Translations under genes and position numbers: made by a program
Shown here: piece after piece, positions 1 to 64,000 of the stretch
How positions within the stretch are numbered: the first letter of the stretch is position 1
Layout of the letters: each line of letters begins with the position of its first letter
Notes under the pieces: model-generated
The model's database searches: none
The model's input: the letters and a program-made list of their open reading frames with translations, nothing else
What the model was told of the DNA's origin: nothing
Source of the DNA: Anaeramoeba ignava BMAN
Taxonomy: Eukaryota; Protista; Anaeramoebae
Reading direction: 5' to 3'
Assembly (NCBI GenBank): GCA_028826165.1
Contig: JAPDFW010000060.1
Coordinates: 372,001-436,000 of the forward strand
Length of the DNA: 64,000 nt

Positions 1-495
1 AGAATCTCTTGAATTTGCTTTTCAAAGAAAGAAAAAATTCGGGAGAAATTGATCCAATTTTATTAAAAAATTTTTATTGATCGATTTGGGACAAAAAAAA
101 ATAAAAGCAAAAATTTTAAAACAATTAAAAAAAAAATTTAAAACAAAAATATAAAAAAAAATAAAGAGAAAATGTTAATTAAAATGTAAAATAATTTATT
201 TATATAATTTATAAAAAGATTTTATTGTCAAAAAAAAAAGAAATAAATTTGTTATTTTCAATATTTTCTCATTGGGGATTTAGTAAGAAAAAAGAAAATA
301 AACGTTTTATTTTCAGTTTTGTTGAAAATAAATTTTATTTTCCGAACTGAAAAAAAAGAGAAAATTTGGAAAAAAAAATTTTGTGAGCCAAAAAAGAATT
401 TGAAATAAAATTGAGAAGAAAATTTGAAAGGTTCCTCAAAAAAAAAATGAAAAAAGAGATTGAAAAAACCAAAGCCAATCCTTTTTCAAATAAAT

Positions 496-1806
496 TCAAT
501 CCTTGTCCTTTTCTTTTTCTTGCTTCTTCTCTGGAGAAATTGTTTTGTCATTCTCTTTTTGATTAATCTGTTTGGAGGAGTTCTTTCCGACTTCATTGTG
601 ATCAACTTGATCATTGCTTTTTTGATCAAGATCAACTTTAAAATGAACTGAAGGAGTTCCACCAAATTGATCTGGTTGAATATTCATTTCAGGCATTGGA
701 TTGGAAGGCCACATAAAAAAGTTGATCATAGAGTTTGTAAGGTGTTGAGGGGAAAAGGTAATTCCCCGACTTATATCTGAATCATGATGGGAATGTGGTT
801 TTGCATCAATCCTTCGACGCAAGATTGAATATACTTCAAACTCTACATCAAGGTTAGGTCTTTTATACGATAATAAGCTACCCAGATTTCTATGTCCACT
901 TTTCAGTTGAACGATTTGGGAATCCTCCACTCCTGCATCTGATAATTGCGAGATTGATCTCCCTCGAAGGCTATGAAGAACCACATTCTTGCTAATACCA
1001 AACTCTTTCATGACTGCCTGAAAATGTTTTAACAGAGTTCCATGGGTAATGGCTTGATTCCGCAAAAAGTGTTGACCTTTCTTGGCTTTATGGTTAATGG
1101 CCCTAAAGAACCGATTATCAGGAGCATCAGGTAAAATTGATCTTTCGCAATAATAATAATATATAAAGTTGTAGGGGTCCTTCATTTCTGATCCTCCTTG
1201 AAAAAGTTTGGCTCTTTTCGGTTCAAAGTTCGGATTGCTGAATTTTATTTGGTGGTTCTTTTCCTCAATACCAGTGTATTCAAGATATTTCTTTTCATCT
1301 GTTTCTTTCCACTCTAATTGCTTAAGTGTTAATCCTGTTAATTCACCTCCTCGTAAGCATAAATGTTTCCCTAGAAAAAAGAGAGCACCAACTGTAATAT
1401 GTACCGGATTGTCTGTGTCCAAGAGCGTTATCAACCTTGATTCTTCAGCATCATTCATTTGTTCGTGGTGTTTGACATATGATTTAGGGTTGCAACCAAT
1501 TTCTCTGGCTCGATTATCACATACATTCTTCAAGCTTTCAAACTCTGGCTTTTTGAGATCGATTTCTAAATTGTATTTTTTAGACACAAAACGAAAAAGC
1601 ATGGATACATGAGAATAAAATGATTTGAGCTTGTATTCTTGACCATTAAGTTTTCTCAATTGAATAATAAATCTTATCAGTGATTCAATTAAATTTTCCT
1701 TCGAAATCTTCAATTTTTCGTTTTCAATGAACTCGTTCCACTTCTTTTCTATGGAAGAGAGAGCTTTTTGAGTTCCTTTAGGAAGAATTTTAGTTGTTAA
1801 ATCCAT
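496..1806 (-). mobile_element. Tyrosine recombinase, Crypton-like DNA transposon ORF (first ATG at 1806, MDLTTK)
   Basis: Intronless, higher GC than flanks. YR catalytic signature R (LRGGEL), HxxR (HSLRGR), H/Y (SGHRNLGSLLSY). The EEKNHQ motif and DP-Y-Y segment resemble Crypton/DUF3504 recombinases. Confidence 0.8.
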
Positions 1807-1996
1807 TAAAAAAATGAAATGAAAATAAAAACTCTTTTGGTTTTGTTGAAAAAAAAAATTATTTGATCTTTTGATCAATTGATCTACTTTTTTGTTTTTT
1901 TTTTTTTTGTAAATTTTAATTAAAACAAAAATCCAAAAAAAGGATCAAATGATCAAGTTTCTTCTTTTTATTTCTTTTGTTTTTTGACAATAAAAT

Positions 1997-2147
1997 GGCT
2001 ATCTTCGAATAAATAATCAAAAATAAAATTTATTTTTTTTTCTCGAAAAATCATTTATCCACTCGACAAGTCTCGTTAGGATAAATAAGAAGATTTTTCT
2101 CGAATAAAAAAAAATAAATTTTATTTTCTCTTTATTCGAAAATAGCC
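1997..2147. repeat. Imperfect ~150 bp palindrome upstream of the recombinase
   Basis: Left arm ggctatcttcgaataaa...taaaatttattttttttt.tcgaaaaatc pairs with right arm gatttttctcgaataaaaaaaataaattttatt...tttattcgaaaatagcc. Inner arms are atttatcc/ggataaat. Confidence 0.75.
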
Positions 2148-2839
2148 CTACTTTATTATCTAAATTAATTCAAAAATGATTTAAAAATAAATAAAAATTT
2201 AATTCAAAAAAAAAATAAATTTTAATTAATTCTATTTGATTTTTCTTTTCATTTAATTGTGCAAGAATATTCAAACTTTTCAAGATGATTTTGAAAACAT
2301 CTGGAAAAAAAATAAAAAAAAGAAATTTTCGAAAGAATCATATCCAAAACAAAATCTTATCAAACAAATCAGAGAAAAATTAAATGAATTAGTATCAAAT
2401 TGGATCAAAATTATATATTAACAGATAATTGTAATTTCATGATAGGAAATGGAAATGTTGGGTTATATTAATCATTTCCTGTATCATATTGGTTTCAAGG
2501 AATCCGCTTTTCAAAAGTTTTTTACAAAAAGAATAACAAAAAAAATAATAAATTTTAATTTAAATAACTTGATAAATATTAGTATCAAAAACATGATAAT
2601 AGATCCCGATCAGTTGTTTTCTCTTTGGATGAACTTTTTAAATCAAAATGGAGATCATCAAAAATGTGAAATAATATTTAGTGACTCTAAATGTTCTCAA
2701 GAAAATTACCAGCCTCAGAATTCACCAATAGATACGGTAAAACTTCACCAAAAGTTGGGTACCTTTATGCGGAAAGCTCTTTCACTTCAAGAAAGAGATT
2801 TTTTATATATATAAACAAGGAGACGAAACAAAAATAGCA

Positions 2840-3335
2840 AACTACAGACAAATATCAATAAACCAAGCACTTCCAAGAATATTTCTAAAAACAATTTACA
2901 AAAACCTTGAAAAAACCTGGGATAACATCGACAAGAAACAGTTTGGGTTCAGAAAGTACTATGACACAAGGATAGCGACCATAGAATTACAAAAAGAACT
3001 AAAGAAACACAATAGCGCATACATTATACAACTAGACATTAAGAAGTGCTTTGATACCATCGACCATACTCTAATAAAAACAGTGATAGATAAATACGCC
3101 CAACATATACAAACAAAAAAATTCTTAATTAAATATTATAATAATAATGATAATAATGATAATAACTACGAAGAAATACAAGAAGAAAAAAAAGAAAAGA
3201 AAGAAAAACCAAGCAAAACTGATAAAATACTCATAAAAGCAAATGAAAATGAAAAATATTATCAAAATCTAATAAAATTCTTAATAAAAATTTTTAAAAA
3301 AAGAAACAAGGACTAAGAATCCCCTTCAATAAAAA
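2840..3335 (+). pseudogene. Decayed non-LTR (LINE-like) reverse transcriptase fragment
   Basis: Translation DKKQFGFRKYYDTRIATIELQKELKKHNSAYIIQLDIKKCFDTIDHTLI contains RT motifs QxGFR and LDIxKxFD. Truncated before YADD. Confidence 0.8.
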
Positions 3336-3594
3336 TAAAAAAAAAAAAAGAAAGAACTTTTTTATTTTTCTCCTTGAAAAAAACATGGTTGGGAATGTGT
3401 TCATTCACAGCTCAACCAAACTAAGAATCGGCCTGATTTATACCATTCTAAAAGAACACAAACCAATAACAATTTTTTTTTCGAAAAGTGTTATAAAAAA
3501 AATAAGTTTTGTGATTTTCAAATTCCAAAAAATTTATTGGAAAAAGAAAAATGAAAAATGAAAAAAAAAAATGAAAAAATTTTTTTTTTTGAAA

Positions 3595-5945
3595 TTATTT
3601 AAAATTGGATTTAATTTGAAGTTCAGCTAAATTTGTAATTTGATCCTTAATTTTATTCATCCAATCATTTTTCTGTTCTTCATTTTCAAAATAAATTGTA
3701 TAACCCTTTTTAGAACCAGAAGGAATTAATTGAAGAGAATGTTCTAAATATTTTAAATAAAAAAAATTGGAATTAAATAAATTTTGGAAGGAATTTTTAA
3801 ATGAATTTTTACCTTGACTTGATAAATCTCTTATAAAAGCTCCAGCAAGAGACAAATGACCCTCATATTGATACTTTTTCTTTTTAAATCGGCCAGAAGG
3901 ATTAGCATAAACAATAAGATCATTAAAAAGCCAAAATTTTCTTTCTTCAATTTTTTTGGAAGTTTTTTTTTTCAAAACAGCATCTTGAATAAAAACACGA
4001 CTTGGATGAACAAGACTAAAAGATTTTGGGGTTCCAGAAAGAGTTGAATCAATCTCAAAAAGGATAGTTCGTTGTTCGGCTAATCTTTGTTGTGCTGTGA
4101 TATAAGAAGCAACTTCACCAAGAGATTTATAAACTTGCTCTAAATCTTTATAATCAGGATATTTTTGACTTGTAATTTCTAATAATTCTTTGAATAAAAG
4201 CAGATATTTGTCAATCCGTTGGACTGGTTTTATCAAAAAATCCAGAATACCAAGTCCTTTGCATTCTGGAATAGTTTCCTTTTGGTTTTCAATAAATTTC
4301 TCAAAAACTTTCTTTTTGTAATATTCAGTCACTTTATCGATTGATTCTGTGAGATCCATGGAATAATTATTGTAAACTTTCAGAAAATTCATAAACGGCA
4401 AAAAAATCTTCCCCACATTCAATTTCGCAGCTTCCTTGTCGCCAAGATATTCGCGTTTAAATGCTTGCAATATTTGTTGATTAACTGAAGATATTGTCTC
4501 GATATTAGAAAATATTTTGCGAATATCAGTTTCATTCATAAATTTTTTTTGTTTGAGAGGTTTCATAAAATGTTCAATAATAACCTGTAAATCCTTATTA
4601 TATTCCTCCTCCGATTTAACCAATTCAATGATAATCTTTGCTCTTTTTTCCATCGAATTCTTTTCTTCTTCTTTCAACTTGCTGTTTTCCATCGAAATTT
4701 TCTTTGAAGACGTTTTGTGAGTTTTTGTTTTCTTTTATGAAAAAATTTATTGAAAATATTTGATCCAAAATTTAATATTTTTTTTTTGAATTTTATACTT
4801 CATTTCGATCAGGAGTTTTACTTTGTGATTTGTCTTTCAAATTGTTAGAAATTTTGTTTTTTTCATCTTTTTCTGGACTTTCTTCTATTTTTGTTTATAA
4901 ATTGGAAGAGTTTGAATAAATTGATTTTTTCAAAAAAGAAAAATTTACTTGGAAATTTCATCCAATTCAAGCATTCATGAAATTCTTTTAATGTTCCTCT
5001 TTCTTTCGGATTTAAACTCCATGACTTATTGATTAGTTCAGATAATTCTTTTGGGAAATTATTTGGAAATTCAGGCCTTGCCCCATTTACAACATGAAGA
5101 GTAATCATTAAGGGATTCAAATTTCCAAAAGGTTTTTGTTTGGAGAAAATTTCATATAAAATCATTGATAAACTGAAAATATCACAAGAAGTATCGTAAA
5201 TATTTTCTTTTGTAAAAAGTTCTGGAGCTGAATAACCAAATGAAACTGTAGCTGAAGTTACTTTCAGTGTATTTTCTCTCACTTTTGAAATTCCAAAATC
5301 AGCAATTTTAGGTTGATTATTGATTATCAAAATATTTTCAGGTTTCAAATCACGATGAATAATTGAATTTGAATGAAGAATTTTTATTCCTTCAATAATT
5401 TGTAAAGAATAATCAATTTGTTCTTCAGAAGTTAAATTTGGAATCTTATTAGTTAAATCTCCTTGATTGGCAAATTCCATTACAATTGCAATCATTTTAT
5501 CCATTTCAGTTTTTCCAAACATTTTAATAATTGAAGGATGCTCGAATTTCATTGCTAATTTAAGTTCATTTTCGAATTGTTGATTTGCTTTTTCATCATT
5601 CAAGACATTGATTCTTTTAATAACAACATCTTTTCCTTTCCATTTTCCTTTATAAATCTGGGCTGTTCCTCCTACTGCAAATGGTTTTTGTTCCACTTCT
5701 AATTCTGATAATGGAATAAATGGAACTTTTTGTTCTTTTGATTCAATCTTAATTTTTTCAACAATTTGTAATAAAGAACGATTTAAAATTGGTTTGAATC
5801 CTTCAAATGAACTTCTGCAAAAAATACAATGTTCAACCGTTTTCACACATAATTCACAAATTGAATGACCTTCTTGGCAAATAATCATTGGTTTTCTTTC
5901 TTGTGAATAGTTTTCAAAACACATTGGACAAATTGCCGGATCCAT
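3595..5945 (-). CDS. RING finger - protein kinase (TKL-like) - RhoGEF (DH-PH) fusion protein
   Basis: Exon 1 5945-4949 has a RING (CPMC..C.EGHSIC..C..C..C) and kinase motifs ([14 protein letters not shown]). Phase-1 intron 4948-4885, exon 4884-4799, phase-0 intron 4798-4732. The next exon from 4731 reads KTKTHKTSSKKIS-MENSK, in frame with the DH (ELVKSEEEY, LIKPVQRI) and PH ORF. A further 69-nt intron lies at 3812-3744. Confidence 0.78.
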
Positions 5946-6019
5946 TTTAATAACAAAAAAAAAAAATGAAAAACTTTTAAACACAAGAAAAAGAGGGAAT
6001 GAAAATTGAAAAAAAAATT

Positions 6020-8390
6020 TTTTTGCAATAAAATTAATCAAGAAATGATTTAAAAACTTTTTTATTATTAATATTAAATTAAAATTATTAAAAATAATGA
6101 AATAAAATTGAAACAAAAATGAGATAAAAATTTAATTTAATTTTTAATAATAATTAATTTATTATTTTGCAATAAAATTAATTAAGAAATGATTTAAAAA
6201 CTTTTTTATTATTAATATTAAATTATTATTATTAAAAATAATGAAATAAATTTGAAACAAAAATTGGATAAAAATTTAATTTAATTTTTAATAATAATTA
6301 ATTTATTATTTTGCAATAAAATTAATTAAAAATAATTTAAAAAGAATTTATTATTAATATTAAATTATTATTATTAAAAATAATGAAATAAATTAATTAA
6401 AATATTTTATTTAATGTTTTTACTTAATTTTTAATTATAATTAATTTATTATTTTGTAATAAAATTAATTAAGAAATAATTTTAAAACTTTTTATTATTA
6501 ATATTAAATTATTATTATTAAAAATAAAGAAATAAATTAATTAAAATATTTTATTTATTAATTTACTTAATTTTTAATAATATTAATTTAATATTTTGTA
6601 ATAAAATTAATTAAGAAATAATTTTAAAACTTTTTTATTATTAATATTAAATTATTATTATTAAAAATAAAGAAATAAATTTGAAACAAAAACGAGATAA
6701 AAATTTTATTTAATTTTTAATAATTAATTTATTATTTTGTAATAAAATTAATTAAGAAATGGTTTTAAAACTTTTTATTATTAATATTAAATTATTATTA
6801 TTAAAAATAATGAAATAAAATTGAAACAAAAATTGAATAAAAATTTAATTTAATTTTTAATAATAATTAATTTATTATTTTGCAATAAAATTAATTAAAA
6901 ATAATTTAAAAAGATCTAGTTATTGAATTAAATTATTATTATTAAAAATAAAGAAATAAATTAATTAAAATATTTTGTTTATTATTTTATTTAATTTTTA
7001 ATAATAATTAATTTATTATTTTGCAATAAAATTAATTAAGAAATGGTTTTAAAAACTTTTTATTATTAATATTAAATTAAAATTATTAAAAATAAAGAAA
7101 TAAATTTGAAACAAAAATTAGATAAAATTTTATTTAATTTTTAATAATAATTAATTTATTATTTTGCAATAAAATTAATTAAGAAATAATTTAAAAACTT
7201 TTTTTATTATTAATATTAAATTATTATTATTAAAAATAATGAAATAAATTAATTAAAATATTTTATTTAATGTTTTTACTTAATTTTTAATTATAATTAA
7301 TTTATTATTTTGTAATAAAATTAATTAAGAAATAATTTTAAAACTTTTTATTATTAATATTAAATTATTATTATTATTAAAAAAATAAAAAAAAATAAAT
7401 TAATTTAAAATATTTTATTTATTAATTTACTTAATTTTTAATAATATTAATTTAATATTTTGTAATAAAATTAATTAAGAAATAATTTTAAAACTTTTTA
7501 TTATTAATATTAAATTATTATTATTAAAAATATGAAATAAATTTGAAACAAAAATTGGATAAAATTTTACTTAATTTTTAATTACAATTTATTTATTATT
7601 TTGTAATAAAATTAATTAAGAAATAATTTTAAAAAGAATTTATTATTAATATTAAATTATTATTATTAAAAATAATGAAATAAATTTGAAACAAAAATTG
7701 AATAAAATTTTACTTAATTTTTTAATAATAATTAATTTAATATTTTGCAATAAAATTAATTAAGAAATAATTTAAAAAGAATTTATTATTAATATTAAAT
7801 TATTATGATTAAAAATAATGAAATAAAATTAATTAAAATATTTTATTTATTATTTTATTTAATTTTTAATTATAATTCATTTATTATTTTGCAATAAAAT
7901 TAAATAAAAATAATTTTAAAAAGAATTTATTATTAATATTAAATTTTATTATTAAAAATAATGAAATAAATTTGAAACAAAAATTGAATAAAATTTCACT
8001 TAATTTTTTAATAATAATTAATTTAATATTTTGCAATAAAATTAATTAAAAAATAATTTTAAAAAAGAATTTTATTATTAATATTAAATTATTATTATTA
8101 AAAATAATGAAATAAATTAATTAAAATATTTTATTTATTAATTTACTTAATTTTTAATAATATTAATTTATTATTTTGTAATAAAATTAATTAAGAAATA
8201 ATTTTAAAACTTTTTTATTATTAATATTAAATTATTATTATTAAAAATAAAGAAATAAATTAATTAAAATATTTTATTTATTATTTAATTTAATTTTTAA
8301 TTATAATTCATTTATTATTTTGCAATATAATTAATTAAAAAATAATTTTAAAAAAGATCTAGTTATTGAATTAAATTATTATTAATTTTT
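6020..8390. repeat. AT-rich tandem satellite, ~143 bp unit (family A)
   Basis: The motif ttttg(c/t)aataaaattaattaa recurs at ~6025, 6168, 6312, 6455, 6598 and onward. Confidence 0.9.
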
Positions 8391-8503
8391 ATTTGAATAA
8401 AAAAAAAGAGGAAAAATAAGAAAGAAAAATTTTAATTAAAAAAAACAAAAAACAAAATTTGATCAAAGTTTTTTTTCATTTTTTTTTCATTTTTTAAAAA
8501 AAG

Positions 8504-10783
8504 ATGATCAAATTATTTGCAATTATTTTGATTATTTTTCTTTTAACAAAACAAATTTCCAATAATTATGAGTTAAAAAAAGTTGGAAATCAATGGAATC
8601 GAAAACAAATTACTTATCCAAATAATCCAACCAATAATATTGCATTTGGAGTAAGTATTTCAATTTCCAATTATGTTATGGCAATAGGATCTCCAGGTAA
8701 TAATGGAAATTCTCTTCCTGGAAGAGCTTATGTATTTGAGAAACAAAATTATAATTTGATTCAAGCAGCTCAACTTCCTAATAATAATAATAATCAAAAT
8801 GGTGATTTATTTGGATTCAGTATTTCAATTTCTCAAGATTCTTCTGTTATTCTTGTTGGTGTTCCTTATGCAAATGTTTCTGGAAATGATAGTCAAGGCA
8901 AAGTTTATGTATTTACAAAAAGTGGAAATGAATGGATTCAAACAAAAGAATTAACTGCAAGTGATGGACAAACTGGAGATAATTTTGGATATAGTGTTTC
9001 TATTTCGGAAAGAGTTATTCTGATTAGTTCTCCTTTTGCATCAGTGAATGGAAATTCAGAACAAGGAAAAGTATATGTTTGGGAAGGAAATGATAATGGA
9101 ACAATTTGGCAACAAAAACCTACTTTAACAGCAACAAATGGACAAGCAAATGATCAATTTGGAAAAAGTTTATCAATTTCAAAAAATTCTTCTCTTATTG
9201 TAATTAAATCTCAACAATCTAGTTCTCAACAAGTAACAGCTCATATTTTTCAATCAAATGGAACATATTGGAATGAAGAAGAGAATTTTACTGTAAATGG
9301 AACTCAAGAGTATGATTACGGAGGTCAAATTTCAATTTCTGAAGATGCAACAACTTTTGTTATGGGTGTTACTGGAGATGATTATAATCAAGGGAAAGCA
9401 TATGTTTTTCATTATAATGGCTCTAATTGGAATAATCAAACTATCATTCCAAATAATCCATCAGGTAAATGTTGTTTTGGATTCAGTGTTTCAATTTCTC
9501 AAAATAATCTACTTGTTGGAACTTTTGTACAAAACACCGCATATTTGTTTCAAAATAATGGAAGTGGATGGAATCAAGAAAGACAATTGTTTCCACACAA
9601 TCCAGTTAATGCTGGAGAGTTTGGTCAAGCATTGTCAATTTCAGAAGATATTTTTGCAATTAGTTCTCCTTATTTGGCTTATGATGGATTTGATAATGTG
9701 GGAGGTGTTTACATTTATGAATTTGTTTATGATCAAGTTAATCTTTTGAATTGTAGTTCTTTATTTTCTTCATTTGATTGTTATTGGAATGAAATTCTTC
9801 CAATAACTTCTGATATTGAATATCAAATCAATTATAATTATAATAATAATGAACAATGGGAAACAATTCAATCTCCAATTCTTATTGATAATATTTTCTT
9901 TCAAATTTTCAATTCATCAATTTATCCTAATATTACAGGAAATGTTGATTATACAATTCAAATAAGAGTTTGTAATTCCACATCTCAAATTTGTGGAGAA
10001 AGTTCAGATCCTTTTTTTTTAACAACAAGAATTGATTCAGTTAAGAATTTTACATTAGAATCAATAAAAGCAACATCAGTGATGATTTCATGGAATTCAC
10101 CTAATGTTCCTGTAATCAATTCTATTCCAAAATTAGATCATTATCTTCTTTTTTATCAAAAACAAGATTCAAATGAAACTAAGAATGTTTCAATTTCTAA
10201 TTCATCAACTTCATATGAATTAACTGAATTAGATTCATTATCAAATTATTCAATTTCAATATGTGGATGTGAAACTTATGAATGTTTAGGAAATTATCAA
10301 GGAGAAATTGTTTCAACAACAATTTTGACCAAATTTGGACCTGTTTTAAATCTTCAATGTTCAATTTCCAATTCATTTGATATTTCATGCTATTGGGATA
10401 AACCAAATGATTCAATTAATCCTTCTTATTATAATTTTACTTATCAAGCAATTTCAGAAAATGATAATGGAAATTTTGATACAAATTCAACTTCTCAAAA
10501 TTTTACAGCACAATATTCAAATCAAAATTATCAAATTAATGTTTCAGCTTGTGATTTAAATGAAATATGTGGTGATATTTCTTCAATTCAAATTGGAAAT
10601 CAACAAACCTCTTCACAATCATCAAATTCAAAAACAGTTATAATTGTTTGTTCAACAATTATTCCAGTTGTTTTTATTGTTGGAATTATTTTGATGATTG
10701 TTTTGATAAGGAAAAAAAAGAAAAAAAAGAATAGAGAAGAAGAAAATTTAATCAGTCATTCAGTTTCGAAAGATGATCAGTGA
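8504..10783 (+). CDS. Type I membrane protein: signal peptide, FG-GAP beta-propeller repeats, fibronectin type III domains, TM helix, short cytoplasmic tail
   Basis: Repeated FGxSVSIS...G.VYVF motifs, FN3 Trp/Tyr pattern (ISWNSP...YELTELDSLSNYSISI), hydrophobic TM followed by RKKKKKK. Intronless. Confidence 0.85.
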   Translation: MIKLFAIILIIFLLTKQISNNYELKKVGNQWNRKQITYPNNPTNNIAFGVSISISNYVMAIGSPGNNGNSLPGRAYVFEKQNYNLIQAAQLPNNNNNQNGDLFGFSISISQDSSVILVGVPYANVSGNDSQGKVYVFTKSGNEWIQTKELTASDGQTGDNFGYSVSISERVILISSPFASVNGNSEQGKVYVWEGNDNGTIWQQKPTLTATNGQANDQFGKSLSISKNSSLIVIKSQQSSSQQVTAHIFQSNGTYWNEEENFTVNGTQEYDYGGQISISEDATTFVMGVTGDDYNQGKAYVFHYNGSNWNNQTIIPNNPSGKCCFGFSVSISQNNLLVGTFVQNTAYLFQNNGSGWNQERQLFPHNPVNAGEFGQALSISEDIFAISSPYLAYDGFDNVGGVYIYEFVYDQVNLLNCSSLFSSFDCYWNEILPITSDIEYQINYNYNNNEQWETIQSPILIDNIFFQIFNSSIYPNITGNVDYTIQIRVCNSTSQICGESSDPFFLTTRIDSVKNFTLESIKATSVMISWNSPNVPVINSIPKLDHYLLFYQKQDSNETKNVSISNSSTSYELTELDSLSNYSISICGCETYECLGNYQGEIVSTTILTKFGPVLNLQCSISNSFDISCYWDKPNDSINPSYYNFTYQAISENDNGNFDTNSTSQNFTAQYSNQNYQINVSACDLNEICGDISSIQIGNQQTSSQSSNSKTVIIVCSTIIPVVFIVGIILMIVLIRKKKKKKNREEENLISHSVSKDDQ

Positions 10784-10998
10784 AGTATTTAGGAAATTAA
10801 AATTTAGCTCTTTTTTTTTTCAAAATTTCATTTCTTCTTTTTAATTCTTCTCAATTCTTCTCAATAAAATTAACTAAAAAATAATTTTAAAATCAAATTT
10901 TTTTTCCGATTATTTTTTTCCGATTATTTTTTTTTCCGATTATTTTTTTCCTTTTTTAATTTTTAGAAGAATTCATTTTTTTTCCTGTGTTTTTTTAA

Positions 10999-13900
10999 AT
11001 GGAAGCTAAACTAATTTCTTGTCCAATTTGTTTTGAAACTTATTCACAAGAAAGAAAACCAATGATAATTTGCCAAGAAGGTCATTCAATTTGTGAATTA
11101 TGTTTAAAGAATATGAATGAATGTCCGTTTTGTAAAATTTCTTTTACAAAATTTAATCCAATTCAAAATCGAGATTTATTAGAAGCTGCAAAACAAAATA
11201 AAAAAAAATCCAATATTATAAATTCTCCAATTATTCCTCTATCTCAACTTGAAATTGAAAAAGAACCATTTGGATATGGTGGATCAGCTGATATTTATAA
11301 AGCCAAATGGGGATTTAATCAAGTTGTTGTTAAGAAATTCAGAATACAAAATGATCCAAAATTGAAAAAACAATTTGAAAATGAAATTCAATTATCTATC
11401 AGATTAAATCATTCAAATATTATTCGAATTTATGGAGTTGTTGAATTTCAAAATACTTTTGGGATTTTAATGGAATATGCAGAACAAGGAAATTTATCTC
11501 AAAAAATTCCATATTTAACATTTCAAGAACAAATTGATTATTCTTTACAAATTATTGAAGGAATCAAATATCTTCATAATAATTCAATTATTCATCGTGA
11601 TTTGAAACCTGAAAATATTTTGATTTCAAATAATAAACCAAAAATTGCTGATTTTGGAATTTCAAAAGTTCATGAACATACAATGAAAAATACAACACCT
11701 GCATTTTCACTAGGTTATTCAGCTCCAGAATTATATCAAGAAGGAAATGCTTATGATACTTCTTGTGATATTTTCAGTTTATCAATTATATTATTTGAAA
11801 TTTTTACAAAGAAAAAATCTTTTGAAAATGAACATCAAATGCTTATTTTTTATAAAATTTCGCAAGGAAAAAGACCAGAATTTCCAAATGATTTCCCAAA
11901 AGAATTAAGTGAAGGAATAAAAAAAGGATGGAATCAAAATCCAAAAGAAAGATGTTCATTGAATGAATTTATTCAAAAATTAGATGAGATGAAACTAAAA
12001 AGTAATTTATTTTTTATCTTCTTCATTTTCAAAAAAACAATCAATTTTCTCATTTCAAAATTATATTCACAAACACAATTCAAATTCACAATTAAAATTA
12101 AATTCAGATTCACAAATAAAATCAGATTCAGATTCAGATTCACAAATAAAATCAGATTCAAATTCAGATTCACAAATAAAATCAGATTCAGATTCAGATT
12201 CACAATTAAAATCAGATTTAGATTCAGATTCACAAATAAAATCAGATTCAGATTCAGATTCACAATTAAAATCAGATTCAGATTCAGATTCACAATTAAA
12301 ATCAGATTTAGATTCAGATTCAAATTCAGATTCACAAATAAAATCAGATTTAGATTCAGATTCAGATTCAAATTTGAAATCAAAATCAAAATCAAAAAGA
12401 AAATCAAAATCAAAATCAAAAAGAAAATCAAAATCAAAAAGAAAATCAAAAAGAAAATCAAAACCAAAATTAGCATCAGATTCAGACTCAGATTTAAAAT
12501 CATTCCAAACAAATCAACATAAAACAAATAAATATCAAACAAATCAACATAAAACAAATCAATATAAAACAAATTCCAATCAACAGAAAAAAAACATTTC
12601 TTTATCCAAGATTTCATATTCCATTCCAAACAGTGATCAAGGTAAAATTGATTTATTCTAAAACATTTCAATTTTAATTCCAATTCAATTTAAAATCAAA
12701 AAATCAAAAAATCAAAAAATCAAAAAATCAAAAACAAAATTTTCAAATTATCTGATTCAATTAATTAATTAATTAATTATAATAACAAATTTATTGAATT
12801 CGAAAATATTCATTTATTAATTGTTGTTTTTTATTCCATTTTTTTTGTGATTAAATTCAAAAACCTAAACAAAAATAGTGATAAATCCTCAAATTAATTT
12901 AATGAAAAATAAGAACAAAAAAGAAGAAAAAAAAGATAATTCAATGAACAATTTACAAAATAATGTTAAACCTGATAAAAAAATCAAACCTGTAAAAAAG
13001 GTAAATGAATTCCCTAATATAAATAACAAAATTTTAATTTAAAGAAATTAAAACAAATTCTTGATTAAAAACTCTTGAATTTTTTGATTTTTCATTTTGA
13101 AATTATTAGGATTTTGATGTTCGTTTTTTCTTAGTTATTCAATTTGAAAAATTAATAATATTATTATTTATATTCATTTTATCAATCAAATATTTAAGAA
13201 AAAATAACTTATTATTATTTGGATTGAATTCAAAAAAAAATAACAAATTTTGTTTTTCTCTTTTTTTTTCTTTCAACAAAATTTCAAAATAGTATTGGTT
13301 CAAAATTATGTTAATTGGATTTGTTTCTGGAAAAAGTACAATTTTGGAAAGATATGTTGATGGAACTTTTAGGCAAGTAAATTTGCAAACGATCGGATAT
13401 GATTTCAGATTAAAATATCTGGAAATTGATGGAAAAAAAATAAAACTCGGGATTTGGGATTCATCTAGTCCAGGTTTGCAATTTATTTTTGAATAATTCA
13501 AAAAACAATTTAAATTTTTTTCTTTCTTCTTTTATCCTTCTTTTTTTGGATTATTTAGAAAGATACAGAAGCTGCGTAATGCGTAATTAATTAATGAAAT
13601 TATTTCTTTTATTTCTTTTATTTCTTTTCTTGATAATTTAACAATTTAATACTTTTATTATTTGATTATTCCTATTTATAATTCTGAAATTTGTTTTTTG
13701 TTTTTTTTATTTAATTCATTTTTAATCATTTGATATTCAAACATAATTTATTTAAAATTGAAATTTAAAAATTTAAAATTAGATTATGCGAGGAAAATGG
13801 ATGGATTTTTGATTGTTTATAATATTACTAATTCATATTCTTTTAACAAAGTTCCTGAATTTCTTCAGCTTATTGAAAAAAATAACTTGTCAAATTATCC

Positions 13901-14138
13901 AAAAATATTAATTGGAAATAAATGTGATTTGGAAAACCAAAGAGAAGTTCCAAAAGAAAAAGGGAAAGAATTTGCAGATAAAATTGGAATTCCATTTTTT
14001 GAAACTTCAGCAAAAGAAAATATTAATATTGATGAAGCTTTTGAGAAATTAATAAAAATGATATTGGAAACAAATCCTGAACCAAATGTTCATAAAAGGG
14101 AAAAATCGAAAAAGAAAAAAGGATGTGCTTTGTTTTGA
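10999..14138 (+). CDS. RING finger - kinase - Ser/Asp/Lys linker - degenerate Rab/Ras-like small GTPase with CAAX-like end (CALF)
   Basis: Exons traced in frame: 10999-12001, 12108-12641, 12879-13000, 13110-13118 (9 nt, DFD), 13293-13473, 13559-13582, 13783-14138. The join gives [38 protein letters not shown]. Confidence 0.72.
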
Positions 14139-14189
14139 ATTAATTTTGGAATTCTCATTTTCTTATTAAATAAAAAAGAAAAAAATTTT

Positions 14190-15350
14190 TTCCGAAATGA
14201 AATAATAATTTATTTATTATTTTACAATAAAATTAATCAAAAAATAATTTAAAAAAGAATTTATTATTAATATTAAATTATTACGATTAAAAATAAAGAA
14301 ATAAATTAATTAAAATATTTTGTTTATTTTTTTATTTAATTTTTAATAATAATTTATTTAATATTTTACAATAAAATTAATTAAGAAATAATTTTAAAAA
14401 AGAATTTATTATTAATATTAAATTATTATTATTAAAAATAATGAAATAAATTTGAAACAAAAATTGAATAAAATTTTATTTAATTTTTTAATAATAATTT
14501 ATTTAATATTTTGTAATAAAATTAATTAAAAATGATTTTAAAAAGAATTTATTATTAATATTAAATTATTATTATTAAAAATAATGAAATAAATTAATTA
14601 AAATATTTTATTTATTATTTTTACTTAATTTTTAATTATAATTTATTTAATATTTTGTAATAAAATTAATTAAGAAATAATTTTAAAAAGAATTTATTAT
14701 TAATATTAAATTATTATTACTAAAAATAATGAAATAAATTTGAAACAAAAATTGAATAAAAAATTTTATTTAATTTTTAATAATAATTTATTTAATATTT
14801 TTGTAATAAAATTAATTAAAAATGATTTTAAAAAGAATTTATTATTAATATTAAATTATTATTATTAAAAATAATGAAATAAATTAATTAAAATATTTTA
14901 TTTATTATTTTACTTAATTTTTAATAATAATTAATTTAATATTTTTGTAATAAAATTAATTAAGAAATGATTTTAAAAAGTATTTATTATTAATATTAAA
15001 TTATTATTATTAAAAATAATGAAATAAATTTGAAACAAAAATTGAATAAAATTTTTCCGAAATGAAATAATAATTTATTTAATATTTTGCAATAAAATTA
15101 ATTAAGAAATAATTTAAAAAAAGAATTTATTATTAATATTAAATTATTATTATTAAAAATAATGAAATAAATTAATTAAAATATTTTATTTATTATTTTA
15201 TTTAATTTTTGATTATAATTTATTTATTATTTTGCAATAAAATTAATTAAGAAATAATTTTAAAAAATAATTTATTATTAATATTAAATTATTATTATTA
15301 AAAATAATGAAATAAATTAATTAAAAAATTTTATTTATTATTTTATTTAA
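14190..15350. repeat. Satellite family A, second array
   Basis: Same ~143 bp unit as 6020-8390. Confidence 0.9.
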
Positions 15351-15355
15351 TTTAG

Positions 15356-16381
15356 TTTCTTTCTTATTTTCCAGAAGCTAAAGGTGGTTTATATCCATTA
15401 GCTGTGAATTTATTTCATTCTTCTGAAGTTGTTAGATTAGGAACTGTTGCTTTATTAAAAAGATTAGATGGAATTAAGGTTTGAAATTTTTAAATCTAAA
15501 TTTTTTAATCTAAATTTTTTAATCGAAATTTTTTAAATTAAATTTTTTTAATCTAAATTTTTAAATTTAAATTTTTTAATTGAAATTTTTTAATTTAAAT
15601 TATTTAATTGAAATTTTTTAATTTAAATTTTTTAATTGAAATTTTTTTGATCTAAATTTTTTAATCTAAATTTTTTAAATTAAATTTTTTAAATTAAATT
15701 TTTTAATCTAAATTTTTTAATCTAAATTTTTTAATCTAAATTTTTTAATCTAAATTTTTTAATCTAAATTTTTTAATTGAAATTTTTTAATTTAAATTTT
15801 TTTGATCTAAATTTTTTTGATCTAAATTTTTTAATCTAAATTATTTAATTTAAATTTTTAATTGAAATTTTTAATCTAAATTTTTGATCTAAATTTTTAA
15901 TCTAAATTTTTAATCTAAATTTTTAATTGAAATTTTTAATCTAAATTTTTAATCTAAATTTTTAAATTAAATTTTTAATTTAAATTTTTGATCTAAATTT
16001 TTAATCTAAATTTTTTAAATTAAATTTTTTAAATTAAATTTTTTAATTTAAATTATTTAATCTAAATTTTTTAATCTAAATTTTTTAATCTAAATTTTTT
16101 AATCTAAATTTTTTAATCGAAATTTTTTAAATTAAATTTTTTTAATTTAAATTTTTTTGATCTAAATTTTTTAATCTAAATTTTTTAAATTAAATTTTTT
16201 AATCTAAATTTTTTAATTGAAATTATTTAATCTAAATTTTTTAATTTAAATTTTTTAGACTGGAAGTGGATTAATAACTGGATTGAATATGTTTTTACTT
16301 TTGGCTTATGAAAGAAATGTTCGACAATTAACAACTAAATTGGAAAAATTTATGGAAACAATCCAAACAAAACAAAAATAA
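15356..16381 (+). pseudogene. Orphan two-exon 3' gene fragment resembling the C-terminus of Afi1/MesA (DENN-related) proteins
   Basis: Exon 15356-15478 reads FLSYFPEAKGGLYPLAVNLFHSSEVVRLGTVALLKRLDGIK. Exon 16259-16381 reads TGSGLITGLNMFLLLAYERN...*. No 5' exons are visible because the satellite lies immediately upstream. Family call is from motif recall. Confidence 0.5.
15480..16250. repeat. Intronic ~13-14 bp tandem repeat (aatctaaatttttt)
   Basis: Seen directly. Confidence 0.9.
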
Positions 16382-16532
16382 TTTTAAATTAAATTAAAAA
16401 AAAAGGAGAAAAAAAAAAGGAGAAAAACGAAAAAGAATTTTTTTTTTGGAATTTAACAAGAAAAAGAGAATAAAAAAAAACAAACAATTTTTTCATTTTT
16501 TTTTTTGATTCATTTTATTATTTTTTTAAAAA

Positions 16533-19500
16533 ATGGAAGAACCAGAAATTTGTCCAATTTGTTTTAAAAATTATTCAAATGAAAGAAAACCAATGGTTAT
16601 TTGCAAAGAAGGACATAATATTTGTTCTTTTTGCGTAACAAAAACGGATCATTGTATTTTTTGTAAAAGTTCATTCAAAAATTTTAAACCAATTATGAAC
16701 GAATCTTTATTAGCATTTATTAAATCAATTCAAAAAAATTCAAATGAGCCAATTATTCCAATTATTCCTTTATCAGAATTGGAAGTTGAATTAGAACCAT
16801 TTGCTAAAGGAGGAACTGCTCAAATTTTCAAAGCAAAATGGAAAGAAAAAGATGTTGTTATCAAAAGATTAATATTTCTAAATGATGAAAAAAGAAATCA
16901 ACAATTTGAAAACGAAATTAAATTAGGAATGAAATTAAATAATCCTTATATTATCAAAATCCATGGGAAAACTAAAATGAATAATGTTTTGGGAATTGTA
17001 ATGGAATATGCAGAACAAGGAGATTTATCTCAAAAAATTCCAAATTTAACATTTGAAGAACAAATTGAATATTCTTTACAAATTATTAAAGGAATTGAAG
17101 TTTTACATTCAAATTTAATTATTCATCGTGATTTAAAACCTGAAAATATTTTGATTTCAAATAATAAACCAAAAATTACTGATTTTGGAATTTCAAAAGT
17201 AAGAGAACACACTTTGCAAGTTACTTCAGTTATAGTTTCATTCCGTTATTCTGCTCCAGAAATGCTTGAATCAGGAAACAAATATGATAGATCTTGCGAT
17301 ATTTACAGTTTATCAATGATTTTATATGAAATTTTCTCAAAGAAACAACCTTTTGAAAATGAAAATGGGATGGCTATTCCAGTAAAAGTAATGCAAGGAG
17401 AAAGACCTGAATTTCCCATTAATTTCCCAAAAAAATTAAGTGAATTAATCAAAAAAGGATGGAGTCCAAATCCAGAAGAAAGATGTTCATTAAATGAATT
17501 TACTAAATGTTTGAATATGATGAAAAATGGAGGTAATTTCAAAAATTAAAATCAAATTCAACAAAAATTAAAATAAAATTCAACAAAAATTAAAATCAAA
17601 TTCAACAAAAATAGAAGTAGAACTAATAATTTATAAAGAAAAAAAACCAACTATTCCAAGAACAAGAAATTCTTTTCAATCAATTTTAAAGAGATTTGAA
17701 CAGACTTCCAATAAACCAAAACCAGAATCAGAATCAAACCCAGAACCAAAACTAAAACCAATCAACACAGATCAAATCCATTCTAATCAACAAAATTCAA
17801 ATGAACAAGAATCAGGACCAAAATCAAAATCAAAACCAAACCCAGGACCAAAACCAAAACAAAACAAATCAAATGAAATTAAACCAGAACCAGAACCAGA
17901 ATCAGAATCAGAATCAAAATCAGAACCAGAATCAGAAAGAATAATAAAATCAGAAGTTGATTTGAAGGTAAAACATTGATATTTAAGAAATATAAAAAAA
18001 AAAAGATTAAATTTTCAATCATTTCCATTTCAACAAAAAAAAATAATACAAAACAATTAGACTGCACAAAAAATACTTGATGAAGTAATAGCAAAAGTAC
18101 GAACTTTGGAAATCCAAAAAGAAAAAAAAAAATCTGAAGAAGCAAAAAAAAAAGCATTAAAAGAACTTAAACCCTATTTCCAAAAACTTCGAGATTCAAT
18201 TCGCAAACATGATCAAAGTAAATATTTATTCATATTGTTTAAATCAAATGAAAAAATGTGTAAAATGAATTAATCCAATTTATTCCATTTTTTAATAAAA
18301 AGATACCTCAGAAAAATTAGAAGAAATTGATATTAATTTTATTTTTCAATCTATGAATGCCTTTCCAATAGATGAATTTATTCAAGAAAGTTGTTGTATG
18401 GCTCTAAGAAAATTCACTGAAGCAGAAACAAGTAAAGATTGTTAAATTAAATTTAATTTTCAAAACTCTATTAATTTTTCTTTCCAAAAAAAAAAGGAAT
18501 TTCATTTAATTTTCCAGATTTTAATGGATTTGATTTAATTATCAAAGCAATGAATAATTTTCCATTCAAAAAATTTCTTCAACTTCAATCTTTACTAATT
18601 CTTTTTCAAATGGGAAAATCAAGTCGTAAATTTCATTTTAATCAATCAAAAAAATTAATTAATCAAAAAAATTAATTAATCAAAAACCAAAGTAAATCGA
18701 AGCCAAATTAAACAATATTCTGGAGATGATACAATATTTTCAACAATGGCTAATTTTCCAGAAGATAATAAGATTTTTTATACAGGAACTGAAGCTTTAA
18801 CACGTTTAGAATTTGGTCAAAATTGTAAATTTACATTTTTCAATAAAAAACAAAACAAAACAAAACAAAATAGATGATCCAATCTTTTTCCTTTTTTCAT
18901 TTTAATAATTCATTAATTAATTTTCCTTTCTTTTATTTTAATCTAATTATTTGAAAAACAAAATAGATATTACTCGAAACTTTAATTTAAAGAAAAGTAA
19001 AAATATTGTTTCATTTTTCCAAAATCAAAAAGAAAAAATTTTAATTTGAAAAATTATGAAATTATTTTTATTAGGTCATGTAGAAAAACTAGATCAAAAA
19101 AAATTAAAAGCATTACAAGAAGAATTTAATAAAAAAAAATATGTAAATCACATATTTTTAACAAGAATTCATTCATTTATTTATTTATTTATTTTATTCA
19201 TTTATTTATTCATTTATTTATTCATTCATTCATTTATTTATTAATTTATTTATTTTTATTTTGTTTTAAATAGTTTTTCAATGTTTGGTCACAGGTAAAC
19301 TTTTTTTCTTCCAAATAAAATTTTAAAAAAATAATTGAGAAGAAAATTCATTTAATCAACATTTCAAAAATGTTTGTTTTTCTGATTAAAAATTTAGAAT
19401 CTTTTTATTTCATTTCTATGCAAAAAGAACGAAGAAATTGATTTTGAATTTTACAAATTTTTGAAAAATCAGAAGTCACTAAACGAGAGATGTATAAATT

Positions 19501-22500
19501 ATTTTATTCAAATATCTAAAACAAAACATTTTTTTTCTTATTAAATTTTTAATTCCTTTTTTTTAAAAAAAAATATTAAAAATTATAAAAAATCTAGAAA
19601 GTAATTCTAAATTAAAAAACAAATCTTTGATCTAATCTAAAAATTTCAACTTATTTTAATCTTTCTTTTTATTTTGTAGACTATATTCCAAAAAACCGCA
19701 GCTGTACAAAAAACACTTTTATCAAAATATTTATTTAAATTTATTTGAATTAATTTATATTATTTTTTAGAAAGTAATTCATATTTTAATTTTAAAATTA
19801 AAATTAATTTTGTTTTTTTTCTTCTTCTTCAAATATTTAAAAAGAATACACCAATTCATTATTTATGTCAAAATGAATCAATTAATTTGAGGATAATAAT
19901 ATTAATGTTTGATTATAGAGCTAATTTTAATTTAAAAGGAGTAAATTTTGAATTTGACTTTTTTGTTATTAATTATAAAAATATTCATTTTTTTTGTTTT
20001 TTTAAAACGAAATTGAAAATTTTAGGAAGTAAAAAATAAACCACATAAAAAAAATCATTAAAAAAAAAATTATTTAAAATTGAAATAAAAAGGATGTAAA
20101 AATAACAAAGGATTTCTAAATTGAATTGAATCAAAAATTTATTCATTTATAAAATGATTGAAATAGGAAGTAAAAAAATAATAAAATGAAAATTAAATTA
20201 TTTATCCCAAATTCTTTTCAATTAAATTAATCAAAAAATCAAAGTTAACACCATTACATTATTTATGCCAAAATCCATCAATAAATTTGGAAATCATTAA
20301 ATTAGTGGCACATTATAGAACCGATTTTTATTCTAAAGAAGTAAATTTATTTTTAATTTCATTTTTAATTTCATTTTTAATTTTATTTATGAATAATTGA
20401 ATAGAAAGTAATCTTATTAATTTGAATTAACAAAATTTATTTATTATTTTCTGAATTCCAAAAAGGATGTAAAAATAAAATTTGTTTTTGCTTTTAAAAT
20501 CTTAAAAATTTTAAAAAGGAAGTAAAAATATCATAATAATAAAAATAAAAATAGAAACTAAATTTAAAATAAAACAAAAAGGATACACCAATGCATTATC
20601 TTTTTAAAAATCCATCAATAACAACAGAGATTATTGAATTCTTCAGGGAAAAAGGATATAGTTTTAATTCTCAAAATGTAAATAAATAAATATTTAATTT
20701 AAACTTTTCTTTTGAAATCAAGTTTTTGATAAAATTTTTCAAAATTATTTCCCAAATAGACTGTAAAAATATCATTTCAAGATAAAAATTAATTTTTGTT
20801 TTATTCCCTTTTTTTTATATGGGAAATAGTTTGTAAAAATTTAACTATTTTTAAATCCAAAAAGAATTGAATTTGAATTTCTTTTTCTCAAAACTCATTT
20901 TTAGCAAGTAATTCATTTTCTTCTTCTTCTTTTTTTCTTAAGATTCACATAATTTTTCAATAATATTTATTAATTTAACATTTTCATACATTTCTAAAAG
21001 ATGTCTCCTATTCATTACTTGTGTAAAACCCATCAATTACATTTGAAATGATTTATGCATTAGTTCAACGTGGAGTTAATTGAATTTAAGTGGAGTAAAT
21101 TTTTATCTCTTAAATTTTTTTGAGAAATAATAAACATATCATTGAAAAACAAAATAATTTTAGCAAGTAAACTATTTAAAAGGGAAAAACATATTTTTTT
21201 CTCTAATAATATTAAAATATAAATTAAATATATTAGCAAGTAAATATTTTTTCAGAATTTTAATCCTTTTTATTTTCCAATCCAAAAAAAAATAGGCTGT
21301 AAAAATAATAATAATTATTATTATTATCAAATAAATTGTGTTTATTTTTTAAATAAAAATAATAAAAATAATAAAAATAGAATGTAAATCATTTAAATTT
21401 ATTCTTTCTTCTTTTATTTTAATTATTAATTTGTTTTTGAAATGATTTTTTTTGTGTTTATAAAATAGCATGTAAATAATTCAAAAAAAAAAATCAAAAA
21501 TTACTTATTAAATTGATTATAATTTCCCTATAAAAAAATAATAAAATTTAAAATTAGTTTGTAAAAAAAAATATAAAATCAAACATTTTTTTATTGATAA
21601 AAATTTTGAATTAATTAATTATTCCAAAAAATAAACAAACAAAAGGATGTAAAATAAAACGATAGAAAAATATTTTTTTTTTAATTTATTTATTCAATAC
21701 TAAAATGATTTTATTATTATTATTTTTTTACATATAAAAAAGCATACACCTTTGCATGATTTATGTAATAATCCTTCAATTACAAAAGAGATTGTTGAAC
21801 TATTAATTAATAATGGAGCTAATTTTCATATTCAATGGGTAAAAATTTATAATAAATTTTTTAAAATTAGATTAATTTTTGATTTAATTTTTATATAAAT
21901 CAAATAGAAAGTAAATTATTCATCTTAAGATTTTTTTATATTTTTATTATTAAATTCTTTTTCAATTTTCAATTTTGCTTTTTTTTTTTGAAAAAAATAA
22001 TAATAAATAGATTGTAAAATAATTAATAGATATAAACAAAAATAAATTTGAAATTAATCATAACCTTTTTTTCTTATTAATTTTTATGAAACAGAAAGTA
22101 AATTAGAAATGATAAAAAATTTTTTTGAAATGATTTCCTTTTATTTAATGGAATATTTTAACAAATAGGGAGTAAAATTAGAAATGTTTAAAAGAAAAAT
22201 TCAACTAAACTTAAATTTTATTAATGAATTTAGGATGTAAATAATCTTTTTTTTGATTTAATAATTAATATAAATATTTTTTCTTTATAAATAATCAGGC
22301 AGTAATCATTTAAAATTTTTAATTAAAATTTGAACAAAAAAAATATTTTTTGAGATTAAAAATTAAATTGAAATAAAATTAGTATGTAAATCAAATTAAT
22401 AAAAAACTAATGATAAAATATTTTTCTTACTTAAATTTTAAATAAAATAGTTTGTAAATTTTAAATTATTTTTTAATTTTGAACAATTATTTAAAAATAA

Positions 22501-23621
22501 AAATAATATTTTAATTGAATAAACAGAGAGTAATAAAATAAAATTAATTTAATTTAATTTAATTTAATTTAATTTAATTTAATAAAAAATTTAGGGAGTA
22601 AATGAATTCAAAATCAAAATCAAATAACAATAATTTAAATAATTTTCTTCCTATTTTTTTTAGTACTCTCCACTTCATTTCCTCTGTAATAACAAAAGGA
22701 TTACAACAGAAATGATTGATATTTTGATTAAAGGTGGATCAAATTTCAATTTAGGAGAAGTAAAAAATCTATTTAATTTTTTTTTCTTTGATAATTATTA
22801 AAATTTATTTGGATTGAAAATTATTAAATAGATTGTAAATAAATCTTATATTAATCAAAAAAAAATTTTTTTAAAATTCAAGTTTAATTTTCATTTAAAT
22901 TCTAAATTCTAAATTCTAAATTCTAAATTTAAATAGGATGTAAATAAATAATATTTCCTAAATAAAAATAAATTCAAATTTTAACTAAATTCTAACTTTA
23001 AATTAAAATTTAATAAATAGGAAGTAAATAAATGCAAAAATAATTTGATATTTTTAATTTTCTTTTTTTCTTCTTAAAATAATTCCTCAATAGCAAGTAA
23101 AAAATTTATTTAAAATTTTTTTTAAATGATTCCAAACATTTTAATTTGAAAATTTTTCCAAAAATAAAAGGGAGTAAATGATAAATTTATTTAATTCTTT
23201 TTTTTTAGAACAAATTAGTTAAATTCATTTTTGATTTCCAAATAAAAAAATGGATAATTGATTAAATAGCAAGTAAATTGATTTAAATAATTAAATTTTG
23301 ATTTACTTTTTATTATTAAATTCAATTAATTAGCCTGTAAATAATAAGATAAAATTTATTTCCAAATAACAAATGAATTAAATATATCATTTAAAAATTA
23401 AATAGGGAGTAAATTTAATCCAAAAAAATAATCTTAAAAAAAATCTTAAAAAAATATTTGTTTTTTAGGCAACTGTATTGCATTGTCTTTGTGTGAATTC
23501 ATTATTATCAGAAGAAATGATTAAATTATTGAAAGGAACCAATGCTGATTTTTCTATAAAAAGTTATAATGGAACAACACCAAAAGATTTTCTTCCTAAT
23601 CATCTTCAAAAACTGATTTAA
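16533..23621 (+). CDS. RING - kinase - linker - ARM-like repeats - ankyrin repeats with single-codon microexon arrays (~53 exons)
   Basis: In-frame exons 16533-17532, 17639-17967, 18061-18217, ARM-like 18303-18431, 18497-18625, 18693-18824, then 18967-18996, 19075-19142, 19274-19294. ANK exons 19398-19491, 19845-19940, 20245-20340, 20582-20677, 21001-21094, 21743-21838, 22664-22759, 23469-23621(stop). 3-nt exons lie between the ANK exons. Two ANK exons are 94 nt, which would break the frame. Confidence 0.75.
19598..23408 (+). other. Seven arrays of 3-nt microexons (36 total) between ankyrin exons
   Basis: AG|NNN|GTA motifs spaced by ~55-105 nt AT-rich introns. Codons by array: K,K / E,D,E / K,D,E / T,F,Q / Q,Q,A,N,H,F,D / K,I,K,G,D,A,Y,F,R,G / I,D,E,Q,G,Q,P,G. 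Confidence 0.85.
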
Positions 23622-23699
23622 AAACAAAACAAATGATTTTTCTTTTTTTTTTGACACATCACAATTTGATTATTTTTTTTCTTTTGAATTTTGGATTGA

Positions 23700-24125
23700 A
23701 AATATAAATCAAATTCAAAATCAAAATCAAATTCAAATTCAAATTCAAATCAAATCAAATTCAATTTCAAAATCAAATCAAACTCAAATTCAAATTCAAA
23801 CTAATTCAAATTCAAACTAATTCAAATTCAATTCAAATTCAAATTCAAACCAAATTCAAATTCAAATTCAAAATCAAAATCAAATTCAAATTCAAATTAA
23901 TTCAAATGAAATTGAAATCAAATTCAATTCAAATCAAATTAATTCAAATTTAATTCAAATTCAATTCAAATTCAAATTCAAATTCAAATTAATTCAAATT
24001 CAAATTCAAATTTAATTCAAATTTAATTCAAATTCAAACTAATTCAAATTCAAATTCAATTCAAATTAATTCAATTTGAAATCAATTCAAATTCAATTTC
24101 AAATTCAATTTGAAATTCAATCCAA
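23700..24125. repeat. Simple repeat (aattca/attcaa)n
   Basis: Seen directly. Confidence 0.85.
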
Positions 24126-24224
24126 TTCTTTTTCTTTTTCTTCAAATTCAAAAAAGAATAAAAAAATTTCGAAATTCAAAAACACAAAATTATTTTTCTT
24201 AATTTTTGGATTGAATTATTTCTG

Positions 24225-24415
24225 AATTTTAAAAAAGAATTTATTATTAATATTAAATTATTATTATTAAAAATAATGAAATAAATTAATTAAAATATTT
24301 TATTTATTATTTTATTTAATTTTTAATAATAATTTATTTAATATTTTACAATAAAATTAATTAAGAAATAATTTTAAAAAAGAATTTATTATTAATATTA
24401 AATTATTATGATTAA
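24225..24415. repeat. Satellite family A, short remnant
   Basis: Matches the unit at 6020-8390. Confidence 0.85.
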
Positions 24416-24539
24416 AAAATAAATTTTTTTTTTCATTTTTTTTCTTAGTTAAAAATAGTTTTATTTCCATTTAATCCATATAGCCATCATATATTTTTAT
24501 TATTTTTTTTTATTATTGTATTTATATTCATTTTTCTTG

Positions 24540-24980
24540 TTTCTTTTTTAGTGTTATAACGTCATCCGCGAACATCTGCACGTATTCAGTAATTTTATTG
24601 ATTTCTTGAATTATAAAGTGAGGTATCCAAGCATATATCATCGGGGAAAGTGGATCTCCTTAGTATATTCCTAGTTCGTTATTATCGTAGGATTTAATTA
24701 GAAATTTTTGAGTTTGATTATGTTGGACATATTTGTCTATGATTGATTTTATTAATGTGTGATTAATCGTGCCAAAGCATTTTTTTATATCTAATTGTAT
24801 AATGTATATATTGTTATGTTTTTTTAGTTCTTTTTGGAGTTCAATCGTAGCAATTCTTGTGTCGTAGTGTTTTCTAAATCCAAATTGTTTTTTATCTACT
24901 TTGTTCTAGGTTGTTTCTAGATTTTTATATATTATTTTCAGGAATATTCTTGGTAATGCATTATTTATTGATATTTGTCT
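24540..24980 (-). pseudogene. Decayed LINE-like RT fragment, same family as 2840-3335
   Basis: Minus-strand translation gives DKKQFGFRKHYDTRIATIELQKEL...QLDIKKCFG, GIY*GDPLSP and MFADD, with a stop and a frameshift. Confidence 0.82.
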
Positions 24981-27099
24981 AAAAAAAATCCTTTTCTTTT
25001 ATAATGAATTTCCACATTTCCAATTTTTTATTTTCATTTTCAAAAGTAAAATGGATTGAAATGAGATTGAAAAAAAATGAGAAGAGATTGACGGAGAAAA
25101 TGCTAATAATTTCCCTCAAAACTCCATCTTGAACTTCTTGATGGTATCTTTGTCATTTTTTTCACATTTCGTGGTTTGGGTAAAGAAGGATGTATAACCT
25201 TTCATCATTATTTCCTTCTTCACATGAAATAGATCCAACTTATTAATCATTACGGGATATTTTTCTTTCAAAATTTTTAATTTTTTTTCTTAATAAACAA
25301 CTGAGATTAGATTGAACTCTGTAGATAAAGTTCTATCACAGAGAGAAGTGCATGATCGGAATCATTATTCCAATGTGAATATGTAGTATCAAGACCACAT
25401 TCTAAAGGAGGTAAATGCGAGACTTGATTTTTATCCAAGAAGGTTGTGAGATCTTTATCCGAGAGTTTTCTATTTATCCAGGAAGGTGAATTTGAATTTA
25501 GATTTTTAATCTTTTCCAAAACCGGTGATTGATGATCTCGAACAAAATCTTTCACTCATTTTTTTATTATTGAAGGGGATTTTTAGTCCTTATTTCTTTT
25601 TTTAAAAATTTTGATTATGAATCCTTGTTTTGGGTTATAGTTGTGAAAAAATTTACAAAAAAAAAGAAATTGTAATACTGGGGGAATTTTCTTTATTAAG
25701 ATGTTCCCACCCATTATTATCCAAGAGAAAAATAATTGTTTGATTACTTGCATAAAATCTGGGCAAGATTTCTTTCTCCTTGTTTGTGTTTTGGGATCTG
25801 TCGAAATTTGTTTTTAAATCATGATTTGATTTCAAATTACTTTCTCCTTTTTCAATTTTCAATTGATTATCAAAATCTTTGCATAAAGTTTCTGGATCAG
25901 GATCTTCATCTGATCCTCCATCAAGATCAGAATTTAATTCAATTTAAAATCTGAATTCAATTTAAAATCTGAATTTAATTTAAAATCTTAATTCAATTTA
26001 AAATCTGAATTCAAATTAAAATCTATTGGGATGTTCTTCTAAAATTTATCGGGATTCCATTTCTTTTTTCATATTCGGTTTCTTCATTGAAGACAGATAT
26101 GAGTTATGAACACCAATATTCTTCTTATTCGATTAATTGAGTGGAAAAAGTCTCCATATTGATCCTACTCATCAAAAAAAAAATCATTTAAACTTCTATT
26201 ATATCGCTCAACACATCCATTTTTTCTATTTTATAAAGATCAATCAATTTGTTATAAATCATATTTTCCATGTTGGTTGACTTTTTTTTTTAAGATATAT
26301 ATTTGTTGTGGATTTCTAGTTGAGATAATTTTTTCCAATATCTAGTTAAAAAGTTATTATTTGAAAATTTTTCTATTTTTATTAAAAGTATATTGTTTTA
26401 TTCATATTCTAGATTTAAATTTTTTTTCTATTTTTATCATCTTGAAATTCTTTTCAAAGAAAAAAATGAAAAATAATTTTCATTTTGAAAATTTTTTGGA
26501 TTTCAATCTCTAGAAATAATGTATTGAACAAAAATTAAAGATAGTTTTTCATGTATTTCTTTATTACAAACGCAGGTATAACAAAATATCAAACATAATT
26601 GCTTCTGTTCCAAATCTTGTTGCAGAAACCTGAGATCCTTCAAGATTTATGGTTTCAAATTTTAATAATAACCACGCTTGAAAAGCTTCATTTCTATTGA
26701 TTTCAGAATAAGTGTGTTGAGTTAATTTGAAAATTTATTCTTTTGAATAGATTTAGAAGGAAAAACCGTGATCAAAAAATGAACATAAATCAGATTTCCG
26801 TGATGCTCTAAACATCTTACTTGGAAAAAATATTATTATTATTATTATTAATTAAATTTATATAATCCCTTAACAGTTTTGCGAGACCACCAAATCTTCC
26901 TATCATTGGAATCCAAAAATCTTTTCATTGTTAGAACATTCTTTTTTTTTTGAGAATTTCTATTAATTCTATTAACAATACAGATTTTTTTCTTTTTTTG
27001 GAGATTTCTCATACCGAAATTACTCTCGGAATCATTTTTCATGTTGGAATATAATTTTTTTCTTTTCCTTTTTTAAAAGATGTATTTGGAATCTTTTAG

Positions 27100-27520
27100 T
27101 TTCATCTACTGCAATTGCTCAATATTTTGTATTCTTTAAAACTTCTTATTTTACAAAATCCAATTTCAATGCTGAATCTTTCATAAATTCCTCCACTGTT
27201 TTAGGGTTTAGAGTTTTTGGTTTAAATTTAATCCAAAATTTGTATTTTACTTCGAAAATTATTCAAACCATCCCAATATAGCCTTGACACTCTCAATATC
27301 ACTCCTTTCGTTATTTAAATATTTTTTTTCCCTTTTCTCATCAAGATAGTTTATTTGGATTGTTTGAGTTAAACTTGGTATTTATCAAATTTTTGTAATT
27401 TTTGAGTTTCTTTTAAGTTAAACAAATTTAAACATAAATGATTTTATAACTATGTTTTGTTTGAAATTATTTGGAGTTATTTTAAATGTACCGTCTATGG
27501 AAATTTGTTCAGCTCTCTAT
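27100..27520 (-). mobile_element. Possible MULE/Mutator transposase remnant
   Basis: Minus strand at 27510-27451 reads EQISIDGTFKITPNNFKQ, matching the MULE DGTFxxxPxxFxQ motif. The rest is degraded. Confidence 0.5.
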
Positions 27521-27859
27521 CTATATTGAACAATATAATTGGGTTCGTTCAAATCTTTTATTTTAATTATGAAATGATTTTTTTCATGTGAGAATTGAAT
27601 TGAAAATGAAAAAGAAATTATCCTTAATTCCTTTTTATTCTTTTAAAAACGGATTTTATTAACACAATTTTTGAATGAATTTTTTTTTGTGATTAAAATT
27701 ATAAAAAAAAATTTAGAATTGAAACAATTCATAAAATTATAATAATTTTAAAGAAAGAAAAATGAAAAAAAAGTTTTATAAAAAAAAAAAGATTGATTAT
27801 TTCTTTTAAAAACAAAAAATCCAAAAACAAATTTTTTTTAAAATTTATTTAAAATTAAT

Positions 27860-30230
27860 ATAAAATTGATTTAAAATTGATTTAAAATTGATTTAAAATT
27901 GATTTAAAATTGATTTAAAATTGATATAAAATTGATATAAAATTGATTTAAAATTGATTTAAAATTGATTTAAAATTGATTTAAAATTGATTTAAAATTG
28001 ATTTAAAATTGATTTAAAATTGATTTAAAAATTTAAAATTGATTTAAAATTGATTTAAAATTGATTTAAAATTGATTTAAAATTGATTTAAAATTGATTT
28101 TGATTTAAAAATTAAAATTGATATAAAATTGATATAAAATTGATTTAAAATTGATATAAAATTGATTTAAAATTGATTTAAAATTGATTTAAAATTGATT
28201 TAAAAATTGATTTAAAATTGATTTAAAATTGATATAAAAATTGATTTAAAATTGATTTAAAATTGATTTAAAATTGATTTAAAATTGATTTAAAATTGAT
28301 TTAAAAATTTATATAATTTTTGATTTAAAATTGATTTAAAATTGATTATAAAATGATTTAAAATTGATTTAAAATTGATTTAAAATTGATATAAAATTGA
28401 TTTAAAATTGATTTAAAATTGATTTAAATTTAAAATTTAAAATTGATTTAAAATTGATTTAAAATTGATTTTTAAAATTGATTTAAAATTGATTTAAAAT
28501 TGATTAAAAATTGATTTTAAAATTGAGATATAAAATTGATATAAAATTGATATAAAATTGATTTAAAAATTGATTTAAAAAAAATTTAAAATTGATTTAA
28601 AATTGATATAAAATTGATTTAAAATTGATTTAAAATTGATTTAAAATTGATTTAAAATTGATTAAAATTGATTTAAAATTGATTTGATATAAAATTGATT
28701 TAAAATTTAAAATTGATTTAAAATTGATTTAAAAATTGATTTAAAAATTTAAAATTGATTTAAAATTGATAAAATTGAAAATTGATTTAAAATTGATTTA
28801 AAATTGATTTAAAAATTGATTTAAAATTGATTTAAAATTGATTTTAAAATTGATTTAAAATTGATAAAAAATTGATTTAAAATTGATTTAAAATTGATTT
28901 TAAAATTGATTTAAAAATTGATTTAAAATTGATTTTTAAAATTGATTTAAAATTGATTTAAAATTGATTTAAAATTGATTTAAAATTGATTTAAAATTAA
29001 TAAAATTGATTTAAAATTGATTTAAAATTAAAATTGATTTAAAATTGATTTAAAATTGATTAAAAAATATAAAATTGATATAAAATTGATTTAAAATTGA
29101 TATAAAATTGATTTAAAATTGATTTAAAATTGATTTAAAATTGATTTAAAATTGATTTAAAATTGATTTTAAAATTGATTTAAAATTGATTTAAAATTGA
29201 TTTTAAAATTGATTTAAAATTGATTTAAAATTGATTTAAAATTGATTTAAAATTGATTTAAAAAAATTACATAAAATTGATTTAAAATTGATTTAAAATT
29301 GATTTAAAATTGATTTAAAATTGATATAAAATTGATTTAAAATTGATTTTAAAATTGATTTAAAAATTGATTTAAAATTGATTTAAAATTGATTTAAAAT
29401 TGATTTAAAATTGATATAAAATTGATTTAAAATTGATTTAAAATTGATTTAAAATTGATTTAAAATTGATTTAAAATTGATTTAAAATTGATTTAAAATT
29501 GATTTAAAATTGATATAATTGATTTTAAAATTGATTTAAAATTGATTTAAAATTGATTTAAAATTGATATAAAATTGATTTAAAATTGATTTAAAATTGA
29601 TTTAAAATTGATTTAAAATTGATTTAAAATTGATTTAAAATTGATTTAAAATTGATTTAAAATTGATATGATTTAAAATTGATTTAAAATTGATTTAAAA
29701 TTGATTTAAAATTGATTTATTAAAATTGATTTAAAAATTGATTTAAAAATTGATATAAAATTGATTTAAAATTGAAAATTGATTTAAAATTGATATAAAA
29801 TTGATTTAAAATTGATTTAAAATTGATTTAAAATTGATTTAAAATTGATATAAAATTGATTTAAAATTAATTTAAAATTGATTTAAAATTGATATAAAAT
29901 TGATATAAAATTGATTTAAAATTAAAATTGATTTAAAATTGATATAAAATTGATTTAAAATTGATTTAAAATTGATTTAAAATTGATTTAAAATTGATTT
30001 AAAATTGATTTAAAATTGATATAAAATTGATTTAAAATTGATTTAAAATTGATTTAAAATTGATTTAAAATTGATTTAAAATTGATTTAAAATTGATTTA
30101 AAATTGATATAAAATTGATTTAAAATTAATTTAAAATTGATTTAAAATTGATTTAAAATTGATTTAAAATTGATTTAAAATTGATTTAAAATTGATTTAA
30201 AATTAATATAAAATTGATTTAAAATAAAAA
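27860..30230. repeat. ~2.4 kb tandem array of an 11-bp unit (aaaattgattt)
   Basis: Seen directly. Confidence 0.95.
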
Positions 30231-30313
30231 ATTAAAATTGTTGTTTTGTTTTGTTGGGAATTTTTATTTATTCAAAAAAAGAAAAGAAAAGAAAAGAAAA
30301 GAAAAGAAGAAAT

Positions 30314-32293
30314 TTAATCAACTTCTTCAACTCTAACTCCATTTCCTTGATTAAATTTATTACTATTGTTATTGTATCCTTGATAATAATTTTCATTTGG
30401 ATTCATTTGTGGATTTGATTGAGCTTGACCTTGTTGTTGAGATTGTTGATAAAGTTTAGTAATAATTGGTGAACATTTTCCTTCTAATTCTTTTAATTTG
30501 TTTTCAAAATCTTCTTTTGAAGCTGAATCCAAATTTGAATCAATCCATTTAATTGTTTCTTCAACTGATTTTTCAATTGTGTTCTTATCATTTTCTTGAA
30601 GAACTGCTCTGAATTTTTCATCTCTAATTGTATTTCTCATATTATAAGCATAAGATTCAAGTTGATTTCTTGCTTCGATTTTTTGTTTTTGTTTTTCATC
30701 TTGTTCTCTATATTTTTCTGATTCTCTTATCATTTGCTCAATTTGTTCTTTGGATAATCTTCCTTTCTCATTTTTGATTGTGATTTGATTTTTATTTCCT
30801 GTTGTTTTATCCATTGCAGTTACATTTAATATCCCATTTGAATCAATATCAAAATTGACTAAAATTTGAGGAACTCCTCTTGGAGCTGGTGGAATTCCTC
30901 TTAATTCAAATTTCCCTAATGAATTGTTGTCTCTTGTCATCTGTCTTTCTCCTTCAAAAACTTGAATCAAAACACCTGGTTGATTATCTGCATAAGTTGA
31001 AAAAATTTCTTCTTTTTTTGTTGGAATTGTTGTATTTCTTGGAATCAAAACAGTCATAACTCCTCCTGCAGTTTCAATTCCCAAACTTAATGGAGTTACA
31101 TCTAATAGCAAAACTTCTCCAATGCTTTCTGTTTCATTTCCTGATAAAATTGCTGCTTGAATTGCTGCTCCATAGGCAACAGCCTCATCTGGATTGATAC
31201 TTTTATTCAGATCTTTTCCATTGAAATAAGATTGTAACAAATCTTGAATTTTTGGAATTCTTGTTGATCCTCCAACTAAAACAACTTCGTCAATTTGAGA
31301 TTTTGATAATTTAGCATCTCTTAAACATTGCTCAACAGGATCTAAACATTTTCTGAATAAATCGCCACAAAGTTCTTCGAATTTAGCTCTAGTTATTCTG
31401 ATTGAGAAATCCAATCCATCAAACAAAGAATCAACTTCAATAGTTGTTTGAGTTGCACTTGAGAGAGTTCTTTTAGCTCTTTCACAAGCAGTTCTTAATC
31501 TTCTCATTGATTTTGGATTTTGAGAAGGATCAGAAGAGAGATTATTTCTGTATTTTCTTTTGAATTCATTCATGCAATATTCAACTAATCTATTATCAAA
31601 ATCTTCACCTCCTAAATGAGTATCACCAGCAGTTGATTTAACTTCAAATATTCCTCCTTCTATTGCCAAAACGGAAACATCAAAAGTACCTCCACCCAAA
31701 TCAAAAATCAATATCTTCTTTTCTTTTTGATCCTTTCTTTTATCCAATCCATAAGCAATAGCAGCAGCTGTTGGTTCGTTGATTATTCTTTTAACTGATA
31801 ATCCAGCAATTATTCCAGCATCTTTTGTGGCTTGTCTTTGAGAATCATTGAAATAAGCAGGAACAGTTATAACTGCATCATGAACTGATTCACCAAGAAA
31901 AGCTTCAGCTGTTTCCTTCATTTTAGTAAGAACCATTGCACTAATTTCTTCAGGAGCAAAATCAACTTGTTTTCCTTGAGAATTAACTCTGATATATGGT
32001 TTGTCTCCTTCTTTTCTAATAATTTTGAAAGGCCAAAGCTTCATATCTTTTTGAACTGTTTGATCGCTGTATTTTCTTCCTATTAATCTTTTAGCATCAA
32101 AAACTGTATTTGATGGGTTCATTGCAACTTGACCTTTTGCTGCATCTCCTATTAATCTTTCAGTTTCTGTAAAAGCAACATAAGATGGAGTTGTTCTATT
32201 TCCTTGATCATTTGGAATAATTTCAACTTTTCCATTTTTGTAAACTCCAACACAAGAATAAGTAGTTCCTAAATCAATTCCAATTGCTGACAT
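30314..32293 (-). CDS. HSP70: Cytosolic heat shock protein 70
   Basis: [38 protein letters not shown]-terminal EEVD. Intronless. Confidence 0.98.
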
Positions 32294-32454
32294 TATTTAA
32301 AAATACAAAATAATACAAAAAAAATAATAAAAAAATATTTAATCTATTTAAAATAAAAGATTAAAAAAAATGAATAAAAAAAATAAAAAAAAATTTTTCT
32401 TAAATATTTCTTTTTTCGTAAGATCCTTGATTGGGAAGTTTTTTTTTTTTTTTT

Positions 32455-34175
32455 TTAATTAATTTTTTAATAAATAAAATATTAAAAATTAAATCTATTT
32501 TGATTTATTATTTATAATAAATTTATTTTATTTAATTATTTTAAACAAATTTTCAAATTAAATAATAAATTAAAATTAATTAATTTTATTATTATTTTTT
32601 ATTAATTAATTTTTTAATAAATAAAATATTAAAAATTAAATCTATTTTGATTTATTATTTATAATAAATTTATTTTATTTAATTATTTTAAATAAATTTC
32701 TAAATTAAATATTAAAATAAATTAAAATTAATTTTTAATAAATAAAATATTAAAAATTAAATCTATTTTGATTTAATATTTATAATAAATTTATTTTATT
32801 TAATTATTTTAAATAAATTAAAATATTAAAAATTAATTTTATTATTATTTTTATTAATTAATTTTTAATAAATAAAATATTAAAAATTAAATATATTTTG
32901 ATTTATTATTTATAATAAATTTATTTTATTTTAATTATTTTAAAAATAAATTTTTTCTAAATTAAATAAATAAATAAAAATTAAAATTTTAATTATTATT
33001 TATTATTATTTTTAATTAATTTTTAATAAATAAAATATTAAAAATTAAATCTATTTTTGATTTATTATTTATAATAAAAATTTATTTTATTTAATTATTT
33101 TTAAATAAATTTCCAAATTAAATAATAAATTAAAATTAATTAATTTTATTATTATTTTTTTAATTAATTTTTTAATAAATAAAATATTAAAAATTAAATC
33201 TATTTTGATTTATTATTTATAATAAAATTATTTTATTTAATTATTTTAAATAAATTTCCAAATTAAATATTAAATTAAAATTAATTAATTTTATTATTAT
33301 TTTATTAATTAATTTTTTAATAAATAAAATATTAAAAATTAAATCTATTTTGATTTATTATTTATAATAAATTTATTTTATTTAATTATTTTAAATAAAT
33401 TTTCAAATTAAATAATAAATAAATTAATTAATTAATTATTTTTTTTTATTATTTTTAATAAATTTTTTTTAATAAATAAAATATTAAAAATTAAATCTAT
33501 TTTTAATTTATTATTTAAACTAAATTTATTTTATTTAATTATTTTAAATAAATTTCCCCCCAAATTAAATATTAAATTAAAAATTAATTAATTTTATTAT
33601 TATTTTTTAATTAATTTTTAATAAATAAAATATTAAAAATTAAATCTATTTTTTTAATTTATTTTTTTATAATAAATTATTTTTTTATTTAATTAATTTT
33701 AAATAAATTTCAAATTAAATAATAAATTAAAATTAATTAATTTTATTATTATTTTTATTAATTAATTTTTTAATAAATAAAATATTAAAAATTAAATCTA
33801 TTTTGATTTATTATTTATAATAAAATTATTTTATTTAATTATTTTAAATAAATTTTCAAATTAAATAATAAATTAAAATTAATTAATTTTATTATTATTT
33901 TTTTAATAAATTTTTAATAAATAAAATATTAAAAATTAAATCTATTTTGATTTATTATTTATAATAAAATTATTTAATTTAATTATTTTAAATAAATTTC
34001 CAAATTAAATAATAAATTAAAATTAATTTAATTTTATTATTATTTTTTTATTTAATTTTTTAATAAATAAAATATTAAAAATTAAATCTATTTTGATTTA
34101 TTATTTATAATAAAATTTATTTAATTTAATTATTTTAAATAAATTTCCAAATTAAATAATAAATTAAAATTAATT
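32455..34175. repeat. AT-rich satellite, ~148 bp unit (family B)
   Basis: aaatattaaaaattaaatctattttgatt recurs about every 148 bp. Confidence 0.9.
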
Positions 34176-34217
34176 TCATTTTTTTCATTTTTTTCATTAA
34201 TTTTTTTTTTAATAAAA

Positions 34218-34873
34218 ATGAAAAGAAGAAATATTGAAGAAAAAGAAAAAGAAAAAGAAAGAAATTTAACACAAAAAGATCAAGGAATAATAGGAAAATA
34301 TGTAGAAGATGAAAAAACACAACAAATTGAAAAACCAAAACAAACAAATTTTGATATTTTTATGATGTATTTTGAAACAATAATATTTTGGATTATCACA
34401 ATATTTATCAATAAAAAATGGGAAATTTTGAACAATTTAATATCAAATGAAAAGCTTCATAATAAATGGATATTTTTATCAGCAATTTGCACAATAAATT
34501 TTATTGCAATTTTTATTTATTTAGCAGTTTATCTTCCAAAAATTAAAAAAATTAATGTTGATTGGTCAAGTTATGAAAATATAATAAATAATCATAAAAA
34601 TGCTATGTTTTTTGCAACAATATCAGGAGTACTTTTAACTCCTTTGTAAGTTATAAGTTTAATTATTAAAAAAAGAAGATTTATTAAAGAAAAAAAAAAT
34701 AATTTAAAAAATCGGATAAAAAATTTTTTAATTAAAAAAAATATTTGATTTTTTTATTTAAATTAAGTTTTGTTATTGGAATTTGGCCAGTTTATAGATT
34801 ATTTTCAATTCCTTTTACTGCTGCTTTTGGTCTTACTTTTTTATTTACTGTTAGACACATTCCTTTTAATTAA
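34218..34873 (+). CDS. TMEM128-like small multi-pass membrane protein (2 exons)
   Basis: Exons 34218-34645 and 34768-34873. IFIYLAVYLP...W..YE and FVIGIWPVY resemble the TMEM128 family. Confidence 0.65.
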
Positions 34874-34983
34874 ATCAAATTTAAAAAGAAAGAAAGAAAA
34901 ACAAATTTTTTTTTTTGAATTTTGAATTTTGAATTTTGAATTTTGAATTAAAAAAAATTCAAATTAAAAAATATTTTTTCTTT

Positions 34984-37900
34984 TTAATTTTTGAATTTGA
35001 TTTCTTTTGTAAAAATTGATGGAAATATTCCTTGTTTTCCTTTTTTTTCTCCTTTCCACCATCCATTTGAATTTTTTTGAATAATTTTAATAATATCAAA
35101 TTTTTCAAATGATAATTCATCATTTTTTTTTCCTTCAAAACTAAATAAAGCTATAACATGATTTATAAATTGATTTTTTGGTTTTTGAGATTTTGGAGCA
35201 ATTTCATTTGGTAAATTTTTTGATAAAATTCCTTTTTCAATTTCAATTTGATTTTGATTTTCATTTTGATTTTCATTTTGAATTTGATTTTGATTTTCAT
35301 TTTGATTTTGATTTTGATTTTCATTTTGATTTTGATTTTGATTTTTTTCATCAACAATTTCATATTCATATTCATATTCACTTTCATCTTCACTTTCTTT
35401 TTGATTTTCTTTTTGATTTTCTTTTTGATTTTCTTTTTGATTTTCTTTTTCTTTTTCTTTTTCTTTTTCTTTTCTTTTCTTTTTCAATTTCAATTTCAAT
35501 TTGATTTTGATTTTTTTCATCAACAATTTCATATTCATATTCATATTCACTTTCATCTTCACTATTTTCTTTTAATTCATTATTTAATTCATTTTCATTT
35601 TCATTTTCATTTTCATTTTCATTTTCACTTTCATTTTCACTTTCAACAAATCCTCCAAGTTTATCAATTTGTTGATTTACATAATCTAATATATTATCTT
35701 CATTCATTTCTTTTTTTAAATTTTCTTTATCTTTTTTTAAATTTTCTTTATCTTTTTTTAAATTATCTTTATCTAAATTTTCTTTTGGTTTTTCTAAATT
35801 TTCTTTTTTTTCAATTCCAATAATTTCTTGGGAATTTTTCTTAATAAATTCAGGAAAATCTTCAGATTCTAATAATAAATTAATAGCAAATCGATTTGCT
35901 TTTCTTGGAGTATTTGGACTTAAAAGTAAATTTGATGTTTGACTTCTTTTCATATCTTGATTAGAATCTAAATCTTCTATATTCAATTTAGGAATATTTT
36001 TAAAAATATTATTTTGTGAATTTTCAGGAAATTTATTTGTTAAAGAATATCCTCTTTTTCTTGTTTCTGGATTTTGATCTTCTTTCTCATTTGATTTTGA
36101 TGAATTTTTCTTTACATTTGAAACATTAATAATTAATGAATTTCTTTTTTTTTGTAGAAATAAATTTGAATTTAAACCAATATCATTTTGGAATTGAATT
36201 TTCATGCTTTTTCTGCTTTTTCCAATAAATTCAAGTGAATTATTAACTTGAATAGGAATTGAAGCTCTTTTTGATTTTCGATTTTCTGTTAAAATTTTAA
36301 TAAAATTTGATTTATTTTCATCTTCAATAAAAATATCTTGTTTAGAAACTTTAAACAATATAAACGGATCTTCAAATTTTGAAATGTGAATTTCGTTAAT
36401 TTCTGGTAAAGGAAGTCTTGTGGTAATTTTCAATTCAGATTCATCTTTTCCTTTAGATTTTCTTTTTTTCCTTCTACTTCCAATTAAATATAAAGCATCT
36501 TCTGTTAAAATTATTGCAGATTTTTCTCTTTTTGGTTTACTTCTTAATTTGGTGAATTTTATTCTGTGGATTTCATTTGAATAAAGTAATTTTTCAGAAT
36601 CATAACTATAAAGTTCCATCAATTTGATAATTTCTGGATTTGAAAAATAAAACATATTATTTTTATGAACTTGACTTTTTGGTCTACTTGTTCTTAATTT
36701 TTGATTTTGATTTGAATCCTTTTCTCTTTCTTTTGGTTCATTCATTTTTTCTTCATATTTTCGATAACTTTTTTGTATTTTTATTGCTGCTTCATCAAGT
36801 TTAATTTGTTTGAATTTATCCAATTTAACAATAATTTCAGGTTTATAAATATAAAGATCAGATTCTCCAATTTCATAATCTTTTTCATTTGCTTCAATTT
36901 TTTGTAAAATTATTTTCACACCAAGTTGAAGTTCTCCTCTAAATTCTGGCCATGTTTGATTGCTAATAATTCCATAATCATTAATAAAATGTTTTGGACT
37001 TTCTTGATAAAAAGATACTCTTTTTTTCATTTTAACTGTTTTTTTTTTGAAAATTTAAAAAGAAGAATTAAAATTATTTAATTCAATTTTCAATTTTCAA
37101 TTTTCTGATAATTTACTTAATGGAACTAATTGCATTGAATCAACTTGTTGTTGAACATATTTACTTTCGAAACTATTTAATTTTTTTGAATTATTTGCTC
37201 GAATACAATAAATAATATGTTGTTTCATTTCTTGAATATTTTTTTCCAATTCTTGAATAATTTGAATAAATTTTGTTCCCAATAAATTTCCAGTTTTATT
37301 TTGAATATTTGCAATATTTGCTGAGAATATTTTCTTAATCAATTTCAATTTACTTGTTTGTAACATTACAATAGAATCAAATTGAATCATTCTTGAATTT
37401 TCTTGAAAAAAATTATCAATATTATAAACAACCTAAATAATTATAAAAAAAAAATTTTTTTTTAAAATGATAATTTTGTTATTTAAATATAAATAATTTG
37501 ATAAATTACATCTCCAAAAAAATGAGAAATTATAAATTCTGATTGTTTTTTTGGTGAATATTTGATTTTTTTCTGAGATTTCTCTGCAATTTTTTGTATT
37601 TGAGAAATTAATTGATCCAATTCATATTTATTTGGATCTTCACAAGATTTATTTATAGAATAAATAATTCCATTTGGATCTTGATCTTCTATAAAATTAC
37701 ATATAATTTGATTATCATTAAATGGGATATTTTGCCATTTAATTTTCTCTTTTTGATATTGAGATTGATCTTTTTTAAGGATATTTATTGTTGATAATTG
37801 TTGTAATTTTTCATTTAAATAATTTGTAAATAATCCATTTAAATCTTGTTTATCAATTTTTTGGAAACCTGAATAATCAAGAATTTTGATTTCGAATTCA

Positions 37901-40900
37901 TGATCTTGATTACTATTTAAATTTTTATTGATTATTTCAATAATATATTCAAAAACTCTTGAATACATTTCAGAAGCTAAAGCATCTCTTGTTTTTTGTG
38001 CCTAAAACAAAATAAAACAAAACAAAAAAATTTGAATTTAAATTTGAATTTTTCTTTAAAAAAAGAAAACAGACTTCATTAAGAGTTTGTGGAATTGAAT
38101 AAGCAGAAATTGTATCTGTTGAAATTTCAGATGAAATTGTTTTAAAAGTTAAAGAATTTATTAAAGAATTAGGATCAACTTTAATTAAAGATGAAATCCA
38201 AGAAATTGTTGTTTGATTTGAAATTATAGCATTTTCATTTTCTTCTTCAAATTGAATATTTCCAATAAATAAAATTGCAATAAGAATTTGAAATATTTTT
38301 GATTGTGTTTTTTGTGTAATTCCAAGATCATTAAATGCTTGTTGTGTTTTAACAAGTTCATGAGAATCATTAACACCTTCAATACTAAATCTTCCACTTT
38401 GTGTTAAAAAATTAAATTCATCGATTGAAGAAACACCTAATTGTTCTATTTTTTAAATAAATTTTTAAATAAATTTTTAAATAAATTTTTAAATAAATTT
38501 TCAAATAAATTTTTAAATAAATTTTTAAATAAATTTTTAAATAAATTTTTAAATAAATTTTCAAATAAATTATTAAATTATTAAATAAATTTTTAAATAA
38601 ATTTTTCAAATAAATTTTTAAATAAATTTTTAAATAAATTTTAAATAAATTTTTTTCAAATAAATTTTTAAATAAATAATTTTCAAATAAATTTTCAAAT
38701 AAATTTTTAAATAAATTTTTAAATAAATTTTTAAATAAATTTTTAAATAAATTTTTAAATAAATTTTTAAATAAATTTTTAAATAAATTTTCAAATTTTT
38801 AAATAAATTTTTAAATAAATTTTAAAATAAATTTTTAAATAAATTTTTAAATAAATTTTCAAATAAATTTTCAAATAAATTTTCGGAATAAATTTTAAAT
38901 AAATTTTTAAATAAATTTTTAAATAAATTTTAAAAATTTTTAAATAAATTTTTAAAATTTTCAAATTTTCAAATAAATTTTAAATAAATTTTTCAAATAA
39001 ATTTTAAATAAATTTTTAAATAAATTTTCAAATAAATTTTTAAATAAATTTTTAAATAAATTTTTAAATAAATTTTCAAATAAATTTTAAATAAATTTTC
39101 AAATAAATTTTCAAATAAATTTTAAATAAATTTTTAAATAAATTTTCAAATAAATTTTTAAATAAATTTTTAAATAAATTTTTAAATAAATTTTTAAATA
39201 AATTTTTAAATAAATTTTTAAATAGATTTTTAAATAAATTTAATTTAAATATTTTTTCAACCTTTTTCTTCAATTTTTAATCCTCTAAGTAATTGATAAA
39301 ATATATGAAAATTTCTTTCTCCTTTTTTTCTTGTATAAATTCTTGAACTTTCAATAAATATTTTATTAACTTTCATTCCACAAATATTTCCTTTTTTATT
39401 AAAATGAATTTCAAAAAAGCTTTCCTTTAAAATTGAATTCAAAAAAAATGAAAATCAATTTAATATTTAATATTATAATATTATAATATTATAATTTATT
39501 ACAAATCTTGTTGAATTTGGATTTTGTTTTGTTGCTGCATTTCCAAATACTTCTAATAATTTAAAACAACTTTGAATTTTTTTAATATTTTGATTTTCAT
39601 TTTCAATTAAAGAATTAAGTAAAAGAAATTCCATAATCTCTTTTGTTGTTTGTGTTTTTCCTATAATTTATAATTTATAATTTATAATTAAATTTTCTTC
39701 TTTCTTTTTTTTTAAAAGAAATAAAATACCAGATCCACTTTCACCACTAATTTTAATTTTAAATTTTATTTTTATTTTTAATTTTAAATTTAAATTTAAT
39801 TTTATTTTTAATTTTAATTTTAATTTTTAATTTTAATTTTAATTTTAATTTTAATTTTAATTTTAATTTTAATTTTAATTTTAATTTTAATTTTAATTTT
39901 AATTTTAATTTTAATTTTAATTTTAATTTTAATTTTTAATTTTAATTTTAATTTTAATTTTTAATTTTTAATTTTAATTTTAATTTTAATTTTTAATTTT
40001 TAATTTTAATTTTAATTTTAATTTTAATTTTAATTTTAATTTTAATTTTAATTTTTTAATTTTAATTTTAATTTTAATTTTAAATTAATTTTTAATTTTA
40101 ATTTTAATTTTAAATTTTAATTTTAATTTTAAATTTTAATTTTAATTTTAATTTTAATTTTTAATTTTAATTTTAATTTTAATTTTAATTTTAATTTTAA
40201 TTTTAATTTTAATTTTAATTTTAATTTTAATTTTAAATTTTAATTTTAAATTTTAATTTTAATTTTTAATTTTAATTTTTATTTTAATTTTAAATTTTAA
40301 AATTTTAATTTTAATTTTAATTTTAATTTTAATTTTAATTTTAATTTTAATTTTAATTTTAATTTTAATTTTAATTTTAATTTTAATTTTAATTTTAATT
40401 TTTAATTTTTAATTTTAATTTTAATTTTTAATTTTAATTTTAATTTTTAATTTTAATTTTTAATTTTAATTTTAATTTTAATGATTTTAATTTTAATTTT
40501 AATTTTAATTTTAATTTTAATTTTAATTTTAATTTAAAAATTTTTAATTTTAATTTTAATTTTAATTTTAATTTTGATTTTTAATTTTAATTTTTAATTA
40601 TAATTTTAATTATAATTTTAATTTTAATTTTAATTTTTAATTTTTAATTTTAATTTTTAATTTTAATTTTAATTTTAATTTTAATTTTAATTTTTAATTT
40701 TAATTTTAATTTTAATTTTAATTATAATTTTAATTTTTATAAATGAATTTTAATTCTAATTTTAAATTTAAATTTAATTTTAATTTTTAATTTTAAATTT
40801 TAAATTTAAATTTTAATTTTTAAATTTTAAATTTTAATTTTAATTCTAATTTTAATTTTTAATTTTGATTTAAATTTTAAAATTTAATTTTAATTTTAAT

Positions 40901-41478
40901 TTTAATTTTAATTTTAATTTTAATTTTAATTTTAATTTTAATTTTAATTTTAAATTTAATTTTAATTTTAATTTTAAATTTAATTTTAATTTTGATTTTG
41001 ATTTTATAAATGAATTTGAATTCTAATTTTATTTTTAATTTTAATTTTGATTATAATTTTAATTTTAATTTGAATTTTAATTCTTGTTTACTTGAGAACA
41101 ATTAATTGATTTTGTTTTTTTTCAATCATTTCAAGATAAATTTTATCAATAAAAGCAAATAAATCAGGAGGATAAAATCTTCTTGGATAAAATCTTGTTT
41201 TTTTTGTAATTTCTAACGGAAAAGTTTGAAAAGAATTTAACCGAACTAAATAATAACCAATATAAGTCTTAATTTAAAAATAAAAATTAAAATAAAAAAT
41301 TAAAAATTATTTATTATTATTTGCCAAATATTTTTTATTGTAAATTATTTACATGAAGATTATTTGAATCAAATCTTTTTTTTATTGCTTTTGTAATTGC
41401 ATTTATTGATGGTTTTGATAAATTTAAAAGATCATCTTTAATAGTAAAAGGTATTTCAATTTCACTTATTTTTGACAT
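34984..41478 (-). CDS. Divergent class-I-like myosin (motor, IQ, TH1, acidic linker, SH3), multi-exon
   Basis: P-loop SGESGSGKT split over a 17-nt exon near 39740, FGNAATKQNPNSTRF, ERNFHIFYQLL, NEKLQQ, IQKSYR, and C-terminal SH3 (ALFSF...ELSF...WWKG...GIFPS). Apparent 1-nt frameshift near 35480 in low-complexity sequence. Confidence 0.85.
39760..41080. repeat. Intronic (ttttaa)n expansion in the myosin gene
   Basis: Seen directly. Confidence 0.9.
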
Positions 41479-41565
41479 TTAAAATTAAATTAAAAAAAGA
41501 AAAAAAATGAAAATAATTTTTTTTAAATTTTTCATTTTTTTTCTTCTTTTTTTTTATTAAAAATA

Positions 41566-44500
41566 ATGATTTCTCATTCAATAGATAAATTAATTTCTAG
41601 TCAAAATACTTGGCTTGTTGAATTATTTGAAGAAGATTCTTTTATTGAATCTTGCAAATTTTCATCAAAAAAATTAATAAATTTGTAATTAATTAAAAAT
41701 TTAAAAATTAAATTAAGAAAAAAATTAATTAATTTAAATCTAAATAATAAAAAAAAATTTTAGTATGTCTTCAAAAGAAATTATTAGTCAATTTATTAGT
41801 TTATTACTTCCTTTAAAAGAATATCAAAGAAATCAAAAATATGGAATTAAGTAATAAATTAAAATTTTGATTAAAAAAATTCGAAAAAAAAAAATTTATT
41901 TTGTTCTTAAATTTTTTTTTTTCCAAATAAATTTTAAATTAAGATATCCTTTTATTGCAAATCAATTAGTTCAAATTACTTTTGAACCAATATTTAGAAT
42001 TTTATCAAATAATTCTTCTTTATTGGATAAATTATTTCAATTTTTAGATCAAGATCCTCCAATTGGAACTGTTTATTCTGGTTATTTTGCAACTTTAGTA
42101 ATCAGTTTATTATCAACATCAACTGATGAAGTAAACATTTTGAAACTCAAATTCAAATTCAAATTCAATTTCAAATTCAATTTCTAAATCAAATTCAATT
42201 TCAAATTCAATTTCTAAATCAAATTCAATTTCAATTTCAATTTCAAATTCAATTTCAAATTCAAAATCAATTTCAATTTCCAATTCAATTTCAATTTCTA
42301 AATCAATTTCAAATTCAAATTCAATTTCAAATTCAATTTCAAATTCAATTTCAAATTCAATTTCAATTTCAAATTAAATTTCAATTTCAAATTCAATTTC
42401 TAAATCAAATTCAAATTCAATTTCAATTTCAAATTCAATTTCAAAATCAAATTCAAATTCAAATTTAAAATTTAATTTAAAATTCAATTTCAAATTCAAT
42501 TTCAAATTCAATTTCAATTTCTAAATCAATTTCAAATTCAAAATCAAATTCAATTTCAATTTCAATTTCAATTTCAATTTCAATTTCAATTTCAATTTCA
42601 ATTTCAAATTCAATTTAAAATTTAATTTAAAATTCAATTTCAATTTCAATTTCAATTTCAATTTCAAATTCAAATTTAAAATTCAAATTCAAATTCAAAT
42701 TCAATTTAAAATTCAATTTCAATTTCAATTTCAAATTCAATTTCAAATTCAAATTCAATTTCAATTTCAAATTCAAATTCAAATTCAAATTTTAATTTTA
42801 ATTAATTTTAATTTAAAATTAAATTTTATTATAAAAGTTAATTAATTACCTTTTGCAAAAAAAACAAGTGATTCAACGTTTATTAGTTCATATTAATGAT
42901 TCAAATTGTTCTTTAATATTAAATGAAATTATAAACATTTCAAATGATGATCTTTTTTCTGAAAAAATATCAAATGTATTTAATTTTAAAATAATTTTAA
43001 TTAAATTCAAAAAAAATTTATTAAAATTATTATTTAGTATTTTATGCAAAATAATTATGTAACTGAAATGATAAAAAGACTCCATTTTTCAACAACAGAT
43101 TTAGTATGAAAATAAATTTATTTATCAATTTATCTTTAAAGGAAAAAATGGAAAAGAAATGATTTTAAATTCAAAATAAAAATTTTTTATTTAGGAAATT
43201 TCAAATATTAGTCAATGTTTAGAAAATATTATAATGATGTCTTTAACAAAAAATAATAAATTAAGTTTATATGTTAAATCAAAACAATTTTTTGAACAAC
43301 TTATGAATGAATATAAAGGAGAAGTATTAAAAATCAAATAAATCAAAATCCAAAAATCAAAATTCAAAAATTCAAAAATTCAATGTTTTTAGAATTCAAA
43401 AATAATGCTTTCTAAAGGATTAGGAATTCTTCAAAAATCAGTACAAATGATTGGATGGATAATTTCAGGAAATGAATCTTATAAAGAACTTCCAGAACTT
43501 TTTCATGTTATAAATAATAATATATCTTATTTTTCAGGACAACTTTTTGTAAATTGAAAAACAATTTGGAAAATAATTTGAAAATAATTTAAAATTAATT
43601 TAATTTTAAAGATAAAAGAAAAACTTATCAAATTATCATCAGGAAAAATAGAAGCTTTTGGATTAAGAAGATTATCAATAATTCAGTTTTTTAAAGAACT
43701 TTTTTTAATTCCTCATTTATTTATAGAAAATGGACTTATTCAAAATCAAGTTTTAAAAATAATTATTGTATATTTTTTATTTTAGAAAAAAAATTTAAAA
43801 CAAATTTTATATTTTATATTTTAAAAAATGAAATAGAATTTATTCTTTGAATATAAATATAATAATTTCCTACATAATTTAGTAACTGATTTAATAATAG
43901 ATTTATTAGAAGATGATTCAAAAAATCATTTAAATTTTTTATTTAATGAATGTGAAATTATTCAAAAAATAATAAATGAAGTTTATTTTCAATCAGAAAA
44001 AGTATTTATATTTATCAAAAAGAAAAATGAATTTAAAAATTAAAAAAAAATAATTAAAAATAATTAGTCAAGTTGGATATAAAGATCATTTAATAAGAAT
44101 TTCAAATGCTATTATTAAATATTCTGAAGATAATATAGATATTTTTAGAATGTTAGAAGGTAAATAAAAATAAAATGATTTTTTTTAAAATTAATATTTA
44201 TTTAAAGAATTTAAAAATTAAAAAGAAAATAAAAGATGGAATGAATATAAACAAACAAAATTATTTAAATATAATGAACTTACTTCAATAAGTCTTGGTG
44301 AAGTTGGAAATTTTAAAAAAGATAATTTTGATTATGAACCTGATGAAATTTTTATTAAAGAAGAAGATAATAAAGTTAATATTAAAAAATTATTATTTAA
44401 ATTTAAAAAATCAAAAATAATTTATTAAAAATAAAACTTTTTTAAATTTATAAAGCTTAAAAATTTATCTCAAACTCGATTTATTCCAAACAGAAATCAA

Positions 44501-44965
44501 AATTTAAATCAAAATCAAAATCAAAATCAAAATCAAAATTTAAATCAAAATCAAAATCTAAATCTAAATCTAAATCAAAATCAAAATCAAAATCAAAATC
44601 AAAATAGAAACAGAAATCGAAACAGAAATCAAAATCAAAATTTAAATCAAAATCAAAATCAAAAATCAAATCAAAATCAAATTCAAATTCAAAATCAAAA
44701 TCAAAATCAAAATCAAAATTTAAATCAAAATCAAAATAAAAATCAAAATCAAAATAAAAATCAAAATCAAAATAAAAATCAAAATCAAAATCAAAATCAA
44801 AATCAAAATCAAAATCAAAATCAAATTAAAAATCAAAATCAAAATCAAAATCAAAATCAAAAAATTGAACAAATTAATGAAAATGAATTTGTTGAACAAT
44901 TTGTTTATAATTTAGATGAAGAATATGAAGTAGGTTATGATTCTGATGAAGAATATGAAATTTAA
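41566..44965 (+). CDS. SAPS-domain protein (PP6/SIT4 phosphatase regulatory subunit), multi-exon
   Basis: Exon translations include LVELFEEDSFIESCK, RYPFIANQLV, YSGYFATLV, FGLRRLSIIQFF, LFFEYKYNNFLHNLV and GYKDHLIRISN, with an acidic/QN-rich tail. Confidence 0.85.
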
Positions 44966-45023
44966 AAATTTAAAAATTAAAAAATTAAAAAATTTGTTGT
45001 TTTTAATTAATAAAATACAAAAT

Positions 45024-47111
45024 TCAAATTTTTTTCAAAAATAAATCAATTATTGAATTTTCATTTAATTGATAATAATCTTTTACATCTCTTAATTCTT
45101 CTTTCATTTCTCGATTAATTTTGATTTCTTTATCAAATTTATCATGATAAAGAAAATAAATAATTTGATTTAATGTTTGAAAAGATTTTTTTGAATAATC
45201 ATGAACTTGATTTGATTTATCTTCAATATTTAATTGAAACATTCCTTTGAATAATTCACTTCTTATTATTAAAACTAATTTATGAACTTTGATTTCTTTT
45301 TCTTTTCCATTTTCTTCAATAATTATTTTAAAATCTTTTGAATCATTTTGTTGATATAATTTTTTTAAATCTTTTAATATTCCTTTTATTCCTTTTTTCG
45401 ATTCAATCCATTTTAAATCAAATCCAATTTGTTTGAAAAATTCTTGCATTATTTTCTTTTTTTGATTCCATTTTGATTTTAGTTCTTTTTTTTCAGAATA
45501 AAACGAATCAGGAGAATTTTTTAAAGTATCAATTTGATCATAAAATTGGTCAAAATCAGGAAAACCTGTGTAAAGAAAATTCAAAGCAATTTGAACATTT
45601 TGTTTTGGATTTTTTTGACAATTTACAATAAACTTTTCCAAAATTGATTGATTGTAATCAAGTCTTGAAGATAAAATTAATTTATGAACATTAAATTTGA
45701 ATCCATCATTTGATTCAATTTGAAAATCGGAAAAATTTTCGTTTTGATTCAATTTGAAAAAGTTGTTTAAATCTTGGTTGATTGAATAAATTTGAATCCA
45801 CAAATCAAGGTTTTCTTGAGAAATTAAACGATATTGTTTTATATCAAAAGCATTGAAATCATTTGCTATTAAAATGCTGTATAATTTGTTATTTTGATTG
45901 TGGATTGCAAGAAAAAAAGGAGTTTCATCATAAGTTGTTTTTGCGTTAATATTTGCGCCATTTTGAACAAGAAATTTGACAATTTTCAACGAATTTTCAG
46001 TTTGGATTTGTAATTTACAAAGAATAAGTAGTGCTGTTTCTTGATAGAAATTTGGTAAATTCACATCTGCTCCGTTTTCAATTAAAACTTTGACCATTTC
46101 AAATGATTTTTTCTCACTTGCTATTAATAAAGGTGTTTGTTGTGATGTCAATTTCACATTGACATTTGCTCCTTTTGATATTAAATACTTCGCAATTTCA
46201 ATCAAGTTTTGTTGACATGCAAGTATTAAAGGTGTTTCGTTTCTAAATGTTCTGGCATTGACATCTAATCCTTTTGAAACAAGAAATTCCACAATTTCAA
46301 GTGAATTTGGTTGTTTGCAAACAAGATGCAAATATGTTTCTTCAGAATTTGTTTTCAAATTAAAATCTGCACCTTTTGATATTAAAAATTTGACAATTTC
46401 AAACTGACTTGGGTTTTGACTTTGACAAACAAATTGTAAAGCTGTTTCATTGTATTTTGTTTTGGCATTGATATCTGCACCTTTTTCAAAGAGGAATTTA
46501 ATCATTTCAAATAAATTGGTGTTTTCATTTCCATTTTTGCAAATTAAATGCAAAGATGTTTCTTGTTGATAATTTGTGTCATTGATGTCTAAACCTTTTG
46601 AAATGAAAAATTTGACAAATTCAAAAGTATTTTCATTTTGAAATCGACAAGAATAATGTAAAGCAGTTTCGTTGTATTTTGTTTTGGCATTGACATCTGC
46701 ACCTTTTGAAACTAAGAATTTGACAGATTCAATTGAATTTGTTTTGCAAACATAATGCAAAGGTGTTTCATCAACATCATTTTTGGCATTGACATCTGCA
46801 CCTTTTGAAATGAGAAATTTGATCACATCAATTGAATTTTGACTTTGGCTTTGACAAGCATATTGTAATGGTGTTTCTTTGGAATAATTTGTTTTGGCAT
46901 TAACATCTGCACCTTTTGAAATGAGAAATTCAATCATTTGAAATTGATTTTGAAATTGATTTTCATTTTTACAAATTAAATGTAAAATTGTTTCTTCATT
47001 TTCATTTTTAGAATTAACATCAACTCCTTTTGAAATTATATTTTGAATTTCTTGAAATGAATTTTCTTTATAAAGAGTAAATAAATCTTTTTTTGGAAAT
47101 GATTGACCCAT
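45024..47111 (-). CDS. Ankyrin-repeat (~11) plus BTB/POZ domain protein
   Basis: Repeated ETPLHYxC...GADVNAK. BTB-like FSDFQI..FNVHKLILSSR and KDFKI..IKVHKLVLIIRSELF. ATG at 47111 (MGQSF). Intronless. Confidence 0.9.
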   Translation of the reverse strand: MGQSFPKKDLFTLYKENSFQEIQNIISKGVDVNSKNENEETILHLICKNENQFQNQFQMIEFLISKGADVNAKTNYSKETPLQYACQSQSQNSIDVIKFLISKGADVNAKNDVDETPLHYVCKTNSIESVKFLVSKGADVNAKTKYNETALHYSCRFQNENTFEFVKFFISKGLDINDTNYQQETSLHLICKNGNENTNLFEMIKFLFEKGADINAKTKYNETALQFVCQSQNPSQFEIVKFLISKGADFNLKTNSEETYLHLVCKQPNSLEIVEFLVSKGLDVNARTFRNETPLILACQQNLIEIAKYLISKGANVNVKLTSQQTPLLIASEKKSFEMVKVLIENGADVNLPNFYQETALLILCKLQIQTENSLKIVKFLVQNGANINAKTTYDETPFFLAIHNQNNKLYSILIANDFNAFDIKQYRLISQENLDLWIQIYSINQDLNNFFKLNQNENFSDFQIESNDGFKFNVHKLILSSRLDYNQSILEKFIVNCQKNPKQNVQIALNFLYTGFPDFDQFYDQIDTLKNSPDSFYSEKKELKSKWNQKKKIMQEFFKQIGFDLKWIESKKGIKGILKDLKKLYQQNDSKDFKIIIEENGKEKEIKVHKLVLIIRSELFKGMFQLNIEDKSNQVHDYSKKSFQTLNQIIYFLYHDKFDKEIKINREMKEELRDVKDYYQLNENSIIDLFLKKI

Positions 47112-47183
47112 TTTTAAATTATCAAAAAACAAAAAAAAAAAAAACTGAAAAAATTTTTTCCATTTTTTTTTTCCGATTTAAAA

Positions 47184-48347
47184 ATGAATTCAGTAATTTT
47201 TCAAACATCAGAACTAATATCACAATTTTCATTATTAAGAAACGATCCCAAATTCAGCGATTGCATTGTACAAACAAGAGAAAAAACATTTCATTGCCAT
47301 CAAACTATATTATCAATAAGAAGTACTTATTTTTACGTTAAACTTCATGAAATGGAATCCAAAATCTTGATGATCGATGACATCACTACTTCTATTATGG
47401 AGCAAGTTTTCAATTATATATACTCGGCAAAAGTGGACATTGATGAAACAAACTGCTTGTATCTTTACAAGGCCTCACGCAAACTTGGGTTGGGGATGCT
47501 TGTTCCACTGTGTTATGAATATATCAAATCGATTATGAACTATGAAAATATCATTGAAATATTTAGTTTTGGATTGGATTTCAATTTGAAAAGATTGCAG
47601 AAATTGTGCCGCAATTTTATTTTGGTCAATTTTTCCGATTTGCAACCCTATTTATTAGAAATGGATTTATCAGAACAAATGGAAAAAATTTTAACTGAAA
47701 TTTACTTGCAAATTTTTGATAGAAATTTTGATGTGTTTTATTCGATTATTGAGAAGAAGTTTAAATCGAAGGCCATTAACCAATTTTGCTGTATTTTAAT
47801 GAAAAACTTGATTGACAAGAATGTTTTCAATTCAAAGTATTCCAAAAAATCGAAAATGAATGATCTAATAATTTCAAGAATGGAAGAAATGAATTTTTTA
47901 AAGAAAAAAGAAAATTTGCTGAAGAAATTCCTGAATGACAAGGAAAACGTTATTTATTCGCATGTAATTTTTTCGCAGAACAAAAGCTTCTTGCGCTTGC
48001 TGATCAAATCTGATGCTGTTTTGCAATTTTCTTGTGAAACTTCTTTCATTTCACTTGAAATTAAAGATATTTTACTAATTGATCAAAATGGACGAATTGA
48101 AATAACTAATAATCAAAAAGCGCAAAATAAAAATATCAATAAAAAGAATAAAATTCAAACTGTCCAGATAAAAGCGAGAAATATTGTTAATTTTGGCGAG
48201 ATTTTTTGCGATTGCAAAATTCAATTTGTTGGAAACGTTATAAATCAAGGAAAAATTTGGACATCAAATCCAATCAAGAATTCGATTCTAATTCAAGGGT
48301 TTTGGCTTGGAAGGGATTCTAAGCCTAAATATATGAATAAGAATTGA
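47184..48347 (+). CDS. BTB/POZ(-BACK) domain protein
   Basis: FSDCIV...FHCHQTILSIRSTYF, FNYIYSAKV. Confidence 0.85.
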   Translation: MNSVIFQTSELISQFSLLRNDPKFSDCIVQTREKTFHCHQTILSIRSTYFYVKLHEMESKILMIDDITTSIMEQVFNYIYSAKVDIDETNCLYLYKASRKLGLGMLVPLCYEYIKSIMNYENIIEIFSFGLDFNLKRLQKLCRNFILVNFSDLQPYLLEMDLSEQMEKILTEIYLQIFDRNFDVFYSIIEKKFKSKAINQFCCILMKNLIDKNVFNSKYSKKSKMNDLIISRMEEMNFLKKKENLLKKFLNDKENVIYSHVIFSQNKSFLRLLIKSDAVLQFSCETSFISLEIKDILLIDQNGRIEITNNQKAQNKNINKKNKIQTVQIKARNIVNFGEIFCDCKIQFVGNVINQGKIWTSNPIKNSILIQGFWLGRDSKPKYMNKN

Positions 48348-48471
48348 AATTTTTGGATAAAAAAAAATTTTTCAATTAAAAATTTTTAATCATTTTTTTC
48401 TTTTTTTTTTTTTCTTTTTATTATTAAAAAAAAAATATAATTATAATTATAATATTAATAAAACAAAATAT

Positions 48472-51400
48472 ATGGGATCTAAATCATCAAAAAGACGCAA
48501 AAATAAACGGACCCAAATAATTGAAGAACAATTACGAACTGATTCCTTAAAAAAAAGCCAACAAATTAAAGTTATTGTTTTGGGTTTGAATTTTCAACGA
48601 ATTTTAAAAAAAAGCAAATTTTTCTTGTTTATAAAAAGATAATCTAAACCAAACCTTTTATTTCTTTGTGTTTATTCTTTCTACAAAACATTGTAATTTA
48701 AATCAGGTGCTGGAGACTCTGGAAAAACTACTTTATTAAAGCAAATGAAAATTGTATTTCAAGGAGGAATTCCTGAACATGATAAAAAATTTTTCCGTGA
48801 TACAATAAGGGCTAATATTATAAACAATATGCTCACACTTTTACGAGCTGCGGAAGATTTGGATGTTCATTTATCAGAAGAAAATGAAGTAAGTTAACTT
48901 TATTTTGGAGAAATGTTGAACCAAAAAAAAAACTTTTCAATTAAAATTTCAATTTAAAAAAAAAACCAAAAAAAAATAACGTTTTTTTAATTTATTTAAA
49001 AAAAAAAACAAAAAAGAAAATTGCTCAATTTTTTTTTAGTTCTTTTATTGGTGATAGTGATAGTTTAACTGAAACTGCAAGAGATCAAGTTTATCAACTT
49101 TGGTCTGATTCTCAATTAAAACAAGTTTTTGAAGAACGTTCCAAATTTCAAATAGCAGATCAAGCAGGATAGTAAATCTAATCTAATCAAAAAAATTAAT
49201 TTTTTTCAAAAAAATTAATTTAATTTAATTTAATCTTAATTTAATCTTAATTTAATCTTAATTTAATCTTGATTTAATTTAATTTAATCTTAATTTAATC
49301 TTAATTTAATCTTAATTTAATCTTAATTTAATTTAATCTTAATTTAATCTTAATTTAATCTTAATTTTAATTTAATTTAATCTTAATTTAATTTAATTTA
49401 ATTTAATCTTAATTTAATTTAATCTTAATTTAATCTTAATTTTAATCTTAATTTAATCTTAATTTAATCTTAATTTAATTTAATCTTAATTTAATCTTAA
49501 TTTAATTTTAATCTTAATTTTAATCTTAATTTAATCTTAATTTAATCTTAATTTAATCTTAATTTAATCTTAATTTAATTTAAATTTAATTTAAAATTTA
49601 ATTTAAATTTAATCTTAATTTAATTTAATTTTAATTTAATTTAATTAATTTAAATTTAATTTAATTTTAATTTCTTAATTTAATTTTTAATTTTAATCTT
49701 AATTTAATCTTAATTTAATTTAATCTTAATTTAATTTAAATTTAATTTAATTTATCTTTTAATTTAATCTTAATTTAATTTAATCTTAATTTAATCTTAA
49801 TTTTAATCTTAATTTAATCTTATTTTTAATTTAATTTAATTTAATTTAATTTAATTTTAATTTAATCTAATTTTAAATTTAATTTAATTTAATTTAATTT
49901 AATCTTAATTTAATCTTAATTTAATCTTAATTTTTAATTTTAATTTAATCTTAATTTTTAATTTAATTTAATCTTAATTTAATCTTAATTTAATCTTAAT
50001 TTAATCTTAATTTAATCTTAATTTAATCTTAATTTAATTTAATCTTAATTTAATCTTAATTTAATCTTAATTTAATCTTAATTTAATTTTAATCTTAATT
50101 TAATCTTAATTTATCTTAATTTAATCTTAATTTTAATCTTAATTTTATCTTAATTTTAATCTTAATTTAATCTTAATTTAATTTTAATCTTAATCTTAAT
50201 TTAATCTTAATTTAATCTTAATTTAATCTTAATTTTTAATTTAATCCAATTTTAATCTTTAATTTAATTTTAATCTTAATTTAATCTTAATTTAATCTTA
50301 ATTTAATTTAATCTTCTTAATTTAATTTAATCTTTAATTTTAATTTAATCTTAATTTAATCTTAATTTAATTTTAATTTAATCTTAATTTTAATCTTAAT
50401 TTAATCTTAATTTTAATCCCAATTTAATCTTAATTTAATCTTAATTTAATCTTAATTTAATCTTAATTTTAATTTAATTTGTCTTAATTTAATCTTAATT
50501 TAATTTAATTTTCTTAATTTTTTTTAATCTTAATTTAATTTAATCTTAATTTAATCTTAATTTAATTTAATCTTAATTTTAATTTAATCTTAATTTAATT
50601 TAATTTAATTTAATTTAATCTTAATTTAATTTTACTTACTTAATCTTAATTTAATTTTAATCTTTAATCTTAATTTTAATCTTAATTTAATTTAATTTAA
50701 TTTAATTTAATCTTAATTTAATTTAATCTTAATTTTATCTTTTTTAATTTAATTTAATTTAATTTAATTTAATTTGTCTTAATTTAATCTTAATTTAATC
50801 TTAATTTAATTTAATCTTAATTTAAATCTTAATTTAATCTTAATTTTAATCTTAATTTAAATTTAATCTTAATTTAATCTTAATTTAATCTTAATTTATT
50901 TTAAATTTAATCTTAATTTAATCTTAATTTAATCTTAATTTAATCTTAATTTAATCTTAATTTAATCTTAATTTAATCTTAATTTAAATCTTAATTTAAT
51001 TTTCTTAATTTAATTTAATCTTAATTTTAATTTAATCTTAATTTAATCCTTAATTTAATCTTAATTTAATTTAATTTAATCTTAATTTAATTTAATCTTA
51101 ATTTAATCTTAATTTAATCTTAATTTAATCTTAATTTAATTTAATTTAATCTTAATTTAATCTTAAATTTAATCTTTAATTTATTTAATCTTAATTTTAA
51201 TCTTAATTTAATTTTAATCTTAATTTAATCTTAATTTTTCTTAATTTAATTTTAATTTAATTTAATTTAATTTTAATTTTAATTTAATTTAATTTAAATT
51301 TAATTTAATTTTAATTTAATTTAATTTAATTTAATTTTTAATTTTAATTTAATTTAATTTAATTTAATTTAATTTAATTTAATTTAATCTTAATCTTAAT

Positions 51401-54400
51401 TTAATTTAATTTAATTTTAATCTTAATTTAATCTTTTTTAATTTTAATTTAATCTTAATTTAATCTTAATTTAATCTTAAATCTTAATTTAATCTTAATT
51501 TAATCTTAATTTTAATCTTAATTTAATTTAATCTTAAATTTAATCTTAATTTAATCTTAATTTAATCTTAATCCGAATTTAATCTTAATTTAATCTTTAA
51601 TTTAATTTAATTTAATTTAATCTTAATTTAATCTTAATTTAATCTTAATTTAATCTTAATTTAATTTAATTTTAATTTAATCTTAATTTAATCTTAATTT
51701 AATCTTAAATTTAATTTTAATTTAATTTAATCTTAATTTTAATCTTAATCTTAATTTAATCTTAATTTAATCTTAATTTAATTTAATTTAATTTAATTTA
51801 ATCTTAATTTTAATCTTAATTTAATTTTAATTTTAATTTAAATCTTAATTTAATCTTAATTTAATTTAATTTAATCTTAATTTAATCTTAATTTAATCTT
51901 AATTTAATCTTAATTTTCTTAATTTAATTTAATTTTTAATTTAATCTTAATTTAATCTTAATTTAATCTTAATTTAATCTTAATTTAATTTAATTTAATT
52001 TAATTTAATCTTAATTTAATCTTAATTTAATCTTAATTTAATCTTAATCTTTAATTTAATTTAATCTTAATTTAATCTTAATTTAATCTTAATTTTACTT
52101 AATTTAATTTAATTTAATCCCTTAATTTAATCTTAATTTAATCTTAATTTAATTTAATTTAATCTTAATTTAATTTAATTTAATTTAATCTTCGAATTTA
52201 ATTTAATTTAATCTTAATTTAATCTTAATTTAATCTTAATTTAATCTTAATTTATTTAATCTTAATTTAATTTAATCTTAATTTAATCTTAATTTAATCT
52301 TAATTTTAATCTTAATTTAATCTTAATTTAATTTAATCTTATTTCAATTTAATTTAATCTTAATTTTAATCTTAATTTAATCACCCAATTTAATTTAATT
52401 TAATCTTAATTCCAATTTAAATTTAAATTTAATTTATTTAATTCCAATCTTAATTTAACCCAATCTTAATTTAATCTTAATTTAATTTAATCTTAATTTA
52501 ATCTTAATTTAATCTTAATTTAATCTTAATTTAATCTTAATTTAAATTTTAATTTTAATTTAAAATTTAATTTCAATTTAATTTAATTTAATTTAATCTT
52601 AATTTAATCTTAATTTTAATTTAATCTTAATTTTAATCTTAATTTTTTAATTTTAATTTAATTTAATCTTAATTTAATTTAATTTAAATTTAATCTTAAT
52701 TTAATCTTAATTTAATTTAATTTAACAATCTTAATTTAATCTTAATTTAATCTTAATTTTAATCTTAATTTAATTTTAATTTTAATTTAAATTTAATCTT
52801 AATTTAATCTTAATTTAATCTTAATTTAATCTTAATTTAATCTTAATTTAATCTTAATTTAATCTTAATTTAATCTTAATTTAATCTTAATTTAATTTAA
52901 TTTAATTTAATTTAATTTAATCTTAATTTAATCTTAATTTAATTTAATCTTAATTTAATCTTAATTTAATTTAATCTTAATTTAATTTAATTTTTTTTTG
53001 ATAGTTTTTTTGACGAAGTTAAAAGGATTGCTGATCCTGATTATATTCCAACAAATCAAGATATTTTAAATTGTAGAATTCCAACAACAGGTGTTAATGT
53101 TGTTGAGTTTCATCTTAATAATTATCATTGGCAGTAAATCTAAATATAAATTCAAATTCAATAATAAAATTCAAATTCAAATTCAATAACATAAATTCAA
53201 ATTCAAATTCAAATTCAATAATAAAATCAAATTCAAAATCAAATTCAATAATAAAATTCAAATTCATAATAAAATTTAAATTCAATAATAAAATTTAAAT
53301 TCAATAATAAAATTCAAATTCATAATAAAATTAAAATTAAAATTAAAATTAAAATTCAATAATAAAATTTAAATTAAAATTCAATAATAAAATTCAAATT
53401 CAATAATAAAATTCAAATTCAAATTCAAATTCAAATTCAAATTCAAATTCAAATTCAAATTCAATAATAAAATTAAAATTCAATAATAAAATTCAAATTC
53501 AAATTCAAATTCAAATTCAATAATAAAATTTAAATTCAAATTCAATAATAAAATTTAAATTCAAATTCAAATTAAAATTCAAATTCAAATTCAAATTCAA
53601 TTTCAAATTCAAATTCAATAATAAAATTAAAATTAAAAATTAAAAATTAAAATTAAAATTAAAATTAAAATTAAAATTAAAATTAAAATTAAAATTAAAA
53701 TTAAAATTAAAAATTAAAATTAAAATTAAAATTAAAATTAAAATTAAAATTTAAATTAAAATTCAATAATAAAATTCAAATTAAAATTCAAATTCAATTT
53801 CAATAATAAAATTCAAATTCAATAATAAAATTATTAAAGAGTTGTAGATGTTGGAGGACAACGATCGGAAAGAAGAAAATGGATTCATCATTTTGATGAT
53901 GTATCCGTAATAATATTTGTAGTTGCATTAAGCGAATATAATCAAAGATTATTTGAAGATGTTAGTGTGAATAGAATGCATGAATCACTTTCTTTATTCA
54001 ATAAAACAACAAATAGTGAATATTTTCGCTCAAAAAATTGCATAATTTTATTCAACAAATTGGATCTTTTTGCAAGAAAAATTAAAGAAGTTCCTTTAAA
54101 TCAATATTTTCCTGAATATCATGGTGATAATAATGTTGAATCTGGAAAAGAATTTTTTAAACAAAAATTTTTAACTATTGGTTCTAATCATCAAAGACAT
54201 ATTTTTGCTCATTTTACTTGTGCAATTGATACAGAAGGAATGAAACTAGTTCTTGTAAATTTTATATAATTTTTTATCCGATTTTAAATTTAATTTTAAT
54301 TTTAATTATAATTATAATTTTAATTTTAATTTTAATTTTTAATTTTAATTTTTAATTTTAATTTTAATTATAATTTTAATTTTAATTTTAATTTAAATTT

Positions 54401-54804
54401 TAATTTTGGTTTTAATTTTAATTTTAATTTTAATTTTAATTTTAATTTTAATTTTGATTTTAATTTTAATTTTAATTTTAATTTTAATATTAATTTAATT
54501 TAATCTTAATTTAATCTTAATTTTAATTTTAATTTGAATTTTAATTTTAATTTTAATTTTAATTTAATTTTAATTTAATCTTAATTTAATCTTAATTTAA
54601 TCTTAATTTAATCTTAATTTAATCTTAAATTTAATTTTAATTTTAATTTTTTATCCGATTTTAATTTTATTATAATTTTTTAAATGAATTTTAATTTGAT
54701 TTAAATTTAATTTTTTAAATGAATTTTTTAAATGAATTTTAAAATAGGAATCAGTTAATCTTTGTATTATTGAAAATTTTCTAAAAGACCAAGGATTTGT
54801 GTAA
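48472..54804 (+). CDS. Heterotrimeric G protein alpha subunit (6 exons)
   Basis: MG start, GAGDSGKTT, RIPTTG, DVGGQRSERRKWIH, NKLD, TCAID. Confidence 0.93.
49220..53000. repeat. ~3.8 kb intronic array of (ttaatcttaat)/(ttaat) units within G-alpha intron 3
   Basis: Seen directly, bounded by GT near 49172 and AG near 53004. Confidence 0.93.
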
Positions 54805-55015
54805 ACTAAGGAATAAAATAAAGTTAAAAAAATGGAAAAAAAAAAATGGAAAAGAAAATAAAAAGAAAACATTTTTTTTTAAAATAAATTCTTTATTTCA
54901 ATGATTGTTTTCAAAATAAAAAAAAATTTATGTTCATTTTGAAGTAAAAAAAAAATAATTTTTTAATTTCATTTTTTTTCATTTTTTTCCTTTTTAAATT
55001 TTTTTTTTTAAAATA

Positions 55016-55606
55016 ATGGATAATCAAAAATCAAAATTTGGAAGAAAAACACCAATAATTAATCAAACATTTAATGAACCAACACAAAATTATCCACAAA
55101 TAGAAAATTTTCCTCAAACAGAAAATCCTATTGAATATTCAACTAAAAAAAATAATTTAATCAAAAAATTTAGAAGAATTCGTCATTTAATTTTAAATTC
55201 TCCTTATTATATTCAAAAAGGTGAAATTAAAACAAAAAGTCAATTTAATTCCGTTATGGAATCTTTTGTTGACATTAAAAGTCATCTTCCAAAAGAATTA
55301 TTTCAATGGAAATCTCAAAAAAAAATAATTGAAAATGATATGAAAATTGAAAATGAAAATGTCAATGACAATGACATTGAAATTAAAAAAGAAAAACACA
55401 AAAATAAAGACAACGAAAATGAAAATGAAAATGAAAATGAAAATGAAAGTGGAAATGAAAGCCAAAGTCAAAGCAAAAGTCAAAGTCAAAGTCAAAGTGA
55501 TGATAGTGCTGATAATGATTATGTTATTGATTATGAAGATCGAGAAGGTGAAAATGAAATGGAAAATGATGGTTCTGACAAAGATAGCTCAGAAGTTTCT
55601 TATTAA
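55016..55606 (+). CDS. Hypothetical protein with acidic low-complexity C-terminus
   Basis: ATG in an A-rich context, 196-aa ORF, no recognisable domain. Confidence 0.55.
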   Translation: MDNQKSKFGRKTPIINQTFNEPTQNYPQIENFPQTENPIEYSTKKNNLIKKFRRIRHLILNSPYYIQKGEIKTKSQFNSVMESFVDIKSHLPKELFQWKSQKKIIENDMKIENENVNDNDIEIKKEKHKNKDNENENENENENESGNESQSQSKSQSQSQSDDSADNDYVIDYEDREGENEMENDGSDKDSSEVSY

Positions 55607-56055
55607 ATTTTAAATTTTTTTTCTTTTTTTTTTGACATTTATTTTATTTAGATTTTATTTTAAAAAATTAATTAAAAATTATTTTAAATGTTTTTGATAT
55701 TAATTTTATTTCAAATTTATTGAGAATTTATTAATTAAAAATAAATTGAAATGTTTTTTTTTTGCTTTTCGAATTTATTTTTTTAATTTAACAAAAAATT
55801 TTTTTTTAATTTTTTTTTTCATTTTTTTTTTTGCTATTTTCTTCTTTTTGTTTTTTTGCTCTTTATTTTCTTTCTTTTTTATTTCCTTTATTCTTTTTAT
55901 CTATTTTTATTTTCTTTTTTACAAAACAAAAACAACAACAACAAAAAAAAAACGAAAAAGAAAAACCTTTTTTACTTTTAATTGTTTTTTCTTCTTTTTT
56001 TTTTACATTTTCCAAAAAATAACAAAATAATATTTACAAATAACACTTAAATATA

Positions 56056-58042
56056 ATGGAAATACCTTTAGAATCTCATTCAGATGCTTTAATTCACAAA
56101 TCTCAAATTAAAAAAACTCAAAAAAGTAAGAAAAAAATAAATTAAAAACTTTTTAAAACTTCAATTTTAATTTTAATTTTAATTTCAATTTTGAATAAAA
56201 GATTTAAATCAAAATAACAATCAAAATCAAAATGAAAACAATCCAAAACTTCAAAAAACTTCAAATAAAATGGCAAAACGAAGAAAAAGCTCTTCTCTAT
56301 TTTTTTGTTGTATCGAACCTAATCAAATGGTATTTTTTTCAAATTTATAATTAAAATCAAAATTAAAATTAAAATTCATTTATAAAATTAAAATTAAAAT
56401 TAAAATTCAAATTAAAATTAAAATTAATATTAAAATTAAAATTAAAATTTAAAATTAAAATTAAAATTAAAATTCCAAATTAAAATTAAAATTAAAATTA
56501 AAATTAAAATTAAAATTAATATTAAAATTAAAATTAAAATTAAAATTTAAATTAAAATTATAATTAAAATTAAAATTAAAATTATAATTAAAATTAAAAT
56601 TAATATCAAAATTTAAATCAAAATTAACATTAAAATTTTTTATTCTTTGAAAAGAAAACTAAAAAAAAAAAAAAGAAAAACCGAAAAAAACAAAAAAGAA
56701 TGAAACAAAAACTTTGCCAAGAAAAAGAACAAAAATTAAAAAGAAATTCATTAAGCAAATGCATTTTATCATTAACAGAAAATTCAACAACTCATTTACT
56801 TCCAAATCAATCAACAGAAGATCATGGAAAAAAAACACTTATACTTGATTTAGACGAAACATTAGTTCACAGTAGTTTAGATGTATTTTATATTTAAATT
56901 GAATATTTTAATTGAATATTTAAATTGAATATTTAATATTGAATATTTAAATTGAATATTTTAATTTAATATTTTAATATTTTAATTTAATATTTTAATA
57001 TTTTAATTGAATATTTAAATTGAATACTTTAATTTGAATATTTAAATATTTAAATTGAATATTTTAATTGAATATTTAAATATTTAAATTGAATATTTTA
57101 ATTGAATATTTAATATTGAATATTTTTAATTGAATTTTTTAATTGAATATTTTTTAATTGAATATTTTATTTAATATTTAAAATTGAATATTTAAATTGA
57201 ATATTTAAATATTTAAATTGAATATTTAAATTGAATATTTAAAATTGAATATTTTAAATTGAATATTTTAATTGAATATTTTTAATTTAATATTTTTAAT
57301 TGAATATTTTAATTTAAAGCCTATTTCAAATCCTGATTATGTTCTTGAAGTTACTGTTGATTCAGAAACTTATAAAGTTTATGTTAAAAAAAGACCTGGT
57401 GTTGAAGAATTTTTATCTTCAGTTGGTTTAAATTTTGAGATAATCATATTTACTGCAAGTGATACTCAAGTACATATCATTTTATTAAAATTAAAATTAA
57501 AATTAAAATTTATTTTTTAAATTTAAAATTAAAATTAAAATTAAAATTAAAATTCAAAATTAAAATTAAAATTAAAATTAAAATTAAAATTAAAATTCAA
57601 AATTAAAATTAAAATAAAAATTAAAATTAAAATTAAAATTAAAATTAAAATTAAAATCAAAATTAAAATTAAAATTAAAATTAAAATCAAAATTAAAATT
57701 AATATCAAAATTAAAATTAAAATTAAAAAAAAGTATGCTAATGCTGTTATTGAACGATTTGAAAATAAAGAAGTAATCAAAGGGCGATTATTTCGGGATT
57801 CATGCACACAACACGAATCATTTTATGTGAAAGATTTATCACTTCTTGGACGTGATTTAAAAACAACAATTATTATTGATAATTCACCAATGTCTTACAT
57901 GTGGAATAAAGAAAATTCACTTCCAATTTCAACTTGGATTAATGATCCTAATGATACTGAATTATTTAAATTATCTACTCTTCTTCAAGAAATTGCACAT
58001 TCTGATGACACTCTAAAAGCTTTAAGTCTTTTACGTAAATAG
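56056..58042 (+). CDS. SCP/CTDSP-like (FCP1/NIF family) HAD phosphatase, multi-exon
   Basis: KKTLILDLDETLVHS, KRPGVEEFL, IFTAS, RLFRDSC, YVKDLSLLGRDL, IIIDNSP. Confidence 0.92.
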
Positions 58043-58264
58043 AAGATTTAAGATTTGTCCATATCAATTAAATTAAAAGAAAAAAAAAGTGGATTTTAAA
58101 AATCCATCTTCTTTTTTCTTTCCTTTCTTTCCTTTCTTTCTTTTCTTTTTATTTTTCTTTTTCTTCTTTTTCTTCTTTTTCTTCTTTTCTTTTCAATAAT
58201 TTCAATAAAAAACAATCAAATTTTTTTCAATTACATTTTAAAAAGAAATTTAAATATAAAAAAT

Positions 58265-59260
58265 GGAAAATAAGAATAGATTTAATTTAATATTTAATTT
58301 ATATATTACTTTAAAAATATAATTTAATATTTAATTTTATGTTTATAATAATAATTTAATGTTTTAGATTTAAATATTTTATTATTTAAATATTTAACAT
58401 ATAAATATAAAAATAAGAATAAGTTTAATTTAATATTCAATTTATAAAGTAATTTAAAAATATAATTTAATATTTAATTTTATGTTTAAAACAATAATTT
58501 ATTGTTTTAGATTTAAATATTTTATTATTTAAATATTTAACATATAAATATAAAAAATAAAAATAAATTTAATTTAATATTTAATTTATAAATTAATTTA
58601 TAAATATAATTTAATATTTAATTTTTATGTTTAAAATAATAATTTATTGCTTTTAGATTTAAATATTTTATTATTTAAATATTTAACAAATAAAAATAAA
58701 AATAAGAATAGATTTAATTTAATATTTAATTTATAAATTAATTTAAAAATATAATTTAATATTTAATTTTATTATTAAAATAATAATTTAATGTTTTAGA
58801 TTTAAATATTTTATTATTTAAAATATTTAACATATAAATATAAAAATAAGAATAGATTTAATTTAATATTTAATTTATAAATTAATTTAAAAATATAATT
58901 TAATATTTAATTTTTATTATTAAAATAATAATTTAATGTTTTAGATTTAAATATTTTATAATTAAATATTTAACATATAAAAATAAAAATGAGAATAGGT
59001 TTAATTTAATATTTAATTTAATAAATTAATTCAAAAATATAATTTAATATTTAATTTTATGTTTAAAATAATAATCTATTGTTTTAGATTTAAATATTTT
59101 ATTATTTAAATATTTAACATATAAATATAAAAATAAGAATAGATTTAATTTAATATTTAATTTATAAATTAATTTAAAAAAATAATTTAATATTTAATTT
59201 TGTGTTTAAAATAATAATTTATTGTTTTAGATTTAAATATTTTATTATTTAAAAATATTT
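58265..59260. repeat. AT-rich satellite, ~144 bp unit (family C)
   Basis: aataagaatagatttaatttaatatttaattt recurs at ~144 bp spacing. Confidence 0.88.
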
Positions 59261-59604
59261 TGAAAATTGATTTTTTTGAAATTAAAATTTTATCTTTTTT
59301 TTTGAATTAAATTGAATTAATATTAATTTGGAAATTTGTTTTAAATTGTTCTAATTTTTTAATTCCAAAAATTAAATTAAAAATTAAATTAAAATAATTT
59401 TCCTTTTTTTTTCATTTTTTTTTTCATTTTTCATTTTTCCTTTTTTTTCTTTAATTAAGTAAACCAAAAATTCAATATAAAAATAATAAATTAAACATAA
59501 TTTCTTTATTAAAAACATTTAAACAATCAAAATAATTTATTCTTTACTCATTCAAACATTTCATTTTCATTTTATTTCAAAACACAAAAAAAAGACAAAC
59601 CATC

Positions 59605-62600
59605 ATGGGAATCAATGAATCAAAATCAAATTCAAATTCAAAACCAAATATAAAAGAAAATCCAAATCCAAATCAAAATCAAATTCAAATTCAAAATCAA
59701 AATCAAAATCAAAATCAAAATCAAAATCAAAATCAAAATAAAATTCAAATTCGAAATCAAAATCAAATTCAAAATCAAAATCAAAATCAAAATCAAAATC
59801 AAAATCAAATTCAAAATCAAAATCAAAATCAAAATCAAATTCAAATTCAAATTCAAATTCAAATTCAAAATCAAAGAATTCAATCCAAAATTAAAAAATT
59901 CAATAAATTCTTAATAAATCAAGCAAATAAACAAATTGGTTTAATGTTTGAAAATGAAGAAACTTCAGATTTTCAAATTTATTGTGGAAAAGATAAAATT
60001 TCAATTCCTTGTCATAAATCAATTTTAGAAGCTCGTTCAAAATATTTTATGATAAACAGAAGAGAAAACAATTTAAATTCAATTTATTTTAATAATTTTA
60101 GTTCTGAAATTGTTAAACCAATTATTAAATTTTTTTATAATGGAAAATTTAAATTTGATAAACAAAAATTTGATGAATATTTTAAATTTGCAAATGAAAT
60201 TAAATTAAAAGAAATTAAAATCAAAATTGAACTTGAAATTCAATCAATTTTTAATAATGAAAATATTTTGGAAATTTATTTTAAATCTCAACAAATTAAT
60301 TCAAAAAATCTTTCTCAAAATTGTGAAAAATTTATTTTCCAAAATATTCAATTTATCATTTCAAATCCAAATTTTGATAAATATTTAAATCAAAATCAAA
60401 ATCAAATTTATAATTTTATTGGATTAATTTCTTTAAATCAAAATATTTCAAATCAACTTCAAATTATTCAACAAATTAAACAAAAATTGAATCAAAATAA
60501 ACAAAAAAAATTGATAAAATTAATTAAATTTGAAACAAATCAAAATGAAAATGAAAATCAAAATAAAAATAATGAAAATGAAAATTATTTTTCAAATTTA
60601 TTAAATCAAATTCCACAAACAAAATCAATTAATCAATTTCAAATTCAACAAATCAAAAATAAATCAATTTCTCAATTCCAAAATAAAATTGTATTATTAA
60701 ATTCAAATATTCAAGAATTTCAAGAAGAATTTCAACCTTTACAACAGAATCAGATTCTTCTTGATTTCCAAATAGCTTATAAACAAAAAGAAAAAGAAAA
60801 ACTAGAAAAAATTAAAAAACAAATTGAAGAAATTCAAGAAGAATATGAAAAATGGAAAAAAGAAATTCAAGAAAAATTTCCACAATTAATTCAAAATGAA
60901 AAAACAAAAAAAGAATATTTACAAGAACTTAATAAAATAATTATTAATTTGAAAGATTTATTTCAAGAAAATAGAAAAAAAGATTTAGAAAATTTTCAAA
61001 AAGAAATTCAAGAAATTCAAAATGAACTCAAAAAAAGAAAGAATATAAATTTGGAAGAAATTGATAAAAAATATCAACAATTAATAAATTTTCCCAAATT
61101 AAAAATAGAAGAAGATTTAAAATTATTTGAAGAAACAATTAAACGATTTAAAAATGAATTTGAAAAAAGAAAAGAAGAAATTGAACAATTTAAACAATTT
61201 ATTCAACAAAATGAAAATGAAAATAAAAATCAAAATAAAAATAAAAATGAAGAAAAAATAATTCAAGAAATAAAAAATAGAATTAAATTCAAAAAAAATC
61301 AATATTATTTAGAAAAAATTGAAAAGAAAATTCAAGAAATTGAAATTAAAAATGAAAATTTAAATGAAATTGAAAAAATAATTCAAGATTTTAAAAATGA
61401 AATTGAAAAAAGAAAAACTGAATTTTATTCAAAAATTAATCCACAAATCAAAAATATTCAAAATAAAATTGAAAATCAAAAATTAAAAATAGAAATTCTT
61501 CAATCAACAGAAAAAACAACAAATTTTTTACAAGAACTTTCAAATAAAATTCAACAACAAAATCAAAGTAAATCAAACTCAAAAGCAAAATCAAAATCAA
61601 AAACAAAAACAAAATATTAAATTGAATTGAATTGAATAATTTTAATCAATTTATATTAATATTTGATTTTTCAACCATAAACAAAACAAAAGAATTAATT
61701 GAAATTGATATTCCTTTTATTGTTGAATGTATGAATCAATATCCAAATAATCCAAAAATTCAAGAAAATGGATGTTTTATTTTACAAAAATTTGTCTTCA
61801 AAAATGAAAGTAAAATTTGTTATATCTTTTTATTATTTTCCAAAATTAAAATTTAAATAAAAAATTAAAATAAATATTATTTAAACTTAATACTTAAAGA
61901 TAATCGAAATAAACTCAGAAATTTAAAAGGAATTGAACCTATTATTAAAGCAATGAATAATTTCCCAAATAATCAAAATATTCAATATAAAGGATGTTGG
62001 GCTTTATGGGATATTTCTGCTTTTAATAATGGTAAATAAATAATAAATAAAAAAAATCCAAATAATATTTATTTTCCATTTATTTTTTTTTTGAAATTAA
62101 AATTAAATCAAAAAATAATCAAAAAATAATTACAAAAAATAAATTAAAATTAAATAAATTTACAAAATAATAAATAAATAATTATTAATTATTAATTAAA
62201 ATCAAAATAAAAATTAATTAATTCCAAATTTATTTTCAAAAATAAAAATATCAAAAATAGAAAACCAAATAGAAATTAGAAATTTAAAAGGAATTGAACC
62301 TATTATTAAATCAATGAATAATTTCCCAAATAATCAAAATATTCAATATAATGGATGTGGAGCTTTATTGAATATTGCTGTTAATGATGGTAAATAAATA
62401 AAAAATAAATCAAAATCAAAAATCTAAATAATTTTTTTTCTATTTATTTTTTTGAAATTAAAAATTAAAAAATTTAATCAAAAAATAATTACAAAAAATA
62501 AATTAAAATTAAATAAATTTACAAAATAATAAATAAATATTAATTATTAATCAAAATAAAAATAAATCAATTTCCAAAAATAAAAATAATTAAAAAATAG

Positions 62601-64000
62601 AAAACCAAATAGAAATTAGAAATTTAAAAGGAATTGAACCTATTATTAAAGCAATGAATAATTTCCCAAATAATCAAAATATTCAAGAAAAAGGATGTGG
62701 AGCTTTACAGAATATTGCTGCTAATGATGGTAAATAAATAAAAAATCAAATAAATCCAAAAATCTAAATAATATTTATTTTCCATTTTTTTTTAAAATTA
62801 AAAATTAAAAATTAAATCAAAAAATAATCAAAAAATAATTACAAAAAATAAATTAAAATTAAATAAATTTACAAAATAATAAATAAATAATTATTAATTA
62901 TTAATCAAAATCAAAATCAAAATTAATTAATTCCAAATTTATTTTCAAAAATAAAAATATCAAAAATAGAAAACAAAATAGAAATTAGAAATTTAAAAGG
63001 AATTAAACCTATTATTAAAGCAATGAATAATTTCCCAAATAATGAAGATATTCAAAATGAAGGATGTGGAGCTTTAAAGAATATTGCTAATAATAAAGGT
63101 AAATAAAATTAATAAATAAATTGAAAAAAATTATTTATTTTCCATTTTTTTTTTGAAATTAAAAATTAAAAATTAAATCAAAAAATAATCAAAAAATAAT
63201 TACAAAAAATAAATTAAAATTAAATAAATTTACAAAATAATAAATAAATATTAATTATTAATTAAAATCAAAATAAAAATTAATTAATTTCAAATTTATT
63301 TTCAAAAATAAAAATATCAAAAATAGAAAACAAAATTGAAATTAGAAATTTAAAAGGAATTGAACCTATTATTAAAGCAATGAATAATTTCCCAAATAAT
63401 CAAAATATTCAAGAAAAAGGATGTGGAGCTTTATTGAATATTTCTGTTAATAAAGGTAAATAAAAATAAAATAAATCCAAAAATCCAAATAATATTTATT
63501 TTCCATTTTTTTTTTGAAATTAAAAATTAAAAATTAAATCAAAAAATAATCAAAAAATAATTACAAAAAATAAATTAAAATTAAATAAATTTACAAAATA
63601 ATAAATAAATAATTATTAATTGTTAATCAAAATCAAAATAAAAATTAATTAATTTCAAATTTATTTTCAAAAAATAAAAAATAATTAAAAAATAGAAAAC
63701 GAAATAGAAATTAAGAATTTAAAAGGAATTGAACCTATTATTAAATCAATGAATAATTTCCCAAATAATCAAAATATTCAATGGAGAGGATGTGGAGCTT
63801 TATGGAATATTGCTGTTAATAAAGGTAAATAAATAAAAATAAAAAATCAAAAATCTAAATAATTTTTTTTGAAATTAAAAATTAAAAATTAAATCAAAAA
63901 ATAATCAAAAAATAATTCCAAAAAATAAATTAAAATTAAATAAATTTACAAAATAATAAATAAATAATTATTAATTATTAATTAAAATCAAAATAAAAAT
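59605..64000 (+). CDS. BTB - coiled coil - tandem armadillo-repeat protein (runs off window end)
   Basis: Exon 1 59605-61567 (MG start, QN tract, BTB TSDFQI..CHKSILEARSKYF, coiled coil). Phase-1 ARM exons at 61693-61809, 61900-62031, 62261-62389, 62601-62729, 62970-63098, 63327-63455, 63696-63824. Confidence 0.85.
62030..64000 (+). repeat. Tandem exon+intron duplication, ~340-370 bp unit, one 129-nt ARM exon per unit
   Basis: Near-identical exons and introns seen directly. Confidence 0.93.

What the first reader, a model, noticed from the sequence alone, without database searches (positions are those of the whole stretch)
21095..23468. Oversized microexon arrays (7, 10 and 8 codons) suggest combinatorial splice diversification
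Seen: the last three arrays far exceed the 3 residues of a canonical hairpin and contain chemically diverse residues (aromatic, charged, Pro, Gly). The last two arrays end in Gly, the consensus residue of D-x-x-G-x-TPLH. All exons are phase 0, so any subset keeps the frame. Arithmetic only: choosing 3 in order gives 35 x 120 x 56 = 235,200 isoforms, and free inclusion gives 2^25. Inference: this may be a Dscam-like, splicing-based generator of variable binders at single-residue resolution, possibly protist innate immunity or symbiont recognition. The alternative is constitutive inclusion giving long fixed loops.
Basis: inference. Interest (0 to 1): 0.9.

Follow-up and report, generated by a model that had tools for sequence, protein, structure and literature searches.

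The report
Ankyrin loops spelled by one-codon exons
An ankyrin-repeat gene of the anaerobic amoeba Anaeramoeba ignava writes three long binding loops one amino acid per 3-base exon (7, 10 and 8 in a row); the one transcript found, from a sister gene, keeps every tiny exon, so the loops look long and fixed within a gene and varied between genes, not shuffled by splicing.

Summary
Window 19550-23470 has 36 AG-NNN-GTAA units against 0.41 expected, and the last three arrays hold 7, 10 and 8 single-codon exons between 96-nt ankyrin exons of a predicted RING-kinase-ARM-like-ANK gene of Anaeramoeba ignava. The Dscam-like reading is not supported. The only transcript I found with oversized arrays (EukProt Trinity contig of sister gene C73) includes all 14 and all 8 microexons in genomic order. 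Paralog loops are conserved at their ends as linear peptides. The equivalent last loop lies inside one continuous exon and is also 3-14 residues long. Donor sites in long arrays are no weaker than in 3-codon arrays. There is no tandem-duplicate or shared-element signature. Best reading (0.75): near-constitutive inclusion gives three CDR-like long hairpins, diversified in the germ line among paralogs. Low-level in-frame skipping is not excluded: no reads could be laid, and this gene's own transcript was not found. NCBI models skip these exons, and no paper I searched reports them. This scan noted the architecture before in other A. ignava genes (s1-686561, s1-682794, s1-689350).

The parts
16533..17532 (+). 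RING-like finger plus protein kinase exon, probably the first exon; phase-1 donor at 17533 joins in frame to the acceptor at 17614
   Evidence: Pfam Pkinase E 1.6e-50, Sina_RING 4.6e-5; frame continuity; paralog model P0008 is a RING-kinase-ANK fusion. The join is predicted, not seen in RNA.
17615..18219 (+). Low-complexity linker and helical exon
   Evidence: Open frame whose 3' part matches paralog P0005
18305..19294 (+). Several exons of an ARM-like helical region (boundaries approximate)
   Evidence: Match to P0005, which has a weak ARM_LRRK2 hit, E 8e-5, below the curated cut-off
19397..19490 (+). Degenerate first ankyrin (cap) exon; frameshifted in this assembly, intact (33 codons) in the near-identical copy
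19598..19773 (+). First loop: a 3-nt exon at 19598, a possible 24-nt exon (about 19682-19705, weak GTACAA donor) and a 3-nt exon at 19771
   Evidence: the 24-nt exon is inferred
19845..20907 (+). ANK1-ANK3 (96-nt exons at 19845, 20245, 20582), each followed by three single-codon exons (EDE, KDE, TFQ), giving 35-aa repeats
21001..21094 (+). ANK4 exon; 94 nt here, with two single-base losses relative to the copy at G000:C61:334644 (minus strand)
21164..21648 (+). Loop A: 7 single-codon exons at 21164, 21237, 21296, 21381, 21469, 21558, 21646 (QQANHFD)
   Evidence: matches the C128 paralog intron by intron
21743..21838 (+). ANK5 exon (96 nt, 32 aa)
   Evidence: Pfam Ank above cut-off
21908..22597 (+). 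Loop B: 10 single-codon exons at 21908, 22011, 22095, 22169, 22234, 22299, 22383, 22451, 22527, 22595 (KIKGDAYFRG)
22664..22759 (+). ANK6 exon (96 nt); clustered codon replacements at positions 8-12 and 31-32 relative to the near-identical copy
22832..23408 (+). Loop C: 8 single-codon exons at 22832, 22937, 23021, 23094, 23171, 23270, 23334, 23406 (IDEQGQPG)
23469..23621 (+). Terminal exon: ANK7, an in-exon 3-residue loop, C-cap and stop

Best explanation
The gene encodes an intracellular RING-kinase-ARM-like-ankyrin protein. Each ankyrin helix pair sits on a 96-nt exon and each hairpin residue on its own 3-nt exon. The 56-102-nt introns are most likely removed one by one by intron definition, so nearly all microexons are kept. 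The last three hairpins become fixed 7-, 10- and 8-residue fingers instead of 3, like CDR loops on an ankyrin scaffold. Diversity arises in the germ line across a paralog family: loop codons are substituted, single codons are gained or lost when an AG or GT is created or erased (frame is never broken), and helix-1 surface codons are replaced in clusters. Shown: exon layout, coding signal, full inclusion in one paralog transcript, paralog variability. Inferred: inclusion in this gene, intron definition, and a role as a sensor or substrate binder for the kinase and RING modules, possibly towards bacteria or symbionts.
For: (1) EukProt A. ignava Trinity protein P0060 equals the genomic exons of paralog C73:176485-178408 piece by piece, with 14/14 and 8/8 microexons in order. 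Free inclusion at 0.5 per exon gives this with probability 2^-22; read as one random molecule it implies at least about 0.87 inclusion per exon at the 5% level. (2) The equivalent last loop lies inside one continuous exon and is 3-14 residues in 12 paralogs; an intronless A. flamelloides relative has 7- and 8-residue loops in the same register. (3) Loop ends are conserved in 10 non-redundant genes: loop A ends aromatic-Asp in 7/10 (p 5e-5), loop C starts I/V/T in 9/10 (p 5e-5) and ends Gly in 6/10 (p 0.005). (4) Donor scores in long arrays are not weaker than in arrays of up to 3 (7.14 vs 6.60); acceptors are equal (p 0.62). (5) No tandem-duplicate signal among introns of an array (3 of 1656 pairs z>5) and no shared k-mers above shuffles. 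(6) 0 stops in 401 microexon codons against 24.8 expected. (7) The fully included P0060 folds as ankyrin repeats, mean pLDDT 91.7, with a lower-confidence protruding 14-residue loop. (8) Close paralogs differ by erased microexon splice sites. (9) Intron retention outnumbers exon skipping in most protists (PMC2397502).
Against: Only one transcript, from a paralog. An assembler reports the dominant path, so minor isoforms are invisible. No RNA run was listed, so no reads were laid. The window copy has frameshifts upstream of loop A and may not be expressed as modelled. All single-codon exons are phase 0, which permits skipping. Loop codons show no purifying selection at the amino-acid level, which fits either model. 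Apparent losses of microexons between paralogs could be assembly errors.
Confidence: 0.75

Rival explanations
1. MEG-like partial skipping: the full loop dominates, but stochastic or regulated in-frame skipping of single codons gives a tail of loop variants that the cell uses.
For: All exons are symmetric. With 25 exons, even 0.98 inclusion leaves only 60% of molecules full length (arithmetic). Schistosome micro-exon genes use symmetric exons this way (PMC4350168). Longer introns occur in paralogs, so skipping is physically possible.
Against: The one transcript has 22 of 22; splice sites are not weak; exon skipping is rare in short-intron protists.
Confidence: 0.17
2. Dscam-like selection: a fixed small subset (for example 3) is chosen from each array to rebuild a canonical hairpin.
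For: Array sizes exceed the 3-residue norm and the last two arrays end in Gly.
Against: Full inclusion in P0060; no duplicated alternatives or shared docking-like elements; long loops exist inside continuous exons; loop ends are conserved as a linear peptide.
Confidence: 0.03
3. The window copy is a decaying duplicate, and the functional gene is the inverted copy about 60 kb upstream. The architecture is real but this copy is not translated through the arrays.
For: Frameshifts at 19397-19490 and 21026/21082 relative to the copy.
Against: The deletions cluster in one stretch (26 vs 7 in 19300-21200; 4 vs 14 after), which looks like unpolished consensus. All microexon sites are intact, and the substitutions in ANK6 and ANK7 are sense codons at surface positions.
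Confidence: 0.2
4. The motifs are intronic noise, and the 32-aa exons are joined directly, as in the NCBI models.
For: NCBI models join the 96-nt exons with no loop residues.
Against: 36 observed vs 0.41 expected; no stop codons; P0060 contains the residues; intronless relatives have 35-aa repeats.
Confidence: 0.01

Closest known systems
Schistosome micro-exon genes (MEGs; described in PMC4350168, citing DeMarco et al. 2010)
   Same: Runs of very small symmetric exons; a fast-evolving multigene family.
   Different: MEGs are secreted or membrane proteins mostly made of microexons, with demonstrated variable splicing. Here the exons are uniformly 3 nt, confined to the hairpins of a folded intracellular ankyrin scaffold, and the one transcript skips none.
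Arthropod Dscam1 mutually exclusive exon arrays (own knowledge)
   Same: Arrays of exons placed at the variable positions of a binding scaffold.
   Different: Dscam alternatives are whole duplicated exons, one chosen per array through docking and selector pairing. Here array members are not duplicates, no shared elements were found, and all are included.
Brown algal ROCO genes with one LRR per exon (PMC11378527, PMC3341825)
   Same: One repeat per exon, diversifying selection, candidate intracellular receptors with signalling domains in a non-animal eukaryote.
   Different: There whole repeats are shuffled and alternatively spliced. Here the variable loop itself is cut into single codons and no alternative splicing was seen.
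Plant 1-15-nt microexons (PMC8831610)
   Same: Tiny coding exons, usually included, widely missed by annotation.
   Different: In the passages I read they are isolated or few per gene; I saw no runs of 7-31 consecutive 3-nt exons.
LoopDARPins (engineered; PDB 4k5c among the fold matches) and natural ankyrin proteins
   Same: Ankyrin fold with an elongated hairpin that adds to the binding surface (works like).
   Different: Natural, three or four long loops per protein, lengths of 3-31 set by exon count; no ligand known.

Membership tests
Ankyrin repeat proteins | TPLH-type helix-turn-helix repeat with a hairpin | tested here: met
   Pfam Ank above cut-off for exon 21743-21838; the model of paralog P0060 matches ankyrin structures
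Coding microexons | Canonical AG/GT flanks, far above chance, free of stop codons | tested here: met
Coding microexons | Present in mature RNA | tested here: inconclusive
   Met for paralog C73; no RNA found for this gene
Dscam-type mutually exclusive arrays | One or a fixed subset of the array per transcript | tested here: not met
   P0060 has 14/14 and 8/8; tested on a paralog only
Dscam-type mutually exclusive arrays | Array members are tandem duplicates | tested here: not met
   3 of 1656 intron pairs within arrays reach z>5
Dscam-type mutually exclusive arrays | Docking and selector elements in introns | tested here: inconclusive
   No k-mer shared among introns above shuffles; RNA pairing not tested directly
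Schistosome-type MEGs | Tandem symmetric microexons | tested here: met
Schistosome-type MEGs | Variant transcripts by differential splicing | not testable with these tools
   No RNA run listed; the single contig shows none
Schistosome-type MEGs | Secreted or membrane product mostly encoded by microexons | tested here: not met
   Predicted RING-kinase-ANK protein; microexons give about 36 of roughly 1000 residues. No signal-peptide predictor was run.
Innate immune or symbiont receptor | Binds a non-self ligand or is induced on challenge | not testable with these tools
   Only indirect signs: paralog expansion and clustered surface substitutions

The most novel reading that the evidence does not exclude
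On top of a dominant full-length form, single-codon exons are skipped in frame at low or regulated rates, so each gene yields a tail of binders that differ by single loop residues. This would be splice-level diversification at one-residue resolution in a protist that houses bacterial symbionts.
Probability: 0.17. Interest if true: 0.9.

Novelty: new variant of a known kind. Interest (0 to 1): 0.68.

Why it matters
Runs of 7-31 consecutive 3-nt exons, with 14 in a row seen spliced in one transcript, lie beyond any exon layout I could find in the papers searched. They are a natural test of pure intron definition and of the lower limit on exon size. They also offer a frame-safe way to evolve loop length one residue at a time in a binder family. 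The public A. ignava models checked lack these loop residues, so their predicted binding surfaces are wrong. The splicing-based diversity generator would be far more important, but present evidence is against it.

Tried and rejected
The look-up of sequencing runs listed no RNA run, so read laying could not be used. The look-up of encoding contigs had no contig for P0060, so its nucleotide sequence was not seen. Three homolog searches found no further A. ignava transcript proteins and none for this gene; the length limits leave a full-length product of about 1000 aa outside their range. Literature searches for Anaeramoeba plus microexon and for single-codon exons found nothing relevant; the genome paper has no hit for 'ankyrin' and none on microexons. 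DeMarco 2010 was not held. My parser first gave 11 codons for loop B of paralog C128; one was an overlap artefact and the count is 10, as here. Tandem duplication as the recent origin of the arrays was rejected. The claim that loop codons change far faster than the DNA around them was not reproduced for long arrays (0.058 vs 0.060 per base; the pairs were filtered for alignable flanks and are not independent).

Full report
OBSERVATION. The region 19550-23470 holds 36 AG-NNN-GTAA units on the plus strand. Dinucleotide shuffles give 0.41 on average and at most 3, and other spacings are not enriched. Between 96-nt ankyrin exons the arrays read EDE, KDE, TFQ, then 7 (QQANHFD), 10 (KIKGDAYFRG) and 8 (IDEQGQPG) codons. 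In the last three arrays the introns are 56-102 nt. ANK4 (21001-21094) is 94 nt in this assembly. A near-identical inverted copy about 60 kb upstream has it intact, and the window copy shows 26 short deletions against 7 insertions in 19300-21200 but 4 against 14 afterwards. I read this as an unpolished stretch, without being able to exclude decay.

IDENTITY. The best protein matches are NCBI models of Anaeramoeba ignava whose contig lengths equal those of G000 contigs. Upstream lies a RING-like finger plus kinase exon, whose phase-1 donor joins the next exon in frame, then an ARM-like region and eight ankyrin repeats. The paralog model P0008 has the same RING-kinase-ANK order. The NCBI models of these paralogs join the 32-aa exons directly and omit the microexon residues. 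Intronless relatives show 35-aa periodicity, so three residues is the family's baseline loop.

FAMILY. In the genome regions I could fetch, about 15 genes share the layout. The same three final loops are oversized: loop A 7-13, loop B 4-14 and loop C 4-31 codons in ten non-redundant genes. There is no stop among 401 microexon codons against 24.8 expected (this count includes near-duplicates and three overlap artefacts). The window gene and paralog C128 match intron by intron in order, with the same 7, 10 and 8 exons, four amino-acid changes and one silent change.

TRANSCRIPT TEST. P0060 is an EukProt Trinity ORF of A. ignava. Compared piece by piece with paralog C73, it has the tail of one ANK exon, all 14 microexons, the next exon, all 8 microexons and the terminal exon, with no mismatch. 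A choose-3 rule cannot give this, and free inclusion at one half gives it with probability 2^-22. Treated as one random molecule, it bounds mean inclusion at about 0.87 or more. Limits: it is one assembled contig of a sister gene and shows the dominant path only. No RNA run was listed, so this gene's isoforms were not seen.

GENOMIC TESTS. (a) The loop after the last repeat lies inside one continuous exon and so cannot be chosen by splicing. It is 3, 6, 7, 13 or 14 residues in 12 paralogs, with the same kinds of residues. An intronless A. flamelloides gene has 7- and 8-residue loops in the same register. (b) Loop ends are conserved as a linear peptide: loop A ends aromatic-Asp in 7 of 10, loop C starts I/V/T in 9 of 10 and ends Gly in 6 of 10. 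These motifs were picked by eye, so the p values are descriptive. (c) Donors in long arrays score 7.14 against 6.60 in short ones, and acceptors do not differ, so there is no sign of the weaker sites typical of cassette exons. (d) Introns within an array are not duplicates and share no k-mers above chance, unlike Dscam. (e) The fully included P0060 folds as ankyrin repeats (mean pLDDT 91.7, about 64 in the long loop) and matches ankyrin and DARPin structures, a LoopDARPin among them.

WHERE DIVERSITY COMES FROM. The two C61 copies differ by 1.3% in introns and at none of the microexon codons compared. They carry about 15 non-synonymous changes at exon positions 1, 6, 9-12, 31 and 32 (pN 0.13) against pN 0.003 elsewhere. 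I chose these positions partly after seeing the differences, and pS there is also high (0.14), so short conversion tracts fit as well as selection. Across alignable paralogs, microexon codons change about as fast as flanking introns (0.058 vs 0.060 per base in long arrays), and every changed codon in that set altered the amino acid. Close paralogs C71 and C20 differ in loop length through erased AG/GT sites or a microsatellite expansion, though assembly error could mimic some of these.

MECHANISM. Short AT-rich introns with GTAA donors are most likely recognised by intron definition, which dominates in most protists, where retention outnumbers skipping (PMC2397502). Each intron is removed on its own, so exon size hardly matters and the codons are joined in series. 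The product is a signalling protein with three long fingers on its C-terminal repeats. A sensing or substrate-binding role is inferred from the architecture and the variability; no ligand is known, and a link to the symbionts described in PMC11550330 is untested.

COMPARISON AND VERDICT. It resembles schistosome MEGs in layout (PMC4350168), brown algal ROCO genes in one-repeat-per-exon design (PMC11378527) and LoopDARPins in the product. It fails the Dscam tests I could run. I found no paper describing it. Earlier notes of this scan report the same layout in other A. ignava genes; s1-686561 reached the same all-included reading, which I checked independently here and which may rest on the same contig. 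Observation confirmed; interpretation partly supported; new variant of a known kind; interest 0.68.

Noticed in passing
G000:C61 about 332000-341000, minus strand (L032-L033): Inverted near-identical copy (about 95%) of the window gene about 60 kb upstream. The microexon codons compared are the same, but ANK6 and ANK7 carry clustered codon replacements; the window version is the derived one relative to paralog C128 at most of them.
   Followed up: partly
L044-L045 (G000:C104:964392-966760): An array of 31 consecutive single-codon exons between two ankyrin exons, all introns under 150 nt.
   Followed up: partly
L048-L050 (G000:C79:356807-386502); equal-scoring exon hits on C42, C108, C67, C51, C25, C57, C142: A paralog near a contig end whose microexons are separated by introns of up to 3-4 kb; identical-scoring exons recur on several contigs, possibly subtelomeric copies.
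   Followed up: no
window 496-1878, minus strand: Intronless ORF with a weak phage-integrase (tyrosine recombinase) match, E 3.4e-5, below the cut-off; possibly a Crypton-like element.
   Followed up: partly
window 4863-6116 (-), 10999-12522 (+), 16533-17549 (+): Three related RING-like finger plus kinase exons in one window, each apparently followed by an intron.
   Followed up: no
window 6017-8384, 14201-15353, 32831-34224; short piece near 24200-24400: Dispersed AT-rich satellite of about 144-145 bp period between genes.
   Followed up: no
window 45024-47132, minus strand: Intronless ankyrin-BTB gene of a different repeat type in the same window, with no microexons.
   Followed up: partly
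window 8504-10783, plus strand: Predicted membrane protein with FG-GAP repeats and fibronectin III domains, integrin-alpha-like.
   Followed up: no
window about 19682-19705: A possible 24-nt exon with a weak GTACAA donor between two single-codon exons, conserved in the copy and in C128; the NCBI model of C128 includes these residues.
   Followed up: partly
P0060 (EukProt c20457_g1_i1.p2): The ORF is labelled complete but starts at a Met inside an ankyrin exon, which hints at a retained intron or frame break in the array upstream.
   Followed up: no
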